Positions 1 to 64,000 of a DNA stretch of 64,000 bases are shown one piece after another. A program made the translations under genes and the position numbers. Source of the stretch: Rhodospirillales bacterium (lineage in GTDB: Bacteria; Pseudomonadota; Alphaproteobacteria; Acetobacterales; Acetobacteraceae); NCBI GenBank assembly GCA_947458025.1, contig CANHCJ010000002.1, positions 6,455-70,454 of the forward strand. The letters run 5' to 3'. The notes under the pieces are model-generated. The model was not told the origin of the DNA and did no database searches. It saw nothing but the letters and a program-made list of their open reading frames with translations. Numbering within the stretch: position 1 is the stretch's first letter; each line of letters starts with the position of its first letter.

Positions 1-3000
1 GCCGCCACCACCCTCTCGCTCGCCGCGCCCGGCATGACCTTCACCGGCACCGGCGCCCTCACCGCCACCGGGGGCACCGTCGAGATCGGGCCGACCAGCG
101 GCACCCGCACCTTCGGCCTTGGCACGGCCCCAGGAGACTTCGCGCTCGGCGCGCTTGGCAACGTCTCGGCCAGCCTGGTGCGGATCGGCCAGGCCAGTTC
201 CACCGGCAACCTCAACAAGGCCGCCAGCATCACGCTGGCCGACGCCGTCACGCCCGCGGCCACCACGCTGGAGCTGATCACCAGCGGCGCCATCACCCAG
301 ACCAAGGGTGGGCTGGTGATCCCCACCCTGACGGCCAAGGCCGTCACGCTCGACCTCTCCCAGCCCGGCAACGCCATCGGCGCCCTCGGCGCCCTCGTCA
401 TCACCGGCGACCTCGCGATCGCCAACGACAGCCCCATCGCCGTTCCCGGCGCGCTCTCCGCCGCCAACATCACCCTGCGCAGTGCCGCCGCATCCGCCAC
501 GGCGCTCGGGATTTCCGGCACCCTTGCCACCACTCCGGGCGGCACCATCACGCTGGCAGCCACCGACGCCGTGGGCGGCATCGCCCTGTCGGGCAAGCTT
601 GACGCCACCGCCACCGGCACGATCGACCTTACCGCCGGCAGCAGCGGCATCGCCCAGGCCGCAGGCACGCTCACGGCCGCCCAGCTGCGCAGCACCGGCG
701 GCGCCACCGGCAACGTCTCGCTCGATCAGGCCGCCAACGCCATCGGCACGCTCGGCGACATCACTCTCGTCGGCGGCGCTCTTGCCGTGCGCAGCAGCCT
801 TGCCCTGGACATCACCGGCGCCGTTGCCGCCGACGCCCTCGCCCTGCGCAGCGCGGGCGCGACGCTGAACCTCACCGCCACCGGCAGCCTGGTGGCGTCC
901 GGCACCGCGCTGCTCGCCACCACAAGCGGTGCCGGCGGCATCGGCCTGGCCGGCGCTGCCAAAGCGGCCACGCTCGATCTCTCCGCCGGCAGCGCCGGCA
1001 TTACCCAGACCGGCGGCACCCTCACCGCCGGCACCCTCACCAGCACCGGCGGCAGCGCCGGCGCGGTTGCGCTGGCCGAGGCCGGCAACAGCATCACGGC
1101 GCTCGGCCCATTCTCCGTTCCCAACGCCACCCTGACCCTGGTCGATGCCGCGGCGCTGACGGTGACCGGCCCTGTCGTGGCCGCCAACGTCACGCTGAGA
1201 AGCAGCGCCGCCAGCGCAAAGGCAATCGACGTCACCGGCTCCGTCACCGCGAATTCCGGCGGCACCATCACCCTGGCGGCGGCCAACGCCGCCGGCGGCA
1301 TCACCCTGGCCGGCACCGTGAGCGCACCGGCAGGAACGATCGATCTCTCCTCGGGCAGCTTCGGCATCGCCCAGTCGGCCGGCACCATCGCCGCCGTCAC
1401 ACTGCGCAGCTCCACCGGCGCATCCGGCCCGGTCTCTCTGCTCCAGACAGCCAACAAGATCGCCAGCCTCGCCGATTTCGCCGTCAGCGGCGGGGGCTTT
1501 GCGCTGTCCACCAGCCAGGCCCTTACCGTCCCCGGCACGGTCAAGGCCAACGACATCACCCTGGAGGGCTCCGCGGCCGGCACCGCCATCGCCCTCACCG
1601 GCACGCTGTCCGCCCCAAGCGGCACGCTCGCCCTCACCGCCTCCAACCCTGGCGGCGGCCTCTCGCTCGGCGGCAGCGCCAGCGCGGACCAGGTGAACCT
1701 CGCCGCCGGCACCGGCGGAATCGTTCAGCCCGCCGGCAGCATCTCGGCCGCCACGCTCCGCGCCAAGGTCACCGGCGGCGACGCCGCGCTCGACCGCACC
1801 GGCAACAGTATCGCCACTCTGGGCGACACCTCCATCACCGGCGGCACCCTCCTGCTGGTCGACAGCGTGCCGCTGACAGTGGCGGGCACCGTCAGCGCGA
1901 ATTCCGTTACGATCAGCAGCACTGCGCCGGGCCCGGCCATCACGGTCACCGGCGGGCTCGCCTCTTCCGCCGGCGGCACCATCGCGCTCACCGCCGGCAA
2001 CGCCACCGGCGCGATCGACCTCGCCGGCACCATCAGTGCCACCGCCACCGGCACGCTCGACCTCACCGCTGGCGCCAATATCAGCCAAAGCGCCGGCAGC
2101 ATCACGGCCGGGACCCTGCGCAGCACGGGCAAGGTCGGCGGCAACCTTGCCCTCACAGGCGCCGCTAACGCCATCGGCAGTATCGCCACACTCGCGGTGG
2201 CCGGCACCGCCAGCATCGCCGACAGCATCGCTCTCAACATCTCGGGAACGCTGTCTGCCGCCACCCTGTCCGTCACGGGGTCCGCCGCCGGCACCGCCAT
2301 CTCGATCACCGGCAGCGCATCGTCAACCGGCACTATGACGCTTGCCGCCACCGACCCAACAGGCGGCATTGCCCTCTCGGGCACGGTCTCCGCCGCACTG
2401 CTCGACCTCGCGGCCGGCACCGCCGGCGTCTCGCAAACCGCGGGCACCGTGTCGGCCGCGACTCTGCGCAGCGCAGCCGGCGTCGGTGGCGCGACGACCC
2501 TCGATCAGGCCGGCAACGCCGTCACCACGCTCGCCGATTTCACCGTCACCGGCGGTGGCTTCACGCTACGCAGCGCCACGGCCCTGGACATCGCCGGCAA
2601 CCTCTCCGCCGATGCGATTACTTTGCGCGGCGCCGCCGCATCGCCGAATGCCCTGACCCTGAGCGGCAGTCTTTCGACCGCAGGCACGGCATTCCTCGCC
2701 GCCACCGCGCCCACCGGCGGCATTGCCCTCGCTGGCAGCGCGCAGGCCGCCACGCTGGATCTCTCCGCAGGCTCGGCCGGCATCGCGCAGACCGCGGGCA
2801 CGATCAAGGCCACGACGCTTACAAGCACCGGCGGCAGCGCAGGCACGGTCACGCTCGGCCAGGGCACGAACAGCATCGCGACGCTGGGCGATTTCGCCGT
2901 GACCGGCGGCACGTTCGCCCTGACGGACGCCGCAGTCCTCACCGTCGCCGGCACCGTGAAGGCCGGCTCGGTCGGCATCACGGCTCTCCCCGGCGGCACG

Positions 3001-6000
3001 GCCATCTCCGTCACCGGCACCATCGCCACCAAAGCCGGCGGCACCATCACCCTTGCCGCCACGGATCCCGCAAGCGGGATCACGCTGTCCGGCAACCTCG
3101 ACGCCACACCCACCGGCACGCTCGACCTTTCCGCCGGCACCGGAGGCATCTCGCAAACCGCCGGCAGCATCACCACCGGCCTGCTGCGCAGCGCCGGCGG
3201 CGCCACCGGTCTCGTGGCGTTGACCCAGGCCAGCAACGCGATCTCCAAGCTGGGCGACTTCCAGGTCAAGGGCGCCGCGTTCGCGCTGGCCGACAGCATC
3301 CCCCTTGTGATCACCGGCCCGGTGGCCGCCCCCGCCATCACCCTGGACAGCTCCGCGGCCGGAACCGCGATCTCCCTCACCGGCGATCTCGCCGCGCCCG
3401 GCGGCGCCGTGACCCTCAAGGCTTCCGGCACGAAGGGAGGCCTGTCGCTCGCCGGCACCGTCACCGCCGACCAGCTCGACCTCGTCGCAGGCAGCGGCGG
3501 CATCGCCCAGCCGGGCGGCAGCATCAGCGCGACAACGCTGCGCGCCACGGCCACCAGCAGCGCCACGCTGGGCCGTGCCGGCAACAGCATCGCCATCCTG
3601 GGCCCGACCACGATCACCGGCGGCACCTTCACCTTGGCGGACAGCATCCCGCTCGCCGCCGCAGGCCCGGTGAAGGCCGACGGCATCGCGATCACCAACT
3701 CCGCCGCCGGCACCGCCATCGCCGTCACCGGCAACCTGACCACCTCGCCAGGTGGCACCATCGCACTCGCGGCCAGCAACCCCGCCGGCGCCATCGATCT
3801 CGGCGCCTCTATCGACGCAACCCCCACGGGCATCGTCGACCTGTCCGCCGGCGCCGGCGTTTCCCAAAGTGCCGGCAACATCATCGCCGGAACCCTGCGC
3901 AGCACCGGCGGCATCGGCGGCGTCCTTACCCTCGTGCAGCCAGCCAACGCCTTCGCCGTCGTCACCGATCTCAAGGTCGCAGGCGCGGCAAGCCTCATGA
4001 GCAGCATCGCGCTGGCACTGGCCGGCCCGATCTCCGCCGCAGACCTCACCGTCACCGGCACCTCGGCCGGAACAGCTATCGCGCTCACCGGCACCGCCTC
4101 GGCCACCGGCACCATGACGTTGCTGGCCAGCAGCCCCACTGGCGGGATCGCACTCTCCGGCACGGCCACGGCGTCCCTGCTCGACCTCGGGGCCGGCACG
4201 GGCGGCATCACGCAATCCGCCGGCAGCCTCACGGCAACCACACTGCGCAGCACCGCCGGCTCGTCCGGCGCGGTCGCCCTGTCGCAAGCGTCCAACAAGA
4301 TCGCCACGATCGACAATTTCTCGGTCGCCGGCAAAACCTTCACGCTGTCCAACACATCCGCACTGACCATCAACGGCATCCTGGCCGCCGCCAGCATCAA
4401 CCTGACGAATGCCGCGGCCGGCACAGCCATCAGCCTGTCAGCTACAGGCAGCCTCAACGCCAATGGCAGCCTCAAGGACAGCACGGGCTTCCTGAACCTG
4501 GCCGCAACCAGCGCCACCGGCGGCATCGCACTCAACGGCAACGTGCAGGCGACCACGCTCGATTTCGCCGCCGGCACCGGCGGCGTCACGCAGGGTGGCG
4601 GCACCATCACGTCCGCCACCCTGCGCAGCTCCAGCGGCGTCGCCGGCACCGTGGAACTGCTCCAGCCAGGCAACGCCGTCACATCCATCCTCAAGTTCCA
4701 GGTCTCCGACGGCGACTTCGCGCTACGCAACGCAATGGCGCTGAACGTCGACACCCTGGCCGCCCGAAATGTCGACCTGCGCACGCTCGCCGGAAGCATC
4801 AACGTCTCGACCGGGATCACGGCCGGAACAGGCGGGCTCATCCGCGTGGACGCCGCTGGCGCCATCTCGCTGGGCAACCTGAACGCGTCGGCAACCGGGG
4901 TTATCGACCTCAATGCCGGCGCCGGAATCCTGCAGGGCGGAAGCACCTCGCTCACGGCGGGCACACTGCGCAGCAGCAACGGTGTCACCGGCACGGTCAG
5001 CCTCGTCGGCAATTCCATCTCCAAGATCGCCGACTTTGCGGTGTCAGGCGGCAGCTTCAGCTACGGCGGCCTCGTGCCGCTCATCGTGTCCGGCGTCCTG
5101 TCGGCAACCGACGTCACGTTGATCAACAACTCCGCCAGCCCCGCCGCCCTCAGCATTGCCGGAACCGTGCGTGCAGCTACCGGCGGCACGATTTCGCTGG
5201 CAGCACTCTCTCCCACCGGCGGCATTGCGCTGGCCGGAACCGTCGATGCGACCACCACTGGCCTGCTGGACCTCCAGGCCGGCACCGGCGGCGTGATGCA
5301 AACAGCGGGAACGGTCACCGCCAACCGGCTGCAGAGCAACAACGGCGTCGGCGGCTCCGTCGCGCTCGACCTGCCGGCCAACAGCATCGACATCCTCGGC
5401 GCCATTGCCGTCAAGGCCGGCGGCCTCAGCCTCACAGGCAGCCAGCCGCTCACCGTCCTCGGGCCCGTCACCATCTCCGCCGGAAACCTCGGTCTCACCA
5501 GCTCGGCGCCCGGAACGGCACTCACCCTGGCCGGACCCGTCACCGTCTCTGGTTCGGCCAAGCTCGCCGCCACCGATCCCGCTGGCGGGATTGCACTCAC
5601 CAGCACGCTGAATGCGGCAACGCTGGACCTCGTCACCGGCACAGGCGGTACCACCCAAACCGCGGGCGCGCTCACGCTCGGCACGCTTCAGGGATCCAGC
5701 CTCAACGGCAGCGTCAACCTGGCCCAGCCAGGCAACAGCATTGCCAAGGTCGGTACGCTCGTGCTCGGCAGCGGCGATGTCACCCTCGCCAGCAGCACGC
5801 CGATCACTGTGGCGGGCACGCTCAAGGCCCTCCAGGGCGACATCTCCATAACAGGCCTTGCTGCGGGCCCTGCGGCGGTCGACGTCACGGGCAAGGTCAG
5901 CAGCGGTCCCGGTCGAACAATCATCCTCGGCACCTCCATCGGCGGCATCACCATTGGCGGCTCAGTGGCAGCCCCCGGCGGCGTGCTGCTGTTGCCGACC

Positions 6001-6130
6001 GCCACCGGCGTGACAGCCCCAGGGGTGCTATCCGCCAACAACCTCGGCGCATCCGCCACCAAGGCCGGCAACATCGCCCTGGCCGGCCAAAACACCATCG
6101 GAACCCTGGTCGGCGCCATCCTCGCCAACG
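1..6130 (+). repeat. Hierarchical in-frame tandem repeat: ~345-378 nt units nested in a 1779-1782 nt (593-594 aa) five-unit super-repeat, about three copies
   Basis: The 9-mer CTGCGCAGC (the LRS motif) recurs at 685/2464/4243 (spacing 1779, 1779), at 1402/3184/4966 (1782, 1782) and at 2116/3895 (1779). Units 1/6/11, 3/8/13, 4/9 and 5/10 resemble each other more than they resemble their neighbours. Confidence 0.9.
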
Positions 6131-6831
6131 GCAACTTCCTGTTGAACAACGCCGCGCCGCTCACTGTCAGCGGCCCCGTCACCGCGCGAGTCCTCGGCAT
6201 CACCGCGGCCGGCAGCCTCAAGCTCTCCGATGGCGTCGCCATCACCACCGACGGCAAGCCTCGCGCCGAGCAGGGCGTCAGCAACACACTCACGCCGGGC
6301 CAGATCGCGGCCCTCGCCACGCCCGATCTCGGGAGTTATCTCGCGGTCACATCCAGTTTCGGCGCCCCGGCGAAGATCGACACGGGCAAGATCACCGTCG
6401 CGCCCTTCTCCCTTCCCCAGGCCACGCTGGACTTCGTCCTGCCGCACCCGGCGGCCGGCACCGTTTCGATCGGCCAACTCACCGGCAAGGCCACCGATCT
6501 GATCCTCGTCACGCGCTCCAGCGGCATCGCCACCGGCACCATCGACGTCGCCAACCTCCTCATCGTCGGCACTGGCGGAAAGGCCGACCTCTTTGGCAAG
6601 ATCGGCGGCATCGACGGCCAGGCCGCGGCCAACCGAGCCAGCATCTCGCCGCAGCCCGACAGCGACTACCGCTTCAACGCCTGCCCGATCACCTCGGTGA
6701 ATTGCGTGCTGATCCCGATCCAGACCGTTCCGCCCATCAGTCCGCTGCGCGATGTGCCGATCATCCGCGACCGCCCCACCCAGGACGACACGGACGTGCA
6801 ACTGCCCAACGTCTCCGAAGAGGACTACTGA
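1..6831 (+). CDS. Giant Gly/Ala/Thr-rich repeat exoprotein, filamentous-hemagglutinin (TpsA/FhaB)-like beta-helical passenger; 5' end lies outside the window
   Basis: Frame 1 is open from nt 1 to TGA 6829-6831, and the ATG at 34 is internal. More than 2265 aa are dominated by G/A/T/S/L with almost no aromatic or charged residues. About 16 units of 115-125 aa each carry AG(T/S)(L/I)xAx(T/Q)LRS...GN(A/S)IxxLG. The last ~230 aa are non-repetitive and hold the only two Cys (FNACPITSVNCV) plus an acidic tail (SEEDY). The class call is by resemblance only; any TPS secretion domain would be upstream of the window. Confidence 0.8.
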   Translation, partial: AATTLSLAAPGMTFTGTGALTATGGTVEIGPTSGTRTFGLGTAPGDFALGALGNVSASLVRIGQASSTGNLNKAASITLADAVTPAATTLELITSGAITQTKGGLVIPTLTAKAVTLDLSQPGNAIGALGALVITGDLAIANDSPIAVPGALSAANITLRSAAASATALGISGTLATTPGGTITLAATDAVGGIALSGKLDATATGTIDLTAGSSGIAQAAGTLTAAQLRSTGGATGNVSLDQAANAIGTLGDITLVGGALAVRSSLALDITGAVAADALALRSAGATLNLTATGSLVASGTALLATTSGAGGIGLAGAAKAATLDLSAGSAGITQTGGTLTAGTLTSTGGSAGAVALAEAGNSITALGPFSVPNATLTLVDAAALTVTGPVVAANVTLRSSAASAKAIDVTGSVTANSGGTITLAAANAAGGITLAGTVSAPAGTIDLSSGSFGIAQSAGTIAAVTLRSSTGASGPVSLLQTANKIASLADFAVSGGGFALSTSQALTVPGTVKANDITLEGSAAGTAIALTGTLSAPSGTLALTASNPGGGLSLGGSASADQVNLAAGTGGIVQPAGSISAATLRAKVTGGDAALDRTGNSIATLGDTSITGGTLLLVDSVPLTVAGTVSANSVTISSTAPGPAITVTGGLASSAGGTIALTAGNATGAIDLAGTISATATGTLDLTAGANISQSAGSITAGTLRSTGKVGGNLALTGAANAIGSIATLAVAGTASIADSIALNISGTLSAATLSVTGSAAGTAISITGSASSTGTMTLAATDPTGGIALSGTVSAALLDLAAGTAGVSQTAGTVSAATLRSAAGVGGATTLDQAGNAVTTLADFTVTGGGFTLRSATALDIAGNLSADAITLRGAAASPNALTLSGSLSTAGTAFLAATAPTGGIALAGSAQAATLDLSAGSAGIAQTAGTIKATTLTSTGGSAGTVTLGQGTNSIATLGDFAVTGGTFALTDAAVLTVAGTVKAGSVGITALPGGTAISVTGTIATKAGGTITLAATDPASGITLSGNLDATPTGTLDLSAGTGGISQTAGSITTGLLRSAGGATGLVALTQASNAISKLGDFQVKGAAFALADSIPLVITGPVAAPAITLDSSAAGTAISLTGDLAAPGGAVTLKASGTKGGLSLAGTVTADQLDLVAGSGGIAQPGGSISATTLRATATSSATLGRAGNSIAILGPTTITGGTFTLADSIPLAAAGPVKADGIAITNSAAGTAIAVTGNLTTSPGGTIALAASNPAGAIDLGASIDATPTGIVDLSAGAGVSQSAGNIIAGTLRSTGGIGGVLTLVQPANAFAVVTDLKVAGAASLMSSIALALAGPISAADLTVTGTSAGTAIALTGTASATGTMTLLASSPTGGIALSGTATASLLDLGAGTGGITQSAGSLTATTLRSTAGSSGAVALSQASNKIATIDNFSVAGKTFTLSNTSALTINGILAAASINLTNAAAGTAISLSATGSLNANGSLKDSTGFLNLAATSATGGIALNGNVQATTLDFAAGTGGVTQGGGTITSATLRSSSGVAGTVELLQPGNAVTSILKFQVSDGDFALRNAMALNVDTLAARNVDLRTLAGSINVSTGITAGTGGLIRVDAAGAISLGNLNASATGVIDLNAGAGILQGGSTSLTAGTLRSSNGVTGTVSLVGNSISKIADFAVSGGSFSYGGLVPLIVSGVLSATDVTLINNSASPAALSIAGTVRAATGGTISLAALSPTGGIALAGTVDATTTGLLDLQAGTGGVMQTAGTVTANRLQSNNGVGGSVALDLPANSIDILGAIAVKAGGLSLTGSQPLTVLGPVTISAGNLGLTSSAPGTALTLAGPVTVSGSAKLAATDPAGGIALTSTLNAATLDLVTGTGGTTQTAGALTLGTLQGSSLNGSVNLAQPGNSIAKVGTLVLGSGDVTLASSTPITVAGTLKALQGDISITGLAAGPAAVDVTGKVSSGPGRTIILGTSIGGITIGGSVAAPGGVLLLPTATGVTAPGVLSANNLGASATKAGNIALAGQNTIGTLVGAILANGNFLLNNAAPLTVSGPVTARVLGITAAGSLKLSDGVAITTDGKPRAEQGVSNTLTPGQIAALATPDLGSYLAVTSSFGAPAKIDTGKITVAPFSLPQATLDFVLPHPAAGTVSIGQLTGKATDLILVTRSSGIATGTIDVANLLIVGTGGKADLFGKIGGIDGQAAANRASISPQPDSDYRFNACPITSVNCVLIPIQTVPPISPLRDVPIIRDRPTQDDTDVQLPNVSEEDY

Positions 6832-6832
6832 C

Positions 6833-9800
6833 ATGCTGCGGATCGCCGTCAGCCTTGTCGCAGCCCTTCTCACGGGCCTCGCCGCCTGCACCACGCCGCC
6901 CGAAAGCGCCTACGTCAGCGGCGCCCAATCCAGTCGGTCGGAGGGCGGCGTCGCACTCGGCAAGAACGCATCCGGCGAGGACTGCACCCAGCAGGCGATC
7001 GGCGAAGGTGCGGATGTCTATTGCGGCACATGGCTGCAGCCGAGCGCCCGCATCCGTCGCCCGCCCCCGGGCTCGCCCGTCTCGGCGGCGGAAATGGCCA
7101 CCAGCGGCCCATGGCGCACCGGGCTCGACCAGCGCTACACCTGCCAGCCACCCGCCCCAACCTCGGTCCTGGGCGGCGAGCCAGCCCTCCTGTTGCAATG
7201 TGCGCGCCGCGTCGGCGGCTGGTCACACATCGCCCTCGTCGCCACGGTCGGTGGCCGCACCTGGCTCGCCGACGGCGTGCAACCCGCGCTTCCGGTGCTT
7301 GAGCGCTCCATCGGCGTCCTCTCCGGCCGACTGCCCGCTGCCGCAGCCGCCGAGGCCCAGGGCGGCGCGGCACAGCGCCTGCTGGCCGAACGCGCCGCCG
7401 CACGCGCGTTCTCCTCCGGCGATGTCGGCGAATACGACCGCCTGGTCCGCGTGGCCGACGATTCCAACCGCACCGAGGACTTCGCCGGCGCCGAGAAGAA
7501 CCTCCGCGCCGCGCTCGCCCTGCAGCAGAAGGCGCTCGGCCCCGACAACCCCAATACCGTCGTCAGCCTGATCTCGCTCGCCCTGCAGGTCTCCAACCAG
7601 CGTCGCTTCGCCGAGGCCGACGCGCTGTTCACCCGGGCCAACCAGTTCGCCGCGGCGGCGGATGACCCGCTGCAGGCGATCCGCCTGGTGCACTATCAGG
7701 GCCTTCACGCCGCCAACCAAGGCCATGCCGACGAGGCTCTCACCCTCCTGGCCCGCGCCGGCCGCGGCTACGCTGAGCAGTTGCCAGACGAAGTGCGCAG
7801 CGCCCGGCCTCGCGGCGCCACGCGGGTCGGCGCCAGCGGTGCCGGGTCCGGCATGGCCGACCTCTTGCCGAACCGCGAGATGCTCTCCGCCCCCGCCACC
7901 CGCACCGCTCTTCTGGGCCTGATCGAGGTCCGGCGCCGCGAGGCGGCCCTTCTGCGCCGTGCGGGGCGAGTGGAGGAAAGTGCCGCGGCACTGCGGATCG
8001 CCAGCGACCTCGTCGCCGGCAACGGCCTGCGCCAGCCGGTAATCACGGCACGAATGGCCCGCACCGGCGCGGGCATCGTGGCGCAGACCGTTGGCGCCGA
8101 TGCCGCCGCCGACGAATACGCCCGCGCCGCCGCCGTCTTCGCCCAGGCCCTGCCAGACAGCCGACCGGTAGCCGAGACACTGCTGCTGCGCGCCGGGCAG
8201 ATGGCCCGTGCCGGCCAAGCCGCCGCGGCGGGCGACACCTGCCTGCACGCCGTGAAGCTTCTCCGCCAGCTGCGCATCGGCACGGAACCCGCCCTTCTGG
8301 CCCCCTGCCTCGATGCCTTCGCCACCGCGGCCAAGGCCCGGACCGGAGAGAGCCAGAAATGGCTCACCGAGATGTTCGAGGCAGCCCAGCTCGCCCAGGG
8401 GGGCGTCACCAGCCAGCAGATCGCCCAGGCCACAGCGCGCCTCTCGGAGAACGCGCGCGACCCCAAGGTCGCCGCCGCCATCCGTGCCCGCGAGGACATC
8501 CGCGCCCGCCTCGCCGACCTGTACCGCGAGCGCGACCAGTTGGAGCCGAATGCCGCCACAAACGCACCCGTCTCCTCGCCCGAGCTCGACGCGCGGATCG
8601 CCAAGGCGCAGGAAGAGGCGGCAGAGGCCGAGTCTGCGCTGCAGGTCGCCTCGCCCAACTATGGCCAGCTCGTCCAGCAGGTCGCCGCCGCCGCCGATGT
8701 GCTCGCCGCCTTGGCCCCTGGCGAGGCCTTCGTCTCGCTCACATTGAGCGAGACCGGCGGATGGGCCTTCGCCCTGCGCGACGGCCGCATTGACGTCTCT
8801 GCCATCCCGGGCGGCCTGCCGGAGATGGCCCGCCTCGTACGCCGCGTGCGCGAAAGCATTGAAAACACCACGGGTGTTCCCCCACCCTTCGACATCGAAG
8901 CCGCCCAGGCCATCTACCGCGCCACGCTGGCAGGCCTGGAACCGGCACTGCGGGGCGCCGACGCCCTGGTGATCGTCCCGTCGGGACCGCTGCTGTCCTT
9001 GCCCTTCGAACTCCTCCTCACCGGGCCCGCCACGCCGGACAAGCTCGCCACGGCACCATGGCTGCTCCGCCGCGCCGCCATCTCGCATGTGCCCGCCGCT
9101 GCCAACTTCGTCTCCTTGCGCAAGATCGCCGGCAACTCCCGCGCCACCCGGCCCTGGTTCGGCTTCGGCGACTTCCAGCCAGTCACGGTCGCGCAGGCCA
9201 CGCGCACCTTCGGCAATGAATGCGCCGACAGCGCCCGTCTCTATGCCGGCATGCCCCCGCTGCCCTTTGCCCGCGCCGAGCTCGAGGTATCCCGCCGCCT
9301 GCTCGGCGCAGCCGCGAACGATACACTGCTGGGGCCGTCCTTCACCGTTCCAAACGTGAAGCGGGCCAACCTGAAGGATGTCCGCATCCTGCACTTCGCC
9401 ACCCACGCCCTCCTGCCGGCGGAGCTGCGCTGCCAGGCCGAGCCGGCCATCGTCACATCCGCGCCCCCAGGTGCACCCGATGCCGGCGGTTCCCTGCTGA
9501 CCGCCTCGGCCATCCTCGAACTGGATCTCGACGCAGACACGGTGATCCTGTCTGCCTGCAACTCCGGAGGCCCGGGCGGCACCACCGCCGGCGAAAGCCT
9601 TTCCGGCCTCGCACGCTCCTTCTTCTACGCAGGCGCCCGCTCATTGCTGGTCACCCACTGGTCAGTGAACGACCAGATCGCCGCCTACCTCGTCGCAGAC
9701 GCGCTGCGCCGCCTCAGCGAAGCCCCTGCGCTCGGCATTACGGGGGCCATGCGCGCCGCCCAGCTCGGCATGCTGGACGAAGCCGGCAAGGGCCTCGTGG

Positions 9801-9913
9801 CCGATGTCGCCCATCCGTTCTACTGGGCCCCCTTCGCCATCATCGGCGAGGGCGGCACACGCCGCACTCCGGCGCAGGCAGCTGTTTCGGTGCCGGCCCC
9901 ACGCGGGCTATAA
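6833..9913 (+). CDS. TPR-CHAT domain protein (caspase-like Cys protease fold) with lipoprotein signal peptide
   Basis: ATG 6833 lies 1 nt after the giant-gene stop, with GAAGAGGA just upstream. The N-terminus MLRIAVSLVAALLTGLAAC is a signal peptide plus lipobox (LAAC, Thr at +2). A Cys-containing N-domain is followed by TPR-like helical repeats (AEKNLRAALALQQKALGPDNPNTV...). The C-terminal CHAT signature is HFATHA (His codon 9404-9406) ... LSACNSGG (Cys codon 9557-9559) ... LLVTHWSV. Confidence 0.85.
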   Translation: MLRIAVSLVAALLTGLAACTTPPESAYVSGAQSSRSEGGVALGKNASGEDCTQQAIGEGADVYCGTWLQPSARIRRPPPGSPVSAAEMATSGPWRTGLDQRYTCQPPAPTSVLGGEPALLLQCARRVGGWSHIALVATVGGRTWLADGVQPALPVLERSIGVLSGRLPAAAAAEAQGGAAQRLLAERAAARAFSSGDVGEYDRLVRVADDSNRTEDFAGAEKNLRAALALQQKALGPDNPNTVVSLISLALQVSNQRRFAEADALFTRANQFAAAADDPLQAIRLVHYQGLHAANQGHADEALTLLARAGRGYAEQLPDEVRSARPRGATRVGASGAGSGMADLLPNREMLSAPATRTALLGLIEVRRREAALLRRAGRVEESAAALRIASDLVAGNGLRQPVITARMARTGAGIVAQTVGADAAADEYARAAAVFAQALPDSRPVAETLLLRAGQMARAGQAAAAGDTCLHAVKLLRQLRIGTEPALLAPCLDAFATAAKARTGESQKWLTEMFEAAQLAQGGVTSQQIAQATARLSENARDPKVAAAIRAREDIRARLADLYRERDQLEPNAATNAPVSSPELDARIAKAQEEAAEAESALQVASPNYGQLVQQVAAAADVLAALAPGEAFVSLTLSETGGWAFALRDGRIDVSAIPGGLPEMARLVRRVRESIENTTGVPPPFDIEAAQAIYRATLAGLEPALRGADALVIVPSGPLLSLPFELLLTGPATPDKLATAPWLLRRAAISHVPAAANFVSLRKIAGNSRATRPWFGFGDFQPVTVAQATRTFGNECADSARLYAGMPPLPFARAELEVSRRLLGAAANDTLLGPSFTVPNVKRANLKDVRILHFATHALLPAELRCQAEPAIVTSAPPGAPDAGGSLLTASAILELDLDADTVILSACNSGGPGGTTAGESLSGLARSFFYAGARSLLVTHWSVNDQIAAYLVADALRRLSEAPALGITGAMRAAQLGMLDEAGKGLVADVAHPFYWAPFAIIGEGGTRRTPAQAAVSVPAPRGL

Positions 9914-9963
9914 CTGCTCTCAGGCCGGGTCGCGACCCCGGCGGCGACGCGGAAGGGAGTCGG

Positions 9964-12033
<2,070 letters not shown>

Positions 12034-13145
12034 ACCGCCCGGCGCGGCCGTCGCAGCACTGCCCCCGCCGACGGCAAGCTGGCCACGCAGGCATCGCGCA
12101 GCCAGCCATTCGGCATGCCAAGCAGGAACGCCGCCTGCCAACGGTCCATCACCTCCACCGTCACGCCCAGCGCCGCCGGGCTGAACAGCCGCGCGTCGGT
12201 GGTGTGCATCAGGTAGGCCTGCATCTCATTGGCCATAAGGTCGTCATTCGCGGGATCGTAGCCCTGCGCCGTGAGGTAACGACGGAAAATCCTGCGCCCG
12301 TCCTCGTCAAGACCATCGCGCCAAAAGCGGCGCACATACTCGGCATAGGGCGGGTTGGTGAAAAACTCGGCATGCGACAATTCATGCCGCAGGATGGCCG
12401 CCCGCATCCCGGCATCCATGCCATGCCCAGCCCGCGACTGCGGGACAGAAATCACCGCCCCGCGTGTATTCGGCTCGAACCAGCCTTCCTGGCGCAGCAA
12501 CTGACGCAGCCACTCCTCCTGCGGCCGCAGCCGAATGCCGTCACGGTCGGCAAGAGCAAAGAAGCGGGCCAAGTCATGCGCGGTGTAGTCATGCCCGAAA
12601 TAATAGGTTTCCATGGTATCGCCCGCCGCCGATATGGCGGCGTCGAGATCGCGGTCGTTCAGCACGCGATCCCGCGGCTGGCCGGCCTTCTCCACCAGAG
12701 CAGCCACGCGGTTCAGCATCAGCCCCTGCTCCAGCAGGGACGCAAAATCCAGCACCAGGATCCGCCGGTTCGAATAGAACCGGAACACCACCACCCCGTC
12801 CCCGTCATGCGCCAGGATCTCGTTCTCATCAGCCAGCCGAACGGTGATCCTGGGCGCCTCAGCTTCGCTGCCAGGTCCTGTATAGAGGTCCGCCGAGGGG
12901 GACTTCTCCCGCATCAGGAACCAGCCCACCACGCCGACGATAATCACGCACACCAGCGCAATCATCCGGAACATCGGGGGCATCCCACCGCCCGCTGGCA
13001 TCAATGACCGGTCAGTAGGCCGACCATAAGTGCGCTTGCGCTGAACACGTACGGTCGCATCATCGTCCTGCGGAGGCTTCGACTCAGGCGTCCGCGTCAT
13101 CGCCCTGTCCGATCAGGTACGAATTGCATCGCAGGCCAGACCGCA

Positions 13146-13817
13146 TCAGGCACCGATATTGATCACCTGCACGCGCCTGTTCCGGGGCTCGGGCGTCTGG
13201 TCCGGCGTCTGCACCTTCAGCGCCTCCTGGCCACGCCCGACTGGCTCCAGCCGGGCTGCAGCCACGCCGAACCGGCTCTGCAGGTACTCTGCCACCCGGG
13301 CAGCCCGCGCCTGCGACAGGCTCATGTTGGCCGAACGCGATCCCGTCGTGTCGGTGTGGCCCTCGATGCGGAACCTGTAGGCCGCCAGAGCCTCATGGCT
13401 CAACGCTCGGCCGAGTTCATCCAACGTGCGCATCGCCTCGGGCGTCAGTTCGGCCGACCCGCTCTGGAACTGCACGGTGAGGTCGATCGAGGGTGCGGCC
13501 ACCTGCTGTGCCGGCGCGGTTGCCGCCACACTCGGGGCCGCCGGCGCTGCCACGGCAGCCGCTCCTGCCGCTCCAGCCGCCGCAGGCGCGGCCACAGCTG
13601 GCCGCGGTTCAGCCGAACCGGTCACCGGCGCTGTCGCAGCAGGGGCAGTGCCCGGTGACGCCGGACGGATGCCGCGCACCCCAGTCTGCAACGGCCCGCT
13701 CGGACGCAGCGCGCGGATGATCTGGTCAGCCGATGGCGAGCCCTGCGCCTGAACGGCCTGAGCGCCCAACAAAACGCCGGGAGCAACAAGGATTGAGGCG
13801 AGAAGCAAGTTGCGCAT
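13146..13817 (-). CDS. OmpA-family (OmpA_C/MotB-like) peptidoglycan-binding protein with Sec signal peptide
   Basis: MRNLLLASILVAPGVLLGAQAVQAQG is a signal peptide, followed by an Ala/Pro-rich linker. The C-terminal part has the OmpA pattern FQSGSAELT...IEGHTDTTGS...NMSLSQARAARV...NRRVQV. It lies 45 nt upstream of the HExxH gene on the same strand. Confidence 0.85.
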   Translation of the reverse strand: MRNLLLASILVAPGVLLGAQAVQAQGSPSADQIIRALRPSGPLQTGVRGIRPASPGTAPAATAPVTGSAEPRPAVAAPAAAGAAGAAAVAAPAAPSVAATAPAQQVAAPSIDLTVQFQSGSAELTPEAMRTLDELGRALSHEALAAYRFRIEGHTDTTGSRSANMSLSQARAARVAEYLQSRFGVAAARLEPVGRGQEALKVQTPDQTPEPRNRRVQVINIGA

Positions 13818-13948
13818 GATCCACCCCTCGGAAACGCTTACTTATTCCCTACCACACAGTGGTCTGCAAACACACTACCACCCGGCATCGCGCCCCATCC
13901 AACGGCATCAACTTCAGGCGACCGCTCAGCAGGTCTAACCCGAAACAT

Positions 13949-14971
13949 CTAGTCAAACGTAGTGTCGGACCCCAGGTGGAACAGGCAATCGCCCCGCACC
14001 GTCCGGCCGGGCACCCGCTTGCAAAGCACGAACCCCTCCCGGGCGAAGCGGAACTCAACGGCCGGCGCCCAGGGCGTCTCCGGAAAGTGTATCCTGCCGG
14101 CGACCTGCCCCTTTTTCACTTCATCGCCAAGTTCCACCGCGGGTTCGAACACGCCGTTCTCGGGCGCGTACACGAAATACTCGGGGCCGCCGACGTTCAG
14201 GAACCGCGTCTCCTCGCCCTTCAGTCGCATCTTCTTCGGCAGGATACCCATGTGCACCAGCACGTTGCGCAACCCGCGTTCCACAATCCGCAACGCCGCC
14301 GGCGTCACCTGGCCAGAGCCGCCAAGCTCCGTACCCACCGCTAGCTTGCCGGCGCGCTCCACGCCGCCCATCAACGTGCTGTCGGTTCCGGTGCCATTGC
14401 CGCCACCTGCAATGTAGGCCAGCGGGGATCCAAAGGCCTGCAAAAGCGCCGCCTGCTGCCTGTGCCGGTCCGGATCCGGGGTACGCTTGATCAACGCGCA
14501 AGGCACGTACATCAGAGAAGACCCACCCGAGTGCAGGTCGCACACCACATCGGCCATCGGGATCAGCACATGCTCGATGAAGAACGCAATCTGCTGCGTC
14601 ACCGTTCCGTCCGCGTCGCCAGGGAAGGTACGGTTCAAGTTGCCCTCGTCGATCGGCGAGGTCCGCTTACCCGCCATCGCGGCCGGAAAATTGGCCATTG
14701 GCAGGATGATCACCCGCCCCTTCACCTGCGACGGTTCCAGCGACTTGGCCAGATTGCTCAGCGCCACCTGGCCCTCGTACTCGTCGCCATGATTCCCTGA
14801 CACGAACAGCGCAGTAGGCCCGGCCCCGTTCTTGATCACCACGATAGGTATTGGGATGAAACCGTAGGCCGAACTGTGCACGGAATGGAACAGCCGTACG
14901 AACCCGGTCTGCTTGCCCTCCGCGTTGAAGTCCACATCCGGAACCAGGCGTGAGCGGGCAGCGTCCGACAT
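13949..14971 (-). CDS. Succinylglutamate desuccinylase/aspartoacylase (AstE/AspA, DoeB-like) family Zn deacylase
   Basis: VSGNHGDEYEG and DLHSGG motifs, ~340 aa. It is the last gene of the peptide ABC operon. Confidence 0.75.
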   Translation of the reverse strand: MSDAARSRLVPDVDFNAEGKQTGFVRLFHSVHSSAYGFIPIPIVVIKNGAGPTALFVSGNHGDEYEGQVALSNLAKSLEPSQVKGRVIILPMANFPAAMAGKRTSPIDEGNLNRTFPGDADGTVTQQIAFFIEHVLIPMADVVCDLHSGGSSLMYVPCALIKRTPDPDRHRQQAALLQAFGSPLAYIAGGGNGTGTDSTLMGGVERAGKLAVGTELGGSGQVTPAALRIVERGLRNVLVHMGILPKKMRLKGEETRFLNVGGPEYFVYAPENGVFEPAVELGDEVKKGQVAGRIHFPETPWAPAVEFRFAREGFVLCKRVPGRTVRGDCLFHLGSDTTFD

Positions 14972-14987
14972 TGTTTCGTTCCCTCGT

Positions 14988-15970
<983 letters not shown>

Positions 15971-15974
<4 letters not shown>

Positions 15975-16957
15975 GCCGGCACCTTTGGCAACAGTTCACC
16001 GGTTCGGATGCAGGCCGCAAAATGCCCGTTCTCCTCCTCGACAAGCGGCGGGATCGCGCTGCGGCAGGCCTCCACCCGGAACCTGCACCGCGGCGCAAAC
16101 CGGCAACCCGGTGGCCGTCGTGCCGGTTCCGGCAAGGAGCCGGGAATGGCCACCAGCCGGTCGGTCTCCTGCTCCAGCGTCGGCACGCAGGACAGCAGGC
16201 CGCGCGTGTAGGGATGGCGCGGCCGCTCGAACAGTTCCACCACCGGCGCCTGCTCCACGATCCGCCCGGCATACATCACCAGAACCCGGTCGGCCGTCTC
16301 GGCGATCACGCCCATATTGTGGGTGATCACGATGATCGCCATGCCAAGATCGTCCCGCAGGTCCATCAGTAGATCGAGCACCTGCGCCTGGATCGTCACG
16401 TCCAGCGCAGTCGTCGGCTCATCGGCAATCAGCAACTTCGGATTGCATGCGAGAGCCATCGCAATCATCACCCTCTGGCGCTGGCCGCCCGAAAGCTGGT
16501 GCGGATAGTCCGTCATGCGCTTGGCGGCCGAAGGAATCCCCACCTTGTCCAACATCGAGACAGCACGCGCGTACTGCTCGCGCTGGCTCAGCCGCTCATG
16601 CGCGCGCAGCGTCTCCATCATCTGCTCGCCGATGGTAAACACCGGGTTCAGCGACGTCATGGGCTCCTGGAACACCATGGAGATACCCGAGCCGCGGATC
16701 GCCTCCATCCGCTTCTCGGGCATCGTGGTCAGTTCCTCGCCGGCAAAGCGTATGGACCCACCCGCGATCCGCGCCGGCGGCTGCGGCAGCAATCCCATGA
16801 TCGTCAAGGCAGTCACGCTCTTGCCGCTGCCCGACTCGCCCACAATTCCGAGGATCTCGCCTTCGTCGAGGTCGAAGCTCACCTCCTCCACCGCAGTCAC
16901 CTCGCCCCGCTCCGTCTGGAAGGCGGTGGTGAGGTTTCGTACTTCGAGCAAACTCAT
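15971..16957 (-). CDS. Peptide/nickel ABC transporter ATP-binding protein (DppD/OppD-like)
   Basis: [17 protein letters not shown] and [11 protein letters not shown] motifs. ATGA overlap with the permease gene. Confidence 0.9.
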
Positions 16958-17883
16958 TGCTGTATCCTGAGCCTCGGGTCGAGCACGTCGCGCAGCCCGT
17001 CACCGAGCAGGTTCAGCCCCATGACCGTGATCATCAGCGCGATGCCGGGGATGGTGATGATCCAGGGCGCTTCCACGAGATACTGCCGCCCCTCGGCCAT
17101 GATGTTCCCCCAGGTCGGCGTGGGCGGCACCGCCCCCAGCCCCAGGAAGGACAGTGTGGCCTCGGAAAGCACCGCATAGGCGAACAGGAACGACAACTGC
17201 ACGATCAGCGGCGCCATCGCGTTCGGCAGGATATGCCGCCGCAGGATGCGCCAATGCCCCGCCCCCGCCGCCACCGCCGCCTGCACATATTCCATCTCGC
17301 GCAGCACGATCACGCTCGCCCGCACGATGCGCGCCGTACGCGGGATGTAAACGATCGACAGCGCCAGGATGGCATTGAACGTCGACGCCCCCAGCACCGC
17401 GGTGATGGCGATCGCCAGGAGGATGGCGGGAAAGGCCATCAGCGCGTCATTCACACGCATCAGCGCATTATCCAGCCGCCGGAAATAGCCCGCGGCAGCA
17501 CCGATCAGCGTGCCGAACACCGCGTTCAGGGCCACCACCGAGAAGCCGATATACAGCGAAAGCTGCGCGCCCCACACCACCCGCGACCACAGCGAGCGGC
17601 CGAAATTGTCGGTGCCGAAGATGAACCCGTCCTGCCCCGGCGCACGGAAGCGCCAGCGCATCGCCAGCCGCGTCGGGTCCGTCTGGGTGATCACCTGCGC
17701 CAGGGCGCCGGCCAAAAGGATGATCGAGCACAGCCCCAGGCCCATAAGGAACAGCCGGTGGCGGAACAGCCGCCTCACCGTCATCCGCCAGGGCGACTGG
17801 CGCTGCGCCGCAACCTCGAAATCCTCTTCCAGCGGCGCATCGTCCGCCACGCGCGCCACCGCCACACCTTCAGGACCGTTCAT
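16954..17883 (-). CDS. Peptide ABC transporter permease (DppC-like)
   Basis: Multi-TM protein with a BPD-transport (EAA-like) region. The start is uncertain: ATG 17883 (MNGPEG...) or the upstream start at 17922. Confidence 0.8.
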   Translation of the reverse strand: MNGPEGVAVARVADDAPLEEDFEVAAQRQSPWRMTVRRLFRHRLFLMGLGLCSIILLAGALAQVITQTDPTRLAMRWRFRAPGQDGFIFGTDNFGRSLWSRVVWGAQLSLYIGFSVVALNAVFGTLIGAAAGYFRRLDNALMRVNDALMAFPAILLAIAITAVLGASTFNAILALSIVYIPRTARIVRASVIVLREMEYVQAAVAAGAGHWRILRRHILPNAMAPLIVQLSFLFAYAVLSEATLSFLGLGAVPPTPTWGNIMAEGRQYLVEAPWIITIPGIALMITVMGLNLLGDGLRDVLDPRLRIQQ

Positions 17884-18820
17884 AGCGCACCCGCGGATCG
17901 AGAAGGGCGTAGGCGATATCAACCAGGATGTTCACCAGCACCAGGAAGGTGGTGGTCAGCAACAGCCCGCCTTGCACCATCGGATAGTCCCGGTTCAGCA
18001 CCGCCTGCGTCAGCAGTTGCCCCATGCCGGGGATCGAGAACAGGCTCTCCGTCACGACCGCGCCAGAGATCGACAGGCTGATGATGATGCCGACCACGGT
18101 GGTGATCGGGATCAGCGCGTTCGTCAACGCATGCTTCACCACCACCAGGCGGCCAGGCAATCCCTTGGCCCGTGCGGTGCGGATATAATCCTGGCGCAAC
18201 ACCTCCAGCATGGTAGAGCGGGTGATGCGTGCCAGCAGCCCCATCTGCAACAACGCCAACGACAGCGCCGGCATCGTCGAGGTCCGCAGCCAGCCCACCG
18301 GGTCATCCCAAAGCGAGATGTAGCCCCCGGTCGGCAGCCAGCCCAGATGGACCGCGAACAGCAGGATCATCAGCAGGCCCAGAAAGAAGTTCGGCACCGA
18401 GATGCCGATCATCGAGAACACCATGGTCAGCTGGTCGACCACGGTGTTCTGCCGCAACGCCGCGATGATCCCGCTCACCAGCCCCAGCGCCAATGTCAGC
18501 ACCAGGGCATAGAGCGAAAGGGCGATCGTCACCGGCAGGCGGATCATGGTCACCTCCATGACCTCCTGCCCCATCAGGATCGACCGGCCGAGATCGCCCT
18601 GGAGCAGCCCGCCATACCATTTGGCCAGCTGCACCACGAACGGCTCGTCCAGACCCAGGTCCTTGCGGATCAGCTCAAGCTGTTCCGACGTGACCGACAT
18701 CCCCGCGATCGCTGCGGCGGGGTCGCCCGGAATGAGCCGCATCAGCCCGAAGGTGATAAGGCTCACGATCAGCAGCACCGGGAGCGACCCCAGGATGCTG
18801 CGCAGGACAACCCCCCACAT
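17870..18820 (-). CDS. Peptide ABC transporter permease (DppB-like)
   Basis: The N-terminus ...LIVSLITFGLMRLIPGDP is typical of DppB/OppB. 316 aa, multi-TM. Confidence 0.9.
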   Translation of the reverse strand: MWGVVLRSILGSLPVLLIVSLITFGLMRLIPGDPAAAIAGMSVTSEQLELIRKDLGLDEPFVVQLAKWYGGLLQGDLGRSILMGQEVMEVTMIRLPVTIALSLYALVLTLALGLVSGIIAALRQNTVVDQLTMVFSMIGISVPNFFLGLLMILLFAVHLGWLPTGGYISLWDDPVGWLRTSTMPALSLALLQMGLLARITRSTMLEVLRQDYIRTARAKGLPGRLVVVKHALTNALIPITTVVGIIISLSISGAVVTESLFSIPGMGQLLTQAVLNRDYPMVQGGLLLTTTFLVLVNILVDIAYALLDPRVRYERS

Positions 18821-18852
18821 GCTCCGTCAGGCCTCCAGAACCACGTGCGGGG

Positions 18853-20454
18853 TCACTGGAACGACACGTTGGAAAAGCGCGGAATGCGGAATGTCTTGTA
18901 GCCCACCACGTTCGACCGCACGCCCTGGACCTTCGTCAGCGAGCCGAACGGGAACACGTACGCCTGCTCAAGGATGCGGTGCTGCATCTTGACGAACGCG
19001 GCCTGGCGATCCTTCGGATCCACGCTTTGGTTCATGTTCTCCCACTCCACCTTCAGCACGGGGTCTTCCTGCCCGGGCCTCGGCTTGTAGTTCGGGTTGC
19101 TGCCCATGAAGAAGTTCATGGTCGCCAGGGCCCCCAGCGCCGGCTGCGTGCCATAGCCGGTGAAGAAGAAGTTCCAGCCCGGCGAGGGCGAGGGTGCGGC
19201 GGCCGTCTGCACCGCGGTCGGCCAGTCCACAACCTTCAGCTCGGCCTTGATGCCGATGGACTGCATCTGCTGGCTCATCACCAGCGCCGCGTTGAACATC
19301 GACGTGAAGTCCTTGTTGGTCAGCAGGACCACCGGCTCGCCCTTGTAGCCGGATTCCGCCAGCAGCGCCCGGGCCTTGGTGGCGTTCTTCTGGTTGTAGA
19401 ACTCCTTGCCGGCATCAGTGTAGCTGGCCTGGTGCGGATACTGGAAGCCGACGTTCAGCTTGAAATTGCCGTCCGTCGACGCCTCCATGATCTCCTCGTT
19501 GTCGAGCAGCGCCATCACCGCCTGGCGGAACTTTACGTTGTCCGTCGGCGCCTGCGAAGCGTTGGCCGCAGCAATGTGAACCCACCAGTTCTCCAGCGGC
19601 AGGATGGTAATGCGGTTGTCCCTCCGGAGGTCGGCCACCGAGATGAACGGAATGTCCTCCACGGCGTGCAGTTCGCCGGTCCGAAGCCCCGCCACGCGCG
19701 CGCCAGGCTCCGTCACGATGCGAAAGGTCACCGTGTCGAGACAAGCCTGCTTGTAGCCACCGAAGCCGGTGCGCTCGGTATACTTGGTGTTCGGCGTGTA
19801 GCCGTCAAAGCGCTTCAGCCGCACGTGGCTGCCCGGCAGGAACTCCACCAGCTGGAACGGTCCGGTCCCAACGGTGCGCAGTTGCTGCGGCGCATCGTCC
19901 TTGTGCTCCGACGGAATGATCACGATCGGCTGCGAGAACGAACTGATGAACTCGATGAAGGTCGGCTGGCGCCTCGTCATCGTCACCACGAAGGTGTGGG
20001 CGTCCGGTGTCTCCCACTTCGCCACGTTGTCCAGGATGTTCCGCTCCGCCGCCACCCGCTTGAAGCGGTCCCACGAGGCGGCAACATCGGCCGACGTCAA
20101 GGCCTTGCCGTTGTGGAACTTCACGCCCTGGCGAATCTTGAACGTGTAGACCAGCCCGTCCGGCGACTCGGTGAAGCTCTCCGCCAAATCCGTGATTGGG
20201 TTGTTGTTCTCGTCACGCGCCATCAGCGCCTCGTAGATGTTCATCGCCACATTTCGTGTCGAGATCGTCGTCGAGGTCATCTGGTCGAGCGAGTTGACGT
20301 TCGCCTCCTGCCCGAAAACGAAATCGCCGCCCATCTTCGGGCACTTGAACGCCTGCGCCATCGCCGAGGTGCTACCGAGCACACCAGCGCCCATCACTCC
20401 AGCAACCGTAAATGCGGCCGCTAGGCCCAGCCGCGCCCATCCGGTCCGTGCCAT
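18853..20454 (-). CDS. ABC transporter substrate-binding protein, family 5 (peptide/nickel)
   Basis: Sec signal MARTGWARLGLAAAFTVAGVMGAGVLGSTSAMAQ, ~530 aa, SBP_bac_5-like. An alternative start lies at 20472. Confidence 0.85.
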   Translation of the reverse strand: MARTGWARLGLAAAFTVAGVMGAGVLGSTSAMAQAFKCPKMGGDFVFGQEANVNSLDQMTSTTISTRNVAMNIYEALMARDENNNPITDLAESFTESPDGLVYTFKIRQGVKFHNGKALTSADVAASWDRFKRVAAERNILDNVAKWETPDAHTFVVTMTRRQPTFIEFISSFSQPIVIIPSEHKDDAPQQLRTVGTGPFQLVEFLPGSHVRLKRFDGYTPNTKYTERTGFGGYKQACLDTVTFRIVTEPGARVAGLRTGELHAVEDIPFISVADLRRDNRITILPLENWWVHIAAANASQAPTDNVKFRQAVMALLDNEEIMEASTDGNFKLNVGFQYPHQASYTDAGKEFYNQKNATKARALLAESGYKGEPVVLLTNKDFTSMFNAALVMSQQMQSIGIKAELKVVDWPTAVQTAAAPSPSPGWNFFFTGYGTQPALGALATMNFFMGSNPNYKPRPGQEDPVLKVEWENMNQSVDPKDRQAAFVKMQHRILEQAYVFPFGSLTKVQGVRSNVVGYKTFRIPRFSNVSFQ

Positions 20455-20570
20455 CGGAAACTCTCCCTGCATGTTGCGGCGCAGCAGGCGCCGATAGCCA
20501 AATCTTCGTGGACGCCTGCCAGGGCCGTCAAGATAATCAGCGGGTGTTTCCTGCCTGGAGAAGAGAAAAG

Positions 20571-22742
20571 ATGTCCGCTCACCTGCCGATCACCGGCTAT
20601 CTCGACCGCTTCTCCCATCGCCCCGGCGAAACCTTCACCGCGCATGTCGGCCTGCGCTCCCCGGCCCACGCGCGCGCGCGCCTCGTCCGCGTCATAAGCG
20701 GCGACCCCAACCCGGCCGGCCCCGGACTGCGCTTTGAGGATCTGTCGGCGGTTTTTGCTACGGAGTTCGCCGGCATCCACCAACCCGTTGCGCTGGGCTC
20801 GCATGCCATCATCGACCACGCCCCGGCCCGCGATCCGGCCCAGGCCTGCACATGGACCGCCCTCATCATGGCCGGCCTGCCCCATGAAACCCGAACGGTC
20901 CTGTCGGAAGCCGACACGGCCGCGCAGGTCACACTCCGGGCGGGCGCCATCGGCGTCGAGGCCGAGCTTGCCTGGCCCGGCGGCAGCCTCAAGCTTCGCA
21001 CCGACACCCATCTGCGCCCCCGCACCTGGTACCGCATCTGGCTCTCCGCCGATCCGGCCTCGGGTGTCGTCACGCTCGGCCAGACCGACACCACGGGCGC
21101 AGCCGCCACCGCGCGCGCCGAAGCCCGCGGCCTGCGACTGCCCTCAGGCGGTACGCTGCTCTTTGCCGCCGAGAACGCGGCCTCCCCCTCTGGCCATTTC
21201 ACCGGCAAGATCGAGGAACCCGCCCTGCTTGCCGGCACACGCTCCTCATGGCCCGATGCCCTGGCCCGCACCGATCTTCCGGTGATCGGCCTGTGGGATT
21301 TCGGCCTTGCCATCGACAGCCAGACCATCGTCGACACCGGGCGCCAGAACCGCCACGGCCGCCTGGTCAACGCCCCCACCCGCGCGGTGGTCGGCGCCCG
21401 CTGGAGCGGCACGGAGCATTGCTGGCGCCACGCGCCGCAGGATTATGCCGCTATCCATTTCCACGACGGCGACATCGACGACTGCCGCTGGCAGCCGAGC
21501 TTCACCTTCACGGTGCCCGAGACCCTGAAGTCCGGCGCCTACGCGCTCCACATCACCTGCACTGAGGGCGAAGACTGGCTTCCCCTCTACGTCCTGCCCA
21601 AGCGCGAAGGCCCCCACGCCCCGATTGCCTTCCTCGCCTCCACGTTCACCTACCAGGCCTACGCCAACCACGCCCGGGGCAATGCCGACGCCGACTACAT
21701 GTCCCGCACGAAAGACTGGGGCGCCTACCCCAACAACGCCGACCACTGGCCTCTCTACGGCCGCTCCACCTACAACAAGCACGCCGACGGCAGCGGTATC
21801 TCCCTCTCGTCCCGCCTGCGCCCCATCCTCACAATCCGCCCAGGCTACCTCACCTTCAACGACCCAATGGGCTCGGGCCTGCGCCACTACCCGGCCGACA
21901 CCCACCTGCTCGCCTGGCTCACCGACAAGGGCCTCGACTTCGACGTCGTCACCGACGAGGACCTCGATGACGAGGGCCTCCCGCTTATCGCCCCCTACAA
22001 GACTGTCCTCACCGGCTCCCACCCCGAGTACCACACCCAGGGCACGCTGGACGCCCTCTCCGCCTACACCCACAGCGGCGGCAAGCTCGCCTATCTCGGT
22101 GGCAACGGCTTCTACTGGCGCATCGCCCGCGACAAGGCCCGCCCGCACATGATCGAGATCCGCCGCGCCGAAGGCGGCATCCGTGCCTGGGCCGCCGAAC
22201 CCGGCGAATACTACCACGCCATCGACGGCCAGATGGGCGGCCTCTGGCGCCGCAACCGCCGTCCGCCCCAGCAGCTCGCCGGCGTCGGCTTCTCCGGCCA
22301 GGGCAAGTTCGAGGGCACCTACTACCGCCGCCTCCCCGCCTCCTACGAAGGCGAGCTGTCCTGGGTCTTCGCCGGCATCAACGAGGAGATCGTCGGCGAT
22401 TACGGCCTCTCCGGTGGCGGCGCCGCGGGCTTCGAGCTCGACCGCGCCGACCCCATGCTGGGCACGCCCGAGAACGCCGTCATCCTGGCCCGCTCGGAGG
22501 ATCCGCCCAAATCCTTCGTCACCGTCCACGAGGAACTCCTCGGCGCCTCCAACACCATCAGCGGCGAGAACGCGCCTGACCTGATGCGCGGCGAAATCGT
22601 CTATTTCGACACCCCCTCGGGCGGCGCCGTCTTCTCCGTCGGTTCCATTACCTTCTGCGGGTCCCTCTGGCGCGATGGCCGCTTTGATGGTCCAGTGTCG
22701 CGCCTGCTGGAGAACGTGGTCCGCCGCTTCGCTGGCAGCTGA
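20571..22742 (+). CDS. N,N-dimethylformamidase large (beta) subunit family amidase homologue
   Basis: ATG 20571 follows GGAGAAGAG. The N-terminus ITGYLDRFSHRPGETF...LVRVISGDPNPAGPG and the central DDCRWQPSFTFTVPETLKSGAYAL...STFTYQAYANH match my recollection of DmfA2. No small-subunit ORF is adjacent. Confidence 0.7.
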   Translation: MSAHLPITGYLDRFSHRPGETFTAHVGLRSPAHARARLVRVISGDPNPAGPGLRFEDLSAVFATEFAGIHQPVALGSHAIIDHAPARDPAQACTWTALIMAGLPHETRTVLSEADTAAQVTLRAGAIGVEAELAWPGGSLKLRTDTHLRPRTWYRIWLSADPASGVVTLGQTDTTGAAATARAEARGLRLPSGGTLLFAAENAASPSGHFTGKIEEPALLAGTRSSWPDALARTDLPVIGLWDFGLAIDSQTIVDTGRQNRHGRLVNAPTRAVVGARWSGTEHCWRHAPQDYAAIHFHDGDIDDCRWQPSFTFTVPETLKSGAYALHITCTEGEDWLPLYVLPKREGPHAPIAFLASTFTYQAYANHARGNADADYMSRTKDWGAYPNNADHWPLYGRSTYNKHADGSGISLSSRLRPILTIRPGYLTFNDPMGSGLRHYPADTHLLAWLTDKGLDFDVVTDEDLDDEGLPLIAPYKTVLTGSHPEYHTQGTLDALSAYTHSGGKLAYLGGNGFYWRIARDKARPHMIEIRRAEGGIRAWAAEPGEYYHAIDGQMGGLWRRNRRPPQQLAGVGFSGQGKFEGTYYRRLPASYEGELSWVFAGINEEIVGDYGLSGGGAAGFELDRADPMLGTPENAVILARSEDPPKSFVTVHEELLGASNTISGENAPDLMRGEIVYFDTPSGGAVFSVGSITFCGSLWRDGRFDGPVSRLLENVVRRFAGS

Positions 22743-22755
22743 GCCAGGGGAGAGA

Positions 22756-23817
22756 ATGGCGATGATGGTTCCGCACACGAAGCTGCACGATATCGCCCTG
22801 CAGCTTCTGCGCGCCGGCGGCAGCAGCCAAGCGGAAGCCCAGACGGTCGCCGACCATCTCATCGGCGCCAACCTCGCCGGCCACGACAGCCACGGCGTGG
22901 TGATGCTCTCGCCCTACGTGAAGTCGCTGAAATCCGGCAACCTCAAGCCGGACCACAAGCCGACCATCGTCAGCGAGAGTGGCCCCTTTGCCGTTTGGGA
23001 TGGCAAGTACTGCTACGGTCAAACGGTCGCGCGCCAAGCCATGCAATGGTGCATCGACACCGCCAAAACGCATGGCGTTGCCATCCACGGCCTGCGCAAC
23101 GTGCACCACATCGGCCGTGTCGGCACCTATGGCGAGATGGCCGCCGCAGCCGGCCTCGTCTCCATCTCCTTCGTCAACGGCTACAGCGGAAAGCCGCGCG
23201 TCGCCCCCTTCCGCGGCAAGCACGGCCGCTACACCACCAATCCCATCTGCATCGCCGTCCCCGGCACCTCCTCCACGCCACCGGTCATTCTCGACTTCGC
23301 GACCTCGGTCATCGCCCTCGGCAAGGTGCGCGTCGCCTACAACGACAGGCGGCAGGTTGTCCCAGGCGCCCTGATCGACTCCGAGGGTCGCCCGACCACT
23401 AATCCAGGCGTCATGTACGAGGAGCCGATCGGCGCCGCCCTGCCGTTCGGCGACCACAAGGGCTCCGGCCTCGCCCTGATATGCGACCTATTGGCAGGCG
23501 CCGTCGCCGGCGCCGGCGTCATGCCCGGCGAAACCCCGCCGGACCACGGCATCGTCAACGGCTGGCTCACCTTCGTTCTCGACCCTGCCCGCCTCGCCGC
23601 CATGCCCTTCGTGCAGGCTGAGATCGACAAGATGGTCGCCTTCGTGAAGTCCTCCCCGCCGATCGACCCGGCCCTGCCCGTCCTGGTCGCCGGCGAGCCG
23701 GAGCGCATCGCCCGCGCCACGCGCAGCGACCAAGGCGTCTACATCGACAACGAAACCTGGGCTCAACTCGTCGAGGCCGGCCAGTCCCTGGGCGTCAACA
23801 TCGATATCGGAGCCTGA
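22756..23817 (+). CDS. Ldh2 family (malate/L-lactate/ureidoglycolate dehydrogenase-type) NAD(P)H oxidoreductase
   Basis: The N-terminal ...VADHLIGANLAGHDSHGV... motif and ~350 aa length fit the family. It starts 13 nt after the upstream gene. Confidence 0.75.
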   Translation: MAMMVPHTKLHDIALQLLRAGGSSQAEAQTVADHLIGANLAGHDSHGVVMLSPYVKSLKSGNLKPDHKPTIVSESGPFAVWDGKYCYGQTVARQAMQWCIDTAKTHGVAIHGLRNVHHIGRVGTYGEMAAAAGLVSISFVNGYSGKPRVAPFRGKHGRYTTNPICIAVPGTSSTPPVILDFATSVIALGKVRVAYNDRRQVVPGALIDSEGRPTTNPGVMYEEPIGAALPFGDHKGSGLALICDLLAGAVAGAGVMPGETPPDHGIVNGWLTFVLDPARLAAMPFVQAEIDKMVAFVKSSPPIDPALPVLVAGEPERIARATRSDQGVYIDNETWAQLVEAGQSLGVNIDIGA

Positions 23818-23825
23818 ACGCCCCC

Positions 23826-24851
23826 ATGTACGACCCCATCGCCCGCCGCCGCGTTGGCCGCACCTCGCTCCACGTCTCCCAGTTCGGCTTCGGCACAGCC
23901 CCGCTGGCCGGGTTCCGCACCACCATCCCGGAACAGGACGCCATCGCCACCATCGACGCCGCCTACCAGGCCGGCGTCCGCCTGTTCGATTCCTCCCCCT
24001 ACTATGGCTACGGCCGTGCAGAACTGCGCATGGGCGCCGCCCTGCGCGATCGCCCGCGCGACGACCTTGTCGTCTCAACGAAGATCGGCCGCTGGATGAC
24101 CCCGGTCCCGCGCGGCAGCGCCATCGACGGCATGCGCAAGGGCGGCCTCAACCACTACCCGACCTTCGACTACAGCTACGACGGCGTGCACCGCTCGCTC
24201 GAACAGTCCCTGCTGCGCACCGGGCTCGACCGCGTTGACATTCTTCTCGTCCACGACGTCGACTTCTGGACCACCCAGGACCGGATTGTGCTGGAGGATC
24301 GCTTCCGCCAGGTCATGGACGGTGCCCACCGCGCGCTGGTGGACCTTCGCAGCCAAGGCGTCATCGGTGCCATTGGCGTCGGCCTCAATGAGGCCGACAT
24401 GTCGGCCCGCTTCGTCCGCGCTGGCGATTTCGACTGCGTCCTGCTCGCCGGCCGCTACACCCTGCTGGAGCAGAAGGCGCTCGACGACTTCATGCCCCTC
24501 TGCGAGAAGCGCAACGTCAGCGTCATCATCGGCGGCCCACTCAATTCCGGCGTGCTTGCCACGGGCGCGCGCCAGGGCGCCAAATACGACTACAACGACG
24601 CGCCCACCTGGGTCTTAAACCGAGTGGCCCGCATCGAGGAAGTCTGCCACCGCTACGGCGTCCCACTTGCCGCGGCCGCACTGCAGTTCCCGCTCGCCCA
24701 CCCCGCCGTCGCCGCCATCATCCCGGGCGCGGTGTCGAAGGACGAAATGTTGGGCAACTTCGCCCTCATGCGCCACTCCATCCCCGGCGCCATGTGGGAC
24801 GAGTTGCGGACCCTGCGCCTGCTGGACCCCCGAGCACCCATCCCCGCCTGA
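23826..24851 (+). CDS. Aldo/keto reductase
   Basis: FGFGTAPL, FDSSPYYGYG and LLVHD motifs. 341 aa. Confidence 0.8.
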   Translation: MYDPIARRRVGRTSLHVSQFGFGTAPLAGFRTTIPEQDAIATIDAAYQAGVRLFDSSPYYGYGRAELRMGAALRDRPRDDLVVSTKIGRWMTPVPRGSAIDGMRKGGLNHYPTFDYSYDGVHRSLEQSLLRTGLDRVDILLVHDVDFWTTQDRIVLEDRFRQVMDGAHRALVDLRSQGVIGAIGVGLNEADMSARFVRAGDFDCVLLAGRYTLLEQKALDDFMPLCEKRNVSVIIGGPLNSGVLATGARQGAKYDYNDAPTWVLNRVARIEEVCHRYGVPLAAAALQFPLAHPAVAAIIPGAVSKDEMLGNFALMRHSIPGAMWDELRTLRLLDPRAPIPA

Positions 24852-24854
24852 CCG

Positions 24855-26036
24855 ATGTCCGACCTGCTCAACCCTCCACCTGCGCCCACCCCTTCGGATC
24901 ACGGCCAGTTGGCCCTGGAGGCCCACGCCCGCGGCGACCTCGCCACCGCGATGCGTGCCCAGCAATCACACATCGTGGCCCGCACCCAGGCCGCACAGGC
25001 CGCACCCGAAGACTACCTGCTCTTGGCCCTGCTCTTCTTCCAGGACGGAAAGATCCCCGACTCCCTGACGGTGATCGACGACGCGCTGCGACTCTTCCCC
25101 GACGCCCCCAGCCTGCACGAAAATCGCGGCGTGCTGCTGCTGTCCCTTGGCGACAATGGGGGCGCCATGCAGGCCTGCCTGCGCGCTCTCGAGTGCGGCA
25201 GCAACAGCCCCAACACCCACGACTGCCTCGCCGACGCCGCCGGCCGTACCGGTCGCCTGGATCTCGCCGTGCAATACGGTCGGGCCGCCCTGGAGGCGAA
25301 GGACCGGATGTTCTCGAGCTACCCGGTCCTGGCGACCATGCCGACCGACCCGCCACCGCCCTTCAATCCGCACAATCGTGCGGAGAACGTCATTTCCTAC
25401 TCCCTATGGGGTGAGAACGATCGCTACTTCGCGCCACTCGCGGAGAACCTGAAGCTGCTGAACCACCTCTTCCCCGCATGGTCGGTTCGCGTCCATCTCG
25501 ACACTTCGGTCCCGCAGGCCTTCCGCAACGACCTCCAGCGCATGGGAGCCCAACTCGTCCAGTTCGAGTTGCCGCCGAACATGCCCGGTCACCGCCGCCT
25601 GCTCTGGCGCTTCGCCGTCCTTGGCGACCCATCGATCCGCCGCTACCTGATCCGCGACGCCGATTCCCTTCTCACCGTGAAGGAACGCGTGGCCGTCGAT
25701 GCCTGGCTGGCATCGCAATACCACTTCCACATCATGCGCGACTTCTACACCCACACCGACCTCATCCTGGCCGGCATGTGGGGCGGCGTCGGCGGCATCC
25801 TTCCGAACGTCGACACGCTGTTCAACAATCGCCGCGGCTGGCGCACCGAAGGCAATCACATCGACCAGGACCTGCTGTCCGAAACGGTCTGGCCCGCCAT
25901 CCGCGGCCGCGCCCTCATCCACGACAGCGTCTTCATGGGCTGCCTGGGCAGCGTTCCGTTTCCGCCTTACGGCGACCTGCCCCCCGGCCATCACATCGGC
26001 CAGAACGCCTTCATGCTCTTCGCGCGCACCGGCTGA
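24855..26036 (+). CDS. TPR-repeat protein with uncharacterised C-terminal domain (possible glycosyltransferase-like, RDADS)
   Basis: The N-terminal ~150 aa are TPR-like helices. The C-terminal part reads ISYSLWGENDRYF...YLIRDADS...AGMWGG. It starts 3 nt after the AKR stop. Confidence 0.5.
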   Translation: MSDLLNPPPAPTPSDHGQLALEAHARGDLATAMRAQQSHIVARTQAAQAAPEDYLLLALLFFQDGKIPDSLTVIDDALRLFPDAPSLHENRGVLLLSLGDNGGAMQACLRALECGSNSPNTHDCLADAAGRTGRLDLAVQYGRAALEAKDRMFSSYPVLATMPTDPPPPFNPHNRAENVISYSLWGENDRYFAPLAENLKLLNHLFPAWSVRVHLDTSVPQAFRNDLQRMGAQLVQFELPPNMPGHRRLLWRFAVLGDPSIRRYLIRDADSLLTVKERVAVDAWLASQYHFHIMRDFYTHTDLILAGMWGGVGGILPNVDTLFNNRRGWRTEGNHIDQDLLSETVWPAIRGRALIHDSVFMGCLGSVPFPPYGDLPPGHHIGQNAFMLFARTG

Positions 26037-26037
26037 T

Positions 26038-27438
26038 TCACGCCGTGCGGGCAGGCGCCTTTCCAGCCCCGATATCCCACCACAGCCCTGCCATCAGCCC
26101 CAACCCCTCGCGCAGCAACGAGCCGAGACCATGCTCGTCCGGCCCGTGCTGGTGGCACCCGGCGTAGGAGTGGGGAATCCAGATCACCGGCGTCCCCAAT
26201 TCCTCCTTGAAGATCTGCGACGGGTTCGAGCCCGAGGAGTTGGGGATCACGTTCGGCGCCCGCCCCGCCGTCGTTGCCAAGGACGCGACCACGGCCTTCA
26301 CCCAGGGCTCATCAGGGTCGGTCCGCGAGGCAGGGAACGCATCGCGCTCCAGCACCGGCTGCACCTGCACCTGGCCGAAACCCTGCGCCGCCAGGTGCGC
26401 CCGCAATGCCGGGATGATCCGCGCCGCATCGATATCCACCGTATGGCGCACCTGCAGCCGCGCCCGTGCCGTCCCTGCCACCGCATTCACGGGCGCATCG
26501 GGCGAGCCGGTCAGGCTCGCCAGCACGATCACGCTGGTCCAGGCAAAGATCCGCTCCGCCTTGCTCATCCCCGGCTCGCCCCAGGCAGGATCGGCTTCCG
26601 GCAACCCCGGCATGTCCTCGAACACGATGTCCGCGCAGGCTTGGCGAACCGAATTCGGTACCTGCTTCGGCAGCCACTCCGGCACCAGGATGCGCCCGCG
26701 CGGCGAGACGATCGTCGCCAACGCATGCGACAGGATGAAGCCCGGGTCTGCCAGAACGCCACCCCAGTGCCCGGAATGATGGCTCCCGTCGCGCAGGTCG
26801 CACACCAAGTCGAAGGCCACCCCGCCCCGTGCGCCCAGCTTCACCTCCGGCATGAACGTGGTCTGCCGCGGTCCGTCAAGCCCGATGAACACATCCGCCG
26901 CGCAAAGCCCGCGATGCTGCGCCAGGAACGCACGGATGCCTGGCGAGCCCACTTCCTCGCCCGTCTCCACCAGAACCTTGGCGTTGAAACCCAGCCGCCC
27001 CCGCGCCGCCAGCACGGCCCGCAACGCCTCGATCGCAATCAGGTGCTGGCCCTTGTTGTCCACCACCCCGCGCCCGTACACCTTGTCCCCCTCCACGGTG
27101 ACAAGCCAGGGATCGAGCCCCTTCCTCCACCGCTGCGGCTCGCCACGCACCACGTCGCCATGTCCGTACACCAGCACAGTCGGCAGCCCGGGATCCTCGA
27201 TGCGGCTGCCCAGCAGCACCGGCCCACGCCCCTCGTCGGGGTTGTCCAGCACTACAGTCTCGAACCCGATATCCCGCACCATCGGTCCCAGAATGTCATC
27301 GCAGTAGCGACGCAGCTCACCCAACCGACCCGGCATCTGGCTCTCAGTTGGCACCGCCACAAGCGCCCGCAACCGGTCAAGGTAGTCACCGCCATCCCAG
27401 ATCGCGTGGGCGGCGGTGATCGCCTCCGCCCGACTCAC
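26038..27438 (-). CDS. M20 family metallopeptidase (dipeptidase/ArgE-DapE-like)
   Basis: YGHGDVV, GRGVVDNKG and ETGEEVGSPG motifs. The GTG start overlaps the upstream stop (GTGA). Confidence 0.8.
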   Translation of the reverse strand: MSRAEAITAAHAIWDGGDYLDRLRALVAVPTESQMPGRLGELRRYCDDILGPMVRDIGFETVVLDNPDEGRGPVLLGSRIEDPGLPTVLVYGHGDVVRGEPQRWRKGLDPWLVTVEGDKVYGRGVVDNKGQHLIAIEALRAVLAARGRLGFNAKVLVETGEEVGSPGIRAFLAQHRGLCAADVFIGLDGPRQTTFMPEVKLGARGGVAFDLVCDLRDGSHHSGHWGGVLADPGFILSHALATIVSPRGRILVPEWLPKQVPNSVRQACADIVFEDMPGLPEADPAWGEPGMSKAERIFAWTSVIVLASLTGSPDAPVNAVAGTARARLQVRHTVDIDAARIIPALRAHLAAQGFGQVQVQPVLERDAFPASRTDPDEPWVKAVVASLATTAGRAPNVIPNSSGSNPSQIFKEELGTPVIWIPHSYAGCHQHGPDEHGLGSLLREGLGLMAGLWWDIGAGKAPARTA

Positions 27439-28577
27439 GACAAGTCCTCGAACAGCCCCAGCATCAGCAGCGCCCGCGGCACCAGGGACGATACATAAAG
27501 CTGCTCGTAGTCCGTATGCCCGCCCTTTCCATCCACCCCCAGCCCATCCAACGTCGGCGCGATCGCCGCGGTGAAGTTGCCGTCGCTGCCGCCGCCCGTC
27601 TTGAGGTCCTTCAACTCGAACCCGATTCCCGCCGCGATCCGCCTCGCCTGCTGGAACAGCGCCTCGATCTCCGGCCCCTTCTCATAGCCGGGGCGGTTCA
27701 ACCCGCCGCTCACCGTGATTGTCACATCGGGGTCATAGGCCCGGATCGCCAACACCTTCGCCAAAGCCGCATCCCCGACGGTGGGGTTTGGCACCCGCAT
27801 GTCGATCTCGGCATAGGCTTCCTCGGCCACCACGTTCGCGCGCGTGCCCCCCGAAACAACCCCCACGTTCACCGTCACACCCAGCGCGTAGTCGGTCATC
27901 GCCTCTAGATCGAGGATCTGCCGTGCCAGCTCCTTGATCGCGCTGCGGCCATCCTCATGCCGTGCCCCGGAATGCGCCGGCTTCCCCTTGATGCGAAGCT
28001 CGAACCGCGCCGTCCCCTTGCGCGCCGTCACGATCCGCCCACCTTCGCGCGCCGGCTCCGTCACCAGCACGAACTTCGCCCGCCGCGCCTCGCGCTCGAT
28101 GATCTCGCGGCTGGTCGGGCTGCCAACCTCCTCCTCCGACACGAACAGATGCCGGATCGGCAGCGCGGTCTCGCGCCCCATCCGCGCCAACTGCCGCATC
28201 GCCGCAAAGGCGAGATGCGCACCGCCCTTCATGTCGTAGATGCCAGGGCCATAGGCCACGTCGCCCTCCACCCGGAACGGCAGCTTGGTGGCCAGCGTCC
28301 CGACATCATGCACCGTGTCGAGATGGCTCAGCACCAGGATCCCCGGCCCATCGCCACCCCAAGGCGACGTCACCAGCAGGTGGTCGCCGAACCCGTCCCG
28401 GCCAGGAATGCGCTCCAGCCGCGCCCCGATGCCGGCGTAATCAGCCTGCACCTTGTCCACCATCCGGTTCACCGCCGCGGCGTCCGTCGTCGGGCTTTCG
28501 ATCTCCACCCATTCGCGGATTCCAGCCAGGATCTCACTGGAATCCAGCACAGGTTGGTTGGAGGAAGTCTCGCTCAT
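27435..28577 (-). CDS. M20 family metallopeptidase (carboxypeptidase G2-like)
   Basis: SHLDTV, GPGIYDMKGG and SEEEVGSP motifs. 380 aa. Confidence 0.8.
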   Translation of the reverse strand: MSETSSNQPVLDSSEILAGIREWVEIESPTTDAAAVNRMVDKVQADYAGIGARLERIPGRDGFGDHLLVTSPWGGDGPGILVLSHLDTVHDVGTLATKLPFRVEGDVAYGPGIYDMKGGAHLAFAAMRQLARMGRETALPIRHLFVSEEEVGSPTSREIIEREARRAKFVLVTEPAREGGRIVTARKGTARFELRIKGKPAHSGARHEDGRSAIKELARQILDLEAMTDYALGVTVNVGVVSGGTRANVVAEEAYAEIDMRVPNPTVGDAALAKVLAIRAYDPDVTITVSGGLNRPGYEKGPEIEALFQQARRIAAGIGFELKDLKTGGGSDGNFTAAIAPTLDGLGVDGKGGHTDYEQLYVSSLVPRALLMLGLFEDLS

Positions 28578-28676
28578 GTCAGGCTCCGTCGAACGTAGGG
28601 CCCGACCCTAGGACCACCTCTGGCGGCTCGCAATCACCGGCATTACCCTCCATCGTTGCCGAAGGAGCAGGCCTTG

Positions 28677-30365
28677 ATGACCGACCATCCCCTCGTCGCA
28701 CTCGCTGCAGACGTCTCCGGCACCCATCTGATGGATCACTGCCGAGCGCTCGCCCAATGGGTGAAGCTCTCCGGCACCAAGGAGGAGGCAGAGAGCCTCC
28801 GCTACATCCGTGCCCGGCTCGACGAGTACGGCTACCGCACCCGCGTCATCCTTCACGACGCCTACATCAGCCTGCCCGGCGAGGCACGCGTGGAGGTAGA
28901 CGGTACCAGCCTGCCCGCCATCACCCACGCCATGGGCCGCCCCTCCCCGACCGGCGGCCTCACCGCAGACATGGTCTATGTCGGATCAGCCACCACCGCC
29001 GACTTCGCCGGAAAGGACGTTCACGGCAAGATCATCCTGGCGGACGGAATCGCAACCCCGCAGGTCGCCGCCCTGGCCCGCGACGCCGGCGCCGTGGGCC
29101 AGCTGCACATCAGCCCGCACCACCACCTCCACGAAATGTGCATCTCGCCTGTCTGGGGCAGCCCCGACCCCACGACGTTCTCACAGCTCCCCGCCACCGT
29201 CGCCTGCACCATCTCCAACGCCGATGGCAGCCCCATCCGCCAACGCCTCGCTACGGGCGAAACGCCCCGCGTGACCCTCCACGCCAATGTCGACACCGGC
29301 TGGCGCAAAACCCCAATCCTGGAAGCCGAACTCGCCGCTCCCGGCGCCACCGACGATACACCCTTCATCCTGTTCAGCGGTCACCACGACACCTGGTACT
29401 ACGGCGTCATGGACAATGGTGGTGCAAACGCCACCATGCTGGAGGTGGCGCGCCTGGTCGCCACCCGGCAGGGCGGCTGGAAGCGCGGACTGCGTCTCTG
29501 CTTCTGGTCCGGCCACAGCCACGGCCGCTACTCCGGCTCGGCCTGGTACGCCGACAACCATTGGGACGAGTTGGACCGTCGCTGCGCCGCGCATGTCAAC
29601 GTCGATTCAACCGGCGCGATCGGCGCGACGCTCCTGGAAGACGCTGCCGCCATGGCTCCGCTCGTGGCACTCGCCCGCGAGGCCATCACCGAGCAGACCG
29701 GCCAGCCCTACAAGGGCAAGCGCAAGAACCGATCCAGCGACGAATCCCTCCCCGCCCTCGGCGTGCCCTCGATGTTCGGCACCCTGTCGGAGCAACCGCC
29801 CTCACCCCTCAAGATGCGGAACGCCCTCGGCTGGTGGTGGCACACGCCCGAAGATCTGCTGGACAAGATCGACGAAGCGAACCTCACGCGGGATACCAAG
29901 GTTTTCGTGCACGTCGTCGCGAGGCTCCTCTCCGACACCGTCCTCCCGCTCGACATTCCCGCCCATGTCGAAACCCTGCAGCGGGAACTCACGGATCTCG
30001 CCCCTAGGCTCGCCGGCCGCTTCGATCTCGCGCCGCTCCAATCAGCCAGCGAGACCGTGCTCGCCCTGGCCGTTCGCCTCCCCGGCTCCGGGGCCGCCAG
30101 CAACCCCGCCAGGCTCAACGCCAGCCTCATGGCCTTGACCCGTATCCTCGTGCCGATCGACTACGCTACATCTGACCGGTTCAACCACGATCCCGCCCTC
30201 CCGATCCCCGACTGGGCCATCCTCCAGCCCCTCCGCGACCTCGCTGGCATTGAGTCTGGTTCCGACGCGGCCTACCTGCACATGGTCAGCGCCCGCCGCG
30301 CCGCCAACCACTTGGCCCATGCGCTCCGTTCCGCCTCCTCCCTGCTCGAGGATGTCCTCGCATGA
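28677..30365 (+). CDS. M28 family peptidase with PA (protease-associated) domain, no signal peptide
   Basis: ATG 28677 lies 10 nt after AAGGAG. FSGHHDTWYYGVMDNGG and CFWSGHSHGRYSGS motifs are present. Confidence 0.7.
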   Translation: MTDHPLVALAADVSGTHLMDHCRALAQWVKLSGTKEEAESLRYIRARLDEYGYRTRVILHDAYISLPGEARVEVDGTSLPAITHAMGRPSPTGGLTADMVYVGSATTADFAGKDVHGKIILADGIATPQVAALARDAGAVGQLHISPHHHLHEMCISPVWGSPDPTTFSQLPATVACTISNADGSPIRQRLATGETPRVTLHANVDTGWRKTPILEAELAAPGATDDTPFILFSGHHDTWYYGVMDNGGANATMLEVARLVATRQGGWKRGLRLCFWSGHSHGRYSGSAWYADNHWDELDRRCAAHVNVDSTGAIGATLLEDAAAMAPLVALAREAITEQTGQPYKGKRKNRSSDESLPALGVPSMFGTLSEQPPSPLKMRNALGWWWHTPEDLLDKIDEANLTRDTKVFVHVVARLLSDTVLPLDIPAHVETLQRELTDLAPRLAGRFDLAPLQSASETVLALAVRLPGSGAASNPARLNASLMALTRILVPIDYATSDRFNHDPALPIPDWAILQPLRDLAGIESGSDAAYLHMVSARRAANHLAHALRSASSLLEDVLA

Positions 30366-31177
30366 GCCCAACCGTCGTCATCACCGGCGCGCGCGGGAAC
30401 CTCGGCACCAAGCTCCGAACCCACTTCACCAGTCTCGGCTGGACCGTCCGCCTGCTCGATCTCCACGCGGGCGGTGACCCCGCCATCCACGAGGCCGATC
30501 TCGCCACATACAGCGAAAGCTGGGCCTCCGATTTCGATGCCGCCAACGCCGTGATCCATCTCGCCGGCGACCCGAGCCCCTCGGCCAGTTGGTCCTCCGT
30601 CCAGCGCCTCAATATCGACCTCACGCAGAACGTCTACGAGGCCGCCTCGCGCCACGGCGCCAGGCGCGTCATCTTCGCCAGTTCCAACTGGACCATGGCC
30701 GGCCACCGCTTCGCCGACTTCCCCCTGACCACCGACCGGGAGCCGGCCCCGGTCAACCCCTACGGCGTCTCCAAGCTGATCGGCGAGCACATCGGTCGCG
30801 CCTTCGCCGAGCATCGCGGCGTTTCTTCCATCAGCTTCCGCATCGGCTACTGCCAGACCGGCGAGAACGTACCCGGCCCGCACATGGGCTGGGGGCGATG
30901 GGGCCAGCAAATGTGGCTGTCGAACCGCGATTTCTGCCACGCCATGGAACGGGCCGTGTTGGCCGAACAAGTGCCCTTCGCGGTGCTCAACCTCATGAGC
31001 AACAATCCGGGCATGCGCTGGGACATTGAAACCACGAAGCGCACCATCGGGTACGCCCCCCAGGACTCCCACGAGGTCGTCGTCACGCCGGAAATCAAGC
31101 AGGACGAAGCAGCCGCACGCAGCACCCGCGACCTCCAGTCGCAACTCTACGCCATGGATCACGCCCGCCGCTGGTAG
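30362..31177 (+). CDS. NAD-dependent epimerase/dehydratase-family SDR (uronate-dehydrogenase-like size and motifs)
   Basis: ITGARGNLG Rossmann motif and YGVSK (YxxxK). ATGA overlap with the M28 gene. Confidence 0.7.
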   Translation: MSPTVVITGARGNLGTKLRTHFTSLGWTVRLLDLHAGGDPAIHEADLATYSESWASDFDAANAVIHLAGDPSPSASWSSVQRLNIDLTQNVYEAASRHGARRVIFASSNWTMAGHRFADFPLTTDREPAPVNPYGVSKLIGEHIGRAFAEHRGVSSISFRIGYCQTGENVPGPHMGWGRWGQQMWLSNRDFCHAMERAVLAEQVPFAVLNLMSNNPGMRWDIETTKRTIGYAPQDSHEVVVTPEIKQDEAAARSTRDLQSQLYAMDHARRW

Positions 31178-31183
31178 CGCCGC

Positions 31184-32173
31184 CTACCCCGCCGCTATCC
31201 GCGCCTGCAACTGCGCCACCCGAGCCATGGCACCTGGCGAAAGCGGCCCCTTTTCGAACGCCGCTATCGCCGTCTCCAAATGGTCCGGATCGGAGAAACC
31301 CACCAACACCGTCGACATGCAGTCATTGCTGATGGCGTAGCGCATGGCAGCCTCCACCAGCGACCCGGCGAACCCCTCCTGCACAAGCGGCAGCAGCTTG
31401 CGAGCATTCGCCAAGTCAGCCGCGTAGGTCGGCGAGGACCCGATCGGCGGCACACTCTGCATCGCGGTCGGATGCCGCCCATCGAGGCCGGAGAGCGCCC
31501 CGGCCGCCAGAACCCGAATGCCGATCACCCCCACCCCGTTCTCGCGCGCCCGCAGAATCAACTGCCGGTAATCGGTCGCGGGAAACCCCTTTGGCAATCC
31601 CCGGACCGGGCTGGGGTTCAGCATGTTCAGCGGCACCTGGGCAGAATCGATCCGCCCCGAAGCCACCACCTCATGCATCGGCCCGGCATCGCCGATCGCG
31701 GTCACTCCCACCCACCGCACCTTACCGTCAGCCTGGAGCCGTTCGAAGGCGGGCAACACCTCATCCAATACCACCGGCACAGGCAGGTTGGCCGGCGCAC
31801 CCACGGGTGCGATTGGGTTGTGCAGCTGGAACAGGTCAACGTTGTCCCGCCCCAGCCGCTTCAGGCTCGCCTCCAATGAAGCGACGATCTCCGCGCCGAT
31901 CCTGCCGGGCGCCGCCTCGCGCAGCCGAACCTTGGTGCCCACCACCACGTCGGCCTGCAACGTCCGCAGCACCCGCCCCAGATTGACCTCCGACTCGCCA
32001 GACCCGTAGTCGGGCGCTGTGTCGAAGTAGTTCACCCCGGCCGCGATCGCCCGCGCCACGGCCCGCTCCTGGTCCGCCGCCGAGCCACGCACCATCAGCC
32101 CGCCTACAGCCCCGCAGCCGAAGCCAAGCAGCCCCAATGAGAGCCCGGTCCGCCCGAAAACGCGCTGCTCCAT
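31184..32173 (-). CDS. Aldo/keto reductase
   Basis: FGCGAVGG, NYFDTAPDYG and LFQLHN motifs. It lies 4 nt downstream of the ACAD gene. Confidence 0.8.
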   Translation of the reverse strand: MEQRVFGRTGLSLGLLGFGCGAVGGLMVRGSAADQERAVARAIAAGVNYFDTAPDYGSGESEVNLGRVLRTLQADVVVGTKVRLREAAPGRIGAEIVASLEASLKRLGRDNVDLFQLHNPIAPVGAPANLPVPVVLDEVLPAFERLQADGKVRWVGVTAIGDAGPMHEVVASGRIDSAQVPLNMLNPSPVRGLPKGFPATDYRQLILRARENGVGVIGIRVLAAGALSGLDGRHPTAMQSVPPIGSSPTYAADLANARKLLPLVQEGFAGSLVEAAMRYAISNDCMSTVLVGFSDPDHLETAIAAFEKGPLSPGAMARVAQLQARIAAG

Positions 32174-32177
32174 CCGG

Positions 32178-33407
32178 TCAGCGCTTCCCGCTTGGGAGCC
32201 GATTGAACGGGATGTCCTTGTCCACCCGGATGTCGCCGGGCAGCCCGAGCACCCGTTCGGCCACGATGTTGCGCAGGATCTCGTCCGTCCCGCCCGCGAT
32301 CCGCGACGCCGGAGAAGACAACAGCGCCTCCTGGAACATCGCCTGCATAGGTGACAGGTCTTTGTCCATCACCATGCCGGCGGACCCCAGCAGATCCAGC
32401 CCGAAGCTCGCGATCTCCTGAAGCTTCGCCGCGTTCACCAGCTTGCCGATCGAAGATTCCGGCCCCGGCGTCTGCCCGCGCGAAAGCGCCGTCATGGTAC
32501 GGAACCGGGTATACTTCAGCCCCTGGCTTCGCACGTGCATGTCCGCAATCTTTTCGCGCACCGACACGTTGTTGATCGCCGGCTCGCCATCCAGCTCCAC
32601 CGCCCGGGCCAACTCCAGCAAATCCTCCGTATCCGGCCGCGGGACGTCGCCGATAGCGAGGCGTTCGTTCATCAGCGTGGTCAACGCCACGCGCCACCCC
32701 TGCCCCACCGCGCCCAAGCGTTGGCTGTCCGGCACCTTCACGTCCGTGAAGAACACCTCGTTGAAGTGCGATGCGCCCGAAGCCTGCTTGATCGGCCGGA
32801 TCTCGATCCCGGGCGACTTCATGTCGAGAAAAAAGAAGCTCAACCCCATGTGCTTCGGCACATCAGGATTGCTGCGCACCACAATTATCCCGAAATCGGA
32901 GAACTGCGCGCCGGAGGTCCAGATCTTCTGCCCGTTGATCGTCCAGGTGTCGCCGTTCTTCTCCGCCCGCGTACGCACTGCGGCCACGTCAGATCCGCCC
33001 GCGGGCTCCGAGAACAGCTGGCACCACACCTCCTCACCGTGCAGCGCCTTGGGCACATAGCGGCGCAGCTGCTCGGGCGTGGCATAGGCCATCATGGTCG
33101 GAATGCACATGCCCAGCCCGATCTCGAACACGCCGCGGGGCACCGCATAGGCCTCCTCCTCCTGGTTGTAGATCACCTGGAAGATCTGCGTCAGCTCGCG
33201 CCCGCCCCATTCCTTGGGCCATGTCAGACCCACCAGTCCGGCATCGTGCTTGGCTGCCTGGAACCGCTTCGCGCGGGCCAGCTCCTCCGCTCCCACGTGC
33301 CGGGCACGCCCTGGCACGCCCCGCTTCTTCGGCTCAGCATTGGCCGCCAGGAACGTACGCACCTCCGCCCGGAAGGCGGCCTCTTGGGGGGTATCCTCGA
33401 AGTCCAT
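32178..33407 (-). CDS. Acyl-CoA dehydrogenase (second gene of adjacent ACAD pair 1)
   Basis: MDFEDTPQEAAFR start with GGAGGA upstream, FSEPAGGSD and WTSGA motifs. The C-terminal motif is IAGGTDEI. Confidence 0.85.
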   Translation of the reverse strand: MDFEDTPQEAAFRAEVRTFLAANAEPKKRGVPGRARHVGAEELARAKRFQAAKHDAGLVGLTWPKEWGGRELTQIFQVIYNQEEEAYAVPRGVFEIGLGMCIPTMMAYATPEQLRRYVPKALHGEEVWCQLFSEPAGGSDVAAVRTRAEKNGDTWTINGQKIWTSGAQFSDFGIIVVRSNPDVPKHMGLSFFFLDMKSPGIEIRPIKQASGASHFNEVFFTDVKVPDSQRLGAVGQGWRVALTTLMNERLAIGDVPRPDTEDLLELARAVELDGEPAINNVSVREKIADMHVRSQGLKYTRFRTMTALSRGQTPGPESSIGKLVNAAKLQEIASFGLDLLGSAGMVMDKDLSPMQAMFQEALLSSPASRIAGGTDEILRNIVAERVLGLPGDIRVDKDIPFNRLPSGKR

Positions 33408-33420
33408 CGGTCGGTCCTCC

Positions 33421-34530
33421 TCAGGCAGCGTTGCGGGTTTCAAGGGCGGCCACGACCCGGTCCTTCCACCAGGGCGCCGAGCCCAGCGTCAGGCCCAGCA
33501 ACTTGGCTCGCCGATAATACAAATGGCAGTCCATCTCCCAAGTGAAGCCGATGCCGCCATGGGTCTGGATATTCTCCTTGGCCGCCAGCCACGCGGCCTC
33601 GGTGGCACTCACGCGCGCCGAGGCCGCCGCCAACGGCAGCTCGGCCGCCCCCACACCCAGCGCCCAGGCCCCAAAATAGGCGTTCGACCGCGCCAGTTCA
33701 GTCGCCACGTAAACATCGGCGAGCTTGTGCTTAATAGCTTGGAAAGACCCGATCGGCCGCCCGAATGCATGCCGCTCCATCGCAAAGGCCACCGCCATAT
33801 CCAGGCATTTCTGCGCCAGGCCCACCTGCTCGAATGCGATCAGCACGGCCGCCCGGTCAAGCACCTGGATCAACGTCTCCCACCCATCGCCCGGCAACAC
33901 CTCCACCGGAACACCGTCGAAGCTCAGCTTTGCCTGCTCACGCGTCGGATCCACTGTGTTCAGTGCCTCCGGATGCACCCCGGCCCCACCAAGCCGCGCC
34001 AGGGCCAGCACGATCCGGTCCGTCTCGTCGCGCGCCACCACGATGGCGATATCGGCCAACCCGCCATCCGCCACCGGCCATTTCACCCCGGTCAGCTTCC
34101 CTCCGCTGACCCGCGCCTTGATCCGCGCCGGATCCGGGTTGCCCGTCCCTTCGGCCCACGCCAGCGTTCCGATCAGGTCTCCCGCGACCAGCTTCGGCAG
34201 CAACTCGTCTTTCTGCGCCTCGCTGCCCGCCAACAGCAGCGCCTCGGTAGCCAGGTACACGGAAGAGGAAAATGGCACCGGCGCCAGCGCCCGCCCGAGT
34301 TCCTCGGCCAGAACGCACAATCCCACATGCCCCAGCCCAGCCCCGCCATACTCCTCCGGTACTGCGGCCCCCAGCCACCCCATGGCCGCGATCTCCTGCC
34401 ACATGGCCCGGTCGTAGGGCGCCACGCCATCCAGCACCTGGCGGATGCGCTTCGATGTCGAATGCTCGGTCAGGAACCGCCGCGCCTGGTCCCGCAGCTG
34501 GTGCTGCTCCTCGGAGAAGTCGAAGTTCAT
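33421..34530 (-). CDS. Acyl-CoA dehydrogenase family protein (first gene of adjacent ACAD pair 1)
   Basis: MNFDFSEEQHQLRD start at 34530 and a GGIGFTWE motif. It has no C-terminal EGT-type motif. The 538-aa ORF in the track is an upstream artefact extension. Confidence 0.8.
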   Translation of the reverse strand: MNFDFSEEQHQLRDQARRFLTEHSTSKRIRQVLDGVAPYDRAMWQEIAAMGWLGAAVPEEYGGAGLGHVGLCVLAEELGRALAPVPFSSSVYLATEALLLAGSEAQKDELLPKLVAGDLIGTLAWAEGTGNPDPARIKARVSGGKLTGVKWPVADGGLADIAIVVARDETDRIVLALARLGGAGVHPEALNTVDPTREQAKLSFDGVPVEVLPGDGWETLIQVLDRAAVLIAFEQVGLAQKCLDMAVAFAMERHAFGRPIGSFQAIKHKLADVYVATELARSNAYFGAWALGVGAAELPLAAASARVSATEAAWLAAKENIQTHGGIGFTWEMDCHLYYRRAKLLGLTLGSAPWWKDRVVAALETRNAA

Positions 34531-34672
34531 GGCCGCTCCACCCTTGCCTCCCGCTGCGTTCCGGCGGGTGCGGGAGCCTAGACTCATCGCACCACGCGGA
34601 GCAAACTCAACATGCACTTGCCCAGCCTCGACAGGGCAAGCACCCCTTCTTCCCGGTGAGGAAACGAAAACA

Positions 34673-35572
34673 ATGGCGACATTCCTGGACGGCCGCGTGG
34701 CCATCGTAACCGGCGCTGGCCGCGGCATCGGCCGCGAGCACGCCATCATGCTGGCCAAGTACGGCGCCCGCGTGGTCGTTAACGACCTCGGCGGCAGCAC
34801 CGACGGCACCGGCAAGGACGAGACCCCTGCCCAGGAAGTCGTCCGTACCATCAAGGAAGCCGGTGGCGAGGCGGTCGTGAACACCGAGAACGTCGCCGAC
34901 TTCCTCGGCGCCAAGCGCATGGTGGAGCAGGCGATCGACACCTTCGGCACGCTCGACATCCTCATCAACAACGCCGGCATCCTGCGCGACCGCGTGCTGG
35001 CGAACATGATGGAGGAAGAGTGGGATGCGGTGATCAACGTTCATCTCAAGGGCACCTTCGCCCCCTCGCGCCACGCCGCCGCCTACTGGCGCAACAAGTC
35101 CAAGGACATCAACGGCCCGGTCAACGCCCGCCTGATCAACACGTCCTCGGTCTCGGGCATCTACGGCAACACCGGTCAAACCAACTACGGCGCCGCCAAG
35201 GCCGGCATCGCCGCGTTCACCGTGATCGCCGCCCGCGAACTAGGTCGCTACGGCGTCACCTGCAATGCCGTCGCCCCCCAGGCCCTCACCCGCATGACCG
35301 AGGGCCTGCGCGAAATGAGCGAGGAACAGAAGGCCGCCCGCAACCCCGCCTTCGTCTCGCCTCCGATCGTCTGGATCGCCAGCGCCGAGAGCAAGGACTT
35401 CACCGGCCGCATCGTGGAAGCCGGCGGCGGCCTGCTCGCCATCTCCGAGGGCTGGCATCGTGGCCCCACGGTCCCCTGGATGGCCGACCCGTCGCAGATG
35501 GGCAAGGTGATGTACGACCTGCAGTCCAAGGCCCGCAAGAACGCCGGCATGAACGGCATGGACCTCGACTGA
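34673..35572 (+). CDS. SDR oxidoreductase, MFE-2/Hsd4A-type 3-hydroxyacyl-CoA dehydrogenase-like
   Basis: VTGAGRGIGREHA...VVVNDLGG, NNAGILRD and YGAAK motifs. Confidence 0.75.
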   Translation: MATFLDGRVAIVTGAGRGIGREHAIMLAKYGARVVVNDLGGSTDGTGKDETPAQEVVRTIKEAGGEAVVNTENVADFLGAKRMVEQAIDTFGTLDILINNAGILRDRVLANMMEEEWDAVINVHLKGTFAPSRHAAAYWRNKSKDINGPVNARLINTSSVSGIYGNTGQTNYGAAKAGIAAFTVIAARELGRYGVTCNAVAPQALTRMTEGLREMSEEQKAARNPAFVSPPIVWIASAESKDFTGRIVEAGGGLLAISEGWHRGPTVPWMADPSQMGKVMYDLQSKARKNAGMNGMDLD

Positions 35573-35576
35573 CGCC

Positions 35577-37166
35577 ATGCCCCAGGCCGCCCCGCGGGAG
35601 CAATCCGTTCCGGCACGCATGACGGGGGCAATGTACCCCGGCGAGCACGCCACCACTATGCCCAACCGCGCGGCGGCCATCCGCTCCGACACCGGCGAGG
35701 CGTTGACCTATCGCGACCTTGACGCAAAGTCGAACCGTCTGGCGCAGCTCCTTCATCACAAGGGGCTGCGCCGCGGTGACCGCATCGGGTTGCTGATGGA
35801 GAACCGGCTCGACTATTTCGTGGTGATGTGGGCGGCAATCCGCTCCGGCCTCACCATCACCGCCATCAACCGCTACCTCACGCCCGAGGAAGCCGCCTAC
35901 GTCGTCACCGACTGCGGCGCCAAGGCGCTCGTCACGACGCTCGACCGCGCCGAAACCGCGGTCCCGCTCGCGTCACTCATCCCTGCCTGTGCGCTACGCC
36001 TCATGATCGACGGCACCGAAGCGGGCTACGAAAGCTTCGAGCAGGCTGTCGCCGCGATGCCCACGACACCGCTGGCCGAGGAATGGCTCGGCGACACCAT
36101 GCTGTATTCCTCCGGCACCACCGGCCGACCCAAGGGGATCAAGCGCGCCACGGTCGATGCCCGCATCACCGAGGCCTTCCCTGGCTTGGACCGCTTTCTC
36201 GACCACGGCTTCCGGCGCGACATGATCTACCTGTCGCCCGCGCCGCTGTATCACGCCGCCCCGCTCGCCTTCTGCATGGCCACACACCGCTTCGGTGGCA
36301 CCGTGGTGCTGATGCCGCGCTTCGACCCCGTCGAGGCGCTGCGCGCCATTGAGCGCCACCGCGTCACCCACAGCCAGTGGGTGCCGACCATGTTTGTCCG
36401 CATGCTCAAGCTCGCCCCGGCCGAACGCGAGGGCTTCGACCTGTCCAGCCACACCCACGCGATCCACGCGGCCGCGCCCTGCCCGGTGGAGGTAAAGCGG
36501 CAAATGATCGAGTGGTGGGGACCGATCATCACGGAATACTACGGCGGCACGGAAGGCAACGGCTTCACCGTCATTACCAGCCAGGAGGCACTGGAGCGCC
36601 CCGGCTCGGTTGGCCGCGCCAATGTCGGCATCATCCGCATCTGCGACGACGAGGGCACCGTGTTGCCCCCTGGCCAGGACGGCCTAGTCTATTTCGAACG
36701 CGATACGCTTCCCTTCGCCTACCACAACGATCCCGAAAAGACCCGTCGCGCCCAGCACCCGGTCCACCCCACCTGGACCACGCTCGGCGACATCGGCCAT
36801 CTCGATGCCGACGGCTACCTCTACCTCACCGACCGCAAGGCCTTCATGATCATCTCAGGCGGGGTCAACATCTACCCGCAGCAGATCGAGGACGCGCTGA
36901 TCACCCACCCCAAGGTCCGCGACGCCGCCGTCATCGGCATCCCCAACCCCGACCTGGGCGAGGAGGTGAAGGCCGTGGTGGAGGCCGCCGACGGCATCGA
37001 GCCCGACCAAGTCCTGGCCGAGGAACTCACCGCCTATCTGAAAACCCGCGTCGCCCGCTACATGATCCCGAAATCGATCGACTTCACCGACGCGCTGCCC
37101 CGCTTGCCCACGGGCAAGCTCTACAAGGCTGCGCTGCGCGACAAGTATCGCGGACCAACCGGCTGA
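35577..37166 (+). CDS. Acyl-CoA synthetase / AMP-dependent ligase
   Basis: YSSGTTGRPKG (AMP-binding) and YYGGTEG motifs, with a C-terminal PRLPTGKLYK. The start is ambiguous among several N-terminal Met codons. Confidence 0.85.
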   Translation: MPQAAPREQSVPARMTGAMYPGEHATTMPNRAAAIRSDTGEALTYRDLDAKSNRLAQLLHHKGLRRGDRIGLLMENRLDYFVVMWAAIRSGLTITAINRYLTPEEAAYVVTDCGAKALVTTLDRAETAVPLASLIPACALRLMIDGTEAGYESFEQAVAAMPTTPLAEEWLGDTMLYSSGTTGRPKGIKRATVDARITEAFPGLDRFLDHGFRRDMIYLSPAPLYHAAPLAFCMATHRFGGTVVLMPRFDPVEALRAIERHRVTHSQWVPTMFVRMLKLAPAEREGFDLSSHTHAIHAAAPCPVEVKRQMIEWWGPIITEYYGGTEGNGFTVITSQEALERPGSVGRANVGIIRICDDEGTVLPPGQDGLVYFERDTLPFAYHNDPEKTRRAQHPVHPTWTTLGDIGHLDADGYLYLTDRKAFMIISGGVNIYPQQIEDALITHPKVRDAAVIGIPNPDLGEEVKAVVEAADGIEPDQVLAEELTAYLKTRVARYMIPKSIDFTDALPRLPTGKLYKAALRDKYRGPTG

Positions 37167-37192
37167 CCACTCGCAACGGAGGAACCCCCCCC

Positions 37193-37606
37193 ATGTCCGA
37201 CGCCCCCAAGCGGCCCCGGCCGCAGCCCACGCCAGAGACGAAATTCTTCTGGGAAGGATGCGCCCGCGGCGAACTCCTGCTCCAGAAGGACAACGTCACC
37301 GGCAAGTGCTACTTCCCGCCCCGCCCCTTCGTGCCCGGCACCGGCAGCACCGACATCTCCATCGTGAAGGCATCGGGCAAGGGCCGGCTGTATAGCTACG
37401 TCATCAACCATCGCCCGCCCCCGGGCTTCACCGCCCCCTATGCCATCGCCGTCGTCGAGCTCGATGAAGGCGTGCGCATGATGACCAACATCGTCGACTG
37501 CCCGCAGACGCCCGAGGCGCTGGTGCTCGACATGCCCGTCGAGGTCACCTTCGAGAAGATCGACGACGAGATCTCACTTCCCCTGTTCCGTCCGGCGAAG
37601 GGCTGA
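37193..37606 (+). CDS. DUF35 Zn-ribbon/OB-fold acyl-CoA-associated protein
   Basis: ATG 37193 follows GGAGGA. FWEGCARGELLLQK...CYFPPR is the N-terminal ribbon-like part, followed by an OB-like part. It sits directly upstream of the thiolase-like gene. Confidence 0.75.
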   Translation: MSDAPKRPRPQPTPETKFFWEGCARGELLLQKDNVTGKCYFPPRPFVPGTGSTDISIVKASGKGRLYSYVINHRPPPGFTAPYAIAVVELDEGVRMMTNIVDCPQTPEALVLDMPVEVTFEKIDDEISLPLFRPAKG

Positions 37607-37610
37607 TCCC

Positions 37611-38750
37611 ATGCTGAAACCCCGCGAAATCGCCGTCGTCGGCGCGGCCGAAACCACCAGCCTGGGCAAGATCCCGGGCATGTCCAACATCCAGCTCCAC
37701 GCCGACTGCGCGCTGAATGCTATCCGCGATGCAGGCCTCAAGGTCAGCGACATCGACGGCATCGCCTGCGCCGGCGAAAGCCCCACCAACGTCGCCCACT
37801 ACCTCGGCATTGTCCCGAAGTATGTGGACGGCACCGGCGTCGGCGGCTGCTCGTTCATGATCCACGTCCGCCACGCCGCCGCGGCCATCAGCGCCGGCCT
37901 GTGCAAGACCGTGCTGATCACCCACGGCGAATCCGGCAACTCGCGCATCGGCCTCAACCGCCCGGCGCCGAACCCGCAGGCGCTGGCCGGCCAATTCGAG
38001 GCCCCCTACGGCCCCTTCGGCCCGCCCACCATGTTCACCATCCCGGTGCTGCGCTACCTCAAGACCTACGGCCTCACCGAGGAACACCTCGCCATGGTGG
38101 CCGTCATCCAGCGCGAATGGTCGTCCAAGAACACCCGCGCCTCCATGCGCGACCTCACCACGGTCGAGGGCGTGCTCGGCAGCCGCATGATCGCCTACCC
38201 GTTCCGCCTGCTCATGTGCTGCCTGGTCACCGACGGCGGCGGCGCCCTGATCCTCACCTCGGCCGATCGCGCCAAGGACTTCCCGAACAAGCCCGTCTAC
38301 ATCCTCGGCACGGGTGAGTCGGTGGAAACGCCGATGATCTCGCAGATGCGCGACTTCACCTCCTCGGCCGCCTTCAAGGTCGCCGGCCCCACGGCCATGA
38401 ACGCCGCCGGCATCAAGCACAGCGACGTCGATCACCTCATGATCTACGACGCCTTCGCCCACCTGCCGCTCTACGGCCTGGAGGATCTCGGCTTCTGCAA
38501 GCCCGGCGAAGCCGCACACTACATATGGGAACGCAACACCGCCCCCGGCGGCAAGCTCCCGCTCAATACCAACGGCGGCGGACTGTCCTACACCCACACC
38601 GGGATGTACGGCATGTTCGCCCTGCAGGAGAGCGTACGCCAGATGCGCGGCACCGCCGATGCCCAGATCAAGGGCGCGAAGGTCAGTGTCTGCCACGGCG
38701 TGGGCGGCATGTTCGCTGCCTCGGGCACGATCGTGTTCGGCAACGAGTAG
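37611..38750 (+). CDS. Thiolase-fold SCP-x/lipid-transfer-type protein (thiolase or retro-aldolase partner of DUF35)
   Basis: 379 aa with GGCSF, NTNGGGLSYTH and VCHGVGGM motifs. It starts 4 nt after the DUF35 stop. Confidence 0.8.
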   Translation: MLKPREIAVVGAAETTSLGKIPGMSNIQLHADCALNAIRDAGLKVSDIDGIACAGESPTNVAHYLGIVPKYVDGTGVGGCSFMIHVRHAAAAISAGLCKTVLITHGESGNSRIGLNRPAPNPQALAGQFEAPYGPFGPPTMFTIPVLRYLKTYGLTEEHLAMVAVIQREWSSKNTRASMRDLTTVEGVLGSRMIAYPFRLLMCCLVTDGGGALILTSADRAKDFPNKPVYILGTGESVETPMISQMRDFTSSAAFKVAGPTAMNAAGIKHSDVDHLMIYDAFAHLPLYGLEDLGFCKPGEAAHYIWERNTAPGGKLPLNTNGGGLSYTHTGMYGMFALQESVRQMRGTADAQIKGAKVSVCHGVGGMFAASGTIVFGNE

Positions 38751-38781
38751 CTCCAGGGCCCTGCCCTGAACGACAGCCGAT

Positions 38782-38814
38782 GAAGCCGGGACCCTCGTCC
38801 CGGCTTCTTTCGTT
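38782..38814 (+). terminator. Rho-independent terminator hairpin (possibly bidirectional)
   Basis: GAAGCCGGGAC-cctc-GTCCCGGCTTC is a perfect 11-bp stem, followed by TTTCGTT. It lies between convergent stops at 38750 and 38813. Confidence 0.75.
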
Positions 38815-39193
38815 ACCGGACCACCCTCGGCATGGCCGCGAAGATCACGAACAACCCCAGCGACAGCAATCCGGCGGGCGTGGCGAAGTGCCCCACCCAC
38901 TCCCCCGGCCCCATCCCGCGCAGCCCCATGGAGCCAAGCAACTCCGCCACCATCAACAGCCCGAACGCTACCAGCCCCAGCCGCAACCGTGCCTCCACAG
39001 GGACCGCGAATCGGCGAACCACCCAGCGCGCCGCGGCCCAGCACGCCAGCATCATCGCCGGTGCCTCAACCATGATCGACGCCAGATTTCCCAGGCGCGG
39101 CCGCACCACCAGTTCCCGTCCGACCCCCAGCACGAACCCCATCGCGAACACCGCGGCGAAGTAGGCCAAGGCTGCGCGGCCTACCCTCCCCAC
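38813..39193 (-). CDS. Small hydrophobic membrane protein, unknown function
   Basis: 126 aa with 3-4 predicted TM helices. The GTG start overlaps the CoA-transferase stop by 13 nt. No family recognised. Confidence 0.5.
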
Positions 39194-40257
39194 GCCTTGG
39201 CCACTTCCCCAGGCGTCGTCGCCGCGTTCCCCCGCACTGCTGAAGGGGTCCCGAAAAACCGCGGCGCCGGTCCCGGCGCCGTCACGCCATTCACCTGGAC
39301 GAAGGTACCGCGTGCCACATTATGCGGATGCGCCGGCGCCTCCGCCAGGGAGAGCACCGGCGCCACCACCGCGTCCGTGGCCCCCATCAGCGCATCCCAC
39401 TCGGCCCGCGTCTTTGTCCGGATCACCGCCGCCAGCTTCTCCCGTAACTCCGGCCAAGCTGCCCGATCGCGCTGCCGGTCGAACGCTGCATCATCCAGTC
39501 CCGCCAGCTTGCGCAGCAGCGCATAGAACTGCGGCTCAATCGCCCCGATCGCAATATGCCCGCCATCGGCGCATTCATAGGTCCCGTAGAAATGCGCCCC
39601 GCCATCCAGCATGTTGGCCTCGCGCTCCGCCGTCCAGGCCCCCGCCGACATCATCCCATGGAAGGGCGAGGTCAGGCTCGCCACGCAGTCCGACATGGCG
39701 GTGTCCACCACCTGCCCCTTGCCACTCCGCCGCGCCTCGATCACAGCCGCCAGGATCCCCATGCATAGGTACAGCGCGCCGCCCCCGAAATCCCCCACCA
39801 GGTTCAATGGCGGAACTGGCTTGTCCCGTGTCCCGATCGCCCCCAGGGCCCCGGCCACCGCGATATAGGTGATGTCGTGCCCGGCCACCTGCGCCAGCGG
39901 CCCCTCCTGCCCCCACCCTGTCATCCGGCCATAGACAAGCTTCGGGTTGCGCCCCAACACCAAATCCGGCCCCAGCCCCAACCGCTCCATCACCCCGGGC
40001 CGGAACCCCTCGATCAGCACTTCGGCCCGATCCAGCAGCGAAAGCGCCTCCGCCACGTCCTCGGCCTTCTTCAGGTCCAGTTGCACCAGCCGCCGCCCGC
40101 GCAGTGTCACGTCGCTCGGGCGATGTTGCGTGCCTGGCCGGTCGATGCGCACCACATCGGCCCCCATGTCCGCCAACAGCATCGCCGCGAACGGCCCCGG
40201 CCCAATCCCCGCGAACTCCACCACCCGCAGTCCCGAAAGCGGTCCCGGATTGGCCAT
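39181..40257 (-). CDS. Family III CoA-transferase (CaiB/BaiF/alpha-methylacyl-CoA racemase-like)
   Basis: [34 protein letters not shown]-terminus. 358 aa. Confidence 0.85.
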
Positions 40258-40414
40258 GGTACGTTCTCCTTCCCACCATCCGGCCGTCCCGCCGGTCTAT
40301 CGACAGCCTAGCCGCCCCCCGGCACACGCGAAACCTCTTCCGTCTGGACGCGCCGCCCCGTTTGCCGCACGCTCCACCCAAAGCCGCGCGACAGCCGCGC
40401 CCCTGGAGGACGCC

Positions 40415-41659
40415 ATGAAGTTCACCTGGTTCAACCTGATGCCCTGGCCCCACCTGCCGGACGACTTCCGGGAGAAGAACCGCTCGGTCTGGGTCGATAT
40501 CGACCAGGCCCTGTTCGACCCCGCGCGCTGCCACGAGGTCTACAACGACTATCTCGACCTGCTCGAATACGCCGACCAGCTCGGCTTCGACGGCGTCGGC
40601 ATCAACGAGCACCACCAGAACGGCTACGGCCTGATGCCTTCGCCCAATATCATGGCCGCCTCGCTGGCCCGCCGCACCAGCAACGCCGCCGTGGTGGTGC
40701 TCGGCAACTCCATCGCCCTCTACAACCCGCCGATCCGGGTGGCCGAGGAATTCGCGATGCTCGACATCATGACCGGCGGGCGATTCGTCGCCGGCTTCCC
40801 GGTCGGCACCTCGATGGACACCAACTACTGCTACGGCACCATCCCCGGCCTCACCCGCGAGAAGTACGCCGAGGCGCACGAGCTGATCATCCGCGCCTGG
40901 ACCGAGAAGAAGCCCTTCGCCTTCAACGGCCGCTACACCAAGCTGCGCCACGTGAACCTCTGGCCCAACGTGCTGCAAACGCCGCACCCCCCCATTCACA
41001 TACCCGGCGGCGGTTCGGTTGAGACCTACGATTTCTGCCTCGACAACACCTACAGCTACTCCTACCTCAGCTTTTCAGGCTATCTGCGCGCCAAGGCCCT
41101 GATGGAGGGCTACTGGAACCGCGTCGGCCAACGCAATGCCGACCAGTCCCCCTACCGCGCCGGCTTCGCGCAAACCGTCTTCGTCGCTGAAACCGACGAG
41201 GAGGCGGAGCGTCTTTACTCCGAGCATGCCTTCTACTTCTACAACCGCTGCCTTCATGTCTATCCCGGCTTCGCCGACGCCCCTGGCTATCGCACCATCA
41301 AAACGATCCAATCCGGCGCGTTGAACCAATACATGCGCCCCAACTACCCCACCCTCACCTGGAAGGACCTGGTCGATGGCGGCTACATCATTGCGGGCTC
41401 GCCGGAAACCGTGCGCCAACGTTTCGAGGAACTGATCAAGGGCCTGCATGTCGGCAACATCTTCCTGCTGCTCCACGTCGGCAACATGCCCAAGGACAAG
41501 TGCATGTATTCCACGAAGCTCTTCGCCGAAAAGGTCATGCCCCACCTCCGCCATCTCTACCCGGAGCACGCCAGCGACAACCGCTTCTGGTGCAAGCCCA
41601 TCCCTCGTCGCGCCACCCCCGCGCCCGTCGGCCATGCTGAGATGGTCCCAGCCCAATGA
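40415..41659 (+). CDS. LLM-class (luciferase-like) flavin-dependent monooxygenase
   Basis: ATG 40415 follows GGAGGA. MKFTWFNLMPWPHLPDDF...GINEHHQNGYG is typical of this LLM subgroup. Confidence 0.75.
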   Translation: MKFTWFNLMPWPHLPDDFREKNRSVWVDIDQALFDPARCHEVYNDYLDLLEYADQLGFDGVGINEHHQNGYGLMPSPNIMAASLARRTSNAAVVVLGNSIALYNPPIRVAEEFAMLDIMTGGRFVAGFPVGTSMDTNYCYGTIPGLTREKYAEAHELIIRAWTEKKPFAFNGRYTKLRHVNLWPNVLQTPHPPIHIPGGGSVETYDFCLDNTYSYSYLSFSGYLRAKALMEGYWNRVGQRNADQSPYRAGFAQTVFVAETDEEAERLYSEHAFYFYNRCLHVYPGFADAPGYRTIKTIQSGALNQYMRPNYPTLTWKDLVDGGYIIAGSPETVRQRFEELIKGLHVGNIFLLLHVGNMPKDKCMYSTKLFAEKVMPHLRHLYPEHASDNRFWCKPIPRRATPAPVGHAEMVPAQ

Positions 41660-42435
41660 TCACCGCCCGCAAGATCGAAACCCGCGCCGCCGAGGTGAAC
41701 GTCCTCACCGGCGGCACCGGCCCCGACCTCCTCTTCCTCCACAACGCCGGCGGCGTCACCGCGGAGAACCCCTTCCTCCTCGCCCTCGCCTCAAAACACC
41801 GCGTCTTCGCTCCCCAGCTTCCCGGCTACGGTGACAGCGGCGACAGCGACAACATCCGCGACATGCTCGATGTCACGCTGCACAGCTTCGACGTGCTGGA
41901 GGCGCTGGGCCTCGACAAGCCCATCCTCGTCGGCCACTCGCTCGGCGGCATGATCGCCGCCGAGATGGCAGCCATTCGTCCGCGTGAAGTCGGGAAGCTC
42001 TGCCTCATCGCCTCCGCCGGCCTCTGGCTGGATGACTACCCGGTCCCAGACATCTTCACCCTTCTGCCGCGCGAGTTCCCCGCCTACATGTTCCACGACG
42101 CAGCCGCCGGCGCGAAGATGATGGCCACCGGCGGCAACATGAACGACCCCGCCTTCCTCATCCCCTTCCTGGTCACGAATGCCCGCCAACTCGGCATGGC
42201 CGGCAAGTTCCTCTTCCCCATCCCCGATCGGGGTCTCAAGGAACGCATCCATCGCATCCGCGCCAGGACCATCCTCGTCTGGGGCGATTCGGACCGGATC
42301 TTCCCCGCCCCCTACGCTCAGGCCTTCAAGGCACTCATCCAGGGTGCCGAACTGGTCAGCATCCCCGATGCCGGCCACCAGGTCGTGCTGGAACAGACCG
42401 ACGCCGTGATGGCCGCGATCGCGCGCCTCGGCTGA
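41656..42435 (+). CDS. Alpha/beta hydrolase (C-C hydrolase/esterase-like)
   Basis: GHSLGG nucleophile elbow and a C-terminal GH motif. ATGA overlap with the LLM gene. Confidence 0.8.
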   Translation: MITARKIETRAAEVNVLTGGTGPDLLFLHNAGGVTAENPFLLALASKHRVFAPQLPGYGDSGDSDNIRDMLDVTLHSFDVLEALGLDKPILVGHSLGGMIAAEMAAIRPREVGKLCLIASAGLWLDDYPVPDIFTLLPREFPAYMFHDAAAGAKMMATGGNMNDPAFLIPFLVTNARQLGMAGKFLFPIPDRGLKERIHRIRARTILVWGDSDRIFPAPYAQAFKALIQGAELVSIPDAGHQVVLEQTDAVMAAIARLG

Positions 42436-42474
42436 CCCTGTCGGCGTTTCGTTTTCTGCGCCTACCGCGTATCC

Positions 42475-42500
42475 TCCGGCCGGGCGCCCACCCGGCCGGA
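42475..42500 (+). other. GC-rich perfect hairpin in intergenic region (attenuator/terminator candidate)
   Basis: TCCGGCCGGG-cgccca-CCCGGCCGGA is a 10-bp stem 40 nt after the hydrolase stop. There is no clear downstream T-tract. Confidence 0.35.
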
Positions 42501-42538
42501 CTCCTGTTCGAGGCAGCGCCCCCGATGGAAAACCTGCG

Positions 42539-43594
42539 ATGACGGAAAGCTTGATCGAGGCCACCGCCGAACGCCTGTTCGGCGACCACATCTCCACCCG
42601 CCTGCTCGCCGCGGCGGAACAAGGAACATTCGCGGCCGAAGCCTGGCAGGCCGTCGAGGATGCCGGTCTCCCGCGCGGCCTGGTTCCGGAGGAAGCCGGC
42701 GGCTTCGGCATGCCCGCCGCCGAGGCGCTCGCCATCCTGCGCGTGGCCGGCCGCCACGTCGTCCCCCTGCCTCTGGCGGAAACCATGGCCGCCGGCTGGC
42801 TGCTCGCCGGTGCGGGGCTCGACATCCCTGACGGTCCGCTCACCATCGCCCCTGTGGTGAGGGGCGAGACCCTCTCCCTCACCCGCCGCGGCCAGGAATG
42901 GCATCTCGCCGGCACCGCCACTCGAATCCCCTGGGGCCGCGACGCGGTCGCCGTCGCGGTCCTCGCCGAGCACCAGGGCACCCCCATGGTCGCCCGGCTC
43001 GACCGCGACGGCTTCACAACCACCCCCGGCAGCAACCTCGCCCACGAGCCGCGCGACACGCTGCGCATCGATGCCGCCCTCGCCTCCGCCGCCGTCGCCC
43101 CCGCGGCCAGCGGCGTGGACGCCCAGACGCTGCGCGCCCTCGGGGCCACCATGCGCAGCCTGCAGATGGCCGGCGCCATGGCTTCCCTGCTCTCCATGTC
43201 CACCCAGTACGCGCTCGACCGCACCCAGTTCGGCAAGCCGATCGGGAAGTTCCAGGCGATCCAGCACAACCTCGCCATCCTCGGCTCCCACCAGGCCGCG
43301 GCCGGCGCCGCCGCCACCGGCGCCGCAGAGGCGGTCGGGGAAGGCATGCGCCTCTTCCCCATCGCGGTCGCCAAGATCCGCACCGGCGAGGCCGCCGGCC
43401 TCTGCGCCTCGCTCGCCCACCAGGTCCACGGCGCAATCGGCTTCACCTACGAGCACAGCCTGCACTACCGCACGCGCCGGCTGCTCTCCTGGCGCAACGA
43501 GTTCGGCAGCGAATCCGAATGGAGCCTTCTCCTCGGCCGCCATCTCGCCGCCGCCGGCCCCGACCGCCTCTGGCCCGAAATCACCTCCGCCTGA
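42539..43594 (+). CDS. Acyl-CoA dehydrogenase family protein (first gene of adjacent ACAD pair 2)
   Basis: 351 aa with QFGKPIGKFQAIQH and GAIGFTYEH motifs. It has no EGT-type C-terminal motif. Confidence 0.8.
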   Translation: MTESLIEATAERLFGDHISTRLLAAAEQGTFAAEAWQAVEDAGLPRGLVPEEAGGFGMPAAEALAILRVAGRHVVPLPLAETMAAGWLLAGAGLDIPDGPLTIAPVVRGETLSLTRRGQEWHLAGTATRIPWGRDAVAVAVLAEHQGTPMVARLDRDGFTTTPGSNLAHEPRDTLRIDAALASAAVAPAASGVDAQTLRALGATMRSLQMAGAMASLLSMSTQYALDRTQFGKPIGKFQAIQHNLAILGSHQAAAGAAATGAAEAVGEGMRLFPIAVAKIRTGEAAGLCASLAHQVHGAIGFTYEHSLHYRTRRLLSWRNEFGSESEWSLLLGRHLAAAGPDRLWPEITSA

Positions 43595-43611
43595 GCCGAC
43601 AGGAACACCAC

Positions 43612-44757
43612 ATGGTCGACCTTCCCTTCGCTCCCCCCCCGCCCTGCCCCGAGGCCGAAACCCTCCGCCAGGAGGTCCGCACCTTCCTGGCGGAGGCACT
43701 GGCTGACCGCACCCCAGCCCAGCGTGCCGAAAGCTGGCAGGGCCACGATCCCGAGTTCAGCCGCAAGGTCGGCGCCAAGGGCTGGATCGCCATGACCTGG
43801 CCCAAGCAGTACGGCGGGCACGAGCGCAGCGCGCTGGAGCGCTACGTGGTTCTGGAGGAGATGCTGGCCGCGGGCGCGCCGGTCTCCCACCACTGGATCG
43901 CCGATCGCCAGTCCGGGCCACTGATCCTGCGCGTGGGCACAGACGAACAGAAGGAGACCATCCTGCCCCGCATCGCCCGCGGCGAGGCGATGTTCTGCAT
44001 CGGCATGTCCGAGCCCGACAGCGGCTCCGACCTCGCGGCCACACGCACCCGCGCCACCCGCGTTCAGGGCGGCTACGTGGTGAACGGCACCAAGGTTTGG
44101 ACCTCCGGCGCCCACCAGGCCGACTACATGATCCTGTTCTGCCGCACCGGGGAAGGCCAGCGCCACGAGGGAACCAGCCAGCTCCTAGTCGACCTGCGCA
44201 ACACCTCCGGCCTGTCCATCCGCCCGATCCGCGCGCTCACCGGCGAACACCACTTCAACGAGGTGGTCTTCACCGACACCTTCCTTCCGGAGACCGCCCT
44301 TCTGGGCAAGGAGGGCGACGGCTGGAACCAAGTCACCAACGAATTGGCGTTGGAGCGCAGCGGCCCGGAGCGGTTCCTCTCCTCGTTCCTTGTCCTCACC
44401 GAAATGATGCGCGTGCTGGGCCCGGAGCCGGGGGAGCGCGCCGCCATCGCCATCGGCCGCCTCGCAGCCCACATCCACGCCCTGCGCCGCATGTCACGTT
44501 CCGTCGCCGGCATGCTCCAGGCCGGCGAGAACCCGGCACTCCAGGCCGCGCTGGTCAAGGAGCTCGGCAACTCGCTGGAGCAGGAGATCCCGGAGATCGC
44601 CCGCCTCCTGGTCGATTGCGAACCCAGCCTCGAATCCGACGACCGCTTCCTCGCCACCCTCTCCCTAATCACCCTGCATGCCCCCTCCTTCTCGCTGCGC
44701 GGCGGCACGCGCGAGATCCTGCGCGGCATGATCGCCCGCGGCCTTGGCCTCCGATAA
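43612..44757 (+). CDS. Acyl-CoA dehydrogenase (second gene of adjacent ACAD pair 2)
   Basis: MSEPDSGSDLA and KVWTSGA motifs. The C-terminal motif is LRGGTREI. Confidence 0.85.
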   Translation: MVDLPFAPPPPCPEAETLRQEVRTFLAEALADRTPAQRAESWQGHDPEFSRKVGAKGWIAMTWPKQYGGHERSALERYVVLEEMLAAGAPVSHHWIADRQSGPLILRVGTDEQKETILPRIARGEAMFCIGMSEPDSGSDLAATRTRATRVQGGYVVNGTKVWTSGAHQADYMILFCRTGEGQRHEGTSQLLVDLRNTSGLSIRPIRALTGEHHFNEVVFTDTFLPETALLGKEGDGWNQVTNELALERSGPERFLSSFLVLTEMMRVLGPEPGERAAIAIGRLAAHIHALRRMSRSVAGMLQAGENPALQAALVKELGNSLEQEIPEIARLLVDCEPSLESDDRFLATLSLITLHAPSFSLRGGTREILRGMIARGLGLR

Positions 44758-44773
44758 CCCGAAAGACCACGCC

Positions 44774-45577
44774 ATGACCGACAAGATCCTCTACGAGCTG
44801 GACGAGACTGGCATCGCCGTCCTCACCCTCAACCAGCCCGAGGCGCGCAATCCGCTCACCGACCAGGACTTCATCGACCGCTTCTGCGAACTCTGCGAGC
44901 AGATGCAGCACGACCCCGCCGTGCGCGTCGCCATCCTCACCGGTGCCGGCAGCGCCTTCTCCTCCGGCGGCAACGTCAAGCGCATGGCCGAGGCCGGCGA
45001 GGAACGCCGGACCAACCCGCTCGGCACCCGCGGCTATTACCGCAAAGGCATCCAGCGCCTCCCCCTCGCGCTCGAGAAACTCGACGTACCCATCATCGCC
45101 GCCGTCAACGGCCCGGCCATGGGCGCAGGCTGCGACCTCACTACCATGTGCGACATCCGCATTGCCGCCGAAAGCGCCCGCTTCGCCGAAAGCTTCGTCA
45201 AGCTCGGCCTTGTCGCCGGCGACGGCGGCTCCTGGCTCCTGCCCCGCGTCGTCGGCCTCTCCAAGGCCTACGAACTGGCACTCACCGGCGACACCATCGA
45301 CGCCCAGCAGGCCCTGGCCTGCGGCCTCGTCTCCCAGGTCGTGCCCGATGCCGAGCTGATGAACGCCGCACGCGCGCTGGCCAGGCGCATCGCAGCCAAC
45401 CCGCCCCAGGCCGTGCGCATGACCAAGCGCCTGATCCGCGAAGGCCAGCAGATCCGCCTCGACACGCTGCTGGAAATGGCCGCCTCCTTCCAGGCGCTGG
45501 TACACACCACCGCCGACCACCGCGAGGCCGCCACGGCCTTTGTCGAGAAGCGCAAGCCCATCTTCCGCGGCAGCTAG
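44774..45577 (+). CDS. Enoyl-CoA hydratase/isomerase (crotonase) family
   Basis: LTLNQPEARNPL, AAVNGPAMGAGCDL and AFVEKRKP motifs. Confidence 0.85.
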   Translation: MTDKILYELDETGIAVLTLNQPEARNPLTDQDFIDRFCELCEQMQHDPAVRVAILTGAGSAFSSGGNVKRMAEAGEERRTNPLGTRGYYRKGIQRLPLALEKLDVPIIAAVNGPAMGAGCDLTTMCDIRIAAESARFAESFVKLGLVAGDGGSWLLPRVVGLSKAYELALTGDTIDAQQALACGLVSQVVPDAELMNAARALARRIAANPPQAVRMTKRLIREGQQIRLDTLLEMAASFQALVHTTADHREAATAFVEKRKPIFRGS

Positions 45578-45581
45578 CGCC

Positions 45582-46460
45582 ATGGCGGAGACCATCGGCT
45601 TCATCGGCCTGGGCGTCATGGGCGAGCCCATGTGCCGCAACGTCGCCCAGCGCAGCGGCCGCCCGGTGATCGCCTACGATCTCGCGCCGGAGCCACTGGA
45701 GCGCCTCGCCGCCCATGGCGTCACCGCGGCCGGCAGCGTCGCCGCGGTGATGCGCGCTGCCGACATCGTCATGCTGGTCTTGCCCGGCGGCCCGCAACTG
45801 GAAGCGGTCTGCCGCGGCGCCGGCGGCCTGCTCGCCCATTCCCGCGCCGGCCAGACGGTGGTCGACCACGGCACCTCCCCGGTCGCCCTCACCCGCACGC
45901 TGGCGGCCGAGTTCGCAGCCCTCGGCGTCGCCTATGCCGATGCGCCCATCGCCCGCACCCGCCAAGCGGCAGAGGCCGGCACGCTCAGCATCATGGTGGG
46001 CACGAACGACACCACCATGGCGCGCATCCAGCCAATCCTCGCCTGCTGTGCCGACGAGATCACCCATTGCGGCCCCGTGGGCAGCGGCCAGGTCGTCAAG
46101 CTGATGAACAACATGGTGCTGTTCCAAACTGTAGCCGCATTGTGCGAGGCGCTGGCCATCGGCACCGCCGCCGGCGTCGACGGCAAGCTCCTCTTCGAAA
46201 CCCTCACCAAAGGCTCGGCAGACAGCTTCGCCCTGCGCAACCACGGTATGAAGGCGGTCCTGCCCGACACCTTCCCCGAACGCGCCTTCTCTACCGAATA
46301 CGCGCTAAAGGACCTCGCCTACGCGCTCGACCTCGCCGGACAGGCAGGGCTCGTGCCCAGGGGCGCCCACGCCGCCCGAGCCTATCTCAGCGAAGCCGCC
46401 GCAACCGGGCTCGGTAAGAACTACTGGCCAGCCATCAGCCGCGTCATCCGTCCGGCATAA
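45582..46460 (+). CDS. NAD(P)-dependent oxidoreductase, 3-hydroxyisobutyrate dehydrogenase family
   Basis: IGFIGLGVMGEPM Rossmann motif and a KLMNN motif. Confidence 0.8.
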   Translation: MAETIGFIGLGVMGEPMCRNVAQRSGRPVIAYDLAPEPLERLAAHGVTAAGSVAAVMRAADIVMLVLPGGPQLEAVCRGAGGLLAHSRAGQTVVDHGTSPVALTRTLAAEFAALGVAYADAPIARTRQAAEAGTLSIMVGTNDTTMARIQPILACCADEITHCGPVGSGQVVKLMNNMVLFQTVAALCEALAIGTAAGVDGKLLFETLTKGSADSFALRNHGMKAVLPDTFPERAFSTEYALKDLAYALDLAGQAGLVPRGAHAARAYLSEAAATGLGKNYWPAISRVIRPA

Positions 46461-46540
46461 CCCGCAGAGCCCGCCTGGACGCCCCCAGGTCCATCCCGTA
46501 ACCTGCCGCGAAGCTCACGCAGAAACGCCAGGAAACGCAA

Positions 46541-48658
<2,118 letters not shown>

Positions 48659-48696
48659 GACATCGGCAGACTTATTGCGCCCCTGAGGATCCTCCC

Positions 48697-49380
48697 ATGA
48701 TCGACAAGACCGTGCGCACCGTCGCCGAAGCCCTGCAAGGCATCCCCGACGGCGCGACGGTCCTCATGGGCGGCTTCGCCGGCACGGGCGAGCCGCGTCA
48801 CCTCCTCGCCGGCCTACTGGAACAGGGCGCGAAGGATCTCACCATCGTCGGCATCCACGCCGGTATGGCCGACGACGCGCTCGGCGCCCTCGTCGCCGCC
48901 GGCCGCGTCCGGAAGGCCATCGTCTCCTGGGCAAGAAGCCCCAGCGGCCCCATCCCCCTCGAACCGCTGCTCCGTGCCGGAAAGGCGGAACTGGAACTGG
49001 TGCCCCAGGGCACACTCGCAGAACGCATCCACGCCGCCGGCTCCGGCGTTCCCGCCTTCTTCACCGCCACCTCCGTTGGCACCCCTCTGGCCAACGGCAA
49101 GGAACATCGCGAAATCGACGGCCGCACCTACGTCCTGGAGAAAGCCATCTTCGCCGATGTCGCCCTTGTTGAAGCTTGGCAGGCCGACCGCTGGGGCAAC
49201 CTCACCTACCGCCGGGCCGGTCGCAACCTCAACGCGGTGATGGCCCCAGCTGCCAAACTGACGGTCGTGCAAACGCAACACCTGGTCGAGCTCGGCGAAA
49301 TCGACCCCGACCACATCGTCACGCCCAGCATCTATGTGCACCGCGTCGTGCACATCCCCTACGGCGACCCGCCGCTCTAG
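48697..49380 (+). CDS. 3-oxoacid CoA-transferase subunit A-like
   Basis: MIDKTV...GATVLMGGFAGTGEP and ELELVPQGTLAERI motifs. No subunit B gene follows. Confidence 0.75.
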   Translation: MIDKTVRTVAEALQGIPDGATVLMGGFAGTGEPRHLLAGLLEQGAKDLTIVGIHAGMADDALGALVAAGRVRKAIVSWARSPSGPIPLEPLLRAGKAELELVPQGTLAERIHAAGSGVPAFFTATSVGTPLANGKEHREIDGRTYVLEKAIFADVALVEAWQADRWGNLTYRRAGRNLNAVMAPAAKLTVVQTQHLVELGEIDPDHIVTPSIYVHRVVHIPYGDPPL

Positions 49381-49400
49381 GCAGCGGGCGGCCGCTCGGA

Positions 49401-50300
49401 TCAGGCGGCCTTGCGCAGTGAAACCCCCAAGCCTTCCAACCCGGCCCGGATCGCCGCCTGCCGCGCCGCATCCGGCATTGGCATCGGCGCCCGCGACAGA
49501 CCAGAGGGCACGCCCTGACAAGCCAGCGCATACTTCACGTTCGCAGGCAGGTTGTCCGCCGACAGCGCGTTCCACAGCACCAGCAGCCGCTCATGGAGCG
49601 CCTTGGCGGTCTTGTGGTCCCCCCGCTGCACCGCATCCCACAGCGCCACGTTGGCATGGGGCGACGCAGCCGGCAGCGCAGAGATCGTCCCCCGCGCCCC
49701 CAACGCGTAGGAGGGGTACAGCAGCGCATCGATCGCGGTGAAGATCAGGTCCTGCGGCCGCGCCTGCAGGATCAGGTCCGCCATCAGCTTCAGGTCACCG
49801 GAGCTCTGCTTCACCCCCACCACGCCAGGCACCTCGCGCATGATCCGCAGCAGCAGCGCCGGCGATAGATAGTTCCACGGTATCACATTGTAGATCAGGA
49901 TCGGCAGCCCCGTCCCTTCCGCCACTGCGCGGAAATGCTCCACCGTGGCTTCCTCGTCTGGCTTGAACAGGTAGTGCACCGGCGTCACCTGCAGCCCTAC
50001 AGCTCCCATCTCGCGCACCATCCGCCCGCGGATGATCGCCTCCTGGGTGGAGTTCACGATCAGCCCCGCCAGCAGCGGAAGCCGCCCGCGATTGGCCTTG
50101 GCAACGCTCTCGAACATCCGCCCGAAATCCTCGCGCTCGAACGTATGCCCCTCCCCGGTGCTCCCGCCCGGGATCAACCCGTGCACACCAGCGGAAATTT
50201 GGAACTCCACGCAATCCGCCAGCGCTGAATGCACCACGTTTCCCTGGGCATCGAACGGCGTGGCGATCGGCGGGATCACCCCGCGTAGATCCTGCAGCAT
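49401..50300 (-). CDS. Dihydrodipicolinate synthase/N-acetylneuraminate lyase (DapA) family class I aldolase
   Basis: The start MLQDLRGVIPPIATPF has GGGAGGGG upstream. GGSTGEG motif present. Confidence 0.8.
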   Translation of the reverse strand: MLQDLRGVIPPIATPFDAQGNVVHSALADCVEFQISAGVHGLIPGGSTGEGHTFEREDFGRMFESVAKANRGRLPLLAGLIVNSTQEAIIRGRMVREMGAVGLQVTPVHYLFKPDEEATVEHFRAVAEGTGLPILIYNVIPWNYLSPALLLRIMREVPGVVGVKQSSGDLKLMADLILQARPQDLIFTAIDALLYPSYALGARGTISALPAASPHANVALWDAVQRGDHKTAKALHERLLVLWNALSADNLPANVKYALACQGVPSGLSRAPMPMPDAARQAAIRAGLEGLGVSLRKAA

Positions 50301-50362
50301 CTTCGTTTCCCCTCCCTCTCGTTGTCGGGCGCGCCCAGCAGGGAGCGCGCCCGCCATGCCGA

Positions 50363-52711
50363 TTATGGTTCCAGCGTCGTAGTGCTTTCCAGCATCTTCT
50401 CGATCTCCACCCGATCCAGGCTCACCACGTGGTATTCGCCCTTGATGAACGGCTGGAACTGGTCGCGATAGTGCGGGCTTCCCGGCATGCCGGAATTGCC
50501 TATGTTCTGCACCGCCAGGAACCGCCGCGGCTCGGCGAAGTCGGCCACGATCCGATACTCCGCCCCGGAACTCGCCGCATGCGGCGGCAACTCACCACCG
50601 GTATTGCGCACCGTGTGCGAACCACCATCCAGAGGCGCAGGCCCGATATCGAAATCCGCCGCCACGTCCGGCCCACCCACGGGATGCTTCCAGTGGGCCA
50701 CGTGAACGGTCCCCCAGGTCCAGCCCTTCGGATCCGCCCCAAGCCGCCCGCGCAGCGTCGCCATGCTCGCCTTCGCCGCCGCCACCGCCGCGGCTTTCGT
50801 GCCCTCGGAGAAATACGCCATGTCCGGGTTTGCCAGCAGATGCACGCAGAGGTTGGTCTGCTGCATCGTCAGCCCGATCAGCCGCTTCGGGATATGCACC
50901 CCCAGCGTCGCCTCCTGGAAGTGGAACATGAACGTCTCGAACACCGTCGCCGACACGCTCTCCACGGTGTACATGCAGTCCCACCCGGAAAGAATGCCCG
51001 CCACCGCCTCGGCATCCGGATCCCCGCTGCCCTTCAGCAGCGAAACGATCCCCGGCGCGCTCCGCTCCGCCCGGATACTCTTCACGTCGTTCTGAAGTCG
51101 GATCGTATGATCCCGGTCCGCCTTCGCGCCGCTGAACGCCTGGTCGATCCGGATCCCCCGGTGCCCCTGCGAATACGCGCCATAGATCGGATACCTGTAG
51201 CCCGGCTCAACAATCCGCTGATTGGCACTCGCCACGAACCCGGTAGCAGGGTTGTAGCGGTTCGGCAGCCCATCGAACGGAATGTAGCCCGTCCAACGGT
51301 CCGCGGGATTGTTCGCATCACGAACACCCGCCGTCATTCGCCCGCGGATGGGCAGCCTACCGGCCATCTGGTACCCGGCATTGCCGCTGCTGTCGGCGTA
51401 CACCCAGTTGAACACCGCCACCGCCCAGTCGCGCAGCGCGTCGCGGAACTGCTCCCAGTTCTTCGCTCGGCCCACGTTGATCGAGGCGCGGATGTCGTTC
51501 AGATGTTCCGCCCCCACCCAGCGCAGCGACGTCACGGGGTCGCCCCCTTCAGCGATCTGCGGAATGATGGCGTTCACCACCGGCCCGCGCACGGTAGAGC
51601 GCACCACCAGCGCCCGCGTCGCCTCCCCCTTCACCGGGATCGAGACCACGCGCTCGTCAAACCGCCGCCAAGTATCCCCATCGCGATAGCGCGCAGGATC
51701 GGCCGCATCAACCTCCTCACGGTAGAGGTCGCGCGTCATCGCCATGTTATTGGTGATGGCAAAGGCAACCGCCCCATTGCTTCCCCACCACAGCCCCGGC
51801 ATGCCCACCGGCCCGGCTCCAGCCGCATCATCCTCCGGCCCATGCAGCCCATACTCATACCAGCTGGACGGAATCCAGAACGGCTGATGCGGATCCCCCG
51901 CCAGCAGCGCCTTGCCCCCGGCGGCCCGGCTGCCGGATACCGCCCAGTTGTTGGACCCGGTCGCGTCGTCCGTCCCGGCCCCCATCGGCTTCTGCGGCAC
52001 CACCTCCGGCCAGCCCGGCGGCGGCACCACCAGGTGCTCGGATGCCTCCGGCGTCAGGTAGATCTCCCGCAAAACCTCCGCCGGCAGGAACTTCGCCGCC
52101 TCCGCCGCCATGATCCGGTCCAGCCGTCCGTTCAGGCTCCACCAGAACCCGCGCGCGATCGCCACCACGTCGCTCACCGTGAACGGCGCCGGCGCATAGC
52201 CCAGCATCCGGAACTCCACCGGAAGATCGGCACCAAACCGCTCGATCGCCCGGTTGATCCCGCGCACGAACGCCGCCGTCTCCTCATAGGTCTTGCCATC
52301 CATCAGGGCCGGCTCCCGCTCGGCCATCAGGTCCAGCCCCACCGTCAGGTGTGCGGTGTCGCTTGCCACGAACGACGCCCCCAGAATCTCCGCCTGCCGT
52401 CCCAGCGCCCGCCGCCGCAGCCGGTCCATCTGCCACAGCCGGTCCTGTGCCATCGCGAAGCCGACGCCCAGGTACAGATCCGCCGTGCTCTTGGCGAACA
52501 CATGCGGAATGCCCGACGTGTCGCGCAGGATATCCACCTTCGCGCCAACGCCCGCCTTCAGCGTCTGGTCAGGCAGCGTCGCATGCCGCTTCAGCCACGC
52601 CGCCCGCGCCGCGGCGAACTCCGCCTCCGTCGCCCCTGCCGCCTTGCACACATCCGCCGCCGACCGCGCGCCCGTCAGCGCCGCCAGCACCGCCGCATCG
52701 TCTAAAGCCAT
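50363..52711 (-). CDS. Penicillin acylase (S45, Ntn-hydrolase) family protein, no recognisable signal peptide
   Basis: 782 aa. The autoprocessing/nucleophile site is TG-SNNWAVSG...LAGDPH. The N-terminus MALDDAAVLAALTGARSAADV... is not signal-like. Confidence 0.8.
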   Translation of the reverse strand: MALDDAAVLAALTGARSAADVCKAAGATEAEFAAARAAWLKRHATLPDQTLKAGVGAKVDILRDTSGIPHVFAKSTADLYLGVGFAMAQDRLWQMDRLRRRALGRQAEILGASFVASDTAHLTVGLDLMAEREPALMDGKTYEETAAFVRGINRAIERFGADLPVEFRMLGYAPAPFTVSDVVAIARGFWWSLNGRLDRIMAAEAAKFLPAEVLREIYLTPEASEHLVVPPPGWPEVVPQKPMGAGTDDATGSNNWAVSGSRAAGGKALLAGDPHQPFWIPSSWYEYGLHGPEDDAAGAGPVGMPGLWWGSNGAVAFAITNNMAMTRDLYREEVDAADPARYRDGDTWRRFDERVVSIPVKGEATRALVVRSTVRGPVVNAIIPQIAEGGDPVTSLRWVGAEHLNDIRASINVGRAKNWEQFRDALRDWAVAVFNWVYADSSGNAGYQMAGRLPIRGRMTAGVRDANNPADRWTGYIPFDGLPNRYNPATGFVASANQRIVEPGYRYPIYGAYSQGHRGIRIDQAFSGAKADRDHTIRLQNDVKSIRAERSAPGIVSLLKGSGDPDAEAVAGILSGWDCMYTVESVSATVFETFMFHFQEATLGVHIPKRLIGLTMQQTNLCVHLLANPDMAYFSEGTKAAAVAAAKASMATLRGRLGADPKGWTWGTVHVAHWKHPVGGPDVAADFDIGPAPLDGGSHTVRNTGGELPPHAASSGAEYRIVADFAEPRRFLAVQNIGNSGMPGSPHYRDQFQPFIKGEYHVVSLDRVEIEKMLESTTTLEP

Positions 52712-52716
52712 CTTTC

Positions 52717-53520
52717 TTATCCTTCCGATTCACGCGACGGCCCCACCAGGGTCGCGCCGCCATCCACCACCAGAACCTGTCCCGTCACAAACCGCGCCTG
52801 TGCCGACAGCAGGAAACGCACCGCCATCCCCACATCCCAGCCCGTGCCTTCAACACCCATCACGGAAGCCCGCCGCCGCCCCTCCCGCGCCATCTCGCTC
52901 ATCCCCCTCGCATAAACCATCGGCGTATAGACCGGCCCCGGCGCCACGCAGTTCACCCGGATGCCGTCCTTGCCATGGTCGACTGCCATCGCCTGGGAAA
53001 GCCCGATCACCGCCGCCTTGCTGGTCGTGTACGGCGTCAGCCCCCGCGGCCGCAGCGCCGAGATCGAGGAAACGTTCACGATCGCCCCGCCCCCCGCCCG
53101 CTTCATCGCCGGCACCGCGTACTTGCTCACGAGGAACATCGAATCCACGTTCACCCGCATCACCCGCGACCACTCCGCCTCGGACACATCCACCACGGAG
53201 CCCTTGCCGCCGATCCCCACATTGTTGTCCAGCACGTCCAGCCGCCCGAAGCTCCGCTCCGCGTGCGCCACCATCGCGGCACACGCCGCCCCGTCCGTCA
53301 CATCGTAGGAGGCCGCCTCCGCAGCGCCGCCCTCGGCCCGGATCATCTCCACCGTACGCTCAGCCAGCCCGATCTCCCGGTCCACCACCAAAACCCCGGC
53401 CCCGGCCCGCGCCAAAAGGATGGCCGCCGCACGCCCATTGCCAATTCCGTCCCCGGCAGCACCGCCCCCGGTCACGATCGCCCCTTTTCCCCTCAGGCCC
53501 CAGACATCGTCTTCCACCAT
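52717..53520 (-). CDS. SDR family oxidoreductase
   Basis: VTGGGAAGDGIGNGRA, NNVG and YTTSKAA (YxxxK) motifs. ATG 53520, with an alternative GTG at 53523. Confidence 0.85.
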   Translation of the reverse strand: MVEDDVWGLRGKGAIVTGGGAAGDGIGNGRAAAILLARAGAGVLVVDREIGLAERTVEMIRAEGGAAEAASYDVTDGAACAAMVAHAERSFGRLDVLDNNVGIGGKGSVVDVSEAEWSRVMRVNVDSMFLVSKYAVPAMKRAGGGAIVNVSSISALRPRGLTPYTTSKAAVIGLSQAMAVDHGKDGIRVNCVAPGPVYTPMVYARGMSEMAREGRRRASVMGVEGTGWDVGMAVRFLLSAQARFVTGQVLVVDGGATLVGPSRESEG

Positions 53521-53534
53521 CACCCCCCAGAAAG

Positions 53535-53574
53535 AGTCTTCTTTTTTCTGAAGAAAAAAGAAGCAAAAAAGACT
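53535..53574. other. AT-rich palindromic element in an otherwise GC-rich context
   Basis: CTTCTTTTTTC (53538-53548)-tgaa-GAAAAAAGAAG (53553-53563) is a perfect 11-bp inverted repeat. Flanking AGTCTT (53535-40) / AAGACT (53569-74) could pair alternatively. Confidence 0.7.
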
Positions 53575-53659
53575 TTACCTGTTTGCGCCCAAGGCTGCCC
53601 GCGCCAATGAACGGGAGAAGGCTGTTTGGGTCTCTTTTTCAAGAGAGAACATCCTTCCC

Positions 53660-54532
53660 TTATGGCAACCCCGCCCCCGGCACTGCCACCCGCACCGCCT
53701 CGATCGCTCCGTCACGCTTATCCGCCATCCCCGGCCCGCTCGCCGTCGACGTGCAAAGGTACAGCGTCTTCCTGTCCACCCCGCCCAGCATGCAGGCGAA
53801 GGCATGCCGCCCCGCAGCCATCGCGATCGTTTCCACCACCCCGCGGCCTTCCATTGCCCGCACCACACGCCCCCCGCGCGCATCCGCCACCCAGATCCCG
53901 CCCTCCGCATCCAGGCAGATCCCATCCGGCCAAACCCCGTCGAGCTGCGCGAACACCCGCCGCCCGGAAAGCCCTCCATCCGCCGCGATGTCGAAGCAGG
54001 TCAGCCGATGCGCCAGCGTCTCGCCGATGATCAGCCGCTTCCCGTCGGGCGTGATCACGGCCCCGTTCGGGAACATCAGCCCATCCGCCGCCTGGTGCAC
54101 GCTCCCGTCGGGATCCACCCGCGCCAGCACAGCGGCGCGCGGCTCCTCGCCCTTGTGCCGGTCGAACCCGAAATTACCGACATAGGCGCGCCCGGCTCCG
54201 TCCACGACCATGTCATTGCAGGGGCCGCTGGCAACCCCGGACAGGTCGGCCACCACCGAAAGCTCACCACGCTCGCACTTCATCAGCCGCCGGTCGAGCA
54301 TCGAAACCACCAGCATCGTCCCGTCCGGCCGCCACCCCAGCCCGCTCGGCTGCTGCGGCACATGCGCCATGGTTTCGGCCCACCCATCCTCGGTCAGCGC
54401 GATCACCCGATGCGTGTAGAAGTCCGAAAACCACAGCCTCCCCTCATGCCACCGCGGGCCCTCGGGAAAGGTGATTCCGCCCAGCACCGTCCGCAGCGCG
54501 CCTGTCGGGGCCCCAGTCGTGGCCATCAGCAT
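53660..54532 (-). CDS. SMP-30/gluconolactonase/LRE-like beta-propeller protein
   Basis: FPEGPRWHEGRLWFSD and NDMVVD motifs. 290 aa, GGGAGGA RBS. Confidence 0.8.
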   Translation of the reverse strand: MLMATTGAPTGALRTVLGGITFPEGPRWHEGRLWFSDFYTHRVIALTEDGWAETMAHVPQQPSGLGWRPDGTMLVVSMLDRRLMKCERGELSVVADLSGVASGPCNDMVVDGAGRAYVGNFGFDRHKGEEPRAAVLARVDPDGSVHQAADGLMFPNGAVITPDGKRLIIGETLAHRLTCFDIAADGGLSGRRVFAQLDGVWPDGICLDAEGGIWVADARGGRVVRAMEGRGVVETIAMAAGRHAFACMLGGVDRKTLYLCTSTASGPGMADKRDGAIEAVRVAVPGAGLP

Positions 54533-54625
54533 CCTCCCGCCTTACGCTTATCATGCGAGCCTACCCGCAATCCGCGCCGGAACAAGGCACCCCCGAGGAA
54601 AACGACAAGAAAGGAAACCGTCACC

Positions 54626-55486
54626 ATGTCCGAGACGACCTACGAAACCGTCCGCTACGAACAGCCCACCCCCGCCATCGCCCGCATCGTCATGAACCGG
54701 CCTGAGGCGCGCAACGCCCAGAACCTGGTCATGACCTACGACCTCAATGCTGCCTTCGACCGCGCAGTGGCCGACGAACAGGTTAAAGTCGTCATCCTCG
54801 CCGGCGCCGATCCGCACTTCTCCTCCGGCCACGACCTGCGCGCCGGCGGCCGCAACAAGGCCGGCATCGATTTCCCCGCCATCGGCACCTGGGGCGGCTT
54901 CACGGAGGGCGGCGCACATGGCCGTATGGCGCGCGAGCAGGAGATCTACCTGCAGATCACCCGCCGCTGGCGCAACCTGGCCAAGCCCACCATCGCCGAA
55001 GTCCAGGGCCGCTGCATCGCCGGCGGCCTCATGCTCGCCTGGGCCTGCGACCTCATCATCGCCAGCGACGACGCCTCCTTCTGCGACCCCGTCGTCACCA
55101 TGGGAGTCTGTGGCGTCGAATGGTTCGCCCACCCTTGGGAGCTCGGCGCCCGCAAGGCCAAGGAGTTCCTCTTCACCGCCGACACCTGGTCGGCGCAGGA
55201 GGCCCACCGCCTTGGCATGGTCAACCACGTCGTCCCCCGTGGCGAACTCTCTGCCTTCACCCTCGCACTCGCCGAAAAGATCGCTGCCAAGCCCGCCTTC
55301 GCGCTGAAAACCACCAAGGAAGCCGTCAACCGCGCCACCGACGCGATGGGTCAGCCCGAAGCCATGGAGCACGCCTTCGCCCTGCACCAGCTCTGCCACG
55401 CCCACAACCAGATGCTGTTCAACATGGCGGTGGACCCCTCCGGCCTTGCCCCTGCGGTCAAGGGCAAGCCACCGGCCGGCGGCTAG
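54626..55486 (+). CDS. Enoyl-CoA hydratase/isomerase family
   Basis: RIVMNRPEARNAQ and EVQGRCIAGGLML motifs. Confidence 0.85.
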   Translation: MSETTYETVRYEQPTPAIARIVMNRPEARNAQNLVMTYDLNAAFDRAVADEQVKVVILAGADPHFSSGHDLRAGGRNKAGIDFPAIGTWGGFTEGGAHGRMAREQEIYLQITRRWRNLAKPTIAEVQGRCIAGGLMLAWACDLIIASDDASFCDPVVTMGVCGVEWFAHPWELGARKAKEFLFTADTWSAQEAHRLGMVNHVVPRGELSAFTLALAEKIAAKPAFALKTTKEAVNRATDAMGQPEAMEHAFALHQLCHAHNQMLFNMAVDPSGLAPAVKGKPPAGG

Positions 55487-55653
55487 GTCCCATCCCATCC
55501 AAAAGGATGAAATCCTTGTAAACACAACCATGTCAGGTGGATGCCGGCGAGCCACGCGCCGGCATCTGCCCTTGCCGTGCCGTCGGAAGAAATTTTTCTG
55601 CCTCGCAGGAAAATTCCCTTGCCACCCACCGATGGACATTTTATATAACTGAC

Positions 55654-56322
55654 ATGACCCAATCATCCGCTTCACCCCCTGCTGCGCCGGCGTGCCTCCG
55701 CACGCCCGAGCTGGCACGCGCGGTGCTGCGGGTCATTCTCGCGCCCCTCATCGCTCTCCTCGAAGCGCGCATCGGCGTCGCGCTGGACCAGCTGCTCGGC
55801 CTGATGCAGCGATGGCGCGACGGAACGCTTCCGCCGCCGCCTCCGGAGCGCCCGTACCTCCCCCGCCAGGCCTCCCCGCGCCCGTACTCCGCGCCGCCTG
55901 CCCAGGTGCCGTCCTGGCTGGACACCCTCTTTGCCCTGGCCGCCTCCGACGAACCGGTCTGCGGATCCCGGCCGCGCGCCCGTACGGCGTCAGCCTCCCA
56001 ACCGCCCATCGTTCCCCAGGCCTGCGGATCACAGCCGCAAGCGCCGGATGCCATATCCGGCCTACCCAACCCTGCTGCGCCACATGCAGTGCCCAAGCCG
56101 CAGCCCTCGCCGGGCCCCGGATGTCGCATGCCCATCATGCGCCGGCCCGCCCGGGTTGCCGTGAATGGCTGTACGCCCGCAAGCCAGCCGCCACGTGGCC
56201 GCGCGGTCTCTCGACGGCCCGTCCTTGCCGACCCTCCGCTGCGCCCTCCGGACCTCCGAAAAAGCCTTGCCAGGGCCGGCGACCGCGCTCGTCTGTTTTG
56301 TTACGATATCAAAATTAATTGA
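55654..56322 (+). CDS. Hypothetical Pro/Ala/Arg-rich protein
   Basis: GC3-biased ORF from ATG 55654, preceded by an AT-rich TTTTATATAACTGAC. No recognisable domain. Its 3' end overlaps the convergent ACAD stop by 8 nt. Confidence 0.4.
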   Translation: MTQSSASPPAAPACLRTPELARAVLRVILAPLIALLEARIGVALDQLLGLMQRWRDGTLPPPPPERPYLPRQASPRPYSAPPAQVPSWLDTLFALAASDEPVCGSRPRARTASASQPPIVPQACGSQPQAPDAISGLPNPAAPHAVPKPQPSPGPGCRMPIMRRPARVAVNGCTPASQPPRGRAVSRRPVLADPPLRPPDLRKSLARAGDRARLFCYDIKIN

Positions 56323-57487
56323 TGCCGCCCCACTTCCCGTCCAGCACGCGCTTGCCGATCGTCATCCGGTGCACCTCGCTCGGGCCCTCATAGACCCGCA
56401 TCGCCCGCACCTTGTTCGCCATCAGCTGCAGCGGCATCTCCTTCGTCACCCCCATCGCCCCATGCGCCTGCATCGCCTGGTCGATGATCTCTTGCGCCAT
56501 TTCGGTCGCATAGACCTTGATCATGGAGGCCTCGGTGCGGACATCCTTGCCCGCGTCGTTCTTCGCCGCCGCGTCCATCACCATCAGGCGGCAGGCATGA
56601 ATCTTCGTCGCCGCCTCCGCCACCCACCACTGGATCGCCTGGCGGTCCGCAAGCCTCGCCCCGAACGTCACCCGATGGCGCGCATGCTCGCACAGCATCT
56701 GCAGCGCCCGCACCGCCATTCCGGTGCACCATGCCCCCATCTGCAGCCGCCGCACCGTCAGCCGCAGCTGCATCGGCGCGAACCCCTTGCCGATCGCCCC
56801 CAGCACCCGGTCGCCCGGGATGCGGCAATCCTCGAATACCAGCTCGTAGGTCCGCTGCCCACCGATCATCTGGATTTCGCGCTCGATGATGAAGCCCTTC
56901 TCGCCCTTCTCCACGATGAAGGCGGTCACCCCCTCGTGCCGCTTCCCGTCGCCGGTCCGCGCCATCACGATCACGAAGTCCGATTGCGGAACCCGGCTCA
57001 CCCAGATCTTCCGCCCGTTGATCACCCAGTCGCCGCCATCCTGCACGGCCCGCGTGATCATCCCCGCCGGATCGCCGCCAGCGCCAGGCTCGGAGATCGC
57101 GATCGCCGATTTCGCTGTACCCGCCGCATAGGGCTCCAGGTACTTCCGGCGCTGCTCCGGGCTGGCCACCGCCAGCAACATATGAAGGTTGGGCGAATCA
57201 GGCGGAAAGGTGAACGGGAAGGCGCAGCGGCCGAGTTCCTCGTTCATCGCCATCAGCGCCACCGCCGGCAGATTGGCGCCGCCCAACTCCTCCGGCACGT
57301 CAAGCGACCACAACCCCAGCTCCTTGCACCGGGCCAGGATCCGCTCCTCCTCCTCGTCCGAAAGGCCCGCCTTGCCTCCAGCCGCCTCCCGCGCGAGCAC
57401 CTGGCGTTCAAGTGGCATCAGTTCCTGGTCGACGAACTTCGCCACCAGTTCCTTCAGCATGCGGTGCTCTTCGGACAACTCAAACAT
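56315..57487 (-). CDS. Acyl-CoA dehydrogenase (canonical, MCAD-type catalytic YEG motif)
   Basis: MFELSEEHRMLKE start with a GGGAGG RBS, ISEPGAGGD motif, and C-terminal VYEGPSEV. The longer 600-aa ORF is an artefact extension. Confidence 0.9.
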   Translation of the reverse strand: MFELSEEHRMLKELVAKFVDQELMPLERQVLAREAAGGKAGLSDEEEERILARCKELGLWSLDVPEELGGANLPAVALMAMNEELGRCAFPFTFPPDSPNLHMLLAVASPEQRRKYLEPYAAGTAKSAIAISEPGAGGDPAGMITRAVQDGGDWVINGRKIWVSRVPQSDFVIVMARTGDGKRHEGVTAFIVEKGEKGFIIEREIQMIGGQRTYELVFEDCRIPGDRVLGAIGKGFAPMQLRLTVRRLQMGAWCTGMAVRALQMLCEHARHRVTFGARLADRQAIQWWVAEAATKIHACRLMVMDAAAKNDAGKDVRTEASMIKVYATEMAQEIIDQAMQAHGAMGVTKEMPLQLMANKVRAMRVYEGPSEVHRMTIGKRVLDGKWGGIN

Positions 57488-57543
57488 CGGCAGGGCCCTC
57501 CCGGGCGCATTGTCGCGCCCGGGAAGCCCCCCGGCAAGGCCGC

Positions 57544-59139
57544 TCAGCCCCGCTTCACGTTCCAGAACAGCGCATAGCCGTCCAGCACGCCGCTGATGTT
57601 CTTCCGGTAGGCCATCGGCGAGAAGAACTGCCCGAAGGGAATGTAGGGCACGTCCTCGAAGGCCTGGAGCTGGATCTCCCGCGCCAGCCGCCTCTGCTCG
57701 GCCACATCCGACGAATCCAGCCACGCGTCGCGCAGATCCTCCAGCTTGGCGCTCTCCGGCCAGCCGATGCGCCCGCGCCGGCCATTGGCCCGCAGCGACG
57801 AGTTCACCGCCGGGTCCAGCTGGTCCACGCCCGACCAGTAGCTGTGGAACGCGTTCCATCCGCCGGCATCGGCCGCATCCTGCCGCCCCAACCGCTGCAC
57901 CACCGAACCCCAGTCCATGTACAGCGGTTCCACGTTGAGCCCGCAGCGCTTCAGCATGTCCACGCCCACGTCGCCCGCGAACTTCAAAGCCGGCACATCG
58001 GTCGGCACCAGCACCGCCACCTTCTCGCCCTTGTAGCCCGCGGCCTGGATCTCTCGCCTGGCTCGATCGGGATCGCGCCTGCTCGTCAGCCGCTCCATCC
58101 CGGCATCGTTCGCCCATGGCCCGTTCGGCGCAAAGAAGCCAACGCCGTCATTCCACATCGACTTTTCGGTGCCGGCCACCGCGGTCATGTAATCTTCCTG
58201 GCTGACCGCCCACCACACAGCCCTGCGGATCGCGGGGTTGTTGAAGGGCACGGTCAGGTGATTGAACCGCAGGAATCCGAGATAACCCGTCTTGTCATGG
58301 TTCTGCACGGTCAGGTTGGCATTGCGCCGGAGCACCGGAAGCAGGTCGGTGGAGGGATTCTCCCACCAGTCGATCTCCCCTGCCTGCAGCGCAGCCCCTG
58401 CGGTTCCGGCATCGGGAATGACCTGCCATTCAACGCGATCGAAATTCACGACCTTCGGCCCGGCGATGAAGCTCGGTGTCCCGGATGACACCGGCACATA
58501 GTCGGCATTGCGGGCAAAAACCACGCGCGAGCCGGCCACGCGCTCGGCGGCAACGAACCGGTAAGGTCCACTGCCCACCATCTCCGTGATCGGCCGTCCC
58601 GTCGCCGGCGCGATCAGCCGCTCCGGCATGATCGCGCAGATCGACGAACCCGGCTTGCCCAATGCCGCCGCCACCAGCGCGAAAGGCTTCTTCATGCGGA
58701 ACCGCAGCCGCTTGTCGTCCAGCGCTTCCAGCTCATCGGTCCGGTCCATGAGCGTCTGGCCCATGTTGTCCCGCAGCGCCCAGCGCCTGATGGAAGCCAC
58801 CGCGTCCTTGGCCAGAACGGGCTCGCCGTCGTGAAACTTCAGCCCGTCGCGCAGCGTGATGGTCCAGATCTTGCCACCATCCTCCACCACGTGGCCGGCC
58901 GCCATCTGCGGCGTCACCTGGAAGTCGGCACTGGTGCCATAGAGCATGTCGTAGACCATTATCGCCGCATTGCGCGTGATGTACGAGGCACTCCAGGACG
59001 GATCCAGCACGGTGAGATCGGCATGCGGGACGAATTTCAGCACCCGTTGGCCTTGCGCCGCGGCGATCCTTGGCGCAGCAAGCGGCAAGGCAGCGGCGCC
59101 GGCGAGGATGGCGCGACGAGTCAGGCGAGACGCAGGCAT
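57544..59139 (-). CDS. ABC transporter substrate-binding protein, family 5, with twin-arginine-type signal
   Basis: MPASRLTRRAILAGAAALPLAAPRIAAAQ contains a T-R-R-x-I-L motif. 531 aa. No adjacent permease or ATPase genes. Confidence 0.85.
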   Translation of the reverse strand: MPASRLTRRAILAGAAALPLAAPRIAAAQGQRVLKFVPHADLTVLDPSWSASYITRNAAIMVYDMLYGTSADFQVTPQMAAGHVVEDGGKIWTITLRDGLKFHDGEPVLAKDAVASIRRWALRDNMGQTLMDRTDELEALDDKRLRFRMKKPFALVAAALGKPGSSICAIMPERLIAPATGRPITEMVGSGPYRFVAAERVAGSRVVFARNADYVPVSSGTPSFIAGPKVVNFDRVEWQVIPDAGTAGAALQAGEIDWWENPSTDLLPVLRRNANLTVQNHDKTGYLGFLRFNHLTVPFNNPAIRRAVWWAVSQEDYMTAVAGTEKSMWNDGVGFFAPNGPWANDAGMERLTSRRDPDRARREIQAAGYKGEKVAVLVPTDVPALKFAGDVGVDMLKRCGLNVEPLYMDWGSVVQRLGRQDAADAGGWNAFHSYWSGVDQLDPAVNSSLRANGRRGRIGWPESAKLEDLRDAWLDSSDVAEQRRLAREIQLQAFEDVPYIPFGQFFSPMAYRKNISGVLDGYALFWNVKRG

Positions 59140-59338
59140 GGCGGATCTCCCGGATCGGTGACGTAGGTCGAGCCTAGACGGTAACCATGGCGCAAGAAAA
59201 CAACATCGAACGTGACTCCGCAGCTTTTGCCCCCCTGGCCGGGCGCGGTGGCGTTCACCCGCGAGATGTGCTGTCTAGCGCCGCATTGGTGGGCGGGTCT
59301 GGGGCACAGGCAGCACCGGGCGACCTGGAGGTAGGGCA

Positions 59339-60652
59339 TTGAAGATCGCGATGATCGGCGGGGGCTATGTGGGTCTCGTGTCGGGCGCGTGTTTCGCAGC
59401 GTTCGGCACCGAGGTCGCCGTCGTGGAAAGCGACCCTTCGCGGCTCCAGGCACTCCGCCAGGGCCGGATCCCGATCTATGAACCAGGCCTGACCGAACTC
59501 GTCGCAGAGGGCGTTGCCAAGGGGCATCTCTCTTTCGGCGACGATCTGCGCGCCGCGGTGACCGGGGCCGACGCGGTGTTCATCGCGGTCGGCACTCCGA
59601 CCCGGCGTGGCGACGGGCATGCCGATCTCAGCTACGTCTATGCCGCTGCCGAGCAGGTGGCGAAGTGCTTGAGCGGCTACACCGTGATCGTCACCAAATC
59701 CACCGTCCCGGTCGGCACCGGAAGGCGGATCGCCTCCATCATCCAGCATGTCACCCCTGGTGCCGATGTGGACGTCGCCTCCAACCCGGAGTTCCTGCGG
59801 GAGGGCAGCGCCATTCGTGACTTCATGCAGCCTGACCGGGTCGTGATCGGCTGCACTTCCCCCCGCGCCCGTTCGGTGCTTGGCCAACTCTACAGCCCGC
59901 TAGCCTCCCGGCCGGATCTCGTGCTGTACACAGGCATCGAGACGGCCGAACTCATCAAGTACGCCGCGAACTCCTTCCTGGCGATGAAGGTGACCTTCAT
60001 CAACGAGATGGCGGACTTGTGCGAGAAGGTCGGGGCCAACGTGAAGGAGGTCGCCCATGCGATCGGCCTCGACGCCCGCATTGGGCCGCGCTTTCTGCAG
60101 CCCGGGCCGGGATTCGGCGGCAGTTGCTTCCCAAAGGACACGCTAGCCTTGGTTCGCATCGCCCAGGAAGCCGGCGCCCCGTCGCGCCTGGTGGAGGCGG
60201 TGGTGGCGGTCAACGATGCACGCAAGGCATCGATGTCAGCGCGCGTGATTGCCGCCTGCGGGGGAAACGTGCGTGGCCAGACGATCGCCATCCTGGGCCT
60301 GACCTTCAAGCCCGATACGGATGACATGCGCGACTCGCCCTCCATCCCGATCGTGGCACGACTGGTCGAGGATGGCGCAACGGTGAGGGTGTTCGACCCC
60401 CAGGGAATGGAACCTGCACGCCCGCTGCTGCCGAACGGAACCGTGTTCGCGCCGACCAGCGAAGCGGCGCTGGATGGAGCTGATGCGCTGGTTCTGGTGA
60501 CCGAATGGGACATGTTTCGTTCTATCCAGCCCGACGCACTGCAGACGATGATGCGCGGCAAGGTCGTAGTTGACCTGCGCAACGTCTTCGACCCGGCGAC
60601 CATGCTGGCCCATGGCTTCGCCTATCACGGGATAGGCGTGACCGCCCGCTAA
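59339..60652 (+). CDS. ugd: UDP-glucose 6-dehydrogenase
   Basis: TTG start after GGAGG. MKIAMIGGGYVGLVSGACFA and GFGGSCFPKD (catalytic Cys) motifs. 437 aa. Confidence 0.9.
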   Translation: MKIAMIGGGYVGLVSGACFAAFGTEVAVVESDPSRLQALRQGRIPIYEPGLTELVAEGVAKGHLSFGDDLRAAVTGADAVFIAVGTPTRRGDGHADLSYVYAAAEQVAKCLSGYTVIVTKSTVPVGTGRRIASIIQHVTPGADVDVASNPEFLREGSAIRDFMQPDRVVIGCTSPRARSVLGQLYSPLASRPDLVLYTGIETAELIKYAANSFLAMKVTFINEMADLCEKVGANVKEVAHAIGLDARIGPRFLQPGPGFGGSCFPKDTLALVRIAQEAGAPSRLVEAVVAVNDARKASMSARVIAACGGNVRGQTIAILGLTFKPDTDDMRDSPSIPIVARLVEDGATVRVFDPQGMEPARPLLPNGTVFAPTSEAALDGADALVLVTEWDMFRSIQPDALQTMMRGKVVVDLRNVFDPATMLAHGFAYHGIGVTAR

Positions 60653-60727
60653 CTCAACCTCCACCGCGACCAACAGCAGGGTGAAGCATCTAAGATGCTT
60701 GCCACTGGCACAGCTCCAAATTAAGAA

Positions 60728-60747
60728 TGCGAATAACTCGCAATTGC
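60728..60747. promoter_or_regulatory. Candidate operator: overlapping dyads TGCGA-N5-TCGCA and GCAATTGC upstream of the iron SBP gene
   Basis: Perfect 5-N5-5 inverted repeat at 60728-60742 and an 8-bp palindrome at 60740-60747. They sit in a relatively AT-rich stretch 21-40 nt upstream of ATG 60768. Confidence 0.3.
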
Positions 60748-60767
60748 AGTGTCGGGAGACGTCATCG

Positions 60768-61811
60768 ATGCGCCTGATTCGCCGCCCCCTCCTCCTCGGT
60801 GCCGCCATGCTGGCAGGCTTTGCTGCCCTGGTTCCAGCCTCTCCCGCGGTCGCAGCTGGAGAGGTCAATCTGTATACGACTCGTGAGCAGGGACTGATCC
60901 AGCCGCTGCTCGACGGCTTCACCAAGGCGACCGGCATCAAGGTGAACACAGTGTTCATGAATGCCGGACTGGCTGAGCGGGTGGCAGCCGAGGGTGCCCG
61001 CTCGCCGGCCGATGTGCTGATGACGGTGGATGTCGGCAGCCTGGTTGAACTCGACGAAAGGAACCTGACTCAACGCATCAATTCGCTGGCGGTGCAGGCG
61101 GCGATGCCCTCTTGGTTTCGCGATACCAGTGCCAACTGGGTGCCGCTGACACTACGGGCACGGGTGATCGTGGTGTCGAAGGACCGTGTTGCAGACAAGG
61201 CAATGACGTATGAGCAACTCGCGGACCCGAAGTGGAAAGGCAGGGTGTGTATCCGCAGCGGCAACCACCCCTACAACACCGCGCTCTGGGGCGCGATGAT
61301 CGCGAAGAAGGGGGCACCGACGACGGAAGCGTACCTGGCCGCGCTCAGGGGTAACCTGGCGCGCAGGGCGGCAGGCGGCGATCGGGACATTTCGCGCGAC
61401 ATCATGGCTGGGCTGTGCGACGTGGGCGTGACAAACAGCTATTACATTGGGCTGATGCTGGCTGGCCGAGGCGGGGCTGAGCAGAAGAAGTGGGCCGAGG
61501 CGGTCCGGGTCATCATGCCGACCTTCTCTGACGGCAGCGGCACGCACGCCAACCTGTCCGGAGCGTCGGTTGCCCGGCATGCCCCCAACGTCGCCAACGC
61601 TACGAAGTTGATCGAGTACCTTCTCTCTCCCGAAGCGCAGAAGATGTATGCGGAGGGGAATTTCGAGCATCCGGTTCTGGCAACTGCGGCTTTGCATCCG
61701 ATCGTTGCCGGCTTCGGGGCGCTCAAGGTGGATTCGACGTCGCTCCTGGCGGTGGCGCGGAACCGCGCGGGTGCCAGCCAGATGGTGGACCGGGTGGGCT
61801 TCGACAATTGA
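60768..61811 (+). CDS. Fe(3+) ABC transporter substrate-binding protein (FbpA/AfuA-like)
   Basis: Signal peptide, then GEVNLYTTREQGLIQPLLDGFTKATGIKV, typical of ferric-binding SBPs. Confidence 0.75.
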   Translation: MRLIRRPLLLGAAMLAGFAALVPASPAVAAGEVNLYTTREQGLIQPLLDGFTKATGIKVNTVFMNAGLAERVAAEGARSPADVLMTVDVGSLVELDERNLTQRINSLAVQAAMPSWFRDTSANWVPLTLRARVIVVSKDRVADKAMTYEQLADPKWKGRVCIRSGNHPYNTALWGAMIAKKGAPTTEAYLAALRGNLARRAAGGDRDISRDIMAGLCDVGVTNSYYIGLMLAGRGGAEQKKWAEAVRVIMPTFSDGSGTHANLSGASVARHAPNVANATKLIEYLLSPEAQKMYAEGNFEHPVLATAALHPIVAGFGALKVDSTSLLAVARNRAGASQMVDRVGFDN

Positions 61812-61835
61812 TTGGGGTATCGTCCCTCTGAGAAA

Positions 61836-63512
61836 ATGGACCATACCGAGAAGCACGGCGGCCTGCTGACGCTGGCAGCCGTGGCACCCTTCCTGGCTGT
61901 GCTGCCCGTGCTGGGGCTGGTGGTGCTGGCGTTGCAGGGCGCCGGCGACCACTGGTCCCATATCATGGGTTATGTACTGCCCGACGCCCTGAGGCAGACG
62001 GCGATCCTGCTTGCCGGCACCGCGGCGCTGACCGCCGTGGTGGGCGTGGGGACGGCTTGGCTGGTGACCAGCTTTGCCTTCCCTTGGCGTCGGCTGCTGG
62101 AATGGGCGCTGCTACTGCCGCTGGCGATGCCGACCTATATCGTCGCCTACTCCTATCTGGATGTGCTGCATCCAGTCGGGCCGGTGCAGTCGATGTTGCG
62201 CTTCATCCTCGGCATCACCGAGGTGCGGGGACTGATCCTGCCGGACATCCGCTCCATGACGGGTTGCATCCTGGTGATGGGTTTCGTCCTGTATCCCTAT
62301 GTCTACGTGACCACCCGCGCGGCCCTGCTGATGCAGTCGGCCGAGGCCATCGAGGCGGCGAGGGGGTTGGGAGCGGGCGGCCTCACGCTGTTTCGCCGGG
62401 TAACGCTGCCGATCGCCGCCCCTGCGCTGGGCGTGGGGCTCGGGCTCGCGATGCTGGAAGTGGTGGCAGATATCGGGGCGAGCGAATTCCTCGGTATCCG
62501 CACGATGACGGTGGCCGTCTATGTCACCTGGACTACGCGAGGCTCCGTGGAGGGCGCGGCGCAAATTGCGCTGGCCATGCTGGTGATCACGTTCGGGCTG
62601 CTGGCGCTGGAGCGCGGCATGGCGCGACGGCGCGACCGAGGCGGCGGCGCGGGCGAGCGGCAGCCGCTGCGCGTGCCTTTGCGCGGCTGGGCCGCCTGGG
62701 TCGCCTGTGCCGCCTGCATGATCCCGGTGACGCTGGGTTTCCTGATCCCGGTGCTTCATCTGGTGGTGAACGCCACGATCCGGGTTGCGGAGTTCGGGTT
62801 GCCCCAGGCGTTGGCTGGATGGATCTGGAACAGCGCGCTGCTGGCGGCGCTCGCCACGGTGGGGACGATCCTCGTCGGCTTCCTGCTTGCCTTTTGCCAT
62901 CGCCATGTCGGCGGCATTTGGGCGACCGCATTCCTGAGGGTTTCTTCGATAGGCTATGCGCTGCCGGGCACGGTGCTTGCGTTGGGTTTGCTGGGGCCGA
63001 TGGCATGGTTCGACGACCTGGTGGCGACCATGCTTGGCTGGCTCGGCATTCATGCCGGGCTATTGCTTTCAGGTTCTGCTGGGGCTCTGGTGCTGGCCTA
63101 CATGCTGCGGTTCCTGACGATCCCGGTGAACACTCTGGAGGCCGGCTATGGTCGCATCCCCTACAGCGTAGACGATGCCGCGCGGGGGTTGGGAGCGCCA
63201 GACCGGGCGCTCGCCTGGCGGTTGCACGTGCCGTTGCTGACGCCAGCCGGGGCGGCCGCAGCGCTGCTGGTGCTGATCGACTGCATGAAGGAGTTGCCGG
63301 CGACGCTGCTGCTTCGGCCGCTGAACGTGGATACACTCGCCACAGCGCTGTATGCTGAGGCGTCGCGCGGAACCTACGAGGACGGGGCGGTCGCCGCGCT
63401 GGCCATCGTTTTGGTTGGGCTCGTGCCGGTGATCCTGCTGGTGCGGGGGCTGCGCCCCCACCAAGCCAAGCGGCGGCGCGACGCATTGCAGGCGGCGGTG
63501 GTAACCGGATAA
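61836..63512 (+). CDS. Iron ABC transporter permease, fused double-domain (FbpB-like)
   Basis: ~558 aa with ~12 TM helices and two BPD-transport modules. An alternative TTG start lies at 61812. Confidence 0.8.
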   Translation: MDHTEKHGGLLTLAAVAPFLAVLPVLGLVVLALQGAGDHWSHIMGYVLPDALRQTAILLAGTAALTAVVGVGTAWLVTSFAFPWRRLLEWALLLPLAMPTYIVAYSYLDVLHPVGPVQSMLRFILGITEVRGLILPDIRSMTGCILVMGFVLYPYVYVTTRAALLMQSAEAIEAARGLGAGGLTLFRRVTLPIAAPALGVGLGLAMLEVVADIGASEFLGIRTMTVAVYVTWTTRGSVEGAAQIALAMLVITFGLLALERGMARRRDRGGGAGERQPLRVPLRGWAAWVACAACMIPVTLGFLIPVLHLVVNATIRVAEFGLPQALAGWIWNSALLAALATVGTILVGFLLAFCHRHVGGIWATAFLRVSSIGYALPGTVLALGLLGPMAWFDDLVATMLGWLGIHAGLLLSGSAGALVLAYMLRFLTIPVNTLEAGYGRIPYSVDDAARGLGAPDRALAWRLHVPLLTPAGAAAALLVLIDCMKELPATLLLRPLNVDTLATALYAEASRGTYEDGAVAALAIVLVGLVPVILLVRGLRPHQAKRRRDALQAAVVTG

Positions 63513-63609
63513 GGCGGGTGTTCTGCCAGGCGCGGCGTGCAGGCACACAATGCTACCAGCAAGGGGCGCCGCCCGGGTTCTTCCGATGATGAATGGGTCG
63601 GTTGCGGAC

Positions 63610-63900
63610 CTACATCCCGAGTGCGCGACGGTAGACGTCGAGCAGCGTCTCCTGTTCCTCAACCTCGGCGGGCTCCTGCTTGCGCAGGCGGATGAGCTGA
63701 CGCATCACCTTCACGTCGAAGCCGGCGGACTTCGCCTCGGCGTAGATGTCCTTGATGTCACTGGACAGCGCCTTCCTTTCCTCCTCAAGCCGCTCGATGC
63801 GCTCGATGAGGCTGCGCAGGCGTTCAGCGGAGATGTTGCCCCACTGGGCGGATTCCTCGGCTTGCGGCTCGCCGGCGGTCGCGGAAGCGGATCGGGCCAT
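63610..63900 (-). CDS. gapR: DUF2312/GapR-family nucleoid-associated protein
   Basis: ERLRSLIERIERLEEERKALSSDIKDIYAEAKSAGFDVKVMRQLIRLRKQ...LLDVYRRALGM closely matches the GapR/UPF0335 consensus. ATG 63900 follows GGAG. Confidence 0.9.
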   Translation of the reverse strand: MARSASATAGEPQAEESAQWGNISAERLRSLIERIERLEEERKALSSDIKDIYAEAKSAGFDVKVMRQLIRLRKQEPAEVEEQETLLDVYRRALGM

Positions 63901-64000
63901 CGGGAAACTCCGTCTCAGTTCGGACACGCCCGCATCGGGCATCCAGGGGCGGCGGATTAGCCGAGCGCCCCCGGACGGTCAACGGAACATCCGTCAGTGG

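What the first reader, a model, noticed from the sequence alone, without database searches (positions are those of the whole stretch)
1..13817. Envelope-embedded module: giant repeat exoprotein + lipoprotein TPR-CHAT protease + transmembrane Ser/Thr kinase, capped by a convergent OmpA-like/HExxH operon
Seen in sequence: five adjacent genes whose products all carry export or membrane signals.
(i) A repeat protein of more than 2265 aa.
(ii) A CHAT caspase-fold protease with an intact His/Cys dyad and a lipobox. Its ATG is 1 nt after the stop of (i).
(iii) A Hanks kinase with one TM helix, a ~90-aa Pro-rich spacer and a DUF4384-like outer domain.
(iv, v) A Sec-exported OmpA-like peptidoglycan binder and an N-in membrane protein with HELSH. 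This operon converges on (iii), and (v) overlaps (iii) by 82 nt.

Established knowledge: characterised CHAT proteases such as Csx29 act in the cytoplasm. Giant adhesins can be controlled by a periplasmic Cys protease plus an inner-membrane signalling receptor, as in LapA/LapG/LapD of Pseudomonas.

Inference: this may be a non-homologous analogue. A periplasmic caspase-like protease would process or release a giant surface protein under control of a transmembrane kinase, with the OmpA and HExxH proteins as wall-anchoring or processing accessories. I know of no characterised system with this composition.
Basis: partly seen in the sequence, partly recalled or inferred. Interest (0 to 1): 0.82.

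Follow-up and report, generated by a model that had tools for sequence, protein, structure and literature searches.

The report
Two-partner secretion operon with caspase-like lipoprotein
The giant repeat protein is the exported partner of a two-partner (type Vb) secretion system whose operon, across the Acetobacteraceae, also encodes a caspase-like lipoprotein protease and usually a membrane kinase, which probably control whether the giant protein stays on the cell surface, though this is untested.

Summary
All five genes are real at the stated coordinates. The only coordinate correction is the kinase start, at 9964.

**What the genes are**
- The giant ORF is the 3' part of a TpsA exoprotein. 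A same-clade locus (CHAT 82% identical) reads TpsB, TpsA (4266 aa, Pfam TPS domain), CHAT 1 nt later, kinase, then the convergent HExxH gene with the same 82-nt overlap.
- The CHAT protein is an extracytoplasmic lipoprotein. Its lipobox Cys, the His858/Cys909 dyad and eight further Cys are conserved in 120 homologues.
- The kinase ectodomain is DUF4384.

**How the genes co-occur**
- tpsA lies directly before CHAT in 48 of 48 species loci.
- The kinase lies beside CHAT in about 70-80% of loci.
- The OmpA/HExxH pair is, in many relatives, the last two genes of a type VI secretion cluster.

**Proposed mechanism (inferred)**
- TpsA ends in a fixed tail: a di-alanine motif, then Cys-x6-Cys at position -49, then a terminal D-Y/F.
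- This resembles the retention tails of CdrA and HMW1.
- I propose that CHAT cleaves this periplasmic tail, as LapG cleaves CdrA, with the kinase as partner.

**Verdict:** a new variant of a known kind.

The parts
1..6831 (+). 3' part (2276 codons) of tpsA, a giant beta-helix-type repeat exoprotein of a two-partner (type Vb) secretion system. The TPS domain and the tpsB gene lie upstream of the window.
   Evidence: The ORF is open to the window edge. It is at least 4429 aa in the source contig. It is collinear at 61% identity over 2277 aa with P0257 (4266 aa), whose N-terminus carries Pfam TPS at 4e-18. P0257's locus L147 reads TpsB-TpsA-CHAT-kinase. Orthologous loci have TPS and ShlB/POTRA_2. 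Repeat period is about 118 aa and GC3 is 0.88.
6616..6828 (+). Conserved C-terminal tail of TpsA, proposed to be a periplasmic retention module. It holds a di-alanine motif (GQAAAN, codons 2206-2211), Cys2228-x6-Cys2235 (the only two Cys in the 2276-aa fragment), the motifs LP..NPL..LPNV, and a terminal EEDY.
   Evidence: Across loci, the first Cys is at -49 from the C-terminus in 39 of 40, the di-Ala motif lies about 17 aa upstream in 34 of 40 (exactly TAAG in one clade), and the end is D-[YFL]. The last 120 aa hit 556 library representatives at E<=0.001. Of the 150 best, 142 have C-x6-C in the last 60 aa and 126 end in D[YFL].
6833..9913 (+). Lipoprotein TPR-CHAT caspase-fold cysteine protease (1026 aa). 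Order of parts: signal peptide with lipobox (Cys19 at 6887-6889), Cys-rich beta domain, TPR superhelix, CHAT domain (His858 at 9404-9406, Cys909 at 9557-9559).
   Evidence: Pfam CHAT 2e-47. The lipobox Cys (99%), H858, C909 and eight other Cys are conserved in 120 homologues. The AF2 model has pLDDT 73. Foldseek top hits are DdvA periplasmic TPR-CHAT, separase and craspase Csx29, at E about 1e-9 to 1e-10. It starts 1 nt after the tpsA stop.
9964..12033 (+). Single-pass Hanks-type Ser/Thr kinase (689 aa). The kinase domain is cytoplasmic. It is followed by a TM helix, a Pro-rich linker of about 100 aa, and a periplasmic ectodomain (a disulfide-containing subdomain plus DUF4384).
   Evidence: Pkinase 8e-55. 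The ectodomain alignment has two invariant Cys. DUF4384 is hit in 18 of 19 orthologues. The kinase lies directly after CHAT in 33 of 48 genome loci, and CHAT lies directly upstream in 23 of 28 kinase-anchored metagenome loci.
11952..12983 (-). N-in single-pass membrane protein with a periplasmic domain of about 250 aa. It carries invariant GHDY, HELSH(G/A)EFF and NEMQAY motifs and is a putative gluzincin-like metallopeptidase of an undescribed family. The ORF could start as early as 13100. The last ~45 codons overlap the kinase and are not conserved.
   Evidence: No Pfam, NCBIfam, PADLOC or PDB sequence hit. The family has 757 or more members, all named 'hypothetical'. The AF2 model has pLDDT 86.5. 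It has no significant PDB neighbour, and the weak top hits are zinc peptidases. OmpA precedes it in 6 of 6 loci anchored on it, and the kinase is convergent in 5 of 6.
13146..13817 (-). Sec-exported OmpA-like peptidoglycan-binding protein (223 aa), co-transcribed with the HExxH gene. In many relatives the two are the last genes of a T6SS cluster.
   Evidence: OmpA 2e-22. T6SS genes (TssG/F/E, ImpE, TssC/B, plus a methyltransferase) lie next to it in L023, L026, L033, L036, L042, L052, L060-L063, L073, L075, L105, L126, L127, L132 and L146. None occur in this window.

Best explanation
**What it is (shown).** The region is the distal two-thirds of a type Vb (two-partner) secretion operon, tpsB-tpsA-chat-stk. 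It is followed by a convergent pair, ompA-like and HExxH.
- TpsB is an Omp85/POTRA outer-membrane pore. It lies just upstream of the window.
- TpsB exports a giant TpsA filament built of ~118-aa repeats.
- TpsA ends in a conserved non-repeat tail. The tail has a di-alanine motif, a Cys-x6-Cys loop placed exactly 49 residues from the end, and a terminal acidic-aromatic residue pair.

**How it probably works (inferred).**
- TpsA proteins are threaded through the pore N-terminus first. The tail is therefore the last part to leave the periplasm.
- By analogy with HMW1, HxuA and CdrA, the disulfide-bonded loop plugs the TpsB pore and keeps the filament on the cell.
- The next gene starts 1 nt after the tpsA stop. 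It encodes a lipoprotein TPR-CHAT protease that sits in the periplasm, probably tethered to the outer membrane.
- I propose that this protease recognises and cuts the retained tail. Recognition may be through its kinesin-light-chain-like TPR region.
- Cutting would mature or release the filament. This is the job LapG does for CdrA, done here by an unrelated caspase-fold enzyme encoded in the operon.
- The single-pass Ser/Thr kinase has a periplasmic DUF4384 domain. That domain recurs fused to caspase-like proteases and forms the C-terminal domain of one group of Csx30, the substrate of the TPR-CHAT protease Csx29.
- I propose the kinase is the inner-membrane partner. It would either dock and restrain CHAT, as LapD restrains LapG, or report tail cleavage to the cytoplasm.
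- The OmpA-like and HExxH proteins are envelope accessories shared with, and probably derived from, a neighbouring T6SS cluster.

Gene identities, topology signals and co-occurrence are shown. Every proteolytic and signalling step is inferred.
For: **Identity of the system**
- Orthologous loci have Pfam TPS and ShlB/POTRA_2.
- The complete same-clade locus L147 reads TpsB-TpsA(4266 aa)-CHAT-kinase, then convergent HExxH. Its CHAT is 82% identical to the window's. Its TpsA is 61% identical over 2277 aa and carries a TPS domain.

**Coupling of tpsA and CHAT**
- The gap is 1 nt and the SD lies in the tpsA tail codons.
- No terminator-like site lies on the + strand between the genes.
- tpsA lies directly upstream of CHAT in 45 of 48 loci by tblastn. 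The other three have TPS or repeat hits upstream.

**CHAT is extracytoplasmic and probably active**
- The lipobox Cys, eight further invariant Cys and the H858/C909 dyad are conserved in 120 homologues.
- The fold matches DdvA periplasmic TPR-CHAT, separase and Csx29.

**The tail**
- Fixed geometry and motifs are shown. The module sits at the extreme C-terminus of giant proteins across the library.
- The fragment has only two Cys.

**Precedents**

**The kinase link**
- The kinase is adjacent to CHAT in 33 of 48 CHAT-anchored loci, plus 3 in a divergent arrangement. CHAT lies directly upstream in 23 of 28 kinase-anchored loci.
- The adjacency survives in three different gene orders.
- DUF4384 is confirmed. 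Its association with proteases and Csx30 is reported in bioRxiv 10.1101/2022.08.17.504292.
Against: - No experiment bears on any step. CHAT specificity is unknown, and no cleavage site can be assigned.
- The di-alanine motif is the known consensus of LapG, an unrelated protease. A LapG-like enzyme encoded elsewhere could be the real releasing protease. Whole genomes could not be searched.
- About a quarter of tpsA-chat loci have no adjacent kinase. A few kinase orthologues sit next to T6SS/OmpA/HExxH with no CHAT nearby (L063, L073, L089, L105). The kinase is therefore not obligatory for CHAT and may serve the T6SS.
- The only characterised periplasmic TPR-CHAT, DdvA, has not been shown to cleave anything.
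- The CHAT model is of moderate confidence only (pLDDT 73).
- The outer- versus inner-membrane assignment of the lipoprotein rests on the E. coli +2 rule.
Confidence: 0.5

Rival explanations
1. **Trans-envelope signalling device feeding the T6SS.** The substrate or partner of CHAT is the kinase, not TpsA. CHAT would act on the kinase's long Pro-rich periplasmic linker or its DUF4384 ectodomain. The surface TpsA filament would act as the sensor, of contact or envelope stress, that switches CHAT on through its periplasmic tail. The kinase would then act like PpkA of the threonine-phosphorylation pathway and activate the neighbouring type VI secretion system.
For: - T6SS core genes directly abut the OmpA/HExxH/kinase side in many loci. 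They are next to OmpA in 13 of 34 assessable loci.
- The kinase stays with the T6SS side in loci that lack TPS-CHAT (L063, L073, L105).
- DUF4384 forms the C-terminal domain of a group of Csx30, the substrate of the TPR-CHAT protease Csx29.
- DdvA, the closest solved periplasmic TPR-CHAT, is proposed to cut a flexible juxtamembrane linker to signal across the membrane.
- From my own knowledge: T6SS regulation by a transmembrane Hanks kinase with an outer-membrane lipoprotein input (PpkA with TagQRST in P. aeruginosa).
Against: - The window clade and an Acidocella-like clade keep TPS-CHAT-kinase-HExxH-OmpA with no T6SS gene nearby (21 of 34 loci). The 64-kb window has no T6SS hit.
- Eight loci have TPS-CHAT-kinase with neither HExxH/OmpA nor T6SS.
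- No FHA-domain or PP2C gene was seen next to the kinase.
- CHAT is linked to tpsA in 48 of 48 loci but to the kinase in fewer.
Confidence: 0.2
2. **Neighbouring but separate systems.** tpsB-tpsA-chat is one unit. The kinase, the HExxH protein and the OmpA-like protein belong to, or are remnants of, a T6SS cluster that happened to lie beside it in an Acetobacteraceae ancestor. Vertical inheritance, not function, would then explain the five-gene pattern.
For: - All loci come from one family-level lineage, Acetobacteraceae/Rhodospirillales, so shared ancestry inflates the co-occurrence counts.
- OmpA/HExxH follow TssG or a methyltransferase in the same orientation, as the end of the T6SS operon.
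- TPS-CHAT occurs alone in 12 or more loci.
- T6SS-OmpA-HExxH occurs alone in L062.
Against: - Kinase-CHAT adjacency survives in three distinct gene orders: chat-stk co-directional; stk divergent from tpsB (L013, L015, L046, L061); and chat-ompA-HExxH convergent with stk (L092, L094).
- It also survives with quite different flanking genes. Rearrangement without separation argues for selection.
- The kinase start lies 50 nt after the CHAT stop with its own SD and no terminator-like site between.
Confidence: 0.2
3. **CHAT is not the releasing protease.** It would be a periplasmic holder or chaperone (TPR-mediated) or a pore-side plug for the TpsA tail, with its dyad used only for self-processing or not at all. 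Release at the di-alanine site would be by a LapG-type protease encoded elsewhere.
For: - The motif [T/A/S]-A-A-[G/A] upstream of the Cys loop matches the LapG consensus. It is exactly TAAG in one clade.
- DdvA's CHAT domain is in a resting state and its dyad mutants had no phenotype.
Against: - His858 and Cys909 and their flanking motifs are invariant in 120 homologues down to 53% identity. This argues for retained catalysis.
- No LapG/LapD-type gene lies in the window or in any of the more than 140 loci examined, although whole genomes were not searched.
Confidence: 0.1

Closest known systems
CdrA/CdrB with LapG/LapD of Pseudomonas aeruginosa (type Vb adhesin released by regulated periplasmic proteolysis)
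   Same: - A TpsA adhesin-like filament is exported by a TpsB.
- Its C-terminal tail stays in the periplasm. The tail holds a cysteine 'hook' and, just upstream, a di-alanine motif.
- A periplasmic cysteine protease and a single-pass or two-pass inner-membrane signalling protein are on hand.
   Different: - The protease here has the caspase/CHAT fold with a TPR arm and a lipid anchor. LapG is a transglutaminase-like enzyme.
- The membrane partner here is a Hanks Ser/Thr kinase with a DUF4384 ectodomain. LapD is a c-di-GMP receptor.
- The protease and kinase genes lie inside the TPS operon. The TPS review says this is not the case for known maturation proteases.
- Nothing here is tested experimentally.
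HMW1/HMW1B and HxuA/HxuB of Haemophilus influenzae (C-terminal disulfide anchor)
   Same: A short C-terminal periplasmic domain with one disulfide-bonded loop is thought to lock the TpsA in its TpsB pore. Here the only two Cys of the 2276-aa fragment form a conserved C-x6-C at -49/-42.
   Different: - The Haemophilus systems have no dedicated protease or kinase. Their accessory genes are a glycosyltransferase or a TonB receptor.
- The tail here is longer and ends in a conserved D-Y/F.
FhaB/FhaC of Bordetella with SphB1 (and periplasmic degradation of the FhaB prodomain)
   Same: A giant TpsA is matured by proteolysis at its C-terminal, periplasm-retained end. SphB1 is also a lipoprotein protease dedicated to one TpsA (prodomain papers listed).
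   Different: - SphB1 is a surface subtilisin autotransporter encoded outside the fha locus.
- FhaB has a prodomain of about 1200 aa, not a tail of about 70 aa.
DdvA of Myxococcus xanthus (transmembrane anti-sigma factor with periplasmic TPR-CHAT)
   Same: It is the only characterised periplasmic TPR-CHAT. It has the same TPR-superhelix plus CHAT architecture with a His-Cys dyad, and it is a top Foldseek match (8rw5/8rot, E about 7e-10). It is proposed to act on a flexible juxtamembrane linker.
   Different: - DdvA is fused to its own TM helix and a cytoplasmic zinc anti-sigma domain, and it pairs with an ECF sigma factor.
- The protein here is a free lipoprotein with an extra Cys-rich N-terminal beta domain. 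It pairs with a TpsA and a kinase.
Craspase (Cas7-11 with Csx29 TPR-CHAT) and its substrate Csx30; separase
   Same: The TPR-CHAT fold is shared (7y85_D, 9hma). DUF4384, the kinase ectodomain here, is the C-terminal domain of one group of Csx30.
   Different: Craspase and separase are cytoplasmic and RNA- or securin-regulated. They have no secretion-system context.
PpkA/PppA/Fha1 with TagQRST (threonine-phosphorylation control of the H1-T6SS)
   Same: A transmembrane Hanks kinase with a periplasmic sensor domain is encoded at the edge of a T6SS cluster, with an outer-membrane lipoprotein upstream of it in the pathway (own knowledge). T6SS adjacency is shown.
   Different: - The ectodomain here is DUF4384, not vWA.
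- No FHA or PP2C gene was seen nearby.
- The T6SS is absent from this window, and the kinase is more often linked to CHAT than to the T6SS.

Membership tests
Two-partner (type Vb) secretion system | TpsA with an N-terminal TPS secretion domain (Pfam PF05860) | tested here: met
   It cannot be seen in the window because the gene is cut at the left edge. It is met in the collinear same-clade protein P0257 (TPS 4e-18, above cutoff), in 17 orthologous loci, and in 33 of 50 long library representatives that carry the same C-terminal module. Four of the 17 that missed that screen were scanned with Pfam, and three of them also scored for TPS.
Two-partner (type Vb) secretion system | Cognate TpsB: an Omp85-type barrel with POTRA domains, encoded next to tpsA | tested here: met
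   ShlB, POTRA_2 and Omp85 lie directly upstream of tpsA in L013 and L015, L061, L147 of the window clade and 12 loci by tblastn. It lies outside the window itself.
Two-partner (type Vb) secretion system | Long beta-helical repeat passenger | tested here: inconclusive
   The protein is rich in Ala, Gly, Thr, Ser and Leu, with a 118-aa repeat, and it is homologous to the repeats of the orthologues. There is no Pfam repeat hit, and its structure was not modelled.
Contact-dependent inhibition (CdiA/CdiB/CdiI) | Polymorphic C-terminal toxin after a VENN or pretoxin motif, followed by an immunity gene | tested here: not met
   The C-terminus is conserved across the family and is not polymorphic. 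The next gene is always CHAT, not a small immunity gene.
CHAT / clan CD caspase-fold peptidases (Pfam PF12770) | CHAT domain with a catalytic His-Cys dyad | tested here: met
   PF12770 scores 2e-47 over 3-289 of 289 profile positions. H858 and C909 are invariant.
CHAT / clan CD caspase-fold peptidases (Pfam PF12770) | TPR-CHAT architecture like separase, craspase and DdvA | tested here: met
   The AF2 model has a helical repeat region at about 180-600 followed by an alpha/beta CHAT domain. Foldseek probability is 1.0 to DdvA, separase and Csx29.
CHAT / clan CD caspase-fold peptidases (Pfam PF12770) | Proteolytic activity | not testable with these tools
   This needs biochemistry.
Lap system (LapG protease / LapD receptor) | LapG-type transglutaminase-like Cys protease and a LapD GGDEF-EAL c-di-GMP receptor | tested here: not met
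   No such domains occur in the five proteins or in the gene lists of related loci. The system can only be an analogue, not a member. Whole genomes were not searched.
Lap system (LapG protease / LapD receptor) | Substrate with a periplasmic retention module and a di-alanine cleavage motif | tested here: inconclusive
   A motif [TASPQG]AA[GANQSV] lies about 17 aa before the Cys loop in 34 of 40 tails, and it is TAAG in one clade. Cleavage was not tested.
Bacterial lipoproteins | Signal peptide ending in a lipobox [LVI][ASTVI][GAS]C | tested here: met
   The window protein reads ...LLTGLAAC19. The Cys is 99% conserved, within L-[AF]-[GA]-C contexts. No dedicated predictor was available.
Hanks-type Ser/Thr kinases | Pkinase domain with the VAIK Lys, HRD and DFG motifs | tested here: met
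   Pkinase scores 8e-55. VAIK, HRDIKPAN and DFG can be read in the translation.
DUF4384 (Pfam PF14326) | Profile match in the kinase ectodomain | tested here: met
   The window protein scores 22 bits, below the 27-bit cutoff. But 18 of 19 orthologous ectodomains match, best 2e-10.
Type VI secretion cluster (as accessory genes) | Core genes (TssB/C/E/F/G and others) adjacent | tested here: not met
   There is no T6SS hit in the 64-kb window. The feature is met only in relatives.
T6SS threonine-phosphorylation pathway (PpkA/PppA/Fha) | FHA-domain target and PP2C phosphatase encoded with the kinase | tested here: inconclusive
   Neither appears in the 10-kb flanks that were listed. The far side of the T6SS clusters could not be reached.
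Zinc metallopeptidases (gluzincins), for the HExxH protein | HExxH plus a downstream Glu ligand in a zincin fold | tested here: inconclusive
   HELSH and, 48 residues later, NEMQAY are invariant. The model is confident (pLDDT 86.5), but its best PDB matches (collagenase, lethal factor, a putative zinc peptidase) have E of 0.4 or worse. There is no profile hit.
OmpA-like peptidoglycan-binding proteins | OmpA C-terminal domain (PF00691) | tested here: met
   It scores 2e-22 over 2-97 of 98 profile positions.
Anti-phage defence systems (PADLOC) | Match of the module's proteins to defence-system models | tested here: not met
   CHAT, the HExxH protein and the TpsA tail have no hit. The kinase matches only generic kinase-domain models (PD-T4-6, mad6), and OmpA matches only the MotB-like part of ZorB.

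The most novel reading that the evidence does not exclude
The tpsB-tpsA-chat-stk unit may be a surface-to-cytoplasm signalling machine.
- A filament thousands of residues long would act as a mechanical or contact probe.
- Its periplasmic tail would be read by a caspase-like lipoprotein.
- That protease would in turn act on the DUF4384 ectodomain of a Hanks kinase.
- The kinase would trigger the adjacent type VI secretion system or other responses.

This would be a caspase-type proteolytic relay across the Gram-negative envelope that couples a type V to a type VI secretion system.
Probability: 0.12. Interest if true: 0.85.

Novelty: new variant of a known kind. Interest (0 to 1): 0.6.

Why it matters
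- Two-partner secretion is thought of as a minimal two-gene system. The main review states that genes for TpsA maturation proteases are not part of TPS operons.
- Here a caspase-fold protease gene is fused into the operon, translationally coupled to tpsA, in 48 of 48 species-level loci of one bacterial family. A transmembrane Ser/Thr kinase is usually attached as well.
- If CHAT cuts the conserved TpsA tail, this would be the first substrate-defined periplasmic CHAT protease. It would also be a second, independently evolved solution to the retain-or-release switch known from LapG with CdrA or LapA. This version would be wired to protein phosphorylation instead of c-di-GMP.
- It would also give a testable role to DUF4384, a domain that keeps turning up beside caspase-like proteases.
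- The recurrent junction with a T6SS cluster hints at cross-talk between type V and type VI secretion.
- The organisms are environmental Acetobacteraceae, so the interest lies in mechanism and evolution rather than medicine.

Tried and rejected
- **Full-length giant proteins.** The protein word-index search with the TpsA C-terminal 799 aa returned only fragments of 1364 aa or less, so full-length giants were not reached that way. The exhaustive representative search with the last 120 aa did reach them. One of them could be looked up, which gave the complete same-clade locus.
- **HExxH protein.** Sequence searches against Pfam, NCBIfam, PADLOC and PDB found nothing. Foldseek of a confident model found nothing significant either. 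It remains an undescribed family.
- **Kinase ectodomain.** A PDB profile search gave only noise.
- **Literature.** 'CHAT domain' combined with two-partner secretion, hemagglutinin, TpsA or ShlB gave no paper. The Cooley et al. 2016 CdrA paper is not held, so the cysteine-hook details are cited second-hand.
- **Distant CHAT loci.** Those outside the family (L055-L057: Polyangiaceae, Chthoniobacter, Halomicronema) were too short or too unrelated to test a wider CHAT-TPS link. My recollection that some cyanobacterial CHAT proteins carry TPS domains stays unverified.
- **Defence-system reading.** Considered and rejected.
- **CDI toxin system.** Rejected, because the C-terminus is conserved and there is no immunity gene.
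- **The 82-nt convergent overlap as a regulatory feature.** Rejected, because the overlapping HExxH tail is unconserved and disordered, and the overlap is absent in other clades.
- **Antisense ORFs inside tpsA as genes.** Rejected as by-products of the G+C-rich repeat sequence.
- **Promoter/terminator scan.** Uninformative, apart from showing no + strand terminator-like site within the operon.
- **T6SS phosphorylation-pathway genes.** I looked for FHA and PP2C genes beside kinases that lack CHAT and found only housekeeping genes.

Full report
**Observation**

The five ORFs exist as described.
- **Giant ORF.** It runs from the left edge of the window to 6831. In the source metagenome scaffold it is at least 4429 aa and is still cut by the contig end. 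It is Ala/Gly/Thr/Ser/Leu-rich. Its repeat period is about 118 aa, with a 593-aa super-repeat, and GC3 is 0.88.
- **CHAT gene.** It starts at ATG 6833, one base after the TGA at 6829-6831. A GAAGAGGA ribosome-binding site lies inside the last tpsA codons.
- **Kinase.** It starts at ATG 9964, 50 nt after the CHAT stop, not at 9958.
- **HExxH gene.** It ends at 11952 and so overlaps the kinase 3' end by 82 nt.
- **Domains.** Pfam gives CHAT 2e-47, Pkinase 8e-55 and OmpA 2e-22. TPR_12 and DUF4384 score below cutoff. The giant protein and the HExxH protein have no Pfam hit. NCBIfam adds nothing specific.

**Identity of the giant protein**

A scan of species-representative genomes with the CHAT protein gave 56 loci. 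Nearly all are Acetobacteraceae or Rhodospirillales MAGs, including Acidocella, Acidiphilium and Acidisphaera.
- Where the giant gene is short enough to be seen whole (L013, L015), it has an N-terminal Pfam TPS secretion domain. It is preceded by a ShlB/POTRA_2/Omp85 gene.
- By tblastn, 17 loci show the TPS domain and 12 show the TpsB.
- For the window's own clade I searched the library of cluster representatives with the last 120 residues. That returned full-length giants.
- One of them, P0257 (4266 aa), is collinear with the window fragment at 61% identity over 2277 residues. It has a TPS domain above Pfam's cutoff.
- Its contig, L147, reads TpsB (571 aa), TpsA (4266 aa), CHAT (1 nt later), kinase, and the convergent HExxH gene with the same 82-nt overlap. 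Its CHAT is 82% identical to the window's.

The window therefore holds the distal part of a type Vb, two-partner secretion operon: tpsB-tpsA-chat-stk.

**The CHAT protein**

In 120 homologues (53-98% identical), several features are conserved:
- the lipobox cysteine (Cys19);
- the catalytic His858 and Cys909;
- eight further cysteines (51, 64, 104, 123, 470, 492, 797, 867).

This fits an oxidising, extracytoplasmic location and retained catalysis.

An AlphaFold2 model (pLDDT 73) shows a beta-rich N-terminal domain, a long TPR-like helical region and the CHAT alpha/beta domain. Its best structural neighbours are the periplasmic TPR-CHAT domain of the Myxococcus anti-sigma factor DdvA, human separase, and Csx29 of the type III-E craspase. 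By sequence, the TPR part resembles kinesin light chain TPRs.

**The TpsA tail**

All TpsA orthologues end in the same non-repeat module. In order, it contains:
- a motif G-x-[T/A/S/Q]-A-A-[G/A/N/Q];
- about 17 residues later, Y-R-F-N-x-C-P-I-x-S-V-N-C;
- then L-P, N-P-L and L-P-x-V motifs;
- a final D-Y, D-F or D-L.

The first cysteine is exactly 49 residues from the C-terminus in 39 of 40 tails. The di-alanine motif is present in 34 of 40 and reads TAAG in one clade. The two cysteines are the only ones in the 2276-residue window fragment.

In the whole library the module has 556 representatives at E<=0.001. It lies at the very C-terminus of proteins of up to about 5400 aa. Of the 150 best, 142 have C-x6-C in the last 60 residues and 126 end in D-[YFL].

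**What is known about such tails**
- In P. aeruginosa, CdrA is held in CdrB by a C-terminal 'cysteine hook'. It is released when the periplasmic cysteine protease LapG cuts a TAAG motif in the tail. LapG is under control of the c-di-GMP receptor LapD (PMC4694147; PMC7616799; bioRxiv 10.64898/2026.07.13.738186).
- The same review notes that genes for TpsA maturation proteases are not part of TPS operons.
- I found no paper that links a CHAT domain to two-partner secretion. A survey of polymorphic toxin systems lists only HINT as a processing protease for T5SS toxins.

**Co-occurrence**

*CHAT-anchored species genomes*:
- The TpsA tail is directly upstream in 45 of 48 assessable loci. The other three have TPS or repeat hits upstream, so tpsA precedes chat in 48 of 48.
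- The kinase follows chat in 33 of 48 loci. In three more it lies divergently upstream of tpsB.
- The HExxH/OmpA pair lies beyond the kinase in 19 of 26 loci.

*Loci anchored on the kinase ectodomain*, from metagenomes:
- chat is directly upstream in 23 of 28.
- The HExxH/OmpA pair is convergent downstream in 29 of 51.
- Two loci show a third order: chat, ompA, HExxH, then the convergent kinase.

*Loci anchored on the HExxH protein*:
- OmpA in 6 of 6.
- The kinase convergent in 5 of 6.
- TPS-CHAT in 4 of 6.
- T6SS in 4 of 6.

**The type VI connection**

In many relatives the OmpA-like and HExxH genes are the last two genes of a T6SS cluster. The order is TssB, TssC, TssC, ImpE, TssE, TssF, TssG, often a methyltransferase, then OmpA and HExxH.
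- T6SS or methyltransferase genes lie next to OmpA in 13 of 34 assessable loci.
- The window clade and an Acidocella-like clade lack them. The 64-kb window has no T6SS hit.
- One locus has T6SS-OmpA-HExxH-kinase without TPS-CHAT (L063). One has T6SS-OmpA-HExxH alone (L062).
- Kinase orthologues without CHAT have unrelated housekeeping genes upstream, with no FHA or PP2C genes.

The five genes thus form a real, recurrent neighbourhood made of three layers:
- a strict tpsB-tpsA-chat core;
- a kinase that is usually, but not always, attached to it;
- an OmpA/HExxH pair shared with a T6SS cluster.

**The kinase and the HExxH protein**
- The kinase ectodomain has two invariant cysteines. It matches DUF4384 in 18 of 19 orthologues.
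- DUF4384 is reported to be often fused to protease domains. It also forms the C-terminal domain of one group of Csx30, the substrate of the TPR-CHAT protease Csx29 (bioRxiv 10.1101/2022.08.17.504292). It occurs in orthocaspases (PMC7475262) and in one proteobacterial kinase family (bioRxiv 10.1101/2025.01.12.632604).
- The HExxH protein belongs to a family of 757 or more 'hypothetical' proteins. Its invariant motifs are GHDY, HELSH(G/A)EFF and NEMQAY.
- Its model is confident (pLDDT 86.5) but has no significant solved neighbour. The weak top hits are zinc peptidases. Its C-terminal ~45 residues, the part that overlaps the kinase, are unconserved and disordered.

**Mechanism**

Shown:
- the gene identities;
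- the export and topology signals;
- the conserved dyad;
- the conserved tail geometry;
- the genomic linkage.

Inferred:
- TpsA proteins are exported N-terminus first, so the tail remains in the periplasm. Its disulfide loop would hold the filament in TpsB.
- The co-translated CHAT lipoprotein would bind and cut this tail to mature or release the filament.
- The DUF4384 kinase would be its inner-membrane partner, either restraining CHAT or reporting its action.

I give this model 0.5. The rivals are:
- a signalling relay in which CHAT acts on the kinase and the output is the T6SS (0.2);
- mere inherited adjacency of two or three separate systems (0.2);
- a non-proteolytic CHAT, with release by a LapG-type enzyme encoded elsewhere, as the di-alanine motif might suggest (0.1).

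**Comparison and novelty**

The system works most like CdrAB with LapG/LapD. It is not a member of that family, because no LapG- or LapD-type domain is present (and the gene lists of related loci). It is a bona fide TPS system and a bona fide CHAT protein. It is not a CDI system and not a known defence system.

I rate it a new variant of a known kind: a TPS operon with a built-in caspase-fold lipoprotein and a Ser/Thr kinase. Interest is 0.6, for three reasons:
- The association is strict, undescribed in the literature I could search, and readily testable.
- It is confined to one bacterial family.
- All functional steps are still inference.

Noticed in passing
window 726-1712, 1725-2447, 2505-5024 (- strand): Long antisense ORFs (up to 839 aa) inside tpsA have GC3 of 0.88-0.90, as high as real genes. 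They are by-products of the G+C-rich Ala/Gly/Thr repeat sequence and would mislead a GC3-based gene caller.
   Followed up: partly
window 13949-20472 (- strand): An AstE/AspA-like gene is followed by an Opp-type ABC transporter operon (two ATPases, two permeases, SBP_bac_5). This synteny is kept throughout the window clade. It sits where other clades have T6SS genes.
   Followed up: partly
window 20412-55486: An ordinary metabolic neighbourhood. It holds a DMFA2_C (dimethylformamidase-like) gene, M20 and M28 peptidases, acyl-CoA dehydrogenase, an AMP-binding ligase, a luciferase-like monooxygenase, a FadB-like fusion, penicillin amidase and enoyl-CoA hydratase.
   Followed up: partly
window ~58000-64000: GC skew changes sign, from about -0.2 over most of the window to +0.06/+0.085 after ~60 kb. 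The cumulative minimum is near 59 kb. I did not examine whether this reflects a replication landmark or only a change in gene orientation.
   Followed up: no
L092 and L094 (JGI metagenome contigs): A third gene order occurs here: chat, ompA-like and HExxH on one strand, convergent with the kinase. The OmpA/HExxH pair directly follows chat with no T6SS genes between.
   Followed up: partly
L144 5612-9019: Upstream of OmpA/HExxH in this MAG lie a Peptidase_C14 (caspase-like) protein with PG_binding_1, a HAMP protein, and a second Pkinase with DUF8082. This is another caspase-plus-kinase pairing beside the module.
   Followed up: no
L145 11062-11895: A stand-alone 277-aa gene with a weak DUF4384 hit sits between the HExxH gene and the kinase. 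It looks like a duplicated or detached kinase ectodomain.
   Followed up: no
L013/L015 (2259-2284 aa) versus L060 (5461 aa), and P0325 (5433 aa): Orthologous TpsA proteins vary more than two-fold in length while keeping the same TPS head and the same C-terminal tail. The repeat stalk therefore expands and contracts freely.
   Followed up: partly
L033, L042, L060-L063, L073, L075, L105, L126, L146: A ~500-aa methyltransferase (Methyltransf_11/12/25/31 plus MethyTransf_Reg) lies between TssG and the OmpA-like gene in these T6SS clusters. This is an unusual T6SS neighbour.
   Followed up: no
TpsA tails across loci, between the NPL motif and the LP-x-V motif: The last ~20 residues switch charge by clade: acidic in the window clade (QDDTDVQ), strongly basic in the Acidocella-like clade (RKRRRLDKN), and acidic again (DEDDD) in others. 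This might co-vary with the CHAT TPR surface. I did not analyse it.
   Followed up: no
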